From assembly GCF_964194025.1 (NCBI RefSeq), contig NC_134475.1, positions 372,001-436,000 of the forward strand: a stretch of 64,000 nucleotides of DNA. The letters are read 5' to 3'. The translations under genes were made by a program, and so were the position numbers. The stretch's first letter is position 1; every line of letters starts with the position of its first letter. Shown piece by piece: positions 1-64,000 of this stretch. The stretch is from Convolutriloba macropyga (lineage: Eukaryota). The notes beneath the pieces were generated by a model. That model was not told where the DNA came from. It searched no databases and saw only the letters and a program-made list of their open reading frames with translations.

Positions 1-2004
1 TCGACGGAGATTTTTGGATAGATTTACGCTAAATTTCTTTAAAATGTTTAAACCCACTTTCTTTAAATTTGCCAGAAGTAGATACCTTAAAACTGCAATC
101 ATATTCTGTGTAAGCTCAAAAAGAGAGCTAGTTTTACTCCCACTGGCTTTAAGAGTACAAACGGAAAAAACGGCTTTAAGGGGGCACAAACGAAAAAGAT
201 CGTGATTTTATCGTGACGACTGGGACAAATCCCTGCAGAATAGCGAATCCAAAACAACAACAATACCGACAACAATTGGCAATTAACGCCTTCGAAATAC
301 TAACGTTTGTTAGATTGGGCAAAGATCGGAACAGACCCTATATTTCATTGGGAGCTGCAATTAACGGTAGCTTCAATTTTGTTAACTAAAACTTCAGAAC
401 ATTAATGCTTTTGAGATGCTTCGAGATTTTGTTTGTAATGCGAGATCTCATTAATTCCTCCTGATATGCACACCTATCGATTTCAGCAGTTTCCCTTAAA
501 AAGTGATTCAATGGTTCAAATCATAAAGATGACCGATCATTGACTGACTATTGATAGGTTCTCAGCACAGAAAATCAATACCAACCATTAATCGCAACTT
601 GAGGTCTTTCCTGAGTGTTCACAGTCACATCATTATCAGCAACAAGTGGAACTTTCTGAGGAAGCTGGAAATCCTGAAAAACAATTATAATATAAAAACA
701 CATAAAATTTCTGTTCAATTTGATTCCCAACCCTAAGTATAGCAGCCTCAATTGGTAATTATCATAGAAGGGCTGGAGAAAAGAGAAAGAGTTAATATTT
801 TCAGAATAAAAAATTATATTTTGGCTCACAACTTTCTTGATAACTAACAGATAACCAAAGCTATTTGCTGTTTATAGAACAAATCGATGTTTTTGTTTTT
901 CAAATGGAAATTGTCTCCATCATGGTACCAATTTACTTTTCCGCATATGCAGGCTAAAATTATAGAAGGCTAATATAATCCATAAAACTTGATTTCATCA
1001 AAAAAAACTCCGCCTCAAGTTTGCATAAATCTACGAACTTACAGAAGCCTGAGGCGACTTAATTCCGTGTGATCTTCTTGCTTGAGCTAATTTTGCCTTC
1101 TGAGCCTGGATGAACTCCTCCAAGTCATCGGCCATTCAGGCCAAAAGTAAGAGAAGGGGATGTATCAGTAATACGATCTAATTCTTAGAATAACGATAAA
1201 ATTTGATTTTAAATCTTGAGTCATCTTTTAATTCGTATCATGGCGGTAATGTTGAAATACACAATCTCACAAACTGAAAACATCTTAAAAAATTTTATAT
1301 AAAAAAATTTATAAAAATGAAAAGATATCAGGAACTTTACTGCATAGAACTGTTTAGACACGGCTTGAAACATGATCCAAAATTATTAGGAATTGAATTT
1401 GAACAAAATCCTAGATCTAAAAACTTTCGAAATTGAAGACAATAGAACGAAACATAACATGAACAAAGGAAAAAGGTAGTTTTATTTGTATTGAAGTAAC
1501 TTAACTGCACAATAATTGTTGTATGGAAAGTTGTTGCCAATGGAAGGAAAACCTGAAACCTGTTCAAAAATTCTATAAACTCTTGAACAATTAAATTTAA
1601 TGTTTGTTTTTGATTGCTGTGTATAATTTTCGAAAATTTCTCAGTGTGATCTGATGGTTAATTCAATCTTCTTCCTGTAATTTTAGCACAGTCAGCTAGA
1701 ATATGATGTCTCACAAGCACCAGGCCTACAGGGCAACAGTGAATTCACCGTAACTTTTTGTAATACTGTGATGAAAATGAAATGCCCTTGGGCGATTTGT
1801 TGTTTTTTTTAATGAAATGATGAGTTATCACCACTATCTAACTGAACTCATTCAGGGGGTAATTTTATTTTCGTGAATCTCAAAAATCGTTTGATTTAAT
1901 TTTCATCATTTTGCTGCGTATAATTGATACTTTTTAAAGCTTTTTCTTGAGACTAAAACAAAAATATTCAAAAATCCTAGTTTGTGCCAGCGGTAAACAA
2001 ATTG

Positions 2005-2183
2005 AAATTTAGGATCTATTCTGTTTTGTCCCCCCCCCCCCCCCCAGCTTAGTGGGCTTATATTTTTTACGCCCCCAGGCGCACGTGCTATTTTAACATA
2101 GTAATGTGCTATATAACAACAAAATTTGTAACTGTTGCGTGTAAAAAACACTGGGGGGGCGAAACAGATTAGATCCGAAATTT
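2005..2183. repeat. Small palindromic MITE-like element
   Basis: AAATTTAGGATCTATTCTGTTTTGTC(C)nCAG at 2005-2047 is an imperfect inverted repeat of CTGGGGGGGCGAAACAGATTAGATCCGAAATTT at 2151-2183. Confidence 0.55.
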
Positions 2184-2698
2184 AGCACAATTTAGCATTT
2201 GCAGAGTTGTATATTTTGAGCTGTGTTTTTGAGCGAGTTATCTAGAGTTAGTACCATTTAACTAGTTAATATTTTAAAGCCAAATATTGCGTATAACACA
2301 AAGTTTAGTAAGCTTGGATAACTCGAGAATTTGAATTGTCTAAACTAAGTAAGGACGTCTTCTACCATCATAACAAATAATTTCTTGAGATACAGTGATG
2401 CTTTCAAGTGTGAGAAGAGTTTCGAAGAGCAATATTTGAAGCTTAGATGACCGGGATCTTCACTAATCACCCTCTTAACAAATCTTTTCACCAAAAATTT
2501 TTATACCCAAAAACTCAATTAAAAAAATTGAAAATTAAAAATAACCGAAATTTTTTTAAAAACCAATAAACCGAAAATTTTAGTGGGTGTTTTAAATATT
2601 TTTTAATCTCTTTTAATACTCGCCTTTAACCTTATCATATCGGCCATGTGATGGTTTAGTAGGGAAGTCTGAGGTTGTCATAGCATTCTTTATTCTAG

Positions 2699-4755
2699 AT
2701 TTTAATGAATTATATGAGTATGGATCCTTTTGGATCAGTGTATTTGCAGTTTTGGCGACGTTGTACATTTGCACTTATTCCACCGATTGCACAGAAGTTG
2801 GATAATGTGACTTTGCTCAATGAAAATAGCTTAAAAAGTGAAAAATGGAAAAAAATTTACCTCTCGAACCTGGCTGCTTTTGTCAAATTTTGTTCTTATC
2901 AGTTCAGTCCGGATTTTGTTAAGGCTCGTGCGAATCAGTCAAGAATTTTAACCCTCAAGGAAGATATTGAATCCGGTTGTGTATTTGAAGTTCCAGAAGA
3001 TACATTATATCTTACCCACATCTTCAAATTGTTGATTATCGGGATGTTGCATTTTGATCAAGAGGTTCGACTTGGCACTTTATCAGCTATAAATATTCTA
3101 ATGAAACATTCAGAAGTTAGTAATAATGATAAAAACAATATTTGTTTGTCGTTTATAAAATCATCTGCGTATATTTACGTTTCACGGAGTATCGACCTTT
3201 GTTGTTCTCCGTTTTCATTTGAAGGAGAAGTAGTTGAGGCGCTGCGGTCGCTCACGTGTTCGCTCTCTTGTTTACCGTCTGTCAGAGATAGCACTTTTCA
3301 ATGTATCGTCCTTTCAACCCTTTCATCAACTGTTCGCGAAGTTGTTGAACGGGCGTTAAGTGATGCAGCTGAAATCCAAAAACGCAGAAAAATAATTGAC
3401 TTGGCTTTAGGACTGGGAACCAATGAAATTGCCAAATCGTTTCGAATGTACTCGCAGTTTTCATTGTATCAAAAGTCAAAAACAGAAATGCTAGACGTGT
3501 ATCATTACCCGGCAGGTTTATTGAGTATAAGTTGCGCGATAGTTATCAAGCATTTATTGGAAATTGATCCCCATTTTGTAGTGAAATATGGCGCACTTTC
3601 AGTGTTAATATCATATATTTTGTCATCCTCGCGTCACCATTTAGCGCATCAGTTGTTGATGTCAATCATTTGCATTTCAAATTCTTCGTCCGCCAAACGT
3701 GAAATTTTCAGCAATATTTTTCGACCTCTTTTGGAAATATTTACTTACACGTCTTCTGACTTCGAATGGGCAAGAAGTGGGAAAGCAGAGTACGCACAAA
3801 AATTGAACCAATCGGCCGATTTGCTAGAAACTCTTTTTGCGTCATGGACTGGGTTTATTTCTGCTGTTTCGTACAGTTCGCAACCAACACGTTTTTATAA
3901 ATCTGGGTTACATTTTTTAGTCAAAGTACTTCAATACGGTGACATTCTTTGTCGTTTAAAAATTTTGCAACTTTTTTCATCCCTTCTCGCTATCGAGACT
4001 CCCAACATAAATATGAGTTCATACCAGAACTTAGAAAATCCAGATGCTCAATCGGACATTGGTTTGGAGTCTTTAAACCTGAATTACGTGTTCAATTCGG
4101 CAACCTGTTCTCGGTTTATCGATTTGAGATCAAATTTCAGAACTTTCGTTTTCAACGCGTTAGCAGAAGTGGGTTTAATAAAAGTACTGAAAGACATACA
4201 AAACAAATTCGGCAACTCGTCACAAGGAGATGAAGAGCAAAATCACAGTTCTGCTATTAACATCCAGCTAGTGGCTGCTGCTTCGAGACTGCTGAGCGAA
4301 TTGTGTCTTATTTTTATGCCAATTTTTCCAGAACATTTTTCGAAATATTTCAACATACTTTTACCTACAGCCGTTACTGACAATGAAAAGATGCGCACGA
4401 AATCTTATGTCAAAGATTTGGGCAGTTTCTTTAGCGATGTAGCAAAACATAACTGTCTATCGGGTCTAAATTTGGACAGATTAAATTGGAGAAATAATGT
4501 CCGGGCATCCTCAACACGGCACAGTCAACTCGCGTCCTCTGTAACGTTTGGCAACTATGACGGAACGCGGTTGTCCACTTTTGTTGTGGACCATTTGAGA
4601 TGCCTTTATAACCCCTCAAGGTCGAGGATTCCGAAAAGCAACGTCAATTTTGGAGTGCACCTGAATCAACTCTTGTTTGAGAGCCGAGTTGTATGCCAGA
4701 GCATTAGTTATAATGTGAAGCAGACGCGATTCGAGCGTAAATACAATCTGGCAAT
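2699..4755 (+). CDS. RICTOR: RICTOR large 5' exon (N-terminal ARM/HEAT region); donor position uncertain
   Basis: 702-aa ORF at 2705-4813. Acceptor ttattctAG at 2697-2698 is in frame. Helical-repeat character, LFASWTGFI resembles the Rictor RSWxG motif, and LFESRV leads into the WNW motif of the next exon. A phase-2 donor is required; AT|GTTAGA at 4755/4756 is one candidate. Confidence 0.65.
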
Positions 4756-5729
4756 GTTAGAATTCGTTACTAGCCGTTGTCCATCCGTATTCAACCGATT
4801 GGCCGTTTCTTAGTAGTCACGGAATTATTCTCAATCATTTCGAATCTTTTCGTAATCTGTTATTAGGGTATTATTTTGATCTTTGAAAGAGATAAAGTAT
4901 GGTAGTTTCCCTTCATAATTTTGGTTTCAAGAATCTTGTGCCAGAGACACGTGCAATAAAAAAAACAAGGCATAAAGTTGATTTCTTTCTAAAAAAGAAA
5001 GGCTGAGAAAGTGGATCACTTTTTCACTATAGTTAAACATAATTTGTAATGAAAATCTCGAAAAATGTGTTAGCTGTTGCCGAGGAACAACAGTTGGCAA
5101 AGGGTATCCCAGACATCGTGCCAAAAGGAACTATTAAGGCAGGTTTTTGCAAGTACCACCAACACTGGAGTCAGTGAAGTAAACTGATTATCTAGATTCT
5201 ATGGACACAATCACAATTAACTGAAGGCAGAAAATCCGCTCTGTTGTTTTTCTGGTGATCTCTTATTTCATATAATTATTCAACTAGCTTCAATTCGGCT
5301 CTTTTCAATTGGAAAAACTATCATCCCGTTTCTGCCCACATCTTTGCGCCGTAGAGGTAAAGCCCACGCTTTTCGGTTATCAAATTGCTCTTATGTTCGG
5401 CTCGCTCATTTTGCGAGTCGGGATTTGAAATTTTTGAATGTAATTATCCCCTCTCATTACGTGACAATGCTTGAATTTATTTCTCTGCTCTCAGAAAATG
5501 TTTTCTCCGGGACCATAGTGACTGTTTCTAGTCCCTGCTGTGTTCAACCAAGCACTTCTAAAGCCTGTTGCACAAAAACTATCCTTTCTGGGAGCAATTG
5601 AATTGATAATAGCAAAAGTTGCGCTCTGTTGCTGCATTAAGAGCAGAACCAGCCTTAATTGTCATACATACAGTGAAGTTTGATTGTATTGAAGAAGTTA
5701 CAGTAACATAGGGAGCAGCAAGTTTACCA

Positions 5730-7610
5730 CGAGGGTATAAAATTTCCCCAGGAATTTGATTGTAATATATGTTAATGACTTGCCCAAAACTTGCAAAGAC
5801 GTAAAATTTATTTTATTTGCTGATGATACTAACATTTAAGATGTTGGTTTGTGTTTTGAAAACATAAGCCTTGATTTAGAAAAAAAATTAATAATTGGCT
5901 AGAGTCAAATGGACTTGTTCTGAATTTAATCAAAACTATTCAATTGAATATGAAATCTTGTGTCCAAAACACGATCTTTTATCTAAACGAAGAGTGGATC
6001 AAAATGGAATCTAACTGCAGATAGACAGAAGTATTTCGGACTCTAAACTAGCTTAACGAATCCACAGTTCACCAATACCAGTAAAGTCAAAAATCAAATT
6101 TGTAGGTGTTACATTCGACAGGATGCTCAATTTCGGATAACATGTAAGAAGCTCCAAAGAAAAATTACAAAAACGCAATAACATACTGAAAAAGATTGCT
6201 GGTAGCGACTGGGGATGCACAAAAGAGACACACTCAGTGACTTGCAAAGCTATCGGTCAAAGCGTCCTGCCTACGGTGCTCCCATTTGGGCTTCCACAAT
6301 TAGCATTATAAACTGGAACCATCTGCAACTGCAACAAAATATTGCTCTTCGCACAATTACTGGCTATTTAAAAATGTCTGACATCAATGACTCACACAAT
6401 CGGGTTGAAATGCTGCCTGTCAACGCTCACACTGAAATGTTAGCAGAGCAATTCCTAGCTGGAAGGTAGCAGAGCCACCGTGCTGATCACGAAACAACCT
6501 CTTCAACCAGTCTTCGTCCCATGAGACCGACACTACATGATACTTATAGTAGGGACCTTGTGAAGCAACACAAACAATAAAGAGCAATTAAATCGCAAAG
6601 AATACCAAATTGCGCTCAAAAGTATCCAACGACACACGGTCGATACTCAGTTGAACAAAGACAGCAAGCAAATAGGTACACCTCCCACAAAGATAGCAGA
6701 AGAACAAACGTTGCCACGATTTGCACGTATCCGATTAGCATAACAGAACGGCATGCTGTCCCCTGCTAAACTCTTACTTGAGTAGGATCTGTAATAATGT
6801 TGATAACCGCTGTTCCAAATGTGATGTAGCGCCCAATGACGTAAACCACATTTTGAACTGCAGTAAGAGTACAACGAACCTGAAACTAATTGACCTGTGG
6901 GAAAGACCAGTAGAGGTAGCCAAATGGCTGGACTTAATCCCATCAGTCCTACACGACCGCACTGCACAGAATATTCCTCCTTCCTTGCCCTTTTACCCTG
7001 ATTTTGACGATGCCCCTCCTGGTCCCCCTAACTCAGAGACCGCGTGTCATTCATCAAGGCTGAAAGGTCGCCGCACCGCATGCAAGTTGTGGATAGGCAG
7101 TCACACAATACTACTAATACACCTACTGTTATTATGATACAAATGCAAACTAGGGTATCTGTTAAAAACGGTAACAAGCGCCTGTATCCCGCCAAAATTA
7201 CCAGCGAATTGCTGCTCTGCGACAGCTACAATAACAACAACTAAAAAGAATATGGTGTTTTTTTGAATTTAAGGAATTGTGTCACGAGAAGTAAATTAAG
7301 TGATTACTATAGAACAAAAATTTGTGCATTTATCTGTTACTGCTTTTTTGTATATGTATGGTGCAGTCATTTATCTTCAAAAGCTATTTTTGTTCATTAA
7401 AAAATATAAAACTATTACACTTCCGCAAAACAGGAACACATGTATCGATCTGTTTATCGAAGACTCGATTCTTTTGGTATATGAACTTCATATGTATGAG
7501 CTAGTAAAATTTGTTTTGAAATCAATAAACAGCCTTACAAAGTTTTTGCTCGAGCAATTTTGCAAAACTAAAATTGAGAGAAGCTCATTAGATTTCGTGG
7601 ACCAAAACTG
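5730..7610 (+). mobile_element. Degraded CR1/L2-like LINE RT fragment interrupted by a second LINE
   Basis: 5760-5940 reads IYVNDLPK...ILFADDTNI*...NNWLESNGLVLN (RT core, with stops and frameshifts). Degraded C-terminal LINE-like sequence resumes after about 7243. Confidence 0.6.
6046..7242 (+). mobile_element. 5'-truncated non-LTR retrotransposon (I/RTEX-like) with (ACA)n tail
   Basis: KFVGVTFDRMLNF..HV...LKKIAGSDWGCTKETL..YGAPIW...LQQNIALRTITG and a C-terminal CxxC..HIL.C zinc knuckle (6810-6860). Ends in ACAATAACAACAACT. Confidence 0.75.
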
Positions 7611-10600
7611 TACGATAAATGGAGACTACTTGGCGTTGTTACGTCTGAAGTTGAATATGCTGACCGAGCAAATAAGACTAATATTTGCCGTAAATTGAAA
7701 GAATCCTATCTAATCGAGAATTTTGAATTGATAATTTTTATATTCGGTGACTAAAAATCTAATATGGCAGATAATTCCAAGTTTTTTGTCTTTTCTTTTG
7801 AACTATGATTGTTGTGTATTTTTTTTGTACCTTAAATAGGATAATTTGCAAATGAAATCTTGATGCTTCCTTCGCTTATCCCCGCTTTTGATTGGTTCTT
7901 TATTAAAAAGCGAAATAATTTTTTTCTTAAATCTTCAAAGGAAGACAATAGTAAAATTGAAATAGCATTTTTTTTCAAAAAAAATTGAAATGGCAATTTC
8001 TGGTACTTGTACGAGGATCAACTCACAGTCTTTGTACAAGAATCATTTTTGGTTTTATTTTATTTCTAGCTTGTTTGTGAATAAGACCATTAGTTGACTT
8101 CGGAAAAATTCAAAACCATTTTCACGGGTTCTGGCAAAGTAGCATTTAAGAACTTGCAATTGCAAAAAATTTTTTAGTTTTCACGTTTTTCCCAAATCTT
8201 TCATACCCGTTAAGACCAATATGATCATTAATTGACTAATATGAATGTATTCTAATGTGAACGAAAATATCAGAAATTTTGGAATATGGACTAATAATAC
8301 TATAATTTCCTATTTTTTGAAAATTTGTACCGAATCTCTTAATATTTGTCAGGCTTTTTAATGTTCAATTTATATTCAAAGGGGTTGCCTGCTTGAATTA
8401 TAGGTTGTGGAAATGTTGTTTTTATTCAGGAAATTATCTAAAAATTTAGTTCTCTAACAGACCGAAAGCGATTGGACGCGTTATTGTTTCAAAATTTACC
8501 CCCGTGAAGCAGTCCATTGTTGTTTAATGTTTCATAGTTTTCATATCTGTTTTCAACTGTTTCTGCTTTGGTGTTCTCAGGCACGATTTGAAAGCACTGG
8601 CGTCAAAGACAAATCTAATAATATTTTTTTAAAGTCAAGCCTGATTTGTTTAGTTTTTCAATAATTGTGCATCTTTATAAACTTAATTAAAAAATTAAGA
8701 ATTAAATATATTCAAATTTTTTTTCATCAAATTTAAATTTTAAATCAAACAAGATTGCTCGTGCGAGTCTGTGCTTAGCACACTATGTTCCAACATACCT
8801 CTCAAGTTTGCAAAAATGACCATTAATTTCTGTTTGAGAAACCGTTCAAAAGCAAATTAAATGCATTGGAAAAAAATTACTTCTATTGTTTGAACAAAAA
8901 AATGTGCTTTTTTTCGGCAGACAAAATCGAAGACTCTCTAGCGCATTCTAGAAAGACAAGTTTGGTACAATTTCGAAGACACGGACACAGATAAGCCCCA
9001 CTAACACACTACACATATTACACACACACACATAGAAACCAAAGAACAACTTTAAAAAATTTTTTTTCTTTGGCGATTCATCTTTATTCAAGATTCGTCA
9101 CTTTTCATTTACGTCTTCCTGGCGTTTTCTATTTAACTACCTCTGGGCTTTTTGAGCTGATGATATCGGTAATTGTAATTTGGCACCCAAACTTTGCTAT
9201 GAACTTTTCAAAACTTTTCAAAAAATTTGGTCATGTTTGATGTTTCATGAGCATAATGAAACGATCTGATTTTTTAAGATCTCACAGATGTGTTAACAGC
9301 GAGATATGAAAAACTTGTTTTTGAATTTTGGTCTTATTTATATTTGAACTTGCAATTTATAAGATATTTTATGAAGTTTTTTTATGATTTCTGACAGTTT
9401 TTCCAATCTGCCTCTATTGGTGTGCAACATTTAAGTGAACTTAATCTCTCTCTAAGTCTCTCTCCCTATCCTTCTCACATACACTCATTACACATACACA
9501 CGCACTCAGATACGCAGATGCATACACTCAAACTTGCGCAAGGCACGCACACACAAAGACAAACCACGACACCAAAAAATTTTTTTTTGTAGAAATTTAG
9601 GTGTGGACTTCCTGAGGCAATTGTAATATTGACAAAAAATCTAAACTCATTTTTGATTTTTTTCCAAAATTTCTTCATTTCTGATGTTTCATCAGCATAA
9701 TTGGCCAAATTGTTATTAAAATTGTGCAGCGGCGTTATCAACCTGTTTCAGGAAACAAATTTTTGTTCTAAAGATACTTAAAAAGGCCATTTGTATTAAA
9801 TATAAAGTAATTTTTTTCCAAATTTTTAAACATTTCTGACAGTGTTTGCACTCTGTCTCTACTTGTGTCAAACATTTGAGGTAACGTTTAAGGCTTTCCT
9901 TGAGGGCTATTAATTTGTAGCATTAAGGAAATTTAGTTATCAGTAAATTATTTCACGCCTCTGTGTTTTCACACTTCGGAGCATTTTCAAAGAACCAGAG
10001 AATTTGAATAGTTGTTATGTGAGTTGAAAAAGATGAGAAAGTTTTTTGTCTTTCAAAAAACTTTCTCCGTTTATTTTTTTATGACGACGTTCACAATCAG
10101 TAAACTTTTTAGTTTTATTTTACCAAACGGCCCAAAACTTGCCACAGACTGGAAAAGATAAGTTTGCAGAGCAATTCCAAGACGCAGAGAACTGAAAAAT
10201 ACATTTCTAATTTTCTAAACAAAAATTATAAGCATTTGTATTATTTTTTTGGCCTGGCGATCCATAATCTCGCCAACTCTCAATTTTTTCGAAGATGTTA
10301 GAGGAGGTTAGTTTGAACGATTTTCTCCGACAGTTTAACGTATACAGATAAAAAAATCAATCCATCTTTTCGATAAATAATTTAGTTGATTTGGTGATGA
10401 TTCCATGAACCCGGCTTTTGTTTTACCTCTTGGCGGTTTTCAGCTGCTAAAATGGTTAGATCTGATGAAATAAGAAGTATATTTTGCTAAATCAGCGCTA
10501 GAATTTAGAGAAAAAAGTACATTTTTTTTCTTTTTAGTTTTTCATTTTCGAAGTTTATTTTTGCTGTTTTGGGAGCCCTCAATTGCCTGAAATCTTCAAT

Positions 10601-11787
10601 TTTCCAGCAAATCGTTTCGATACAGAGAATCATTGTTTCCTGCAATCGTTTTACTCAGCAGAAAACAGAGAGACGGATAAATAAATACACAAAATTTTGA
10701 GAAAAAAAAACAGAACATTTGATTTTTTCCCGAAATTTTAGATCAAATAGTTAAAATTCTTAATGGCTTGAAAGTATTAAGATTTTCTCGAGACAATCAC
10801 AACTCCATTTCATCTACCTAAGTTTACAACAAATTCTTCAACATTTTTTTTTTAATTTTAATAAATTTTTTGATCTTGGTTTGACATTTTTAAAGTTTAT
10901 TTTTGCTATTTTAGGAGCCCTAAATTTCGTGGCGTCTTCTTTTTCCTAAAAATCTGTTTGATATAGAAAAGAATTTTTTACAATAACTTTTAATCAGCAG
11001 AAAACGGAGACACTGAAAATAAAATTTTTCAGCGAAATTTTGAGCAAATTTTTTTTTCTTTTTTTTGTCAAATAGTTAAAATCATTTTGTTAGGCTTCAA
11101 TTTGTAAAGAATTAATCGTGACAATCAGAACTCAATTCAACCTAAGTAAATTTGCTGCAAATTTTTTAAATTGTTTTTATATAACTCAATTTCAACGCGA
11201 TCTGCCACCCCCAGCCCTGGAGCGATGTTTTTTTCTTTTCCCATTTTTCTTTTAATATTTTAAATTCTCCCCTTTTCAAATTTTTATTATTTTTTATATT
11301 AAACAAAACTAGGTCTTGAGGGCAACAAAATCGTGTTTTCCTTTATTTTCTCTGCGATGCGTAAACAAAAAATGAAATATTGACTAAAGAAGCCAGCCTC
11401 GCATATTTATTCCCAAGTTAAATTTTTTTATAGTCCAAGTTAAAAGAAAACAAGTTAAATTTTTTTTATTGTCCAAAGTAGGAAAGCAAACTGTTTAAGT
11501 TGTCAATTGCCCACAAATTTTGTTTATACTGACTCGGTAGAAAGAGGGTATAAAATCAAACCAATTTAAGAACTTCCAGAATGACGGTCCGGAAAATAAC
11601 CACAGCGAAATTAACCTTAAGATAATGCCTCCTCGGCTTTTTTTTGATGTTCACTTTTAAACTGAAAAAATCAACATTGTGAATTCAAACATCAATGTAA
11701 AGACATTTTCTAGTTGAAGCATAAAAACCCTCTTAAACTATTCTTGTGATGGGAAAATGGACAACGGTTACTTCCAATGGCCTTCAG

Positions 11788-12549
11788 TGTTCAAACGTGG
11801 AATTGGCCAATAATTTGCTGCATTTTAAATCATCTCAATTCGAACGAGAGTAGCCTAAAAGACTGCGACTTCAACTCGACCAATATCTTTAATTTCATCC
11901 GATATCTTGTCATTTATTTCAAGCCATCTGCAAACTTTTTCAGTCAGGAGACGTTTTCCGAGTTCGACAAAGAAAATGAAAAACGTCATAAACAAATCGG
12001 ATATCGACACACTCTCCATTCCAAAGTTGAGGCCGGAAAACTGCTGTTTCAATTTTTAGCTGCAAACTACGGAACAGACACTGTAAACCTCAGCCGAGGT
12101 GGCAGCCAAATAATTGAACTTGACGAACTGTCTCTAAGAGGAAGCGCGCAGGCTAGGAATAGTTTTTTTCTATCAGAAGTTAAAACTGGTCAAATGGCAG
12201 CTCAAGCGGAAATTCTGTTCAAAGACGTGGCTGATCAAATAGAAAGCGCTACGTCCCCATTAGCGCCGTCAACGGCTGCCGCGACGTTTCTTTCTGCATT
12301 TTCATCTGAAAATTTAGAAGATTCGTTTAGTCAATTGTATTTTATTTTCATTGGGAATTTGTCGACATATTGCAGACGCTCTGTTTTGGAAGATTTTAAT
12401 ATACTAGACAACTTCATTACCCTTTTGTTAACCGGTGATAATGAGATGTTGTGTAAATTGATCATTGCGTGTATGCCATATAGCGGACATTTGGGTGGAT
12501 CGGAATGTTCCCAGCTGTTGGAAGTTGTTACTATGACGTCAGAATCAAG
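11788..12549 (+). CDS. RICTOR: RICTOR exon (Rictor_M region), copy 1
   Basis: VQTWNWPIICCIL and FIRYLVIYFKPSANFFS resemble Rictor WNWxxI and FxRRLxxFYKPS. Acceptor ccttcAG ends at 11787, donor AAG|GTACTA. 762 nt, phase 2-2. Confidence 0.85.
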
Positions 12550-15500
12550 GTACTAATTAGTTTTGTTTTTGGAAACTTTACTTCATGCAATGATTTACAC
12601 ATATTATCCCTGGGCCAAATGCATCATGTTTTCAACGCATCATGTCCAATTAGGAACTTTATGATCTTTTTATCTTTTTTGTAGGATAAATGGAGACTAC
12701 TTGGCGTTGTTACGTCTGAAGTTGAATATGCTGACCGAGCAAATAAGACTAATATTCGCCGTAAATTGAAAGAATCCTATCTAATCGAGAATTTTGAATT
12801 GATAATTTTCGTATTCGGTGACTAAAAATCTAATATGGCAGATAATTCCAAGTTTTTTGTCTTTTCTTTTGAACTATGATTGTTGTGTATTTTTTTTGTA
12901 CCTTAAATAGGATAATTTGCAAATGAAATCTTGATGCTTCCTTCGCTTATCCCCGCTTTTGATTGGTTCTTTATTAAAAAGCGAAATATTTTTTTTCTTA
13001 AATCTTCAAAGGAAGACAATAGTAAAATTGAAATAGCATTTTTTCAAAAAAATATTTGAAATGGCAATTTCTGGTACTTGTACGAGGATCAACTCACAGT
13101 CATTGTACAAGAATCATTTTTGGTTTTATTTTATTTCTAGCTTGTTTGTGAATAAGACCATTAGTTGACTTCGGAAAAATTCAAAACCATTTTCACGGGT
13201 TCTGGCAAAGTAGCATTTAAGAACTTGCAATTGCAAAAAATCTTTTAGTTTTCACGTTTTTCCCAAATCTTTCATACCCGTTAAGACCAATATGATCATT
13301 AATTGACTAATATGAATGTATTCTAATGTGAACGAAAATATCAGAAATTTTGGAATATGGACTAATAATACTATAATTTCCTATTTTTTTGAAAATTTGT
13401 ACCGAATCTCTTAATATTTGTCAGGCTTTTTAATGTTCATTTATTAATGTTCATTTTTTTAATGTTCATTTATTTTTTTTAAAGTCAAGCCTGATTTGTT
13501 TAGTTTTTCAATAATTGTGCATCTTTATAAACTTAATTAAAAAATTAAGAATTAAATATATTCAAATTTTTTTTCATCAAATTTAAATTTTAAATCAAAC
13601 AAGATTGCTCGTGCGAGTCTGTGCTTAGCACACTATGTTCCAACATACCTCTCAAGTTTGCAAAAATGACCATTAATTTCTGTTTGAGAAACCGTTCAAA
13701 AGCAAATTAAATGCATTGGAAAAAAATTACTTCTATTGTTTGAACAAAAAAATGTGCTTTTTTTCGGCAGACAAAATCGAAGACTCTCTAGCGCATTCTA
13801 GAAAGACAAGTTTGGTACAATTTCGAAGACACGGACACAGATAAGCCCCACTAACACACTACACATATTACACACACACACATAGAAACCAAAGAACAAC
13901 TTTAAAAAATTTTTTTTCTTTGGCGATTCATCTTTATTCAAGATTCGTCACTTTTCATTTACGTCTTCCTGGCGTTTTCTATTTAACTACCTCTGGGCTT
14001 TTTGAGCTGATGATATCGGTAATTGTAATTTGGCACCCAAACTTTGCTATGAACTTTTCAAAACTTTTCAAAAAATTTGGTCATGTTTGATGTTTCATGA
14101 GCATAATGAAACGATCTGATTTTTTAAGATCTCACAGATGTGTTAACAGCGAGATATGAAAAACATGTTTTTGAATTTTGGTCTTTTGAATTTTTGAATT
14201 TTAAATTTATATATGAACTTGCATTTTATAAGATTTCTTATGAAGTTTTTTTATGATTTCTGACAGTTTTTCCAATCTGCCTCTATTGGTGTGCAACATT
14301 TAAGTGAACTTAATCTCTGTCTAAGTCTCTCTCCCTATCCTTCTCACATACACTCATTACACATACACACGCACTCAGATACGCAGATGCATACACTCAA
14401 ACTTGCGCAAGGCACGCACACACAAATACAAACCACGACACCAAAAAATTTTTTTTTGTAGAAATTTAGGTGTGGACTTCCTGAGGCAATTGTAATATTG
14501 ACAAAAAATCTAAACTCATTTTTGATTTTTTTCCAAAATTTCTTCATTTCTGATGTTTCATCAGCATAATTGGCCAAATTGTTATTAAAATTGTGCAGCG
14601 GCGTTATCAACCTGTTTCAGGAAACAAATTTTTGTTCTAAAGATACTTAAAAAGGCCATTTGTATTAAATATAAAGTAATTTTTTTCCAAATTTTTAAAC
14701 ATTTCTGACAGTGTTTGCACTCTGTCTCTACTTGTGTCAAACATTTGAGGTAACGTTTATGGCTTTCCTTGAGGGCTATTAATTTGTAGCATTAAGGAAA
14801 TTTAGTTATCAGTAAATTATTTCACGCCTCTGTGTTTTCACACTTCGGAGCATTTTCAAAGAACCAGAGAATTTGAATAGTTGTTATGTGAGTTGAAAAA
14901 GATGAGAAAGTTCTTTGTCTTTCAAAAAACTTTCTCCGTTTATTTTTTATGACGACGTTCACAATCAACAAACTTTTTAGTTTTATTTTACCAAACGGCC
15001 CAAAACTTGCCACAGACTGGAAAAGATAAGTTTGCAGAGCAATTCCAAGACGCAGAGAACTGAAAAATACATTTCTGATTTTCTAAACAAAAATTATGAG
15101 CGTTTGTATTATTTTTTTGGCCTAGCGATCCATAATCTCGCCAACTCTCAATTTTTTCGAAGATGTTAGAGGAGGTTAGTTTGAACGATTTTCTCCGACA
15201 GTTTAACGTATACAGATAAAAAAATCAATCCATCTTTTCGATAAATAATTTAGTTGATTTGATGATGATTCCATGAACCCGGCTTTTGTTTTACCTCTTG
15301 GTGGTTTTCAGCTGCTAAAATGGTTAGATCTGATGAAATAACAAGTATATTTTGCTAAATCAGCGCTAGAATTTAGAGAAAAAAGTACATTTTTTTTTCT
15401 TTTTAGTTTTTCATTTTCGAAGTTTATTTTTGCTGTTTTGGGAGCCCTCAATTGCCTGAAATCTTCAATTTTCCAGCAAATCGTTTCGATACAGAGAATC

Positions 15501-16656
15501 ATTGTTTCCTGCAATCGTTTTACTCAGCAGAAAACAGAGAGACGGATAAATAAATACACAAAATTTTGAGAAAAAAAAACAGAACATTTGATTTTTTCCC
15601 GAAATTTTAGATCAAATAGTTAAAATTCTTAATGGCTTGAAAGTATTAAGATTTTCTCGAGACAATCACAACTCCATTTCATCTACCTAAGTTTACAACA
15701 AATTCCTCAATATTTTATTTTAAATTTCAATAAATTTTTTGATTTTGGTTTGACATTTTTAAAGTTTATTTTTGCTATTTTAGGAGCCCTAAATTTCGTG
15801 GCGTCTTCTTTTTTCCTATAAATCTGTTTGATATAGAAAAGAATTTTTTACAATAATTTTTAATCAGCAGAAAACGGAGACAATGAAAATAAAATTTTTC
15901 AGCGAAATTTTGAGCAAATTTTTTTTATTTTTTTTTGTCAAATAGTTAAAATTATTTTTTTAGGCTTCAATTTATAAAGAATTAATCGTGACAATCAGAA
16001 CTCAATTCAACCTAAGTAAATTTGCTGCAAATTTTTTAAATTGTTTTTATATAACTCAATTTCAACGCGATCTGCCACCCCCACCCCTGGAGCGATGTTT
16101 TTTTCTTTTCCCATTTTTCTTTTAATATTTTAAATTCTCCCCTTTTCAAATTTTTATTATTTTTTATATTAAACAAAACTAGGTCTTGAGGGCAACAAAA
16201 TGGTGTTTTCCTTTATTTTCTCTACGATGCGTAAACAAAAAATGAAATATTGACTAAAGAAGCCAGCCTCGCATATTTATTCCCAAGTTAAATTTTTTTA
16301 TAGTCCAAGTTAAAAGAAAACAAGTTAAATTTTTTTTATTGTCCAAAGTAGGACAGCAAACTGTTTAAGTTGTCAATTGCCCACAAATTTTGTTTATACT
16401 GACTCGGTAGAAAGAGGGTATAAAATCAAACCAATTTAAGAACTTCCAGAATGACGGTCCGGAAAATAACCACAGCGAAATTAACCTTAAGATAATGCCT
16501 CCTCGGCTTTTTTTGATGTTCACTTTTAAACTGAAAAAATCAACATTGTGAATTCAAACATCAATGTAAAGACATTTTCTAGTTGAAGCATAAAAACCCT
16601 CTTAAACTATTCTTGTGATGGGAAAATGGACAACGGTTACTTCCAATGGCCTTCAG

Positions 16657-17418
16657 TGTTCAAACGTGGAATTGGCCAATAATTTGCTGCATTTTAAATC
16701 ATCTCAATTCGAACGAGAGTAGCCTAAAAGACTGCGACTTCAACTCGACCAATATCTTTAATTTCATCCGATATCTTGTCATTTATTTCAAGCCATCTGC
16801 AAACTTTTTCAGTCAGGAGACGTTTTCCGAGTTCGACAAAGAAAATGAAAAACGTCATAAACAAATCGGATATCGACACACTCTCCATTCCAAAGTTGAG
16901 GCCGGAAAACTGCTGTTTCAATTTTTAGCTGCAAACTACGGAACAGACACTGTAAACCTCAGCCGAGGTGGCAGCCAAATAATTGAACTTGACGAACTGT
17001 CTCTAAGAGGAAGCGCGCAGGCTAGGAATAGTTTTTTTCTATCAGAAGTTAAAACTGGTCAAATGGCAGCTCAAGCGGAAATTCTGTTCAAAGACATGGC
17101 TGATCAAATAGAAAGTGCTACGTCGCCATTAGCGCCATCGACGGCTGCCGCGACGTTTAATTCTGCATTTTCATCTGAAAATTTAGAAGATTCGTTTAGT
17201 CAATTGTATTTTATTTTCATTGGGAATTTGCCGACATATTGCAGACGCTCTGTTTTGGAAAATTTTAATATACTAGACAACTTCATTACCCTTTTGTTAA
17301 CCGGTGATAATGAGATGTTGTGTAAATTGATCATTGCGTGTATGCCATATAGCGGACATTTGGGTGGATCGGAATGTTCCCAGCTGTTGGAAGTTGTTAC
17401 TATGACGTCAGAATCAAG
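16657..17418 (+). CDS. RICTOR: RICTOR exon (Rictor_M region), copy 2
   Basis: Same exon with intact splice sites. Four amino-acid differences from copy 1 (V/M, L/N, S/P, D/N). Confidence 0.85.
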
Positions 17419-17562
17419 GTACTAATTAGTTTTGTTTCTGGAAACTTTACTTCATGCAATGATTTACACATATTATCCCTGAGCCAAATGCATCATGTTT
17501 TCAACGCATCATGTTGTCCAATTAGGAACTTAGGATCTTTTTATTAACGAATTAACATCTGA

Positions 17563-17690
17563 AGTAGTGGATAAAGCAAGGGATTCAACCACCAGCAAAA
17601 TTTGTCCCTTTCTCCTAACGCTAATCGCGCATGTCGAATCAGGCCAAATTTTACTGTTTGTTGAATCCCTTGTTTTATCCACTACTATAT
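17563..17690 (+). repeat. Left terminal inverted repeat (internally palindromic)
   Basis: Reverse complement of 37887-38014, with 2 mismatches by my reading. Confidence 0.95.
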
Positions 17691-18296
17691 TCACCACTAT
17701 TAATACATACTACACGCACAATTTTGTGTACAAAAATGTACATAGCTAGTATAATTTATGCAAATCATACACTAATATCCAAAAGTTCTCAAAGCTAGAT
17801 TTAAGCCTAATTTCATATCTAATATGTCAAACTATACTGAAATAAATCAGGTTAATCATCTCACAAATTTTTTTTTTTCAATAGAATCGGATGGACTGAA
17901 AATAACTCAAAATTGCTTAGAACTGGATAATAAGAAACAAGTTTCTTTAAAATTTTGACTTTAACCGGGAGACGATTGATCTATGATGTTTAACTGAGTG
18001 ATTCTATGTACCTGGTTTTTGAGCCGAGTCTTGGGAGGTCTTGTTAAAAGGTTGACTCGCCTTTAGCACGCTACGGCAGTACTGCTCGACCTTTCTTAAT
18101 GGCAACTGTGGGGGAGGGTGCAACTACAGAATGCTTGAACACTTAATTTTAATTATTAGGCTGACTGAAGTCTAATATTAAGCTAACTGAACAATATTAA
18201 TGTATCATTTGTAGGGATATCAATATTAATATTATTATTAAATATATTTCTGAATAATCAATCACTCATTTATCATTTCTGAAATTTGTAATTCTG

Positions 18297-18989
18297 TCAT
18301 ACACCTAGATTGTAGCTGGCTATCCTTCTGAACTTCTGCCAAAAACATTGTAAGGAACTTTTCCATTCTGAGTAGTAGTCTGTTGAGACTAGGATCCTGG
18401 GATAGCTTTCACATGCTTGAGAGAAGTTGATATAACTCTGGATGGTAGAGTAGGAATATCCTTTATCGTTCAGTAGTTTTTTCCAGGGAATATCCTTATT
18501 GTTTTCTTGATGGTCTTGTTTCACTTTCCCCCATATGTATCCTCTGTCAGAAATTGTCAGTAGATATAAAAGATTCAGCTTTCCCTCCATGTTATTGACT
18601 GTGGTGAGATAAGACTCAAATTCACCAATATTGAGTGAACTCCTGAGTTTATTGTGGAAAGATAAATATTCCGGCACATTCACTTCAAACTTGTCCAGTG
18701 TTTCCTGATGCTCGTAACTTAGTAGGTCCTTCTTGAACTTGGAGAGGAACAACTGGAAGAGTTCTGTTTTAGTTCGTTTTCCAGTCTCAGTTTCATGTTC
18801 GGCGGTGTTGTCGGGTATGCATTTGTTCTCCTTACAAAATGTAATCATTTGATTTGTTAAATTAGTCAACTCGTTTATATTCTCTTCAGATAAAGAAGTG
18901 GATGATAAAGCGCCAGTTATTAAAGTCTCGTCAAATGACGAAAGTTGTTTAAAATTTTTCGCTAGTTTTTGTAGTGAAGTGAAACTCAT
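18297..18989 (-). CDS. Polinton orphan protein, possible C-terminal helix-turn-helix
   Basis: Open frame with likely ATG at 18989 (MSFTSLQK). WKKLL..GYSYSTIQSYINF..YPRIL is HTH-like. Family not recognised. Confidence 0.55.
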   Translation of the reverse strand: MSFTSLQKLAKNFKQLSSFDETLITGALSSTSLSEENINELTNLTNQMITFCKENKCIPDNTAEHETETGKRTKTELFQLFLSKFKKDLLSYEHQETLDKFEVNVPEYLSFHNKLRSSLNIGEFESYLTTVNNMEGKLNLLYLLTISDRGYIWGKVKQDHQENNKDIPWKKLLNDKGYSYSTIQSYINFSQACESYPRILVSTDYYSEWKSSLQCFWQKFRRIASYNLGV

Positions 18990-19042
18990 GATGAATAGAC
19001 AAAAAATGCCGTGGAGAATAAAGGTCCCCACGTGGAGAATTA

Positions 19043-19072
19043 TTCTAGAACATTCTTTTTTCTAGAATATTC
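19043..19072. promoter_or_regulatory. Two perfect heat-shock elements (nTTCnnGAAnnTTCn)
   Basis: TTCTAGAACATTC at 19043-19055 and TTCTAGAATATTC at 19060-19072, about 55-85 bp upstream of the ATG at 18989 (- strand). Confidence 0.5.
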
Positions 19073-19474
19073 TCACATGATTTTTAACTTAAAATTAGTT
19101 ATCATTTCCCAAGTAATTACATGTTTTAAAGTAAAATAATAATTAAATCCTTCTATTAAATTGAATGATTTGTATAATCTATTAAAAATTAAATAAAGAT
19201 TTTAATAAATAGTCACTTTACTAGCTAATTTTTAAGGGTATCTTATATTCGAAATTTTCACTTGTTTTCATTCTGTTAGTGGTGGCGGCTTTCTTTGTCA
19301 ATGGCGGCGGCCATTTTAGCATGACATGCACTTTTCATTCGATCTGCTAAGCACTGTAATGCGATGTTAAACCAAGCTTGTTGACTTCTTGTACTATTAG
19401 TGGTTGCTAAATATGAAAGAAAGCGAACAATAATAGCACAGTCAAAAACACTGAGATCGGTGGAAACACAGTGA

Positions 19475-19804
19475 TTAGTGTTTTTCTATGTCTTCTTGAG
19501 TACTATACTTATAAACATGCTCTCTGAATTGATTTCTAGTGTGACCATATCTATATCTATGAAGATAAATACAGAGTCTACATTTCCTATTTCTAAATCT
19601 ATATAATGATATATGTTTATAAACATTAAACATACTACACGTTAGATATTGATCAGGATCAGAATAATGATATCCCAAATGTTCTATATAATCTTTAACC
19701 TTAACCATATTTTTACATACATGACAAGAATATTCTAATTCTTTACAATTATTACAACATTCTTTCCAAGGTTTATTTATACACTTATTGCATTTCATTT
19801 TCAT
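19475..19804 (-). CDS. Small Cys/His-rich zinc-finger protein
   Basis: 109 aa with CxxC pairs and C2H2-like CHVC...HLGYH. Start context AAAATG. Confidence 0.6.
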   Translation of the reverse strand: MKMKCNKCINKPWKECCNNCKELEYSCHVCKNMVKVKDYIEHLGYHYSDPDQYLTCSMFNVYKHISLYRFRNRKCRLCIYLHRYRYGHTRNQFREHVYKYSTQEDIEKH

Positions 19805-19849
19805 TTTTCGAAAAATTATTTTTTGATTATTTCCCTAAAAAAATACATC

Positions 19850-22800
19850 ATGTCTCAATCAACTAATACTAGTGTCATAAACTTCTGCGATGTCTGTAAT
19901 CTATCCTTTGAATCAAAGAAGGGTTTATACAGACACCAATCTTATGATCTCAAACATAAGGAACTATTGGAGAAAATGTTTGAGTCTGAAGAAGAAGAAA
20001 TCTTGGAGAGGGTGTATAATCCGGATGAATATGATTATATTATTAAAACTAGGGCTAAAACTAAAACAGAAACTAAATCAGAAACTGAAACTGAAAACAA
20101 TATCTATTCTAAGATTAGGTTTATATGTAAAGAATGTCATGAAGAATTTGGAAGTAAAGTAGCTCTAACTACTCATTCATATAGTCACAATCGCATGTAT
20201 CTAGAAAACACAAAAGACTTCGATATAAACTCAAGTCAGAACATGAGAGAATTTTATATTACTGATAAAGGTGGGAATTACATTGAAGATATAGATGAAG
20301 CAACTAATTACTCTTTAGAAGAAATTAAAAACTGTTACCAGTTTCGTAAAGTTAAGAGTTTTAAATATAAGATCACGGCTGAATGTGATTATAAGAAGAG
20401 AACCAAAGAAGAAGTTAAAACTACTAAAATATTTTTCAATACTGATTATATTAATAATAATGCTATATATGAATATGGTGACTTCAATCGGTGGCTAGAT
20501 TTCGAAAAGGAAATATATGAAGGTTATGGTTATGATTTTGAGTTTCTTGGAATAAGTATTCAGTTAAACATTGAACCAACTGAAGCATCTATTGGTAGTT
20601 ATATAGATTTACCTCCTGATCTCAAAAACTCTAAATCGATATTAAATATACGTAGTTATAAATACAACTGCTTACAACTAACTATAACTGCTTGGCTACA
20701 TCCCGCCCCACACCATGCAACTCGAGAAAGTAAATATGTAGATAAACTAATTGAACCAAGACAACAACATGAAGATGATTTTGCTTATATAATAAGAATA
20801 CAGAAATTGTATAATATTAATATTTGGTTATACACACCTTGTGGTAATGGTAAAATAGAATTGTTTAAACAAGTGGTTGATTTTAATAAAGATAGAAAAG
20901 ATGTAAGAATACTAGTTTGGAGTAATGGTCAAATAGAACACTGTGCCCTAATAAAAAATATAGAAACCTTGTTAGAACGACCAAATGAAAACAACATTAA
21001 ATATTATTATTGTGATAGGTGTACCTATTGGTTTAACTCACAAATTAAATATGATAAACACGAATGCAGCACCTCATTCAAACCAGAGATTGTTTGTCCT
21101 AAGAAAAAACATATTACTTTTATAAATGAACACAAACGTCAGAATATAAAAAATATTTTAACTGCCGATATAGAATGTTGCATTGTTGAAATCTCAACTA
21201 ATGACTGTAAATATGTAATAGCTGAACATATTCCAATAGCTGTGGGTTACACCTGGCAAGGTAACTTCAAACACTACTTTGGTCTAGGCTGCATCAAAAG
21301 ATTTGCTAGAGATCTATTAGAAATAGAAACTGAGAATAATTTCAAACATAATGAAAAGATGATATTCACAGAAGAAGATAAATTATATCATGAAACTAAT
21401 AACACTTGTCATATCTGCAGCAAAACATGTATTAATAAAGTAAGAGATCATTGTCATGAAACTGGTAAATATAGAGGACCAGCATGTAAATTATGTAATC
21501 TAAGATACAAACAACAAAACTTCATTCCAGTAATATTCCATAATGGCTCTGGCTATGACTTCAACCTACTATACAGTGAACTCTTCAAACAGAATAATGA
21601 TAAAAGAAAAGTGGATAACTTACCACTAGCTGTTGGTAAGTCTAAGATGTTTAGCATTGGTTGTCTTAAATTCTTAGATAGTTATAACTTCTTAGCTATG
21701 CCCCTAGATCAAATGGCAAAGATATATGGGTGTAAAACTAAAACATTATATCCATATGAATACTTTGGTTTAGACTCCTTGGGAACCACGACAAAGTCGT
21801 ATAATAATCTTATAGGTAATCTAAAAAGAGAAGACTTCAAATCCTCTCTACATAATAAATTACCAACACAAGAAGATGTCGATATCTTTAATAAAGACAA
21901 CAGTCATAAAACTGGTAAAGATCTAACTATAGAGTATTTACAAAATGATGTGGAAATATTAGACTACTGCATGAATGAATATGTTAAACTAAGTATGAAA
22001 GAATTCAAGCTTAACCCACTACATTATGTAAGTCTCCCAGGTTATAGTTTTGATTGTTGGTTAATGTCAAGCGGTGTAACATTAGATACATTGCAAGATA
22101 AACAAATGCTAGATGATTTTGTTGGAGCAAAGAGAGGTGGTATATGTGGAATAATGGGAGATAGATATATAGATAACAGTGATGGTAAGACCATATGGTA
22201 CATAGACGCAAACGACCTATATGGTTATGCAATGATGCAAAAGTTACCTTATAAGGATTTTGAGTTTATTTCTACTACTACTCTAGATGTAATATTGAAT
22301 ACTCCAGATGATAGTGATCACGGTTACTATATAGTTTGTGATATTGATTATACTAATGAATGTAAAGAGAGAACAGAACAGTTAGCACTAATGCCTAATA
22401 AGAGAAAGATAAATGATAATGGATTGGGATATCGACAAAGAGAGAAAAGTAAAGCAAGATCCGAGAAATTAATCTTAGACCAAAACAACAAAACAGAATA
22501 TATGGTTTATTATAGGATATTAAAGTTCTATGTTAAGATGGGAGTAAAAGTAACAAAAATACATAGAGTAATTAAATTTAAACAAGACTACATATGTAGA
22601 GATTATATACAAAACAATACAAATAAAAGAGCAACAGCTAAAACTGAAGCAGAAAAGGATGTAAGGAAATTAATGAATAACTCATTATATGGAAGAATGT
22701 GCATGAATCCTCTACACTTCTTTCAAAGTAAGTTCTTGCATGATGAAGAAAAGATAATGAAAAGTGTAAGTAAACCAACATTTAAGAATATAACTAGATA

Positions 22801-23550
22801 TAGAGATTATAGCCAAATAGAATATATAAAGAAAAAATAGAATATGATTCTCCAGTATATGTAGGTGTTACTATCTTAGAATAAAGTAAATTACACATGT
22901 ATGATGTATTCTATAATATTCTACAACCATCCCTCAAAGATCTAACACTTCACTATATGGATACGGACAGTTTCGTATTAAATTATAGTGAAGGTAAAGT
23001 TAGTGATGAGCATATGGACTTAAGTAATCTAGACATACCTATAAAAACTAATAATAAAGTCCCCGGCAAGTTTAAGCACGAGCTGGGAAGTAGGATTATT
23101 GAGGAATTTATAGTATTGTCCCCCAAAACATATAGCTTCAAAAATTATCCTAAAAACACTAAAGAAAAAGGAATAAAGAAGAATAATAATGCTAGGCACA
23201 TAGATTATTATGATGCATTAATGAATAATACACAGAGAACAATAGATGAACGTAGAATACAAAAAGTTGGTGATAACATGACAACAACAAAAATAAGTAA
23301 GATTAGTCTAAACACATTTGATGATAAAAGATTTTATGTAAATAATATTAAAAGCTATCCTCATGATGAGAATCTATATCTATTCAAAAGAGATTTAATA
23401 AAAATGATCCACCAAGCATCAGTGAAACTGCTTCGCAGATCATTAGATGGAGACAAAGACCTACTGGTTAATAATATTCTAGAACTAACCATTAATGATG
23501 ATAGAAAGTTAATTGAAGTTGCTATTATATTATATAATGAGCTTTGCTAA
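19850..23550 (+). pseudogene. Protein-primed family B DNA polymerase (pPolB), disrupted
   Basis: N-terminal C2H2 fingers, vOTU-like NCLQLTITAWLHP...HCALIK, exonuclease ADIEC and FHNGSGYD, Endonuclease VII-like CHIC..VRDHCHETGKYRGPACKLCN, and polymerase motifs DANDLYG, KLMNNSLYGR, YMDTDS. Frameshift in an A-run near 22835 and in-frame TAA at 22882-22884. Confidence 0.95.
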
Positions 23551-23566
23551 TTTTTATAACAAATAA

Positions 23567-23887
23567 TTATAGACCTAATTCATTCATTACATCCATAGGG
23601 TTGGTAGTTAGTATATTATAAATCATTATCTGAGCCATATATTTTTCCATAGTGTCTCCCTTGATTGTATTCTTATGTAGTGTAGCTCCAGCTATTATAT
23701 TTTTATTATATTCTAGAAATTTTATTATCTTCCCAGCCCCATCTACATATTTAGAATAAGTTGAAATTATTAAATCATCATGATTTGGTTCCTTAATATG
23801 ATCAATAAACTCATCTATAGTATTACAACGTCTTTTACAAGCTAAACATCTTTTTAGATTAAGAGAGAAGCTGTTTTCATTATTCAT
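23567..23887 (-). CDS. Small C2H2 zinc-finger protein
   Basis: CLACKRRCNTIDEFIDHIKEPNH. Head-to-head with the ORF at 23924. Confidence 0.6.
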   Translation of the reverse strand: MNNENSFSLNLKRCLACKRRCNTIDEFIDHIKEPNHDDLIISTYSKYVDGAGKIIKFLEYNKNIIAGATLHKNTIKGDTMEKYMAQIMIYNILTTNPMDVMNELGL

Positions 23888-23923
23888 TTTTTACTCTTAT
23901 TATAATTTTTCAATACATATAAA

Positions 23924-24826
23924 ATGACTAAACTAGATAAACTTATAGAATTAAACAATCTTGAAAAACAAAACAGAAGAAATAGATTAGAAGATAAATT
24001 AAAACAACAAGAATATTATGTTGAAATAGAAGAGTTATTCGATCCTTTAACTAAAACTATCAGTGAAAACAATGAACGGAATCTAGCATTAAGTGAACAA
24101 ACATTAAGGGCAATAGATTGGCAAAATCAAGAGTTAGATAAACAAACTAAGATGATTGCTGAAACTGCTTCGCAGATCGAGCAAGCTGGTTCCCAGTTTA
24201 ATGAAACTGCTTCGCAGATGGGTGAAACTGCTTCCAAGATTGGTGAAACGTTAAAGGGGACCATAAAGCAAACTCAAGATATAGCACCAGTTTATGTTGA
24301 TACAAAAACAGCCAAACTTCTTCATGACATGGGGGCTCAAACTAATCCTCAATTAAAATTAGGACTCGTAGATTTACCTAGTAGGAGATATAAAATGAAT
24401 GGTGTTGATATAACTCTAGAGCAGGGTGCATTTTTAGTTAGGGATAATGTATATGAGTTTTCAGAAGGATTTACTGATTTTCTTACTAAATCCAATGTAA
24501 CATATGATGATAAGGTTAAGGAAGAAGAAAACAAAATTAAAAGGTTTTTAAAGGATATTAGATATAATTTAGGAAAAGGGGATAAGAAAAGCGCTAGATA
24601 TAGAACAATAAAACGTATAATGGAGTTAAGAGATGATATATTTGGCAGGGGATTAAATGGCAACCCAAATAATTCAGTAGAAAGACAAGAATTATTAATA
24701 CTAGAAACAAAAGCTGGTCATGATGGGTTATATGATGAAATGCTAGATATATCTAAGCAACTATTATCTATGAATATTATTCATCAAAACCAACTAGATA
24801 ATTTTGTTTTTAATTATGGTAAATAA
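23924..24826 (+). CDS. Conserved Polinton hypothetical coiled-coil protein
   Basis: ELFDPLTK near the N-terminus and C-terminal NPNNSVERQELLILETKAGH, resembling the DPNELVERLxLLxxxxxAG motif common in Polinton/adintovirus ORFs. Confidence 0.7.
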   Translation: MTKLDKLIELNNLEKQNRRNRLEDKLKQQEYYVEIEELFDPLTKTISENNERNLALSEQTLRAIDWQNQELDKQTKMIAETASQIEQAGSQFNETASQMGETASKIGETLKGTIKQTQDIAPVYVDTKTAKLLHDMGAQTNPQLKLGLVDLPSRRYKMNGVDITLEQGAFLVRDNVYEFSEGFTDFLTKSNVTYDDKVKEEENKIKRFLKDIRYNLGKGDKKSARYRTIKRIMELRDDIFGRGLNGNPNNSVERQELLILETKAGHDGLYDEMLDISKQLLSMNIIHQNQLDNFVFNYGK

Positions 24827-24834
24827 GTGAAACC

Positions 24835-25743
24835 ATGACTACGTCCATCAGGGAACCTGCTTCGCAGATGACTATGTCCATAAATAAAACGTTAGAAAAA
24901 CAACAACAACAACTAGCTAAAGAAGTATTCAGTCCTCAAATAACAAAGTTTAAAAGACAAAGAATAATACCACTATATAAAGATGAAACATGGTCATCTG
25001 ATTTAATTGATGAGTCATCTCTAAGTAAATACAATAATAATTATAAGTTTATATTAACAGTTATAGATATATTCACAAAATATGCATGGGCTATTCCTTT
25101 AAAGAATAAATCTGGTTTATCTATAACTAATGGTTTTAAAACAATCCTATCAGAAGGACGAAAACCAGAAAAATTATGGGTAGATAGAGGTAGTGAGTTT
25201 TACAATCAAACATTTAAATCTTCACTTAAAGAATATGGAACCGGCAAAGCCGCTTCAGGGATAGAGCTATATTCTACTTATAATGATTTAAAGGCTGTGT
25301 TTATAGAGAGATTTAATAGAACATTATTACACGTAATAAATAAACCAATGTTCATCAATGGAGATGGTAATTGGGTAAATATATTAAATGATGCTGTTGT
25401 AACATATAACAATAACATTCACTCAACAATTAATATGACACCAGTTGATGCTTCTAATAATCCTGATAAAGTTAAATACACTTTTAGTTTTAAGAATATT
25501 AAGGGTAAACTTAACGTTGGTGATTATGTTAGAAATGTAGATAAACGTTATATCTTCTCTAAAGGTTACACTTCTAATTGGAATAGAGAATTGTTTAAAG
25601 TGAATGAAGTTCTAAAAACACATCCACCAACATATGAAATAGAAGATATTAATGGAGAGATAATAGAAGGCAAATATTATGTACAGGAACTATTGAAATC
25701 TGAGTTTGCTTTTGAATCTAATAATAAAGTTTTAGAATCATAA
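24835..25743 (+). CDS. Retroviral-type (rve) DDE integrase
   Basis: WSSDLID, ILTVIDIFTKYAWAIPLKNK, LWVDRGSEF, IERFNRTL, and FSKGYTSNW typical of Polinton integrases. Confidence 0.95.
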   Translation: MTTSIREPASQMTMSINKTLEKQQQQLAKEVFSPQITKFKRQRIIPLYKDETWSSDLIDESSLSKYNNNYKFILTVIDIFTKYAWAIPLKNKSGLSITNGFKTILSEGRKPEKLWVDRGSEFYNQTFKSSLKEYGTGKAASGIELYSTYNDLKAVFIERFNRTLLHVINKPMFINGDGNWVNILNDAVVTYNNNIHSTINMTPVDASNNPDKVKYTFSFKNIKGKLNVGDYVRNVDKRYIFSKGYTSNWNRELFKVNEVLKTHPPTYEIEDINGEIIEGKYYVQELLKSEFAFESNNKVLES

Positions 25744-25764
25744 ATATATTTCTTAAAATAAATA

Positions 25765-26469
25765 ATGACAAGAAACAGATTCAATCAAGCGAAACATCAT
25801 ATAGGGAATGGAAACAACTTAACACTAAGTAAGGCTCGTGGGTTATTCCTAGAAGATAATGATGATATTGATATGAAGGATACCTGTAAAATTACAAATG
25901 TTCATCCTCCTAGAGATGAAAAAGATGTTGTTAATAAAGAGTATTGTGACAATAACTTATTATCCTCTTCTAATAAAATAGACATTTTAAGTAGAAACAT
26001 AACTGAACTAGGAAAGGGTGACTTTGATAAAGTTACAACTAAAACATTACAACTAAATGAAACACAAGTTAATGAAGAACTAATTAATGAGTTTATTGAA
26101 TCAACAAATGAAGTCAGAAATACTGTTAAGTTTTGTAATAAAGTTGCTGCGGATACTATCTCTAAATATAATCAATTAAAGCAAGAATTTGATAATAATA
26201 AGTTTAATCAGAATATAACTAACATACAACCAGATGAAATGTTTACTAACGGTCTGAGAGAAATGAAAGAATACAATAAATCTCTTAGAGGTGTTATAGT
26301 ACAATATATAATTGCTATACTTTTGCAAAGTAAGTTATTTGATAATAAAGAGAAAGACAGACTTGAGATGCATTATAGTTTTAATCAAGAAGATATAACG
26401 AAAGAAATAGAAAGAATTTTTACTAATAAAAATAAGCAAAGCAATGACCAATCCAACAGCACCGAATGA
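25765..26469 (+). CDS. Fibre/stalk-like coiled-coil protein, copy 1
   Basis: IDMK..KITNVHPP..EKDVVNKEYCD resembles the IxNxxxPxxxxDAxNKxYVD neck motif of viral fibres and trimeric adhesins. Confidence 0.6.
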   Translation: MTRNRFNQAKHHIGNGNNLTLSKARGLFLEDNDDIDMKDTCKITNVHPPRDEKDVVNKEYCDNNLLSSSNKIDILSRNITELGKGDFDKVTTKTLQLNETQVNEELINEFIESTNEVRNTVKFCNKVAADTISKYNQLKQEFDNNKFNQNITNIQPDEMFTNGLREMKEYNKSLRGVIVQYIIAILLQSKLFDNKEKDRLEMHYSFNQEDITKEIERIFTNKNKQSNDQSNSTE

Positions 26470-26990
26470 GAGATTACTATATCCAGATTTGTCATCAGTA
26501 TCAGAAAGATTGATAAACGAAAAGATTCAAGCTAATAATAAATTTAACAACAATATTAACATTATAAAAGATATTAGAAATTATTATGAAACTGAAACTA
26601 ATAACTATAATAAGAAGTTAAGTAGATATAAGAATTATATTAACATAGCTGAGATAACAGAAATAGTATTATCATCAATAGCAACAACTGCAACAACAAC
26701 ATCAGTTTCATTAACAGGTATAGGATCAGCTTATTCTGCACCAACAGCTTTTGCTACAGCAACTGTGTGGTTCATTATCAAAAACAATTGATACTAAAAT
26801 TAGAAATAAAATTATAAAGTATTCACAAATGTATATTTTAAGTAAACAGTTTAGTGATAAGTTTAATAAACTATATACTAAATCAATGAATGATAATAAA
26901 ATAGATAATGATGAGTATAATGAATTTGTTAAGTTATATGAGGATTATAAGAAGAATAAGAAAAACAAGCTGAGTATTTTTTTAGATTAA
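26444..26990 (+). pseudogene. Putative membrane-active protein (adintovirus GasderminX-like), frameshifted, copy 1
   Basis: Two overlapping ORFs join through a frameshift near 26765. Central small-residue hydrophobic stretch and C-terminal KSMNDNKIDNDEY motif. Confidence 0.55.
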
Positions 26991-27218
26991 AGATATTGGT
27001 GTTTAGTAATAACAATGTTTTTAGTAATAATAATATTAGTATTAATATTTATCCGCGAACAGACTTCGTCTGTGGCAAGCCAGGCGGTTACACCGATCAG
27101 GGAACCTGCTTCGCAGATCGATAAATATATAATCATAATCATAGCTATAATCATAATCATAAACATAATCATGGATATAATCATGGATATAATCATAATC
27201 TTAATCATAATCAAATAT

Positions 27219-27638
27219 TTATCTTTTCTTTGTACCTAAGTATAACCCTCTACCTTTTTGTACTACCTTTATACCTTCACCAGTAGTTGCAAATTTAATT
27301 AAATCAGGTGTAGCCGCTAGAGCTGCTTTAGGGTTTCTAGATGCAGCTGCACTTCCTATTTTACTTGCTATTTCTAATGCTCTTCCTGGATTATTAGCAA
27401 CTTTCTTTCCAAAGTTAACTGTAGCCCTACCAACACTTTTAAAGAAATCTTTAAGCCCTTCTGCTTCTATTGTTGCATCAGATACTGTCATTGATTTATT
27501 CCTTCTACATAAAACACAATTACCTTTTAACATTTTAGTACCTTTTGAAGTGATAGCTCCTCTTATATTAACAGTACCACTATAATGTCTACTTCCAACA
27601 CAATATAAATTAGTTTTGAACTTATTTAAAAGACTCAT
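27219..27638 (-). CDS. DUF5679-like zinc ribbon plus amphipathic putative membrane-lytic core protein, copy 1
   Basis: YCV....T.KG..MLKGNCVLC..NKS, followed by GLKDFFKSVGRATVNFGKKVA and KGRGLYLG. Confidence 0.65.
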   Translation of the reverse strand: MSLLNKFKTNLYCVGSRHYSGTVNIRGAITSKGTKMLKGNCVLCRRNKSMTVSDATIEAEGLKDFFKSVGRATVNFGKKVANNPGRALEIASKIGSAAASRNPKAALAATPDLIKFATTGEGIKVVQKGRGLYLGTKKR

Positions 27639-27656
27639 TTCTATATATAAAAAATA

Positions 27657-27806
27657 ATGGAAGTTAAAAAGTATAATCCTTTTGTTGTTATTAAACCCAA
27701 GCCCAAGCCCAAGGTTAAGCTTGAAGCTAGAGGCTTGGCTCTAGAGAATAAAAAGAAATTAGACATTATTTTCGCTAAAGGTTTTGTTAATACTAATAAG
27801 AAATAG
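27657..27806 (+). CDS. Unannotated 49-aa basic protein (putative core protein), copy 1
   Basis: MEVKKYNPFVVIKPKPKPKVKLEARGLALENKKKLDIIFAKGFVNTNKK*, preceded by TATATAAAAAATA. Below the ORF-track length cut-off. Confidence 0.55.
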   Translation: MEVKKYNPFVVIKPKPKPKVKLEARGLALENKKKLDIIFAKGFVNTNKK

Positions 27807-28008
27807 TTGGGTGTTAACAAGAATAACAAAAGTAACAATTAGAGCTGACTAGCTATAAGTATAAGTATAAGTATATGGTTATGTATATAATTATAACAAT
27901 AACTATATTATACTATAATTATAAATTATCGCTAGAGTTATATCTAAAATTATAATTATCGCTAGAGTTATATCTAAATTATAATCATATCTTTGACTTA
28001 AATTATAT

Positions 28009-29187
28009 CTATGATATTATGTCTACCATCTTATTACCATCACTATTCACACTAATAACCTTTCTAGTTAATACTAATGCATGACATATAACATCTGCAA
28101 CTGCAGCACTAAATTTAAAATTAAGTTGTAATGGTTGTGGACCTATATGATCCCTTTGATATCTAGCATCGAATACATATATTCTATAATTACTTTTGAA
28201 TAATCTATGATTTACATACGGTTTTATATTATGTGGTAGCCCATTATAATCTTTATTAAAGCTAACAATCTCTTTAAAAGCCTCATTATATTTATTGGTT
28301 CCGTAATTAATATTCATTCTATCCTCGGGATAAAACTCACTACCAATCTTACAATAACATTCAGTAACATTCATTACATCAAATGTACTTGCATCATGAG
28401 TTTGTTCATTAACATTATTATTTTCAAAACCAACTATTATATATTGCGGTCTTTCCATACCACTTTCTATACCTAGATCAAAGAAGAAGTTAGTAGCATT
28501 GGGTACATTCTTATAAAATGTCTTTCTTTCATAATAACTAAAGTCTACATTATTCTTTTTACTTAAACCCTTTTGCACAATAATTCTATTATCATTACTA
28601 GGATCAATACTAGGTACACACCATGATATATCTCTGATTTCTATATTACCATCATTAGCAACTGCACCAGGATTAGCATTAACTCTATATAGAGCTCTAT
28701 CATTATTATTCCTTTTTAATATTAGTTTAAATCCTAAACCATATATGATTTTTTCTAAATCATTTACGAAACCAAATAGATCACTCATCTTAATCATCAT
28801 ATACATATGTCCTCGTTGTGCAGCAATATGGTCACCTTTAAGTTGACTATCTCTATTGCCCTGATTTCTAACAAAACCACTCTCATATTCATCACCAATA
28901 CTAGTTAATAACTTATACATCAATAGATTAGGATGACAATGGTCTATATATTCAATAGTCCTACCACCACTAGTTTCAAGCTTAATTGAACTAAACAATG
29001 CCATCATACCATAATTAACTAATCTGATATTAGCATCATTAGCAAATACACCACCAGCATCATCTGATACAACAAACTCTATCTCTAGATATGAATCACG
29101 CAAATTTAAGTGATTCTCTTCTCTATTGAGAATGATATTAATATTAGTATTAACCGTATTCATTGTTGCTATATTATTAGGTTTATA
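28009..29187 (-). pseudogene. Major capsid protein, 5'-truncated duplicate
   Basis: Identical to the MCP at 31468-32712, but the true start is cut off by the duplication junction. Confidence 0.85.
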
Positions 29188-29223
29188 GTTTTAGAATCAT
29201 AAATATATTTCTTAAAATAAATA

Positions 29224-29928
29224 ATGACAAGAAACAGATTCAATCAAGCGAAACATCATATAGGGAATGGAAACAACTTAACACTAAGTAAGGCTCGTGG
29301 GTTATTCCTAGAAGATAATGATGATATTGATATGAAGGATACCTGTAAAATTACAAATGTTCATCCTCCTAGAGATGAAAAAGATGTTGTTAATAAAGAG
29401 TATTGTGACAATAACTTATTATCCTCTTCTAATAAAATAGACATTTTAAGTAGAAACATAACTGAACTAGGAAAGGGTGACTTTGATAAAGTTACAACTA
29501 AAACATTACAACTAAATGAAACACAAGTTAATGAAGAACTAATTAATGAGTTTATTGAATCAACAAATGAAGTCAGAAATACTGTTAAGTTTTGTAATAA
29601 AGTTGCTGCGGATACTATCTCTAAATATAATCAATTAAAGCAAGAATTTGATAATAATAAGTTTAATCAGAATATAACTAACATACAACCAGATGAAATG
29701 TTTACTAACGGTCTGAGAGAAATGAAAGAATACAATAAATCTCTTAGAGGTGTTATAGTACAATATATAATTGCTATACTTTTGCAAAGTAAGTTATTTG
29801 ATAATAAAGAGAAAGACAGACTTGAGATGCATTATAGTTTTAATCAAGAAGATATAACGAAAGAAATAGAAAGAATTTTTACTAATAAAAATAAGCAAAG
29901 CAATGACCAATCCAACAGCACCGAATGA
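29224..29928 (+). CDS. Fibre/stalk-like coiled-coil protein, copy 2
   Basis: Protein identical to 25765-26469. Confidence 0.6.
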   Translation: MTRNRFNQAKHHIGNGNNLTLSKARGLFLEDNDDIDMKDTCKITNVHPPRDEKDVVNKEYCDNNLLSSSNKIDILSRNITELGKGDFDKVTTKTLQLNETQVNEELINEFIESTNEVRNTVKFCNKVAADTISKYNQLKQEFDNNKFNQNITNIQPDEMFTNGLREMKEYNKSLRGVIVQYIIAILLQSKLFDNKEKDRLEMHYSFNQEDITKEIERIFTNKNKQSNDQSNSTE

Positions 29929-30449
29929 GAGATTACTATATCCAGATTTGTCATCAGTATCAGAAAGATTGATAAACGAAAAGATTCAAGCTAATAATAA
30001 ATTTAACAACAATATTAACATTATAAAAGATATTAGAAATTATTATGAAACTGAAACTAATAACTATAATAAGAAGTTAAGTAGATATAAGAATTATATT
30101 AACATAGCTGAGATAACAGAAATAGTATTATCATCAATAGCAACAACTGCAACAACAACATCAGTTTCATTAACAGGTATAGGATCAGCTTATTCTGCAC
30201 CAACAGCTTTTGCTACAGCAACTGTGTGGTTCATTATCAAAAACAATTGATACTAAAATTAGAAATAAAATTATAAAGTATTCACAAATGTATATTTTAA
30301 GTAAACAGTTTAGTGATAAGTTTAATAAACTATATACTAAATCAATGAATGATAATAAAATAGATAATGATGAGTATAATGAATTTGTTAAGTTATATGA
30401 GGATTATAAGAAGAATAAGAAAAACAAGCTGAGTATTTTTTTAGATTAA
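29903..30449 (+). pseudogene. GasderminX-like protein, frameshifted, copy 2
   Basis: Same frameshift as copy 1. Confidence 0.55.
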
Positions 30450-30677
30450 AGATATTGGTGTTTAGTAATAACAATGTTTTTAGTAATAATAATATTAGTA
30501 TTAATATTTATCCGCGAACAGACTTCGTCTGTGGCAAGCCAGGCGGTTACACCGATCAGGGAACCTGCTTCGCAGATCGATAAATATATAATCATAATCA
30601 TAGCTATAATCATAATCATAAACATAATCATGGATATAATCATGGATATAATCATAATCTTAATCATAATCAAATAT

Positions 30678-31097
30678 TTATCTTTTCTTTGTACCTAAGT
30701 ATAACCCTCTACCTTTTTGTACTACCTTTATACCTTCACCAGTAGTTGCAAATTTAATTAAATCAGGTGTAGCCGCTAGAGCTGCTTTAGGGTTTCTAGA
30801 TGCAGCTGCACTTCCTATTTTACTTGCTATTTCTAATGCTCTTCCTGGATTATTAGCAACTTTCTTTCCAAAGTTAACTGTAGCCCTACCAACACTTTTA
30901 AAGAAATCTTTAAGCCCTTCTGCTTCTATTGTTGCATCAGATACTGTCATTGATTTATTCCTTCTACATAAAACACAATTACCTTTTAACATTTTAGTAC
31001 CTTTTGAAGTGATAGCTCCTCTTATATTAACAGTACCACTATAATGTCTACCTCCAACACAATATAAATTAGTTTTGAACTTATTTAAAAGACTCAT
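30678..31097 (-). CDS. DUF5679-like / amphipathic core protein, copy 2
   Basis: As copy 1 except for one G/S difference. Confidence 0.65.
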   Translation of the reverse strand: MSLLNKFKTNLYCVGGRHYSGTVNIRGAITSKGTKMLKGNCVLCRRNKSMTVSDATIEAEGLKDFFKSVGRATVNFGKKVANNPGRALEIASKIGSAAASRNPKAALAATPDLIKFATTGEGIKVVQKGRGLYLGTKKR

Positions 31098-31115
31098 TTC
31101 TATATATAAAAAATA

Positions 31116-31265
31116 ATGGAAGTTAAAAAGTATAATCCTTTTGTTGTTATTAAACCCAAGCCCAAGCCCAAGGTTAAGCTTGAAGCTAGAGGCTTGGCTC
31201 TAGAGAATAAAAAGAAATTAGACATTATTTTCGCTAAAGGTTTTGTTAATACTAATAAGAAATAG
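31116..31265 (+). CDS. Unannotated 49-aa basic protein, copy 2
   Basis: Duplicate of 27657-27806. Confidence 0.55.
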   Translation: MEVKKYNPFVVIKPKPKPKVKLEARGLALENKKKLDIIFAKGFVNTNKK

Positions 31266-31467
31266 TTGGGTGTTAACAAGAATAACAAAAGTAACAATTA
31301 GAGCTGACTAGCTATAAGTATAAGTATAAGTATATGGTTATGTATATAATTATAACAATAACTATATTATACTATAATTATAAATTATCGCTAGAGTTAT
31401 ATCTAAAATTATAATTATCGCTAGAGTTATATCTAAATTATAATCATATCTTTGACTTAAATTATAT

Positions 31468-32712
31468 CTATGATATTATGTCTACCATCTTATTACCATC
31501 ACTATTCACACTAATAACCTTTCTAGTTAATACTAATGCATGACATATAACATCTGCAACTGCAGCACTAAATTTAAAATTAAGTTGTAATGGTTGTGGA
31601 CCTATATGATCCCTTTGATATCTAGCATCGAATACATATATTCTATAATTACTTTTGAATAATCTATGATTTACATACGGTTTTATATTATGTGGTAGCC
31701 CATTATAATCTTTATTAAAGCTAACAATCTCTTTAAAAGCCTCATTATATTTATTGGTTCCGTAATTAATATTCATTCTATCCTCGGGATAAAACTCACT
31801 ACCAATCTTACAATAACATTCAGTAACATTCATTACATCAAATGTACTTGCATCATGAGTTTGTTCATTAACATTATTATTTTCAAAACCAACTATTATA
31901 TATTGCGGTCTTTCCATACCACTTTCTATACCTAGATCAAAGAAGAAGTTAGTAGCATTGGGTACATTCTTATAAAATGTCTTTCTTTCATAATAACTAA
32001 AGTCTACATTATTCTTTTTACTTAAACCCTTTTGCACAATAATTCTATTATCATTACTAGGATCAATACTAGGTACACACCATGATATATCTCTGATTTC
32101 TATATTACCATCATTAGCAACTGCACCAGGATTAGCATTAACTCTATATAGAGCTCTATCATTATTATTCCTTTTTAATATTAGTTTAAATCCTAAACCA
32201 TATATGATTTTTTCTAAATCATTTACGAAACCAAATAGATCACTCATCTTAATCATCATATACATATGTCCTCGTTGTGCAGCAATATGGTCACCTTTAA
32301 GTTGACTATCTCTATTGCCCTGATTTCTAACAAAACCACTCTCATATTCATCACCAATACTAGTTAATAACTTATACATCAATAGATTAGGATGACAATG
32401 GTCTATATATTCAATAGTCCTACCACCACTAGTTTCAAGCTTAATTGAACTAAACAATGCCATCATACCATAATTAACTAATCTGATATTAGCATCATTA
32501 GCAAATACACCACCAGCATCATCTGATACAACAAACTCTATCTCTAGATATGAATCACGCAAATTTAAGTGATTCTCTTCTCTATTGAGAATGATATTAA
32601 TATTAGTATTAACCGTATTCATTGTTGCTATATTATTAGGTTTATATTTTATAATCTTACTTTTATGTATATCATTTTTATAACCATAAATTGCATCCAA
32701 ATTAAAATCCAT
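31468..32712 (-). CDS. Major capsid protein (double jelly-roll, Polinton PY/hexon-like)
   Basis: About 414 aa from ATG 32712. Beta-rich: LRDSYLEIEF, IRLVNYGMMALFSSIKL, ISWCVPSIDP, ERPQYIIVGF, FYPED, IYVFDARYQ. Confidence 0.85.
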   Translation of the reverse strand: MDFNLDAIYGYKNDIHKSKIIKYKPNNIATMNTVNTNINIILNREENHLNLRDSYLEIEFVVSDDAGGVFANDANIRLVNYGMMALFSSIKLETSGGRTIEYIDHCHPNLLMYKLLTSIGDEYESGFVRNQGNRDSQLKGDHIAAQRGHMYMMIKMSDLFGFVNDLEKIIYGLGFKLILKRNNNDRALYRVNANPGAVANDGNIEIRDISWCVPSIDPSNDNRIIVQKGLSKKNNVDFSYYERKTFYKNVPNATNFFFDLGIESGMERPQYIIVGFENNNVNEQTHDASTFDVMNVTECYCKIGSEFYPEDRMNINYGTNKYNEAFKEIVSFNKDYNGLPHNIKPYVNHRLFKSNYRIYVFDARYQRDHIGPQPLQLNFKFSAAVADVICHALVLTRKVISVNSDGNKMVDIIS

Positions 32713-32728
32713 TTTTATTAGATAAAAA

Positions 32729-33571
32729 ATGACAGACAACTTGATTTTATATGAACTACAAAATATACACGAAGCTTTAACTAAAACTAAAGAAGAGCAT
32801 ACACTTAACTTTAGAATGATAAAACCAACAGAAAAGTTTAACTTTAGTGAACCTATACTTAATACAACAAAATTAGGTTTAATTAGATTATCTGTTTATA
32901 ATTCGGTGTTTAATGTGAATAGGAGAAATAATCAATTCTTATATGCTAGTACTGTTATCGAAGATGATGAAGCTTTACCTCAGGCTCTTAGCTCTGACCC
33001 TAACCTTAACCCTATCTCTGACTCAAGTCCAAACATTACATCTATACTTAATCATAATTATGAAGGAATCCCATTGCTATATTCAACTATTACACCGGGA
33101 GCATATGAGTTAACTGACATAGCAGAATTAATAAAAGAAGAAACTGATGGTAATGTTATAATAGAACCTGATAAGAATACGATGAAATGTTTAATGGAAA
33201 TAAAACAAGGAGCACTCAGCTTTGATATAGAAAACTCACTAGCCTCATTACTAGGATTTAGAAAAATAATTTATAAAAAAGGTAGATATAAATCTCAGAA
33301 AATTATTGATATTATGGGTTTTAGTACTATTAACATTCATTGTAATGTGATATCTGGAGCTAAAGATAATGGTAAAGATACAGACATACTATATACTTTT
33401 AATCTAACTGAACCGCCAGGTTACTTGATAAATATTGTACCAACTAATATCTTGTATCAAAATGTAACTAAAGATAGAATAGAATATATAGAATTTCATA
33501 TTAAAGATGAGTATGGAAGACCTATAGACTTTAATGGAGATGTATTAAGTTTTACTTTACATCTGGTGTAA
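32729..33571 (+). CDS. Minor capsid protein (penton, Polinton PX-like)
   Basis: TITPGAYE, SLASLLGF, INIHCNVISG..DILYTF....PPGYLI, and IEFHIKDEYGRPIDFNG. Confidence 0.88.
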   Translation: MTDNLILYELQNIHEALTKTKEEHTLNFRMIKPTEKFNFSEPILNTTKLGLIRLSVYNSVFNVNRRNNQFLYASTVIEDDEALPQALSSDPNLNPISDSSPNITSILNHNYEGIPLLYSTITPGAYELTDIAELIKEETDGNVIIEPDKNTMKCLMEIKQGALSFDIENSLASLLGFRKIIYKKGRYKSQKIIDIMGFSTINIHCNVISGAKDNGKDTDILYTFNLTEPPGYLINIVPTNILYQNVTKDRIEYIEFHIKDEYGRPIDFNGDVLSFTLHLV

Positions 33572-33624
33572 CCAGCAACTTCGTTGATCTAGTTTAGTCT
33601 TAATTTGACTTAACTTAAACTAAA

Positions 33625-35060
33625 CTACAAAACTCTCCGATCCCAATTAATTCTTAGTTTACCATTAATATTTTTATTTTTAGTTATATCAATGACAATG
33701 TAATTATAAGGCTCTTTCCATACCTTATTACATATATTAGCAAAATCATTATAACTAAGTTCAACATTATCAAAGAAATCTTGATATATCGATGGTAGGA
33801 CTTTAACTCTCTGTTCAAATAAAATAAATAGATTACAGTTCTCTCTAACACTCTGCCTATCCAGAGAGAACAGCTTTTGATTAAGATATATCATATTGCA
33901 ATTATTATGTCTACCTCTACAAAAGTATTCATTAATAACTGGTTCTTTGGCTCTAACATCATCGAATATCATTAGTTTCTTTAAGTCTTTGGGTAGTTTA
34001 TCGGGAGATGGTAAATCTTTTATATCTTTAATAAATTCAACATCTGCTTTGGGGTTTATTCTTTCTATACCATGGTACTGATCACCATTAGGTCCAATGA
34101 TGTATAGCTTATCAAAGTATATACTAGCTAGAATTAGTTTTTTCAATAAGAATGTCTTACCACATTCACTAGGACCAGATATTATACATCTAAAGTTATC
34201 TGGGAATGCGGCTTCAGTAATTATATCATCATCATTTAACCATGAATATAGATCATCATTTATGTTTACAGAGATACTGTTAGTAGGACTATGGGACTTC
34301 GTCCATGTTTCACCATTGTTATTAGGTTTAAACTTTTGATGAGGCTTCACCCATCCGGGAACCGGTTCCACCGATGTTTCACCATGTTTTTCATCCAATA
34401 TATATGAAAAATTATCATTATCATGATCATTAACATTAACCTTATCATTATCATTAACATTATCATTATCATTAACATTAACATTAACATTATCATTAAC
34501 ATTAACATTATCTTTATCATTAAAATTATCATTATCATTAACATTATCTTTATCATAAACATTAACATTAACATTATCTTTATCATTAACATTACAACTG
34601 AAACAAAAACACTCATTATATATTCCTGGATATTTACATTGATTAACTAGAATATTCAAAGCACTTTTAATTCTAAATCCTCTATCAATAAGATAGATCA
34701 CATGTAAACAATAAGCCCAACAATAAGATTCATCATATTGTTGTATTCTTTCATTAGAGCCTAGATCAATATATTCTTCTAGGATTAATGGTGGAGTTTC
34801 TACACCAAAACTATCAAAGTAATACACAGGACCATCTTCTCTTCTTATAACTAAAACTCAATGTGAACCTTCAGTTGGATGTAGATTTACAATAATGTTA
34901 GAGTTAGGTTCACTTACCATTTCTGGTTTATCATCTCTCATTACAATTTCAATTGGTGCTAGACTTATATCTTTGCCTATATCTTTTATTCTGATATCAC
35001 TCATAGCATTATTATCAATTTTAAATTTTTATTGAATTCCTCAAAAGTCAGGATGAGCAT
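33625..35060 (-). pseudogene. Adenain-like cysteine protease fused in frame to an A32/FtsK-type packaging ATPase
   Basis: IIVNL..TEGSH*VLV (TGA at 34858-34860 in place of the expected W), YYFDSFG, RIQ....YCWAYC, a (DN/VN)n linker, then Walker A GPSECGKT, Walker B LMIFDD, RGRH and YLNQ. Probable A-run frameshift near 35028. Confidence 0.85.
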
Positions 35061-35144
35061 TTTTATATAATAAATTTATTAAATCTAAGTCTAATTATAT
35101 GTCTAAGTCTAAATCTAAATCAAATCTATATTTATTATATAAAA

Positions 35145-36754
35145 ATAGAAACAGGTAGTGCAGTTTTTGTTTTTATTATTATAATTGGAATTTGCTATAT
35201 AATATATGATTCAAGACCAAGTAAATATACAAAACTAGAAGAAAGCTTTGGTGGATTTATGAATAGGAGTGTAGTTAGATTTGAATATGAAAATTCACCA
35301 TTACATACTATTGTTTATGGTGGAACTGGTACAGGCAAAACATATTTTATTAGACAATATTTAAAATTATACTCAGTCCAAAACCAAGATCTGCGAAGCA
35401 GTTTCACTGATCAAGATCAAGATCGAGATTAAGTTCAAGATCAAGCTAAAATTATAGTTATAGTTTGTAAAGATGACAGAGACTGGATAGATCCTGAGTC
35501 TAATAAGTTTTATACTGGGTTTAATAAATGTGATATAAATATGATCACAAAAAAGAATATGCATAAATTTCAAAATTGTGTAATAGTACTTGATGATATG
35601 GGTGATAGGTTAAATAAGGATATAGGTTATTATTTTACTGAAGGTAGACATTATAATATTCAAAGGATTGTAATGTGTCATAAACCAGCTCAAATAATTA
35701 ATACAGCAAGAATGAGTTGTGATACTATTTATTTAACAACTTATAATGGACCTGACCTATTTAAAAACTTTAATGAGATATATAAATGTGAACATGACTT
35801 CAATAAAATAATTAGTGAATTAAATAGTAACTATTATAATTATACAGATGGAATGTCAGATGAACTTCGTTATGGTTTAATTAAATATAATAAAAAGGAA
35901 AATACTTTTATTATTATTAGTAGTAATAGAACAATGATATATGATTCAAGAGTTGGTTTCCTTGATTTAAAAGCTCTTAGTTTAAAAGATGATTTAGAAA
36001 GAGAAGACATAAATAAACTTATAGCATATATGAAACCACTAATGATTAATGCAACAGATAGAAATATTAATCATGATAATTATCAGTTTAATTTTAATAA
36101 ACTTCTTACTTTAAATAATATTAAAATACAGAATGATGTTGTAACTAAAGAAATGATTATGGGAAAGGGTATGAAAATTTTATCAACTATTGGTGGAATT
36201 ATAAGCTCGGGTTTAATTATATTTAGCTTATTTATCCTGATTCAATATCAAGAAATGCTGGAACTATAGCAATGGGAGCAAGCACAATGTTGAGTAGAGT
36301 AAATACATTAGTTAATGTTGGATATGGAGAAGAATTGGAAGGTGAAACACGAAGCAGTTTGGTAAACCATGAACAAAGTTCGTATACTGATAGTGAAACA
36401 TGGTCGAAGACCTATCAGGAAAGCAGTTTGGTAAACCAAGAACAAAGTTCGTATACTGATCAGTGTAACTGTGACTTCGTCAATGAAGAGATGGGAATTT
36501 TGAATAGAAAGGGAGGAAGGTTTTTAAACAAACTATATGGAAATAATGAAGAATTTAGAGAAAAGATTATAAATTTTGTTAAAGATAATAAAGAATTAGA
36601 CCTTGATTTGATCTTAGATAAGAGATGTAAAACTAATACACTCAATACTTTAGGAAATAAATATTTAGCAGAGTGTATCACATCTAAAGATAATACTAAA
36701 GGTTTACTTGAAATCATGGCTAAATATTTTTCTACAGCCTGGCTAATTTTATAA
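35145..36754 (+). pseudogene. Second A32/FtsK-type ATPase with N-terminal transmembrane segment, disrupted
   Basis: The frame from 35145 (ATA, probably a mutated ATG) reads ETGSAVFVFIIIIGICYIIY...IVYGGTGTGKT, then TAA at 35430-35432, then VIVLDDMG, EGRH, VMCH. Hydrophobic segment and frameshift near 36230. Confidence 0.8.
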
Positions 36755-36769
36755 TTTCACCTATTATAA

Positions 36770-37687
36770 ATGCTTTTACAATGTTTAGAGTGTAACTATA
36801 AATGTGGAAACATTGCTGTTTTAAATTATCATTATGAATGATTTCATAAAGATAGAACTGATAAATGTATGTGTGGTAATATAATATTAAGTGGCATTTG
36901 TGCTAATGATTTTTCCCCATGGGGTTGTTCTTTAAAAAATGAATCTAGTTCTAATTCTAATTCTAGTTCTAACCCTAGTTCTAGTTCTAATTCTAGTTCT
37001 AACCCTAGTTCTAACCCTAGTTCTAACCCTAGTTCTAGTTCTAACCCTAATTCTAACTCTAGTTCTAACCCTAGTTCTATTTCTAACCCTAGTTCTAGTT
37101 CTAGTTCTAACCCCAATTCTAGCTCTAGTTCTGGTTCTGATTCTATCTATGACTATAACTCTAACTCAGATCCTAACCCCAACCCTAACCCTATCCTTAA
37201 CCTTATCCCTAACCCTAACCCCAGCTTAGAAGTATTAACTAGATGTTGTAATAAGTGTAATTATATAAAACCACTAAATAATTTTGATGAGGGTAAGTAT
37301 ACATGTAGAAGTTGTACTTCAGCTAAAGTTAATTGTCCATATTGTACTTCTGTTGTGAGATATGATGGGATACGGGCTCATGTAAAGAAACAACATCCAG
37401 ATATAGAATTGACTAGAGGATTTAGTAGAAATATAACTGATCGGTGTAACCGCTTCGCGGATAAAACAATTAATCCTAGTTGGCAAAGTCCTAGAGCTGT
37501 AAGTCCTTTAGTTATTAACCAAACAGAGGATCTGCGAATTAGCAAAACAACTCCGTTGAGTAGTTTCACTGATAGTTGTTCATGTAAATATTACAATTTT
37601 GTATCATTTCTTATTAATAATGGAATAAATATAGAAAAAATGAAAGAAAATATCAATTTATTGAAAAGTATAGATAATTTGAAATAA
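36770..37687 (+). pseudogene. Multi-zinc-finger protein with Ser/Asn/Pro low-complexity linker
   Basis: ATG at 36770 reads CLECNYKC...HYE*FH (TGA 36839-36841), then CNKC..IKPLNNF....CRSC and CPYC...HVKKQH. Confidence 0.65.
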
Positions 37688-37727
37688 AAAGTATGAAAAA
37701 ATAAAAAAAATAACAAAAAAGAGGGAA

Positions 37728-37807
37728 TCACTCTTTAAGAGTGAAAAAGAGCGATCTTTTCTACTGGGGATCACTCCGAATAAGAGTGAATCACTCTTTA
37801 AGAGTGA
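37728..37807. repeat. Three subterminal TCACTC-N5/7-GAGTGA palindromes
   Basis: TCACTCTTTAAGAGTGA at 37728-37744 and 37791-37807; TCACTCCGAATAAGAGTGA at 37771-37789. Confidence 0.8.
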
Positions 37808-37886
37808 AATATAAATTTTGCTTTGATTTTTTGATTTTTTTTTATTTTTGATTTTAATTAATTTTTTTATTGAATTTAGAGCTAAT

Positions 37887-38014
37887 ATATAGTAGTGGAT
37901 AAAACAAGGGATTCAACAAACAGTAAAATTTGGCCTGATTCGACATGCGCGATTAGCGTTAGGAGAAAGGGACAAATTTTGCTGGTGGTTGAATCCCTTG
38001 TTCTATCCACTACT
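37887..38014 (-). repeat. Right terminal inverted repeat (internally palindromic)
   Basis: Reverse complement of 17563-17690. Confidence 0.95.
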
Positions 38015-38481
38015 ATCTGAGACAACCGTTTCATTTTCAATTACTGACGAGGTATTGTTGTTCGGTTATTATAGTGTAAATCATTTGCAAATCATTGTGA
38101 AAGAAGCAAGTTTCTTAGATGAGTTTTCAAGTAACTCGGTTCCCAATTTGTCTGATAAAGAAAAAACACGTACTGCGAATCAAATTTTAACTTTTATTGA
38201 TCATTGTCTGTTCAGCTAAAATCAAATACAGGAAATCCATGTTTTCCCCGCCAATAGACATGGGCCATTTGATGCTACTTTTTATCTCGGTTTCTCCAAT
38301 AAAAACCAGTTATAGGTCACCCAGTTTTCTAACAAGGAACAGAAATTCTATCTATCTGAAATTTGTCTAGACTTGTCAATTCAAGATTGGATTCCATTTC
38401 GCCAACGCAAAGATAGAAATAGTATAAATTTTTTTGTCAAAGTTCTTAGTTCCCTTTTGAAGAAATATGCACCGTTGAAAA

Positions 38482-38483
<2 letters not shown>

Positions 38484-38526
<43 letters not shown>
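38484..38526. repeat. (CT)n microsatellite
   Basis: Pure CT run of about 21 units. Confidence 0.95.
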
Positions 38527-38529
<3 letters not shown>

Positions 38530-39751
38530 ATGCAACAGCTGAGAAACATTGGTTAACAAAAAAATTAACATTTTTCATTTCAGAAAAACATAGATATTTC
38601 AACTTTTGGAAAGAATTGATCTGAGGAAACACATAAATTGTGCAGCTGTTTAATTGTTTAAAAGATTTTGTTAATAGGAAGCTCAAAGAACCGTACTTTT
38701 TTCAGACATGTTAGCCGTGACCTGCCAACGAGTAAAAAGCATTGTTAAATTTGCCAAAAAAGAATTGGACGAAAAAAAAAGAAATTTCCGTTTCCGATGA
38801 ATTTCAAAGTGGTGGTATTGTTTTACACACGTCATCAATTACTACAAAAAGCTTTATTAATTTGGTTCAGATCTTCAGTAGTCTATCATTTGAGTTTTAG
38901 TGCATTATTTTTCAAAATCTTAACTATGCATCCGTACAACAGAGAAGCCTACAGATAAATTTGGAAATCAAAGAAATGCTACATGAGCTAAGTTTGCAGG
39001 GTCTAGAGATCTTGCAATGAAATGTGACATTTACCAGCAGAATTGATAAATACTCAAATGATTGTTTCGAAAATTAAAAAGTTATATTTTTTAATGGAAT
39101 GCTTTCCTTGCAGCTAATTTTCTCGTGGGGGTATTGTTTTGGCGAGAAAAATTGCTGAACAGAACATCTGATCATATTAATAGCAAGCGACCGTTCTCTA
39201 CAACAAAAATTGTTCTATAATGGATTAAAATTGCGCTAGAAATGTGGAAATTAAAATCGGAAACCAAATTTAAAAGAACTTTAAAACAGCATCTGCTCCA
39301 GCAATCGAAACTGGCGTCATCAGAAAGAAACATTAGCTTGTTCAGAAGTTATTTTTATGTTTAGCAGAATATGGAACCCCTATTTCTGATTGAAAATATT
39401 TTACTGGAGAAAAAATATATATTTGTGTCTGACTTGTTAAGTTTGACCGACTAGTTATGAAAGTATTTGAGATGTCAATACGAAAAAAAAGAAGGATTGA
39501 CCATCATAAAGGAAACTATTTAGTAAGTATTTTTGGTGGTTTATCGTCAGTCCAAAAAACAGATTGCGGCTTCTTATTTTCAGTTATGCGCATTTAATGT
39601 CGAAATAGTCCACTTTTATGGTAACTTTTACTTAGCATTGAATGCCATAAAATATGTTTTTGTTCCGGCTGGTTTTTGATTACTAAGCATATTTCCTCAT
39701 TTCGACAGAAATCGTTATCGCGAATTAATTGATTGGTTTCCATTCTTTTAG

Positions 39752-39952
39752 GTCCCTGCGTCTATTTGCCCTATCATTCCTGGACACCTTGAGCCAATTT
39801 TGGCTGGATGCAAGTAGAGTGTTACCCTGGCACTCCCATGGACACAAGGAGTTCCCCTGGATTGTCAACATGCTCTTTGATTGTATTCTCAACAAAAGCG
39901 ACATGGAAACAAGGTCATGTTTCATTGCAATATTGTTAGCGCAAAATAATGC
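39752..39952 (+). CDS. RICTOR: RICTOR exon
   Basis: Acceptor cattctttTAG, phase 2, matches the donor at 12549/17418. SLRLFALSFLDTL...FPWIVNMLFDCIL resembles Rictor RLYAT..L and WGIELLVTQL. Donor GC|GTAATT. Confidence 0.8.
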
Positions 39953-40388
39953 GTAATTTGTTACCCAGTGAAATATCATTGATGGATTTTCTATGATCAG
40001 ATAAAAGAGACATTGAACCACCGATCGATGTTCCGTTGATAAACTTTTCATGAATTATATATGATTCATAGATTGGAACCACTGGGCGCCCAACCCGTGT
40101 CGGTACTCTGTTTATTGTCAACTATTTTTTACCTTGCTTATGCGAGGATTTTCATAGAGTTATACAAGCTCGAAGGTAGTTGATTTTTGTATTTTTTATT
40201 TATTAATATTGAAGATCAAAAACAGGAACAGACTCAAAAGAATCTAGGGTATCAAAAAATTTCACAAAATATCGCTTTTAGACTATTATCAGTTTTCAGC
40301 ACTTACATTTGCTTATCAAAGCAGGGATTGATAATTGTTAATTAACAATCTGTTCCTGATTTTGATCTTCAATATTAATTTTGTCTAG

Positions 40389-40760
40389 GAATCGTTCAGT
40401 GGACATTCTACTCAAGTTGTCAATAGACGAAAGACTTCTTCCAATAATTTTCAACAGCCAATCAGAAAACAATTCAACCCCACGGCACACTCAATTGTTC
40501 AATTTGTGTCAAGAAATTCTAACATGCACAAACACAGTCAGTGAAGAAACGAGGAAAACTAGAAAAGACTTAAAAGAATCTTCAGAAAAGCGACAGACGA
40601 AGTTTCTAGGATTGAAACTGGCTTGCCTGCTATCGAAAATCCTGACTTGTCCGGAAGGGGAACCCGTAAAGAATACTCATGCGACTACTCTTAATTTGTG
40701 GGTTTCTCCGATGGTGACCCTAAACGAGTACGCAGGTGTTACAGAAACCATGATCGATCA
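40389..40760 (+). CDS. RICTOR: RICTOR exon (3' boundary uncertain)
   Basis: Acceptor ttgtctAG in phase 2. SVDILLKL and CLLSKILTCPEG. Candidate phase-2 donor CA|GTTAGT. Confidence 0.65.
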
Positions 40761-41363
40761 GTTAGTATTTAGCCTGCCTCTTTCCTTCGCCCTCTTATCT
40801 GATTTTCAACGTTTTGTGAACATGGAGCAGCTATTTTGTAATTATTCGTCATGTCAGTGCAGCTATTTTCGCAGCATGAAAGGTGTTCTCTACACTGCTG
40901 CCTATTAAAAATATAACAACAATTAAAAAAGAGTGTCACATATTAATAATAATAACGAAGGATTTAGGATTGGAAATGATAGCGGGAAATTCGGCAGGAA
41001 ATTATAGCGATTTTAATTAATCGTTTAATTAATTTCTAATATGCTTCTAAAACAGAAAACAGTCGGGCAAAAAAAAAGTTTAATTGGCAACAAAGTTCTG
41101 TTTTTAGCAGACTGTCTTTCCAAGGTTTTGATATGATAAAATATCTCGATTTAATTTGTTGTTTATGTTCTGGTGAAATACATTTAGACTTATAGGCTAA
41201 ATGATTCAAAATATGAACAATTATAAGCGATCTAGTGGTGTGAAAAGGCAAGGAAAAGAAAAAATATAAGTTTCTTCAAGGATGGTGTTTAAGCTCTTCT
41301 GCCTAATTCTTGCATACTAAGACGACTTTTCAGCAATATTTTATTTTCTGAGAGTTGCACCCA

Positions 41364-44300
41364 TGGTAGCAAATCAAGCTCTATATATACATTACTATTC
41401 GTGCCATGGGAAAACAAGTTCTGCTCAAAAACGAGAAATCCCTAATATAAATCAATCACTCCTGATTTCTTCAATAAAATCAACATCAATCAGGGAATGA
41501 AGTAACAGTATTGAAGGGGTTTGCGGGACGGAAAAGTATATAAAGGAAGTTTGTTGCTTTAAACTCCCGGCAACTTAATTGCTATAGTGGATAGCGATCA
41601 ACAATTGAGATGAACAAGTTAACTCAAATAAAATATAGTACAAACGCCTCATTCTGAGTTTGAATTTTTTTCATTGAACTTGTTTGAACTTGTTTCAGTG
41701 ACCCTCCGGAGCATCTGACAATCGTGGGAATCGACGGCTGAGGGTTACTGCTGCTCTTGACTTTCCATGTAGCCTTCTGGATGCCGAAGCTCCCTGCTAT
41801 TCCGTCTGCACCTCTGTGTGCGTTCACAACATTCCCAAGAGGCATGATTCCTCGGGGTGTGAAGTCCTTGAGCACCCACACAATGTCGCCTTCGTGAAGC
41901 TCATCATTTGCTTTTTGCCACTTTGTTCTTTTGTTGAGCTCAGGAACATATTCCTTTAGCGGCCTGCTCCAATGGTCATCAAGTACCGTTGCGTCAACCT
42001 AAAGTCCTTAGTGGACAGAGGAGAACCGCTGGTTGTTATTCACAAGAGGTTTCAAACACATGTGCTGTGTGCGCAGGAGGAAGTGATTAGGGGTTAGTGG
42101 TCCCTCATCTAAGATGCTGCCCACATGTGTTATTGACCTGGAGCTCAAATTTGCTTCAGCCTCTGCCACAACTGTCTTGAAAACTGAGAGTTAGTTTCTG
42201 ACTACCCAGCACTATTAGCAGACTCTTATTTGTGATCTCTATTAGCCTCTCCCAGACACCTCCAAAGTATGGTGCCCATGGTGAGTTGAGAATCCACTGA
42301 TTGTTCTGTTGAGCCAATTGCAGTCTGTTGTACACGTTGTCTGGCTGGTAGTTCCTCTGAAATCTTAACTTCATTGCGTGTTTGGCTCCATTGAAGTTTT
42401 TGTCATTATCACCCACAATGAGGTCAGGGTATCCACGTCTTGAAACCAGTCTTCGGGTGGACTTGGGGAGACTATCCATTGAGAGATCGTGACATACTTG
42501 TAGGTGGGCAGCTCTGGTGACCAGAGATTTGAACAAGCAGCCGTAGTGGATTTGAGTATCTGGTCTCTTGTCCTCAATGTAGAAAGGTCCAAACATGTCC
42601 ATTCCGGTATTGACGAAAGTGTACTGCTTGTTCGCATCTGGAAATCTAAACTAGGCAGATCAGCCATTTTTTGTGCTCTCACATTGCCCTTCATCATCTG
42701 CAAATGAAACAGTGTTTCCCCAGACTTCTCAGCACTGTTCGCAATGTAATCATAAGGATTGTCTGTTCCAGGTAAGTGTTCACGTGTTCCACGCCCTGAC
42801 GTTGTGGTGTGCCTTTTCAATTAGTAATCTGGTAATTTTTCTGCTTTGAATAATTGGGATGCTTCGCAATGTAGGTTAGTGGTGTCTTGTTGAGTCTTCT
42901 TCTCACCCTCAAGAGTGCGTCGTCTATAAAGGGCGTCAAACGCACCAGCATGTCTCCTTTCGCAAAATTGCTTTCTCTCAATAGTGAGGAAATTGTTCTG
43001 AGAAAATTTTGTTTTGGGACATCTTGATGAGATAGTTCATGCAGCGTCATATCGCCTAGAATACCATTATTGTAGAGTTGAGTAGTCGACTCCATGTTGA
43101 AAATTTTTCATCCTCAATAACAGGCGCCCGATTTTGTTTTGTTTGCGTAGCGCATACGAGGGCAGCAGTGTCCTCGGAGAAATTGCCCTAATCTTGGTGT
43201 GTGCTCAGAAAGTTGGGTGGTTCAAGCCACAGCTCTGGGATCTATGATAATGTGAGGCTTCTTGTGCCGTGGTCAGCGGGGTTCATCTTTCCATGGCTGT
43301 GTCCCCAGGTGTCCGGGCTTTAATTCTCGTGAATTTTAGTCAATTTTTTCAGCAATACACATCTTCTGTCTGTGCTTGGATTGGATTCATCCAAGTGTAG
43401 CAGTCCTTTCTCCGAAAATGCTTTGAACTGATTATTGTAGTCATTTTACTCTCACAGAACCCAGCTAGCTCTGCTCCAAGTGTTGCCGATTCCAATTCTA
43501 GCTTAGGACTGCTCAGCTGCTTGATCGGTGCCTCTTTTGTTTTGCTGATCACATATCGTGATATGGAAGATACATCGGCGTTGGCTGCCCTCACATACAC
43601 TATGGCAGCATTTGCAGTAATCGAGACGTGTCCATGGCGTCCATGCATTTGATGAGCTCCGTTGATGTTGGAAGTCTAGGAATTTGGATTGAATGCAGGC
43701 TGTCAAAATTGTCCATCGACACTTGCAATTGCTGTTGGCAGCAACCTGACAATGGTTGATCCCAGTCTCCTCCCTTTTTTATGATCTTCCGGAGATTGCG
43801 TCTAATTCTGAGCTCAAATCGTGAAATCATTCTACCATGATCGAATATAGAGGCTGTCATTGATAGCACCTTCCTTTGTGTCAGCTGTTTTCCTGTTTAG
43901 AGAGGCTTTGGTTTTGCAGACATGGGCTTGTCCCTCTTAAGGTCTCACGTCTGACCAAGGATCCCCCGGTTTTCAGTTCTGCCTTGTCTTCTTTCAGTAG
44001 GTTTTCTAATGCGGTTGGTTTGTTGTTTAGGAGCATTGTCAAATTGAATCCGCTTGTCTACAGAACAGTTTTGATCACTTCTGTGGGTCTCCTCTTCAGA
44101 AAGGTAGATCTGCATGATATCTGTGTAAAACTGCTGCGTGGTTGATGTGTATGCCTCTAGATCCTCTTGCTTGTGGTCATTTGCTTTTTTCTTTAGAACA
44201 AAGATTGCACAAGAAGTTGAACATGTGGCTCCAATTATGAGTCAATTTTATTTCATTTTCTTCTCAGTTTCGTCCTCGCTTCACAGAAAACGTAGATTGC

Positions 44301-47300
44301 CATCGTATTGTGCTTGGGTGCCAATATGCATAAACAATGCCTCGATGTTCGCTGTGACTGCTACTGAGTACTATCTGAAGCGGAGAAGGCCATGCAGGTT
44401 GCAAAGTAGATCCTCTCCGGTCAGCAATACATCCTTAAATGGGTTTCTTTTATTTTTTGAAGCAGTGTTTGTTATTCTGAGAATTTTGTCCGGCTTCTGT
44501 TTGTTGATTACTGGGCGATGAGAAAGGTACCAATCCGAGTGTCTCAAAGTGTGATCTGCAGTTGTGACGTAGTTTTTTTAGTTTTTTATTGTCCTCTCTC
44601 TGTCTAGTTTGTGCCCCTTATCCAACCTCTGTTGCAGAGCGTGCCTCTGAATTTGGCCATGAGGTATTTGTTAGGGAGTGTGATGTCTTTCTTCCATGGG
44701 ATTCCAATCTGGTATCTTTCCCAAGTGTGTTCTATGTTATCACCGAGGATGGACACAGCTTCTTTATCATCCAGAGACTGTGACTTGGAAGAGCACTGAT
44801 TGATTCACTCCCTCTCTTGTCCAGAAAAGCTGGAGATCTTCATCGGGATCGTCTTGTTGTCTTGTGATATGATTCAAAAGTGTTATGTTTGTTGGTTGAT
44901 TGGCCTCCCTTCTTCTGAGTGGACTATTGGGGAATGGGCTCCGTCATCGTCCAACCAAGAGGTGTATTGACTCCGTATGGTCCATTTATGAACTTTCTGG
45001 GAGCTGTTGCTGTGATTGCGTCTGCTTCAATCAGTATTTCTATCCGGTTGTCCCTGATTGTTGGAAACTTTTTTCCTGTAGATCAGATTGTTCTCTGCAG
45101 ATCTCACTGTACATTTCAGTTTTAACTGCTGCCATCCGAAACTCCTCTATTGCACTTGCGTACACAGGGATTCTGATCACTGGAGAACTGCTGTACAAAA
45201 CTCTTATAATGATCATCACATCTGCTGTTTTGACTGAGTGTTCACCATGAAGTGAAGCTAGTGGAAGGGTTATGTCCTAGGTTGGTTAAACTTGAAGTGC
45301 GTCCGTAACCTTCTGTGTTATTTGTGTGTTGTCACTACCGCTGTCCAGCAATACGTAGGTCGCAATACAACGATCTCTGTTGAAATGTGTGATGGTTATC
45401 GCCTTTTGGTTGCTGCAAGTGAAGTTTTCTTACTGAATAGTTGCCTGCTGTTGGGCTACAGTGCGCTGAATGCTGCTGCTGTTGTTGTTGCTCTTGGGGT
45501 TCAGCGGCTGACGGTAAAAAAAACTTTTTGATTCCAGTTGCCCCTGTGTTAAGTGCTCCTGTTCACTCCACCTTGTCTGTTCTAGGTTCCGTTCTCTTGG
45601 TTGTAGTTCGAACTGGTCTGCTGACTTTGGTTTTAATTACGTCCATAGTTTTGGTTTCTTTTGGTTTGTGTGGTTTTTGAAGTTGTTGTTTTGTGAGATT
45701 AGATTTCAGTTCCCACTTGGTTGTGCATTTTGTTGCATGGATCATTCATCTGCCCTATGGAGTGCAGAGTGATGGTGGCCATTGCATCTTCCCACAAGGC
45801 ACCTTGTTTTGATGGCCAGAAGCTTTTTTCGTGAGCTTTTAAGCCGTTAGGGCAGAGATAGAAACTCCTACCTCATCGGTGTTGGTCTTACGCCGACTTT
45901 TCCAAGTAAGCGGGACATCGACCAACGTTGTGGCTTTGTCCGCAGCGATTGACATCACACATCCGTTGGCCACCTTCTAGAAGAATTTTTTACTCTGCTT
46001 CCGTTGTGTGGAGATGTCCCTGCATGCTTCTGCGTATGAGTCAATCCAATCAATAAAGTGGTTAAGGCTAGGTTGCGACAAAGATTGGGTTCTTGTGTGT
46101 TGATTCCTTCTGATTATCATGGTAGCGTTCAGTTTGTCCCTGACTCTTCTCAAAACTGCTGAAGACTTGAGATCAGCTTCAAAAATGTGAAGACGGAAGG
46201 TTTGTACCAATCTCCTCAAAAAAGATGCAAATCTTACAAAAGTGTTCATTTCGTCTCATCTGGGCTTAGGCTACTTCGCCAATGGATCCAAATATGCAAT
46301 ATGCTGAGGTTTGCCAAATTTCATGGTCAGTTCAGCGATGGATTCATGATAATAGTCCCCATTGTAGGAGTCCCTGTGAAGTGGTCAATTGATACCTTAG
46401 GGAAATTCAATGTGTTCTGGAACATCAGTGCTTGGTGTAGCATCTTTTCTGGTGGAGAACCCGGCAAACGCGGGAAGTCACTGTTTGGGTTGTTTTTGTC
46501 GTTGGCTCAGTATTCATCAGATCCGTAACTTTTGTCCAGTGGCTGTTAAATTTTTCGGGGTGTGTACCTGTAGCTCATGACCGGACCAGCTTTGCTAGTG
46601 TTGTGGTGAAAAGAACCCGGTTTTTGGTATTGCCCTGCTCTGTTCTGTACACACTAATATCGGCTTTGTCTTGGATTATGGTTCTCTTCTCTTGATCGAC
46701 CTGAATTTTGTCAGACTTTATCTGTTCTCATTGCCCCTGAGAGAAACTCCCTGTTCCTTCCTCTCTCTTCAATGTTTAGAAGGGTTGAAAGTTGTCGGGG
46801 TTTCAGTGTCGGGCGGGACAGCAGTGCTATTCTCCTGATTGTTGCGGCTTGCAAACTGAGATTTCATTGCTCTATTGCGTAAGAGGTACTGCCTCCCCTG
46901 TAGATTAGGGGAAGGCTCTGTTGATGTGTTAAGGGCAGATTCGGTATCACTTGCGTCCGTTCTGGGTGCGTTTGTTCTCCATTTACATTTCAGCATCATT
47001 ATGAGCAGATTCATTAGCAAGGTTTGTCAACTCTTCACTTGTTAGCTGTAGCTTCGTGATTCCACTGCAATGTCTGTCCAGGTGATTCTTCTGTGTCCTC
47101 AAGAGTTCCAAAGTTTCGCGTAGTTTTCTTCGACGTTGACTACTACTGTTTTCCAGTTCGGCGAGCTCTTTTTACTACGTTCCACTTTGTCACCTTCGGC
47201 GGAAGTTGTTGCTTGAGGCTGCAATTTTCTTAATTTCTGATGATTGAAAATCTCATGATTGCAAATCAAGCTCTATATATACATTACAATTCTCGCCATG

Positions 47301-47480
47301 AGCACACAAGTTCTGTTCAAAACGGGGAATCCCTTACTATAAATAATATCGGAAGTCAAATTGCAAGCTCAACCACTTCGATTCCATCAGTAAAATCAAC
47401 ATCAGTCAGAAAATGAAGTTCTGAGTTACAAAAATGAAAGGGTTTGGGGATGGAATTATGCATAAAAGAACTTGCTTTCT
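41364..47480 (-). mobile_element. Degraded BEL/Pao LTR retrotransposon
   Basis: Diverged LTR-like direct repeats beginning GCAAATCAAGCTCTATATATACATTAC at 41369 and 47261. Minus-strand fragments of Pao RNase H (YVISKTKEAPIKQLSSPKLEL), integrase (DMFGPF, PYFGGVWERLI) and the C-terminal GDIVWV..PRG..PLG motif. Many stops and frameshifts; LTR ends approximate. Confidence 0.9.
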
Positions 47481-48480
47481 TTTAGAGATGGATTCTGTTT
47501 TTCGAGCTGTTCAATTGTAACCTCCTTTTTGTATCTCTCCAAAAAAAGATACAAATCGGACAATATCGACTTTACAGAAAGCGCTATATAAAACATACAT
47601 TAAAATATGATCTACAGAAATTGCACGAAGTTCATGTACCAACTAATTTGAAACTTTAACATTATTTATTGTCACCTGGTATATCAATGAAATCGCGGTT
47701 GAGGTTCAGGCTAACTGGTAGTTGAAGAGCGTTGAAAATTTTCATGTTTGTTTTGCCGACTCGCTTAGTTCATGATTATGAGGTTGCTCCCCTTATAATC
47801 AGTGAAATTGTGTTGTATTAATTTTGCTGCTGATTTGAAAGTTTCTGGCCTATTGTAATTGCAAAGTGTCCTTGGCAGTCCATCAATATTCTGCGATTTA
47901 GTAAGAAACTTTTTAGTTTAAATCCATTCAGTCGCTGCTTTCTAAATTTCACCCAATAACTCCTGAAAAAATTAGATTAAATTAAATAATATGTCATTTT
48001 ACCTATTTTGCTTACTTTATTCTTGTTAATTTTGGAAAAAATTATATCCACGCTACAACGAGGGAGTAGGGACAAAAAATGTTAGGGAGAATTGACTATT
48101 GGATAATGTCAAGTGGACTTTCTAGTACCTCTCGTAAACGTTTTCATTGCTGTTTGCCCAATTTGCAAAAGTTGTGGAAATGGAAAGTTTTTGCCTCATT
48201 TTAACTTAAAATTTCTTTTGTCTGATCGTACTTTTGGCTAAAATCCTACGCTCCGAATAAACATTGAAAAGCAACTTGACGCTAGGCTTATATTTTAAAA
48301 CAACTTATTATAAAGTTTAAATTTTAAACTGTTAGATTAGCAAAAAGCGCAATGAAGTGAAGAAAGCCCAAATATGATTTAGCCAGAAACGAATTTCAGG
48401 TCGGTTTGTGGCGTTATTGAAAAAAATTGTTTTTATTTATATTTGTTTATTAATTACATTGAATAGATTGTTTTCCTTAG

Positions 48481-48734
48481 ATTTGATGGCTCTAATCCGA
48501 CTGTCGACGGACTAAATGGCCTAACCGATGACAATAGAGTGTCCTTTGTCATGATAGAACTGTGTGATCATCTGTTGAGTCTCTGGTTAGAACACGGTCT
48601 GTGCAGAGTCTACAGTGATTATGTGGACCATCTCAGTTTGCAGTTATTTTCACCCAGAATGTTCCCTAACGTTGATCTGGATGAGCCGATGAGCAGAGAT
48701 AGCTGGAATTCTGCAAGCTCAAGCTCAAAAAAGG
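48481..48734 (+). CDS. RICTOR: RICTOR exon
   Basis: Acceptor ttttcctTAG and donor G|GTAAAC, whose phase matches the next exon. LLSLWLEHGLCRVYSDYVD resembles Rictor LEKW...N..YV. Confidence 0.7.
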
Positions 48735-48757
48735 GTAAACATGGCTTAATTAGGTCT

Positions 48758-49295
48758 TTAGTAGTAGTAGTAGAGAATCCGGGTATGTTTCCCGGGGCTT
48801 CAATTTGTGCCCCTTAGTCAGTCCAGTTTCAGTTGTCAAATTTTTTCCAATTGCTACAATTGTCACATCTGCAAATTATACGCCAAGAGCATTTGTTTGT
48901 TAGGCTGAATTCAGTTGTTAAAATTTGCCAGTATGCTTTTGTGATAGTGTGTTTGTTAATTTGCCTCCAAATTTTTGCATATTCCTATTTACAACGTTGT
49001 ACAGTTGTTTAGTTCGGTGGAAGAAGTTTTCATCGGATTTGACTAGCCGGTTAATTTCAATTTTCAGTTCACCTCTACAGTGTTGTCTTGTCCTCTCGTC
49101 TTCGAGGGTTTTAAAAATTTTTGGAATGGCATGCTCATTTTGTGTAATAGCTAGGAAGAGAAGAAGATCATGCAGTTCAACGTAGTGACAGAGTGGGAGG
49201 AGTTTTAGGCTAATGAGACGTTCTTTGTAACTTTGAAGTGAATTTCTTAGAATCCATTTAGTGGCCATGATCTGCACTTTTCAATTTTGTACATG
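48758..49295 (-). mobile_element. CR1-like LINE 3' fragment with (CTA)n tail
   Basis: ATKWIL....SYKERLISLKLLPL..Y.ELHDLL. The TAGTAGTAGTAG run near 48759 on + is the tail on the - strand. Confidence 0.75.
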
Positions 49296-50070
49296 ATGGT
49301 GCACAGAGCACTTTCCTATTATAGCCCCTCCTCCTCCCCCCCCCCCCCTATTATGGTATGTTTACCATGGTTGGGAGGAGGTATACGTTTTATGACCTCT
49401 AAGCTGGGGTGGGGGCTATAATGGTTAAGGCAAGCTTAATTTAGTGCTTAATTTTTCATATCTGTTACGATTTCCATATTAATTTCACTTAATATTTGAC
49501 GTTTAGCAACAGCCGAAAAATATGATGATAATTGCAACGACAAATAACCACGTACTTGAAACCAAACTTTAGAATTTCCAATGATATCAAATTCACTTGG
49601 TCGTTTTGAGCTTAAAGTTTCTTTGAGCATAAAGCATTACAAAGCAATTCAAGCAGGTGATTAAAATGTTGCACCGCAATAATACCGTTTTGCCTACTTA
49701 TTATTTGGTTTCTTTGACTTGCATGTAACAAATTTTCATGTTGAGGTGATAAACAACTCCTCTTATTGCGCAACACTTATATTGACACCTTTTTTACAAT
49801 AAAGTCCTGGTTTAAAATGAATATACGTCTAGTCCTCAGTATTCAATGAATTAAAAACTTGCAGTGATCTTGGAAGTGAATATTCGAAAATCAAGTTAAT
49901 TGCAAGATTCCTGTAAACTTTTTGATGCGCTTCCTATAGGCTTAAATGTGCCAAATATCCATTACAGTATATTAGAACTCGTGCTCATCCCCCAGCTTCC
50001 TATCTTACATGGGTTTTATTCAAGAATCGTTAAAGATTTGAATCCTCTTATCATTAAGAATTCTTTGTAG

Positions 50071-50352
50071 GTATTGATGCATGTTCAATGTTGCCTCCCC
50101 ATCTCTTTTTTCAAATGTCACAATCACAACAGAATTTCAACACTGGCCAGATACACGCTGGCTTCGAGGCTCTGACTCATCTGTTCCAGACATCCTCGGA
50201 TGTCATTTCCGCGCATCTGAATTGTCTTATGAATTTGTGCCCCATACAGAGAGACTTCTCGGATGTAAAATCTGCAATCTGGGCCATCGCAAGTCTAGCT
50301 TCGAGCGAGGACGGATTTGAAATGCTGCCGCGGAACGCAATTCTTCTTCTAG
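50071..50352 (+). CDS. RICTOR: RICTOR exon (Rictor_V region)
   Basis: LPPHLFFQMSQ and DVKSAIWAIASLASSEDGFEML resemble Rictor LPxHLYGQL and LKAxLWALGxIGSSxxG. Splice sites ctttgTAG and G|GTGAGT. Confidence 0.88.
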
Positions 50353-50990
50353 GTGAGTTCAATTGATAAAACTTTTCCGAAATTGAAGCATTTTTACAAA
50401 AAAATTTCAGAGAATTAGGCTAGCTATTTGTGACTTGGTTGCTATATACATCGATCCGTTACTCTTTCCTCCTCGTCCACCACCCCCCCCCCCCCATATT
50501 ATTTGTTGACAAGTTTGACGGGACAAACTAATGCGTTTTTTGCTCTGATAACGGTTTGTAAGATAAAGCTTCATAAGAGATGGGACTAACAGTAGTGATA
50601 AAAGGGTGTCTGTCGCACACTTTTCGGCACATTTCCACCAGAACCCCCGCTCCCATCGGGATTCGAACCTTTGATCACTAATACTAGCTGTCACGTTTTA
50701 TATATACCTTTAAAATGTTGTAGAAGATCATTGAATCTAAAAGCAAGACATTTGTGTTGTTTACTCTGTCAAGTCAAATTAACGGATGTGAAAATCATGT
50801 ACATGTGTAAATTAATTTTCGTTTTGCCTTTGTTTCCCAGCGATCAAATTTTAACCCCACCTCAGGTGCTCAAACTTTTATAACTGGGGGCATAAACTGC
50901 ATTGAAGTGGTCAGCAGAATTGGTCCGAATCCACAAATGAATTTTGATACAGATCTGTTTTTGTTGATGATAAGAGTTTCTCCGATTTAG

Positions 50991-51452
50991 TGATGCAAGC
51001 AGAAAGCAGCTCAGTTCTGTCAATCAGAGCCACAGCAATGAACTCTCTCAGCCTCCTTTGTGACACTGCCCTCAAATTCCTTTCTCCTCTGGGCTGGGTC
51101 TCAAATTTGACCTCTAATTTGGACTCCGAGAACCCAGATGATCTGACATCCAGCGTTTGCTTCTTCAGGGAAAGTATTAGTGGTTTTTACGATGCGAACG
51201 AGTTGCTGTTCGCAGATCGAATAGCTGTAAAGTTGATGTGCAAAGAGTTTGTTGATAAAAGGTTGGCACAAAAAAGTGAACGAGCAGAAGAAGGTGACAC
51301 AGCTTTGGATGCTCGCTTGGATGACGGATCTCCCAAAATTGGTGGAAAAATTGCACAAAATTATAGCAAGGAAAACGATGAAGCAGCTCAGGTTTTATTC
51401 GATGATCGGAGAATGTCAATTTTGCCCGAGTCTTCAATTATACAATCCTCAG
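50991..51452 (+). CDS. RICTOR: RICTOR exon
   Basis: AESSSVLSIRATAMNSLSLL....LGW resembles Rictor VLSIRGTCxYxLGLI...W. Phase-1 acceptor and donor G|GTTTCT. Confidence 0.85.
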
Positions 51453-54249
51453 GTTTCTATCCTTTATATTTCCTAGATTTTTTTCTAATTTTCCTTCATG
51501 GAGGAGTGTTCTTAATATGGAAAATTTTGTTTTTTCTCTTTCTCTATTGTGAAACTTACGTCCTGTCGTAATTCTCCGTTTTTTATCGACCACAGTTTAT
51601 TGGGCGGGAGGAACTATGTGCTCGGGGAATTTTTTGTCCCAGTAAATTTCACCCGATCAAGTTATTTCACGTACAGAAATGTGTGCTTTATCACAGGAAA
51701 GCCCGTCAAGCCTATGGCGTTCAAGTTTGTCGGTTTTTGGCTTTCGCTTGTTTTGAGGAGTTCCAGAAATTAAAATTTGTGGGTAATTTGGCCTACTTTG
51801 CTTTCGAGCATTTCATTTGATTTTGGCCAGTAATATATTCAGAAAGTGACCAGTGATTTGCAATGAATTAGTTCACTTTTTTGCGGAATTACGATTTATT
51901 CAAAGTGCCCTCTGAGTTCAAAATGTTTAGCCTAATTTCTTAACTTTTTTCACCAAAAAAGGCTAATATAAAGGTGAATTTCAACCAACTAATTTCACCA
52001 AAATTAAGGACCAAACTATCATATAGATTCTTGGAATGTTTAACCAAACTCTTTGTTCAGTTATGAAAATTTGAATTTACATTTCGTAGATAAAAAAAAT
52101 TCTCATGGGTTTCCCTTTTATTTTTTTATTATATTCTGAATAAAATATGTAGTAGCCATTCGTTGCGGAACGGCGAGGAGAACAAATTTCGAACGGATTG
52201 TTTTGATTTCAAAACCCTGTTGAGCTGCAACTTAATTTCTCTCGGCCAATTTGAAGTTAACTGAACTCAACATAGAAGCCAAGATAATATTCATAAATGT
52301 TTTGTTTTTCATAATATTCATAAATACGTTTTGTTTTTCATAAATTGTTTTGATTTTTTTTAGTTTGCTTTCAATTCTCAATCCAAAGCGCAAAGTTTAA
52401 CCAACACATGTGCTACTTTTGGAACAGATAGGTTTTATGCTCTAAGTTTTCAAATTTTCTTGAGTTTTTGAAAACACTAATTTTAATTGATTTCTTTTCT
52501 TGTTTTTTTCCAGAAATTCAGGCAGATTTTTTTGATTCAATAGGTTGCCCCTTTCTTAGATATTTTTTATTAAATAGATATGATTGGTAATTGCTGCAGT
52601 GGTAGAAAATCGCATCTTCTTTCTGTGCTTTGCTTTACGTGACCTACAGTTTAGATAGCCTATTATGAGTTTAATTGTGACTGCGGACTGCTCTTCACAG
52701 CCCCGCCTGTCATGCTCTGTGAAATGTAATATGGAATCGTGGGTCAGTTATTGTCGAAGCGCGCCCTCTGGCCCACCAATTGGAATTTTTTGCTTTAAAT
52801 TATAATTCGGCTATATACCATATAATTGTTTGTTTTATTCCATTGCATTTGACACACTATGTCCATGGGCGAAACGCGACTAGTCTTCACTGATTGTTCA
52901 ATGAATCGATCGTTGAAATTCTATTCGTCATTGAAATTCTATATCGTCTTCTTTTTGCAAAAGCGTGGAATTTCGATTGCAGAAGGTGAAAATTGATTTA
53001 ACAAAGTTAGTTAATGAGTATCTTTTTTATTGCCTTTTTCGATTTCACAACTAACTTCATCGTCAGTTTTTTATTTTTCTAATAAATTTTTTTATATATT
53101 GCTACGTTAAATGCAAAAGTTGGTCCTTATTGTGTCTTGTGGCCTAGTTTTGTGTTTTCCATACAATTGTTGGCCTGTTGAAATCGCTGATGCTAGTTGT
53201 TTTTTGAAAGTTTTCTTTTATACAAGGAGACTTGGTATTGTGCATTCACGCATAATGTTCCTGCCCCGTTTATCCCGTTTTTTTAATCTAAGTGTCTAAC
53301 AAATGAGGAAACTTTCAAAAAAATCGCATACTGATCGACAAAAAGGATTCAGATACGGATCGAGCTGCCATTTTTGAGTGTCACATTCTTAGTTCGCTCT
53401 CCTGATTCACACGTGACATATTCTTATTAACACTTAATTTTTCTTTGAAATTTTTCATTTAGTTCCTTATTATTTAGTTTCGGAGTCGGATTTGATTCTC
53501 ATTTCCTTCTCATACCCCTATTTGGTTTATGTTTGCCCAAAACACCCAAATGACGTATAATTATTTTACTTGTTGGAACTTGTAATATGTATTTTTTAAA
53601 GGTTTAATTTTTTAGTTTCTCGAATACCAAGTTGTTTAATTTATCAATATTATATAAAAGACATGTAAATTTCTTGGTTTAGTAGTTATACTAATAGAGA
53701 AGGAATCGTGATTATGAACTCGCTTGTGAGCTCAGTCAATTTTTACGGAGGGCCAATACAGCCCAAGGTAGTGATCTCCGGTAAACTGATCACCAATACA
53801 CCGGAGATTTGCCCTGAGATTAAGTTGATTAAGCTCTATCTAAAAACTTGGAAGCCCTTCTCTCGAACTCATTTTTCGACTATATAACATCAGTCTGAAT
53901 TAATTAACGACCTTACAGAATTCACGTTTCTTTGAAGAAATTATGATTGTATAGATATTTCCAACGTTGAAACTTTATTTTTATTTAAAAATTATTAGCT
54001 ATATAAAGTGGATAGCGCTCATCGGAAATGGCTCTAAACAAACCAACTGCTAATTGCAATACTATCCGCTTAAGACCGCACTGTGAAAAAAGTTAAATGT
54101 TACAGTTTAAGCACCCAACTAGATCTTAAAGCAACTAAGTTCTCGCTTATATAATGCTTTTAAAATTAATAGTTAACAGTGAGACTACGAGACTAGACTA
54201 ACAACAAAGTAAAACAAAGACTACAAACATTGATTACGGCCAAAACTGA

Positions 54250-56340
54250 AGATCCGTTTTTTTTAAAAAAACTTAGTAAGAATGGCAAAATAGCAACAGA
54301 TACACCTAAGATAAACAATTTAAGTTCTCCGTTACTGGAAAGTATACTGGACTTGTACTTGATGTGCATAGGCAACGAGTCGATAAAATGACGAAAAAGG
54401 GCAGCAATAAAAAATCCAATTAATTTTGTGACACCAGTAATGTTCAATAGCCATAGCAATCATAAAGTTTCAACTAAAAATTACAAGATAGGTTCCTCTT
54501 AATCCCCTTGGGAAGCCAATGGGACTTGTCACTAGTGAGGCAGAGCCATAAGACTACAATAACATCAAGTACAGTCAAAACAAACAAATAATTTTTACGA
54601 AGACATGCAATATTAAAGCCTTTAAAGCCATAAGTTGTTAACTGAGAAGATTATATATTTATACTTAGTACTCAGAAGATGGCTCTTTTTATTAGGGCTA
54701 TGTGAAAATACAACAAAAATAAGCATAAATAATGACAATCATGAAAAAAGCTTTGAGTTTTTGTGAAATCACATAGTGTAAAACTCTTAAATTCGTCAGT
54801 TAAAATTTAAAAGCAATCAATGGAATGGATGGGATCGGTCATTAATGAAACTAAGATACCATTTAACAAAAAAGGATATCGAAAAGATCAAAGTTCAAAT
54901 ACGCTGTTTTTAACGAATAATTTCAAAGTCACTCAATCTATTAGCTTTCAATTGAAACCCTTAAATAGGAGCACCGATTCCTCTTCAGGAAGCAATTATA
55001 ATTAGATTTGTCATCTTTCGGAATTTGTAATACGACAACAAGACGTTCGACAAGAACAGGCTAAAATTCTGAAAACAAAGCAGAAATTGAATAAATATTT
55101 GCGAAAAAGTGTCGGCACCACTGAAATCATAAAAACACTTGTGTTCAATTGGGCTTATTTTCAACGCCACTGGGACCTGTTATTGTTGTGATAATTTGAC
55201 TAACTTGACAAAACGCCAAAAATTAACCATGCGTGGGCAAATAACTAAAAATCACAAAACTTTATTTTCAAAGTCATAAAACCTTTAGTTAAAGTTGAAA
55301 ACGCTAGGCATATTTCTTTTTTGCTTATAAACATTGTAAGAGCTGTCATTGATAGGATTTTGCTTTAAGTCGATAGAAATAAGGCTCAGAAAGATGACAA
55401 CCTTCAAAAGTTTGTTGATCTTTTTAAAAGGCAACTACATTTGAAGTCATAAGAGCTATTAGGATCGATCGAGACATGAACTGAAAGCATTATTACGTTT
55501 ACCTTCACCTCTTTAGGAAGCTATTTGGAGCTTTTATTAAAACAGACTCGAAACCTTAAAAACCGCGAGTCTCTGAAACAAGATAAATTTTATTTGGCCT
55601 CATGTAAACTTAAATGGGATTTTCTGTCATTAGAAACTTAATATGAAAATTGACTTGTCTTTAACTGACATCATAAAAAATTGAATAGATTTTGAAAAGA
55701 CAGTGCCCCAATACAATCTGAATTTTTTGTTTGAAAACTCCAGGTTGATACCAAACTAGCCTGGCTTATACTGCGCGTTTTTAGAAACACACAGCTCTTC
55801 GTAGTCTTTGCTCAATAAGTATTTAGGCAAATTAATTAATGCATCGAAAATAATACAGCGTTTTGAATGGATATCGATTTAAAATAGCGAAAAGCCGGCA
55901 AAATTTTAGTTTAGAAACATTATCTGAGGTAGCCCTAAAATAATTCTCATCTTAGTTTATTAATTTTAGTTCAGCAGTTTTTAGGTCTACACTTTTGGCA
56001 AATTTGCACAAAGTGGGTTAAAGAAGCGTATTTGGTTCCATTTTTCATTTAAAGAGTACGTATTTTCAAAAGTTTAGCCACAGCTTTTGCCAAAAAGTCA
56101 GATCAAACATTTCAGAAATCCTCCTCTATCTTCAAAAACAAAATCAAAAAGACTATACTTAACAATTCAACATATTTGAGCAAAGTTCTGACAAATTTCT
56201 GCAAAAATTGAAAACAAAAACAGCGGAAATTAATCGAATGCTCACAAAACTTTTAACCTCGATAACTCCCAGGAAAACAAAATTCAAAACAAAAATTATT
56301 TTCTCACAAGTCTACGATGAATATATTGATTAGTAACTGA
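54250..56340 (+). repeat. Dispersed non-coding repeat family (related copy at ~61450-63350)
   Basis: Shared diverged blocks, e.g. CATAAGACTACAA..AACATCAA (54547 vs 62527), GACTTGTCT.TAA.TGA (55652 vs 62703) and TTTTAA.CCTC..TAACTCCC.GGA (56251 vs 63281). Confidence 0.55.
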
Positions 56341-56409
56341 ACAAAAGACCCAGTCGAGTTTAGAATTTTTGCTCCCAAAAAGGTTGGGTGGGAACAATAT
56401 TTGTTTTAG

Positions 56410-56860
56410 CCATTCGAGTAGTGCTACCACAAAAGGTCAAGCAGGTGTCAAATTTGAAGAACTCTAAGCACAAGAAATTAATCGCTGCCGCTCCTCAAAT
56501 TGTTGTCGAAGATATTGAGAGCAAACCGCAGAGAGACTCTCTTGATACAATCGGTTCAATAACCAGAAAAAGCACATCAAGTGTTGATGACATCGTTGAC
56601 CAATCAGAAAGCGCCACGTCAGCAAATTTACTCAAACCTGCTCAAAGTACGGATAGTGTTGCTTCGTTTTCTTCAGTAGGCTCGATGGACAATTTAGTTG
56701 AGAGCCGGTCGAGAAATGTGAGTGCTGCTATGGCTGCGACCCCTACGTCACCAAACAAGCCAGGAATTATTACGATAAGAAGAAATACTGAAGACGCGGG
56801 TACAAATGCTGGTGATAAATTGCGAGGAAATAGAAAGAAAAGAGATTCTTCACTTGGAGG
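56410..56860 (+). CDS. RICTOR: RICTOR exon (Ser/Thr-rich disordered region)
   Basis: Phase-1 acceptor ttgtttTAG and phase-2 donor GG|GTTCGT match both neighbouring exons. Low-complexity Ser/Thr-rich content fits this part of Rictor. Confidence 0.7.
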
Positions 56861-59481
56861 GTTCGTTAAATTTCGTGTTTCAAATTTTGTTGGAGTTTTT
56901 ATTAATAGCCGTCGTCAGCCTCTCAACGGCTAATATTTAAGGGCTCTCCTTTTTTACAACTCGAATTGGAGTATTGGTGGAGCGTCTTTTTTTATCCCAA
57001 AATTTTTGGAGTGTATTTAAAACAGGATGTAAAGTCAATGCTGCACGTGAAAACTAAGTGTTTAGGTCAGACAGCTGAACGAAATGAAGAGCAGAGAGAA
57101 GAGAGAGTAATTTCTATTTCATGGTGCGGTTTTGAGAAGCGAGCGAAATATTTTGATCACTTGCGGCATTTTCGAAGCAGCTTTTCCAGTGTTTACTTTA
57201 CTTTTTCGGGTATAAAGTTGTTGTTCTAAACCATATGAACAATTGTTTGTTTGTAAGCATTTTGACCATCTAAATCATATATTAGAGTTTTATATGAAAT
57301 CTTCGGCTGTTTTTGTGATTTCGCTGTTTTGGAGGCTTTTTAGCGGTCTTTGTACTCTTTTTAAAGTTTTATGTATTTGGGGTAATTTTATGGTTGAGAT
57401 TAGTATTTATGTTGTTTTCATACCCTTTTTTTTATTTTTGCTAATATGACTTAAAATTTGTTTCAGTTGAAGAAAATAAGACTAAGTTTTAACATTTTTT
57501 CTGAATTTTTCTGGTTTTCAATTTTTTTTTTGGTAATTCCTGTTTTTTCTGAATTTCAGAGTATTTTTCATACGTAATTGTTTTATTTAGGATGGTAGTA
57601 GGGTTCTTTCTACTGCGTGAAACCAATGAAGAGGATTGATGGTTCATACCGATGTGTTTTCCAATGCCTACAGAATCGGGTAGTGGATCAATGCCTCAAA
57701 AGCAACTGCTTTATAAAGTGTCTCCAAATTGAGACTAATATATTGAGACTCTACCAAAAAGAGAAATTAATTTAATAAATTTAACATGTTTCTTAGATTT
57801 TGTCATCGTTTTTTTTTCTTTTCTGCTTTCTTTTTCCCCGATTCGAGATGGATTGCTTGTTATGTTTTTCATTACATCTTTTGTCATCTTCATGGCCCGC
57901 TATTAAAGCGTCCCTAATTTTTTGACGTCATTGAATAAGAATTTGGTATTTAGATTTATCTTAGTGCACAGATTTTTCAACATTTTGCGTTATTTTTTTT
58001 ATTTCTGTAGGATGTTTTTATTGTTCTCTCATTCTTCTCAAAGTAAACGCAGGCAGAAATTGCTCAGAAGAACAGTCTTGAATCAACGGAGTCAATATCA
58101 CGAAACCAAATTAAAGTAGAAATGGAATAATCGCATAAAACCCAATTTTAGGTGCCTGCTACTTGAACTCTGTTCTGATAAATATTAGTTACCATCTCTA
58201 GTGCTTATTTATACGATCACCTGTATTCCATCATTTAAAAATAGTTGTATGTCTAACTCCAGAAGAACATCAACATAATTCGTATTTTATTTTTTTTTTG
58301 CAAGTTTTTTCATTTTCCCTTCCAATCCTAATTGGGTTTATGGGAATCAATGGCGGATTTTTTCCGGCAATCTGCTGGGTAGTTTTGCTAGTACATTGAG
58401 TTTCATGGAACAGAAATTGAACATATCAGACATTCTTTTATCAAAAATGTGTATTGGAGTCGCAAATGGTGAAAGAATGCCAACAACATGTGCTCACATT
58501 TTTGTTTTCCTTTCTAATTTGCTTCCTGTTTTTCTTCAAATTGAGTGCTCTAATTAAGCAAATAGTCTTGCTAGTTCAGAATATTGTTTTGTAGGGCGTG
58601 AGTTAAGTTCCACTCTGAGTCGATTCCGCAGTCTGCAGGCTATGTTTTTTTTAACTCGCTTCACCTTGTGATCACGTTTTTCTTTTTACATAAGTCACGG
58701 ATTTCACTTCGTGACTTCCTGACTTCTGACTGACTTCACTCTCTGTTTCAACTAAATAGATATTAAATTCTTTCACGTATGGAATTGCGTAATGTATTGA
58801 AAACGGTCAAAGTGAAAATAGCGAAATCAAACGAAACGGGAGGAACGTATAAAACCCGGTCATTAAATAATAATGCATTAGGTTATCAAAGTTAATTAAA
58901 GCGGTTGCTAGCTAGTATTAGTTTCATGCCTAATAGCATTCAATTTAAAAGCTGAATTAAGTGTATTTTTAGAATCTAACCGAATGTGCAGAGTTTACAC
59001 ACCAAATAAGAACACTTTGACACACAAAAATTCTGTCAATTTCTGTCTCTTAGTTTTTTTTCTCTATCTGTTTCAATCCTCAATATGCGTCAATTGAGTC
59101 GGCGCTGGCTATTTTCCGGCGATTTGTTATCTACGTTTTTACCTTTTCATCAATATTCAAATCAGACATTCAGGCATTTTAATTGAAAAAGTTCTGCTAC
59201 TCAGAAAGTTTAATAGAGGGTTTTAATTGCTGCTCGATTTTTTGCTCAAAGATACACAATGCGCCAAAATATCCAATTTGGGGATTTCAAAAAATTGGGT
59301 ATTTTGGCATTGATAAATTTTTACTTAACTTCCATGCAATCAAATAATTTAAGAATTTCGACACTTTTATACTCAGTTAAGATGAAAATTCAAAAATTCT
59401 GAAAATAACAGTTGATGAAATTTAGGCCACCAAAGTCAACAAATTACGACTTTATATTTGTGTTATTGCGGTTTAATTTAG

Positions 59482-60139
59482 GGTTAAATTTTCATCTGAT
59501 TCCGAATTAGAACCCAACGTCTTACGAAACCGATCCGAGTCAGCAATCGTGTTCGGCAATGCTAAACTTCCAGCGGAAACAAATGAGACCTTGACGGACC
59601 CTCTAGATTCGGTTGTACACCAATCACATCAACCAAAAACGTGTCTACAATGCGACTGTTTTTACACACTTATACGTATATCTGCAACTATGGAGGAGAA
59701 CCCTCAAGCTTTGCCCGATCAAATTGGAACTTTCGAAGGGTTTTCAACTCACGATGACGCAGTCTATTTGCCCAAGAATTATCGCGAACAATTTCTCGAT
59801 TGGACGTCGCAACTTTGCAGTTTGGGTTCAAGAGAAGCGGCAACAAGAATGGAAACATTCATGCGGAAATTTGTTTTTGGTTTCCTGAAGTACACAGTGG
59901 TGAACGATGCCTATGACGTAATAGCACGCGATAAATATCTGAACCTTGAAAGATTTTGTAAAGTTGATAAACGATCTCTTGTATGTCTATACAGCGATTG
60001 TCTGCTGATTTTGAACCGAAATTCTTGTCCAGCAGCTGCTAGGTTGTTTGTTCACAACTTGTTCCAGCCGGCTATCAATGAACAGATAGCTAAATTGAGG
60101 TTGCCTTCGTTTTATATACCCTCATCAGATGAAATGTGA
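59482..60139 (+). CDS. RICTOR: RICTOR C-terminal domain exon
   Basis: Phase-2 acceptor. HQPKTCLQC zinc motif and CLYSDCLLILNRNSCPAAARLFVHNLF resemble Rictor CLYSEV..LL....FRL..RRFIQELF. Ends at TGA 60137-60139 or splices at AT|GTGAGT. Confidence 0.88.
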
Positions 60140-60661
60140 GTTTGCTAACATGGTGCTCAACCTTGGCAATCATCCGTTAAAAATCAAAGAATATATCACA
60201 AAAAAATTAGCTATATCAATTGTTGGTGCTGTTATTTTTGTAAATGAAAGGAAAATTTCATCTAAATCATTTTGATATTTTTCAGACTTTCTTTTCTATC
60301 TGGAGAACTGTTGCTTTATTTTGTACGCTTTCTTTCTTTCTTAGATTTTTAGTTTATAAGTATACTTTTGCTTTTTCTTAGCTTATTTGTATCTCAGTTT
60401 TAGACAATTTTAGCTTCAAGACATTATTGCGAATTCATTTTCTTTATTTTGATTTCATATCAACTGATCCTTTTTGATTACTAATTCTAAAAATTCACAT
60501 CTAAAGTGTTTTAAGATTTAATGTTGATTTCGAGAACGATGTAACGGCAAATAGACAGACAAAACAAAACGTCTGTCTTTTCGTCCAATCAAATCGGCTG
60601 AATTAGCACCAATCAAAAGAGAGTAAAATCAGGACATTATTGGTATCTATCGTATGCTATA

Positions 60662-60850
60662 ATGACAGCGGATCTCTCATCCAATCAGATTTCAGTTGCT
60701 CCTAGTGGACAAACTGCAATGATGACTACTGCAATTGGCTCTTCTTCGACAGGCGGTGTGGGAAGTATGAAGCCGATTGCAAATGGTCAAATGTATCGGC
60801 AGATTTTTGAGGCTGAAGTTCAACTGGTCAACAGTCTTGCTACCTCAAAG
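60662..60850 (+). CDS. CCDC180: Probable first coding exon of coiled-coil domain-containing protein 180
   Basis: PIANGQMYRQIFEAEVQLVNSLATSK matches my recollection of the CCDC180 N-terminal [26 protein letters not shown]. Donor AAG|GTACAT. Confidence 0.65.
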
Positions 60851-63470
60851 GTACATCACAGCTCAGTCGAAAACGAAATGTAGTTTACCTCTAAGTTATG
60901 TGACTGTACTTGCCGTCAGAGACAAGTTCTGGCACTTAGGGGGGGGGGGGGGACCGCGTAGCGACTCGAGATGTCAGACCAGATTTTGGACGTGACTTTT
61001 CCAGAGTCGTGTAACCTTTCTTAAAACAAGCTTTTTGTAATTGGCGGTTATAAATAGCGTTAGAGAAGACAGAACAGACTAGATCCTAAGAAAACAAACA
61101 ATTATAGAATGTTCGGGCATTTTGAGATCCAAATTACATGTAAAGAAATGAATATCTTTATATGAGCTATATAATAGCTGTTGTTTTATAAACTTGTTCA
61201 AACCTTTTATCATTACTGCCATAGTAATTCATCACCAAAATATAAAGTGGGTCGAACCCCAGTGGTAGCATTTCTTTGAATGTTAATTTAAGAAACTTTC
61301 ATTTGATTATTGTTAACTGCATGCCTTGTTTAGTTAGACTTGAACCTGTTGCTAACCTATACCACCCCCTCCAATAAAATTATTGCATGATAAGCAGGGC
61401 TTTTTATGTGGGTCTGGCAAATCTTTATTGATAATGATTAACAAGTAGAAAGAATACAAAAAGGGACAAAACTAGAAGATACGTTTGCACTTTTTATAAA
61501 CAACTAAATTCAAAGTCATAAAAGCCATTAGCTATCAACTGACTTGCTGACCTGTCATTATCCAGAATGTCATATGACTACAAAAAGAACGAACACAGGC
61601 AAAAATCAAAAAGACAATTCAATTTTGCGAGGAATTGGTGTCGAAGCCTATGAAATCACAATCTATTCGCCAAAATATTCAATATAATTGGCAATAGTCA
61701 GCGCGCATAAGGTGATGTTCAACTTGTAATTAATGTGTCATAAATGTGATGATCGGACAAAACAGAAAAAATAAAATTTGTAAAACTCGTAATTTCAACT
61801 GTACAAACCATTATTTAAATAAAAATGCAGCCAGAAAATTCACATGAGCAAGAATGCGACCTCCCTCTTCGCGGAGACTACGCTAAAAGTTGGTAGAAAC
61901 CAGATTGATAGTTGCGAATTTCATAAAACTTTTATTTTTTCTGAAATACATTTTTAAAAATTGTAAGACATAGCAACCGTGAGCTTTCAAATAAAAGAAT
62001 TGTAAATAGACACTATAAATTAACAACGAATACAGTCACAACTCAAAATTTCACAAAAATTTTAACGCAAACGGTTTTGAAGACAGAAAGCCATATGTTT
62101 TCCACTAAGATTAGCATGTATGTTCATTGACCGTTATTTGCATGTAAATTTATCCTCTCAATAATTGAAGTTAGATTTGAAATCATGTCCTGTAACTAAC
62201 ATAGAAACACAGAAAGGGCCAAAGTATTCAAAACAAAATAGCGCTCCATTGCAATCCGAACAATTTTTTGAACTATGAAACTACAGAACTAGACTGCAAC
62301 AGGTCTTGCTCTTGCTGCTTCGCCATTAAAGCAAAACAAAATACTCTATATGTTACTGAAATATCTAATTTTGACCAACAATTCAATATATCAAAAATAA
62401 AGGATGAATTTTGGATATGTACCCAGTTTTACTGCCGAAAGACCATTATATTTTAAGGGAAAGCATTAGATAGTTCCTGTATTGGCTGATTAGATACCAA
62501 AGACATTTGAATAATAAGACTAAGTCATAAGACTACAAAAAGAACATCAAATGCTGTTGAAACTCAAAAATTCATTAGAAATTTGAGAAAACTTATTGTC
62601 AGAGCCATAAAAACCATGAGCTTGACTCAAAATACGCAATGTTTTTTTAGGACTTTAGTTGAACTATGTGACCTGTTATCAATTGAATTTTTAAAGAAAA
62701 CAGACTTGTCTGTAATTGAGGTGAAAAAATTGCCAATTTTTTTAAAGGACAGACCCAAATACACGCTGAACACTTTTCATTGCAAAGATCAGCAACGAGA
62801 CCAAAATTGGCCTCGCTATTGCTGCGCGACTGTTGAAAAACGCCATTTTTCTAAAACGTTGCGTTATAGGTTTTAGGCAACCAAAAATCATAAAATACCA
62901 AAAAATTTTATGCTTTTTTTTAAAGATCAGTTTAAGTTAACGAAAGACCGCAAAAACTTTTTTACGAACAAGAGGTACATTAAGCCCAAATCTGAGTAAG
63001 CTCAGATTGTGTCAGCAGTTTTCATGCCTGCACTACCGGATAAATTGGGCCAAATAGACATATTTGATGCCGTTTTTCACGAAAGACAAAGAAAAAAGGC
63101 TGATTTTTCAAAAATTTAGCTGAAATCTTTGCCAAAGAGTTGATTCTAACAATTCACCAATTCCGTTATATGCTTAACGGAGAACGAGTGAGACTATCGT
63201 TTTTAATTTTATCATATTTTAGGCAACAATTCTTCAAAATATAAGCAAATATTACGAAAATTGTTGAGAAAACAACAAAATTTTAAACCTCCGTAACTCC
63301 CGGAGAAAGCGAAAATCTAAATTTTTTTAACTTGAAATTCTATGCCTGACAAGGTTTTTAGTAATACCACTTATAACCCTGTACGGTGAATATATCGATC
63401 GGCGAAATTTGACTGAACAAAACAATTGAGCATATAGTTCCTCCGCTATTAAAGTTGGTCGGAACAATGA

Positions 63471-63558
63471 AGTAGTGGGAAAAAGGTGCTATCCAGAAGA
63501 CCAAAGACCTCACGGGTATTCGTTTTTGTCTGGATAAATGCACCTTTTTCCCACTACT
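63471..63558. mobile_element. Solo AGTAGT...ACTACT hairpin; probable terminus remnant of a related Polinton family
   Basis: Perfect 19-bp inverted repeat AGTAGTGGGAAAAAGGTGC / GCACCTTTTTCCCACTACT plus inner TATCCAGA/TCTGGATA. The nearby CCCTTTGTTTTATCCACTA (63581-63599) resembles the main element's TIR. Confidence 0.55.
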
Positions 63559-64000
63559 ACATATAAACATTATTTTATTTCCCTTTGTTTTATCCACTAT
63601 ATTTCCCCTTTACATTTCCTCAAAAACTATCATTTCTTGTCTCACTTAGTGCAATCCGCTAGCACAGAGTTAAGCTTGTAATTATCCATTATCAGACGGA
63701 TAGTTCGGGTTCTATCCCCGCCGACTCCGGTGGACGTATCCCAGATACTAGTGTAATTAGAGAGACCGTGTAAAAAGCACGCAAACCAACTTGCGAAAGA
63801 ACTTGAACAAAAAAATTGAAAAAAATATTAACTAATAAAAATTTTCATATGTTCCCCAATTAATATTTAATCAATCTAAAACTAAAACTTTCTGTCTCAC
63901 TTGGCGTAGTGGTTAAATCATTGAGTCGAGTTAAGTTAATTTAGCAAATGGAAGGTTTAGGGTTCCTTCCTCACTGTCTGCAGAGAACGTCCCCCGACTT

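Follow-up and report, generated by a model that had tools for sequence, protein, structure and literature searches.

A fold-back terminus with an inner AGTAGT end in a Polinton and in unrelated pPolB elements

The window analyzed here (the whole stretch of 64,000 nt, to which coordinates refer unless a locus is named) carries a Polinton/Maverick element whose TIRs fold back on themselves and repeat the AGTAGT terminus at the inner end of the hairpin. This fold-back terminus is real, is found family-wide and recurs in unrelated pPolB elements.

A Polinton with fold-back termini

The ends of the element are organized as follows:

17557-17562, plus strand: left copy of the TSD (ATCTGA), 6 bp
17563-17686, plus strand: left fold-back unit with outer arm 17563-17607, loop 17608-17641 and inner arm 17642-17686, flush at ACTACT
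17687-17690, plus strand: ATAT, 4-nt tail completing the 128-bp TIR, common to both ends
37887-37890, minus strand: 4-nt tail of the right TIR
37891-38014, minus strand: right fold-back unit, same isomer as the left, 122/124 identical
38015-38020, plus strand: right copy of the TSD

The ATCTGA TSD of 6 bp brackets the whole 20,452-bp element. An earlier note, made from the sequence alone, had described a TIR of 124 nt in which 17563-17589 pairs with 17660-17686. This pairing is borne out with one G.T mismatch, and the 124-nt fold-back hairpin carrying AGTAGT at both ends stands; the TIR itself measures 128 bp and not 124, since the ATAT inside of the unit is common to both ends. A stem of 45 bp is likewise correct (40/45 paired), around a loop of 34 nt instead of about 33. 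The palindrome lies within the TIR and adjoins the TSD, and a terminal palindrome with a flush 3' end is present at both ends of the element. Folding of 17563-17686 as ssDNA confirmed the hairpin at -35.8 kcal/mol (z -10.5, 0/200 shuffles as good), and the right unit at 37891-38014 gave z -12.3 and -9.7 on its two strands. The 27-nt arm occurs four times in the window where none is expected (100 shuffles), and left and right TIR are identical at 126/128 positions.

Mismatches common to both window TIRs are absent from the 27 outer pairs and number five within pairs 28-46 (Fisher p about 0.009, for a boundary chosen post hoc). The right TIR had been described as flipped; however, the right unit is the plain reverse complement of the left. 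Since the loop and the five shared stem mismatches are oriented alike relative to their own end, both ends represent the same isomer. Neither window unit is surrounded by a TSD of its own (3/6 matches each), which together with the shared ATAT tail speaks against two MITEs inserted at both ends by chance, the case that the earlier note had set against its own reading. Against Rfam the unit scored at best 21.8 bits versus a cut-off of 100, with sub-threshold miRNA matches only.

The assignment of these ends to a Polinton proved correct, as pPolB, integrase, capsid, TIRs, (AGT)2 ends and a 6-bp TSD are all present. The element comprises the following features:

17563-38014, no strand: Polinton/Maverick element, 20,452 bp, about 17.0 kb minus the internal tandem duplication
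19850-23550 (19850-22840 and 22897-23550), plus strand: pPolB in two frames with a frameshift near 22835, N-terminal terminal-protein-like D1 and OTU D2, and an endonuclease VII-like insert
24835-25743, plus strand: rve integrase, D, D, E motifs by eye
25725-32656 (25725-29198 / 29184-32656), no strand: internal tandem duplication of 3.46 kb, 99.9% identical
31468-32712, minus strand: part of the element
32729-33571, plus strand: probable minor capsid protein, which we take it to be from position and size only, without Pfam match
34600-35028, minus strand: stop-interrupted remnant with approximate limits, presumably of an adenain-like protease, His/Asp/Cys motifs by eye
35025-36269, plus strand: A32-like packaging ATPase, stop-interrupted

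The Polinton is inserted in a RICTOR-like gene, the flanking ORFs being RICTOR-like in a Pfam scan that covered 26 window ORFs. A search with these RICTOR-like ORFs gave no significant relatives; going by the type of element, the host is probably an animal. The pPolB matches profile PF03175 (E 3e-27) and the double jelly-roll capsid PF21738 (E 4e-24); the integrase match to PF00665 lies just under the curated cut-off (E 1.7e-7) and that of the packaging ATPase to PF04665 is also under cut-off (E 1e-4). Capsid homologues numbered 461 among 2,284 candidates, with homologues at 75-95% identity, all from ENA, among the matches listed (120 of 461). The window copy is decayed, with a frameshift in pPolB and stops in the protease-like and ATPase frames. 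Similarity to the element was found nowhere else in the window, either at the nucleotide or at the protein level.

Some further details of the locus were recorded. The internal 3.46-kb duplication truncates one capsid gene copy; either it happened very recently or the assembly created it. On opposite strands lie two frames that resemble ATPases and carry Walker A motifs (33625-34857 and 35025-36269), the minus-strand frame being joined to that of the protease remnant via a low-complexity repeat. A GAAACTGCTTCGCAGAT-like motif, possibly a regulatory repeat, recurs in both orientations between 23411 and 35413 in the element, partly beside gene starts. Host DNA with RICTOR-like exons forms a tandem duplication of about 5 kb (window 7609-17544; 8624-12673 / 13474-17544 and 7609-8373 / 12680-13444, 98% identical), which stops 18 bp before the element and could represent either a true duplication or a haplotype left uncollapsed.

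Recurrence in sister copies and unrelated pPolB elements

Sister contigs from four runs of one organism and two studies (X1-X4) were aligned to 17300-19300. Summed depth on the first flank bins was 42-80. For X2-X4 it lay mostly at 10,000-85,000 in the interior and at 116,000-424,000 on the unit, and for X1 at 239-297 on the unit versus at most 94 in the interior. The element belongs to a large family with hundreds of copies. Summed depth on the unit is about 5-12x that of the interior where 2x is expected, summed contig depth not being copy number.

Sister copies without the inner repeat, the other case that had been set against the original reading, are not what the alignments show: the inner arm adjoins both interiors, continuing into the left interior in record 2 of X1 (five differences) and into right-interior sequence in seven contigs of X3 and two of X1. 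Two variants inside the unit, found among 40 of 109 variant rows, both make a stem mismatch a pair; these pairing states hold 64-91% and 95-99% of summed depth over the four runs and are thus the majority states. In six X2 contigs the loop sequence stands loose and reverse-complemented beside the inner arm. Either a flop isomer or copies with symmetric arms would give such contigs, which are ambiguous because the two arms cross-map in the sister-contig alignment. No strand-switch joint inside the unit was found among 15 of 27 joints. One contig in X1 joins the arm to 191 unrelated letters. As a side observation, a contig at single-copy depth in X3 and X4 leads from 18980 via 36 other letters to the unit end at 17563, probably one copy nested in another.

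For comparison beyond the family, a pPolB alignment search yielded 37 loci from viral sequences and 80 from metagenomes, with identities of about 30%; after a single-protein query and the addition of three stretches of known records, the set numbered 142 loci, of which 122 are non-redundant. In the first 117 loci, 2/35 pairs of AGTAGT...ACTACT spaced 50-400 nt apart have real arms (L068, score 14, and L079, score 12), the best of 584 such pairs in the shuffled control scoring 9. The 25 later loci contributed 1/9 pairs (L254, score 15). The hairpin at L068:5094-5177 (84 nt, z -8.6) follows pPolB and integrase and lies 23 nt from the contig end. That at L079:5891-5962 (72 nt, z -9.1) is found about 180 nt past the last pPolB frame, and the sequence beyond it is more GC-rich. 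L254:5614-5742 (129 nt, z -10.3, 19 perfect terminal pairs) lies 150 nt before an uninterrupted pPolB of 1248 aa, and the 5.6 kb before it hold no ORF of 100 aa. One end is visible in each of the three, so we call these hairpins terminal from their position.

Apex loops measure 3 nt in L079, 11 nt in L068 and 5-7 nt in L254. In these three and in the window unit, base 1 pairs with the last base and the inner arm is flush at ACTACT; the four share at most 8 nt with one another. No TSD of their own surrounds the fold-back units of L068, L079 and L254. The strand of the 3' end folds better in three of four oriented elements, with one tie. In a tree of 48 loci with weak deep support (49 of the 142 taken, L239 left out) the four elements are scattered and do not form one pPolB clade. 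The fold-back is dispensable, since the complete element L049 has AGTAGT at both ends and a 183-bp TIR without it, L036 has an AGTAGT end without it, and L002 has only a degenerate, imperfect one. As positives were sought as pairs and negatives only at visible ends, these counts give no frequency.

It is rather unlikely that such hairpins are a neutral by-product without a part in replication, in which a terminus duplicated by copy-back (template switch) was fixed in some families and then maintained through conversion between arms and between ends. A by-product would account for the patchy distribution, and copying that runs off a free end would likewise halt flush at ACTACT; it accords poorly with pairing that improves towards the terminus, with sister copies in which the paired states are in the majority, with a fold-back carried by hundreds of copies of one family, and with a similar size (72-129 nt) in unrelated elements. 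Recurrence of the design in three unrelated elements suggests that it helps in restarting end copying.

Pairs bounded by AGAGAG or ACACAC in pPolB loci scored at most 4 and 6, respectively (9 and 36 pairs). No exact match to the 27-nt arm was found in viral contigs, where the window integrase, the capsid alignment and the L068 polymerase, used as queries, also found no relatives. A scan for the pattern AGTAGTGG-N70-100-CCACTACT returned at least 120 viral stretches; two matches with real arms, on the same contig as a third, are unrelated repeats whose stems extend past AGTAGT on both sides. The inverted repeat of L031 was not counted, as its motif faces the opposite way.

Three other features were seen in the pPolB loci. 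At L080:3-251, the contig end of a pPolB element forms a 249-nt hairpin whose loop resembles a microsatellite; no AGTAGT is visible there. The TIR of the complete Polinton L049 (1-183 and 14869-15051) contains TTAGGG telomere-like repeats. L247-L262 are Polinton-type pPolB contigs in assemblies labelled bacterial or archaeal and are probably eukaryotic contamination.

Proposed priming at the fold-back terminus

We modelled residues 78-437 of the window pPolB (pLDDT 75). The resulting structure resembles OTU domains (Z 8.2, rmsd 3.4, 104 aligned) and, at a middling level, the little finger of Pol kappa (Z 6.3, rmsd 2.8, 91 aligned); among viral proteins, one from a Drosophila-associated adintovirus matches it best. 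Polinton terminal proteins have been described with a little-finger-like fold and a linking residue in the loop between helix 2 and the last strand (PMC11161782); the terminal-protein-like domain of the window pPolB has a Gly/Tyr loop at this same place. Judged from the model, terminal-protein-like and OTU folds are kept, which means that the protein-priming apparatus is retained. No Rep family, including HUH Rep, was found by Pfam among the 26 window ORFs.

Given that the terminal-protein-like domain is kept, that no Rep was found, that the best pairing is in the outer 19-27 bp and that both ends are one isomer, we tentatively favor the fold-back as a local stand-in for the long-range panhandle, giving protein priming its duplex origin, and regard this as quite possible though short of probable. 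A strand would become single when excised from the host or when displaced in strand-displacement replication. Its last 124 nt would snap back, with the 3'-terminal ACTACT pairing flush with the inner AGTAGT. The hairpin would thereby rebuild a duplex origin of about 27-45 bp locally, where otherwise the two TIRs must meet across about 17 kb. Terminal protein and pPolB would initiate opposite the 3' end, and copying would then run through stem, loop and interior without nick and without flip/flop. Copy-back at a free end is the probable origin of the unit itself, which TIR homogenisation would then have copied to the other end.

In energy the panhandle has the advantage (-157 kcal/mol, versus -77 for the two local hairpins together, leaving out loop entropy), so the local-origin model depends on kinetics, with local folding presumed to be faster. 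Other points count against it as well: the flush 3'-OH could equally serve as a DNA primer, and the stem might be preserved by conversion between its arms even if selection played no part. The six reverse-complement-loop contigs of X2, such as a flop isomer would give, also speak against it, as do L049 and L036, which lack the fold-back, and L002 with its degenerate one.

In rolling-hairpin priming as in parvoviruses, the folded 3' end would prime the interior, the closed end would be nicked just inside the inner AGTAGT and hairpin transfer would give flip and flop. We consider this unlikely but not negligible. Either a host nuclease or the endonuclease VII-like domain in pPolB could make the nick; PF02945 is present in the pPolBs of the window, L068 and L079, although this motif is widespread in the pPolB alignment and so unspecific to fold-back elements. 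Pairing almost to the apex in L079, L068 and L254 would suit a rolling hairpin, as would the loop sequence in the six X2 contigs. On the other side, 15 of 27 joints include no strand switch inside the unit. The 26 window ORFs include no HUH Rep, and terminal-protein-like and OTU domains are kept. The same isomer at both ends also speaks against hairpin transfer, weakly so, as it has a one-in-two chance of occurring anyway.

The geometry is like that of the AAV ITR, and AAV/parvovirus ITRs (PMC11575299) are described with a terminal palindrome of about 125 nt, a short unique stretch (D) common to both ends and a flush 3' end, as in the window. The window terminus differs in being a simple stem-loop instead of T-shaped, in its 4-nt versus 20-nt tail, in having no Rep and in the 6-bp TSD of its element. 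Streptomyces telomeres (PMC4513846) are comparable in that a terminal protein primes on a 3' single strand whose last bases fold onto an internal complement; they are bacterial, with an internal origin, end patching by Tap/Tpg and several short palindromes, and homology is not expected.

Hairpin priming has also been proposed for elements of Halocafeteria seosinensis, where endogenous virophages (subtypes 1, 2, 5, 6) and PLV subtype 4 are reported to carry terminal palindromes within their TIRs, adjoining the TSDs, preferentially with non-pPolB replicases (bioRxiv 10.64898/2026.07.28.741278). The window element resembles these in its palindrome in the TIR beside the TSD and in its rve integrase. 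The palindrome in the example shown there is 52 nt with a gap limit of 10, whereas the window, L068, L079 and L254 have imperfect hairpins of 72-129 nt with a full inner AGTAGT; we infer that this limit would miss a 34-nt loop. Contrary to the association in the preprint, all four encode pPolB, that of the window with terminal-protein-like and OTU domains.

In other respects the element conforms to the published descriptions of Polinton/Maverick elements (vertebrate Mavericks, PMC8097293; alpha-type adintovirus PolB, PMC8502044): a PF03175-type pPolB with OTU, rve integrase, double jelly-roll capsid and ATPase, (AGT)2//(ACT)2 ends, a 6-bp TSD and a TIR length within 46-1,447 bp. Unlike in these, its TIR is self-complementary with the terminus repeated internally. 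The strings 'hairpin' and 'palindrom' have 0 occurrences in the main text of PMC8097293, PMC10748475 and PMC8502044, and no description of self-complementary TIRs in pPolB Polintons was found in the full-text literature, with Repbase and subscription papers outside its scope. Hairpin priming has thus already been proposed for protist virophages and PLVs, whereas the fold-back with inner AGTAGT in pPolB Polintons appears to be new. Terminal palindromes, reported mainly from protist elements that lack pPolB, are thereby extended to Polintons that encode it.

Two papers call direct evidence for panhandles still lacking (PMC11886824) and terminal protein removal before integration unclear (PMC11161782). 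The fold-back bears on Polinton excision, conversion to double strand and restart of the displaced strand. An asymmetric loop in a terminal hairpin records the mechanism: one orientation would indicate panhandle-like protein priming, two orientations hairpin transfer. With hundreds of copies in one host, loop orientation is readable from a long-read assembly.

A second unit and AGTAGT-bounded mini-elements

Near its end the window holds a second fold-back unit:

63471-63558, no strand: second, different 88-nt AGTAGTGG...CCACTACT fold-back unit, 19 perfect terminal pairs, z -8.9
63585-63599, minus strand: 15/15 match to the arm of the first family, 26 nt inward of the second unit

No TSD of its own surrounds the 63471 unit, and no Polinton gene occurs in the 440 nt after it. 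Together, 63471-63599 may be the left end of another family running out of the window.

The earlier note had also suggested that 124-bp mini-elements could be released. A mini-element bounded by AGTAGT with a 6-bp TSD does exist, in another organism: L091:292-456 is a solo AGTAGT...ACTACT insert of 165 bp flanked by a perfect 6-bp TSD. It lies 540 bp upstream of a pPolB ORF and is absent from a paralogous repeat downstream. Such minis can accordingly be integrated. A perfect TSD was seen in 1/35 pairs versus 1/584 shuffled, which alone is modest evidence, and the insert has short arms and a weak fold (z -2.3). Replication outward into host flanks, likewise raised, is unsupported, as an inner AGTAGT in duplex DNA is not a free end. 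In the flank duplication next to the element, the end of the first copy carries no fold-back unit.

Each unit might itself be a complete miniature Polinton with two integrase-competent ends; such minis would be mobile by themselves, and one would have been captured to give the element new ends, with the inner ends still usable. The L091 insert, absent from the nearby paralogous repeat, is what one would expect of such a composite, even if its short arms, weak fold and modestly supported TSD reduce its value. The unit's excess of summed depth over the expected 2x points the same way, with the reservation that summed contig depth is not copy number, and so do the X1 contig joining the arm to 191 unrelated letters, the 63471 unit with no Polinton gene in the next 440 nt and a TIR barely longer than the unit. 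No TSD flanks the window units, the 63471 unit or the units of L068, L079 and L254, and we consider a composite origin improbable.

Hybrid origins in scattered protein-primed Polintons would combine these readings: a hairpin-primed second strand and flip/flop resolution would exist beside terminal-protein priming, and inner AGTAGT ends would release integrase-mobilised minis of 70-170 bp. This, too, we hold to be unlikely, though worth keeping in mind; if true, adenovirus-like and parvovirus-like end replication would be joined in one replicon. The fold-back terminus also points to a source of miniature Polinton derivatives. A host repeat of 178 bp at 40202-40379, MITE-like with 31-bp inverted arms, is unrelated to the Polinton.

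Follow-up and report, generated by a model that had tools for sequence, protein, structure and literature searches.

A second, predicted membrane-anchored ATPase in Polintons of Convolutriloba macropyga and in palindromic elements without detectable capsid genes

Why should a Polinton carry two ATPase genes head to head, one of them apparently tied to a membrane? In the sections available of PMC3671162 and PMC11161782, the Polinton core consists of pPolB, an integrase, capsid genes, a protease and one packaging ATPase. In the window (the whole 64,000-nucleotide stretch of C. macropyga DNA analysed here), a sequence-only reading had noticed a further, membrane-anchored A32/FtsK-like ATPase (35145..36754, + strand; here called the TM-ATPase) facing the canonical one. 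It had proposed an extra DNA translocase for membrane crossing or for a lipid-containing virion. We find that the second ATPase, with its predicted anchor, is a real, conserved variant of the Polinton system, undescribed within the accessible part of the literature searched.

The window element is a broken copy of a high-copy Polinton/Maverick, which we named family A. Its left TIR (17563-17690, + strand, 128 bp, beginning AGTAG) and right TIR (37887-38014, − strand, 128 bp, 98% identical to the left) have the AG..CT ends of Polintons, and a 6-bp target-site duplication flanks the element on both sides. Between them lie pPolB (19739..23550, +; DNA_pol_B_2, E 3e-27), a retroviral-type (RVE) integrase (24835..25743, +; rve, E 1.7e-7, slightly below the cut-off), a DJR capsid protein (MCP; 31468..32712, −; DJR-like profile, E 4e-24) and a likely mCP (32729..33571, +), assigned by its position and by alignment to mCP-like ORFs of families B and C (see below), with no Pfam match. 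A protease, assigned by its motifs and also with no Pfam match, and a packaging ATPase complete the Polinton gene set. The element further contains a small Cys-rich ORF (19475..19834, −), another small ORF (23567..23890, −) and a zinc-finger ORF with a Ser/Asn repeat (36869..37687, +). Thus, the element resembles Polinton/Mavericks in its AGTA-starting TIRs, its 6-bp duplication and all of these core genes. It differs from them in having two unrelated ATPases head to head, one of which is fused to the protease, and in a TM-ATPase with an N-terminal anchor and a C-terminus longer by about 230 residues. With the TM-ATPase as query, the 1.18-Gb genome yielded 3357 candidates, and the 148 of these that were scored were all 89-100% identical; the facing ATPase as query yielded 4438 candidates.

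Several other rearrangements and genes were seen in the window. A 3459-bp tandem duplication within the Polinton (25725-32640, near 100% identical) includes a number of ORFs and the greater part of the capsid gene. At other loci (L040, L031/L033, L096), the TM-ATPase or polymerase region is locally duplicated in tandem inside elements, which suggests slippage-prone replication. Directly left of the Polinton TIR, host DNA carries a tandem duplication of about 4.9 kb (7600-17430, 95-100% identical) with a 268-aa frame in each copy (11750-12556 and 16619-17425). An uninterrupted 704-aa frame at 2699-4813 (+) matches RICTOR_N (E 6e-15) and is an unusually long exon for a RICTOR gene. To the right of the element, at 41600-47000 on the minus strand, lies a decayed LTR retrotransposon, presumably Bel/Pao-like, with diverged repeats at 41362-41503 and 47254-47419.

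The TM-ATPase gene is broken in the window copy, where three lesions affect it: the start-codon position (35145), a stop (35430-35432) and a frame break near 36227-36233. As the sequence-only reading had held, its N-terminus lies beyond the ORF track, with the stop at 35430 in frame, and the quoted motifs share one + strand frame: the hydrophobic segment AVFVFIIIIGICYIIY, Walker A GGTGTGKT, Walker B CVIVLDD (quoted as VIVLDD), GRH and ILSTIGGIISSGLIIFSL. In unbroken sister copies the gene is a single frame of 518-542 aa, which takes in the window's separate ORF at 36272-36754. We compared 52 family A loci (L002-L054 minus L033, a tandem fragment), whose subfamilies reach down to 55-63% identity in the ATPase core. 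In 41 of the 52, the hydrophobic segment and the Walker A region share a frame, and an ATG precedes the segment in 34 of those 41. This excludes a start at ATG 35259 without the segment, and database proteins that begin at that position probably come from copies damaged at the 5' end.

After Walker A (35319..35342, +) come a low-complexity insert, rich in Q/D and varying in length, and then Walker B (hhhhDD), GRH, a His at the sensor position and an AR motif (35577..35729, +). The gene thus has the A32-like/FtsK-HerA motifs Walker A, Walker B hhhhDD, GRH and a downstream Arg. The Pfam profile Pox_A32 scores 29.3 bits on the window TM-ATPase and 29-33 bits on family A copies (cut-off 22.8), whereas FtsK_SpoIIIE (14-17 bits, cut-off 24) and TrwB_AAD_bind (12-13 bits, cut-off 20.5) stay below their thresholds. 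Most genomic copies of the gene are broken. Pairwise dN/dS in family A, from partly decayed copies and non-independent pairs, is 0.12-0.17 for Walker A, 0.35-0.51 for the core, 0.43-0.56 for the anchor and 0.77-1.20 for a predicted hairpin further downstream. In family D, a second group of elements described below, the core gave 0.32-0.50, likewise from partly decayed, non-independent pairs. Judged from these ratios, purifying selection acts on the TM-ATPase gene in family A and in family D.

The predicted N-terminal TM helix (signal anchor; 35157..35210, +) precedes a conserved juxtamembrane KY..L...F.G motif. On the Kyte-Doolittle scale (KD), used here for hydrophobicity, residues 4-22 have a mean of 2.26 and a minimum of 1.77 in a set of 27 distinct variants that share 48% identity on average. 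Helix 2-23 has a pLDDT of 83-90 in two AlphaFold models, both of which are low-confidence overall (mean pLDDT 58.8 and 59.0) and predict the hairpin region poorly. Conservation and structure prediction therefore support the proposed N-terminal hydrophobic anchor on a second, distinct A32/FtsK-like ATPase. By the same hydrophobicity and models, the protein is predicted to have the anchor ahead of the motor that is a trait of FtsK/SpoIIIE, TraB and VirD4. The further hydrophobic stretch that the sequence-only reading had pointed to fared less well: the end of the window stretch is off-frame beyond the frame break, and its hydrophobicity was overstated. What does hold in the sisters is a Gly-rich, weakly hydrophobic helix (mean KD 1.23) followed by an amphipathic helix (36170..36330, +), together forming a predicted hairpin of low confidence that evolves fastest within the gene. 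A second transmembrane helix, as the window copy would suggest, was therefore rejected. The C-terminal helical domain (36480..36754, +) has a pLDDT of about 90 in one model, gave no clear fold match and is unrecognisable in family D. In the predicted topology, one N-terminal helix spans the membrane and the ATPase faces the cytosol or the nucleoplasm; this orientation is predicted from basic residues after the helix, which are clearest in family D. A 46-nt direct repeat (D16, 76%; 35171-35216 and 35906-35951) has one copy where the anchor helix ends and the other in the C-terminal strand of the ATPase domain; each encodes ..IYDSR. Derivation of the anchor from this repeat is unsupported, as divergent copies and family D retain the anchor without that motif.

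The facing gene (33625..35060, −) proved not to be the stand-alone canonical ATPase of the earlier description. Its motifs GPSECGKT/IFDD/RGRH are present on the minus strand as reported, in a soluble A32-like ATPase with a Gln sensor. However, this ATPase is in frame with an upstream cysteine protease (motifs H..W, FDSFG and Q..YC), which we take to be adenain/Ulp1-like, through a D/N-rich microsatellite linker of variable length. The window fusion is broken in its 5' part by a stop (34858-34860) and a frame break near the start. Protease and ATPase motifs share one open frame at 8 of 30 loci (the window, L004, L006, L007, L009, L021, L024 and L030); the remaining loci are cut by the locus end or have a broken linker. 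Open frames of 480-560 aa surround the facing ATPase in many genomic copies. The fusion possibly yields a self-cleaving polyprotein. The protease gene lies on the strand opposite to the TM-ATPase in 52/52 family A loci. In the window, the gap of about 85 bp between the diverging genes (35059..35146) contains a perfect 17-bp inverted repeat (35059-35075 and 35130-35146) that sets the same A/T motif before each start, from which we infer a likely shared two-way promoter.

Next, we considered how the two ATPases are related. Similarity between them is low (27% over 79 aa; hhalign 73.7% over 52 columns), and the AU test rejects a clade that joins them (p-AU 0.0004), so that a recent duplication of the facing ATPase does not explain the TM-ATPase. 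In a tree of 30 sequences, 29 of them from this genome or database look-alikes and one a phage outgroup, with Polinton and NCLDV references from elsewhere outside the set, the ATPase of the fusion clusters with the one soluble ATPase that family B has (91/86). The TM-ATPases of families A and D group weakly (83/54). A Gln sensor after strand 4 is a defining A32-like/FtsK-HerA trait. The facing ATPase and family B have it, whereas the TM-ATPases of families A and D have His. This His is not a marker of a TM-ATPase clade, as the soluble packaging ATPase of family C (L078/L079:4413-5180) has it as well.

Fold comparisons were made with the same low-confidence models. For both, the top Foldseek match was adenovirus IVa2 (E 1.7e-4 and 6.7e-4), with virophage and NCLDV A32-like ATPases also among the best. 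The best solved-structure match was the packaging NTPase B204, followed by VirB4/HerA, all of them weak (Z ≤5.2). Like the TM-ATPase, IVa2 is an enlarged ATPase of the packaging kind, but the TM-scores are about 0.2 at 10-11% identity, and we know of no membrane anchor in it. An ESM Atlas search had its top match (0.89) in A32-like clusters, which we treat as a lead; the C-terminal half of the TM-ATPase had no match there. A PDB sequence search gave no useful match, and we identified nothing in the TM-ATPase that resembles the DNA-recognition domain of FtsK or TraB.

A search of the genome with Pox_A32 led to families B and C, which are ordinary Polintons, and to family D. Families B and C (7 loci of 9.9 kb rather than whole elements) have one soluble ATPase of 236-246 aa adjoining capsid genes, and no TM-ATPase. 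Family B Polintons also have an ORF, presumably encoding a U-box ubiquitin ligase-like protein, and a repeat protein beside the ATPase (L080:2946-4291, L081:3951-4598). A GC-rich 25-kb contig (L088, G000:C232:7500-17400) carries capsid-like and A32-like genes unlike those of the host's AT-rich Polintons, and may be a PLV from a symbiont or a contaminant. In family D, the TM-ATPase has an orthologue of 390-410 aa that keeps the anchor and the motifs. Between the D and A proteins, blastp gave 25.7% identity over 288 aa and hhalign gave 99.7% (E 5e-26) over 263 columns that run from the anchor to beyond the ATPase domain. The two proteins have the helix, the juxtamembrane motif and the region after the ATPase domain in common. 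With one D protein alone Pox_A32 was not listed; other D copies were above the cut-off in the genome search. Compared with the usual packaging ATPase (soluble, about 230-280 aa, encoded with capsid genes), the TM-ATPase is thus anchored by prediction, 390-540 aa long and present at 33 sites without detectable capsid genes.

The D TM-ATPase had 141 matches in the genome, many of them converging pairs about 3 kb apart. We analysed 33 D sites, 12 of them out to the flanks and 21 over the central 9.9 kb; an example is G000:C8:34704400-34719700 (L094, L077, L095), and there are 32 others. Family D elements are whole-element palindromes of 12-15 kb whose arms are mostly 92-98% identical. Each arm contains pPolB, a homologue of window ORF 19475 directly upstream of the anchored ATPase (40-54% identity), the ATPase itself and a zinc-finger ORF downstream of it, which is a weak homologue of the window's (32% over 53 aa, E 0.002-0.005). 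A homologue of ORF 23567 (about 50%) occurs in one of two subtypes, which differ by opposite pPolB orientation. Even among 18 D sites chosen for looking unpaired, 14 had two converging copies. The ends begin AGTAAT, and of the 10 elements examined the six with both ends found all have a 6-bp duplication. Arms are 95.4% identical within an element and 91.6% between elements, with the own arm as best match in 6/7, and a central hairpin is common to 5/7. The palindromes are not assembly fold-backs, as the arms differ by 3-6%, the termini are defined and target duplications flank them.

The integrase and capsid module of an autonomous Polinton were not detected in family D. By tblastn, the MCP, mCP, protease and integrase of families A, B and C were found at 0/33 D sites. 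A profile search of 49 D loci (481 kb) likewise found no MCP, mCP, protease or integrase (best E 1.6), whereas MCP, mCP and protease were detected in control loci at E values as low as 1e-157; the controls included no integrase-bearing locus. Six full D arms are covered to 76-86% by assigned genes, with no gap longer than 900 bp and no unassigned ORF longer than 96 aa. As 6-bp duplications are present without a detected integrase gene of its own, family D needs integrase in trans. The layout suggests that D replicates through a fold-back dimer and that family A may be a hybrid in which a D-like outer module was joined to one for the virion. The polymerases of A and D are only 25-29% identical, which means that any exchange of modules was old or piecemeal.

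The TM-ATPase travels with replication genes. As it is retained under selection in family D without detectable capsid genes, it is probably not a motor for the element's own capsid. This orthologue, kept in elements without detectable capsid genes, shifts the balance between the two proposals of the sequence-only reading: it makes a DNA translocase for membrane crossing more likely, and a motor for the element's own lipid-containing virion less so. Our preferred explanation, which we hold tentatively, is that the TM-ATPase is a membrane-tethered ring pump that moves the DNA of the element independently of a capsid, and that the fusion fills the capsid. The protease-ATPase fusion would likely do ordinary capsid filling. 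The TM-ATPase, held in the membrane by its single predicted N-terminal helix, would form a ring, hydrolyse ATP and act on double-stranded DNA, as its protein family leads one to expect, and this ring would move replicated linear element DNA through or onto the membrane. For an FtsK-HerA motor that carries an anchor, a tethered ring of this kind, working like Streptomyces TraB, is the least complicated mechanism. Against such a pump, one anchor helix makes a tether and not a pore, and the second helix is marginally hydrophobic. Also, family D relies on a helper integrase and could borrow capsids too.

This last point leads to the alternative that the TM-ATPase is a packaging motor for a membrane-containing particle, with D as a satellite that loads helper capsids using its own anchored motor, later captured by A. 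We consider it doubtful. In its favour, the fold matches viral packaging ATPases, at weak scores, D has to obtain integrase from a helper, and its size of 12-15 kb is within the Polinton range. Tectiviruses and NCLDVs package through an inner membrane, and the constant position opposite the protease-ATPase across the 85-bp gap (52/52 loci) suggests co-expression with capsid-assembly genes. However, family A already has a typical packaging ATPase, the one that groups with the single ATPase of family B, and the B and C stretches do with one soluble ATPase and no TM-ATPase. Moreover, the identity of only 25% between the TM-ATPases of A and D is what a long separate history would leave.

An unlikely alternative to the pump is a membrane tether or gate by which protein-primed replication or segregation of the linear DNA is attached to the nuclear envelope or ER, or that serves exclusion or host manipulation. 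In favour of such a role, the gene accompanies pPolB and zinc-finger ORFs and not capsid genes, and in the available part of 10.64898/2026.10.13.758929 small eukaryotic DNA viruses commonly carry membrane-active accessory genes. The hairpin dN/dS near 1 is what is often found on host-facing surfaces, but it equally fits plain relaxation, and the protein retains all translocase motifs of its family under selection. That the gene is a mere passenger, a duplicated or decaying ATPase whose hydrophobic start is a by-product of AT-rich sequence, is very improbable and largely refuted: the 27% GC of the window DNA favours Ile/Phe/Tyr codons, most copies are broken and the 46-nt repeat links the helix to the C-terminal strand, but the helix, juxtamembrane motif and post-ATPase region are kept at 25% identity, dN/dS is well below 1 and a clade with the facing ATPase is rejected.

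Returning to the membrane-tethered pump, known systems offer partial parallels. In the parts available of PMC4447253, Streptomyces TraB is an FtsK-like hexamer that pumps a double-stranded plasmid through a membrane channel. Like TraB, FtsK/SpoIIIE and VirD4/TcpA, the TM-ATPase is a predicted membrane-tied FtsK-HerA motor on a capsid-less replicon (family D). Unlike them, it has a short A32-type motor, a single clear anchor, no recognisable DNA-binding wing and an animal host, and we use the likeness as a working analogy and not as a claim of membership. In the accessible sections of PMC11161782, transpovirons have lost the structural module and linear plasmids have pPolB. Family D resembles transpovirons and the linear plasmids of fungi and plants in combining pPolB with no detectable structural module, but differs from them in being integrated, with Polinton ends, 6-bp duplications, a whole-element palindrome, a hairpin and an anchored A32-like ATPase. 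A bolder extension of the analogy, which we judge rather improbable, is that family D may be a capsid-free pPolB replicon with an anchored FtsK-type pump, a fold-back dimer and a borrowed integrase. It would pump dsDNA across nuclear or cell membranes as a eukaryotic counterpart of TraB, and the window Polinton would be a hybrid with both pump and virion module.

Scans of viral, metagenomic, prokaryotic and phage contigs with short exact words, which miss distant relatives, confirmed no relatives outside the host lineage, and a pPolB-motif scan gave three phage contigs but no Polinton. In protein databases queried with the TM-ATPase of family A, and not that of family D, the best 120-150 of 251-2103 matches were all close family members (source, where shown: ENA). 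Within the accessible literature, a scope that ends at subscription journals, Repbase and supplements, no second or anchored Polinton ATPase, protease-ATPase fusion or palindromic pPolB element with such a motor surfaced. Neither a second or anchored ATPase nor palindromic capsid-less Polintons appear in the parts available of PMC12721341, 10.1101/2023.10.06.561300, 10.1101/2025.02.07.637071, PMC11161782, PMC3671162 or 10.64898/2026.10.13.758929.

The route by which Polintons leave the nucleus or the cell and reach the germ line is an open question. Packaging ATPases are usually counted in the capsid module, and a member with a predicted anchor, under selection in elements where no capsid gene was detected, uncouples the two. 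The protease-ATPase fusion and the palindromic pPolB elements add two more uncommon architectures to a family that has thousands of candidate matches in this genome. The TM-ATPase is one small protein on which capsid-independent movement of DNA in an animal becomes testable.
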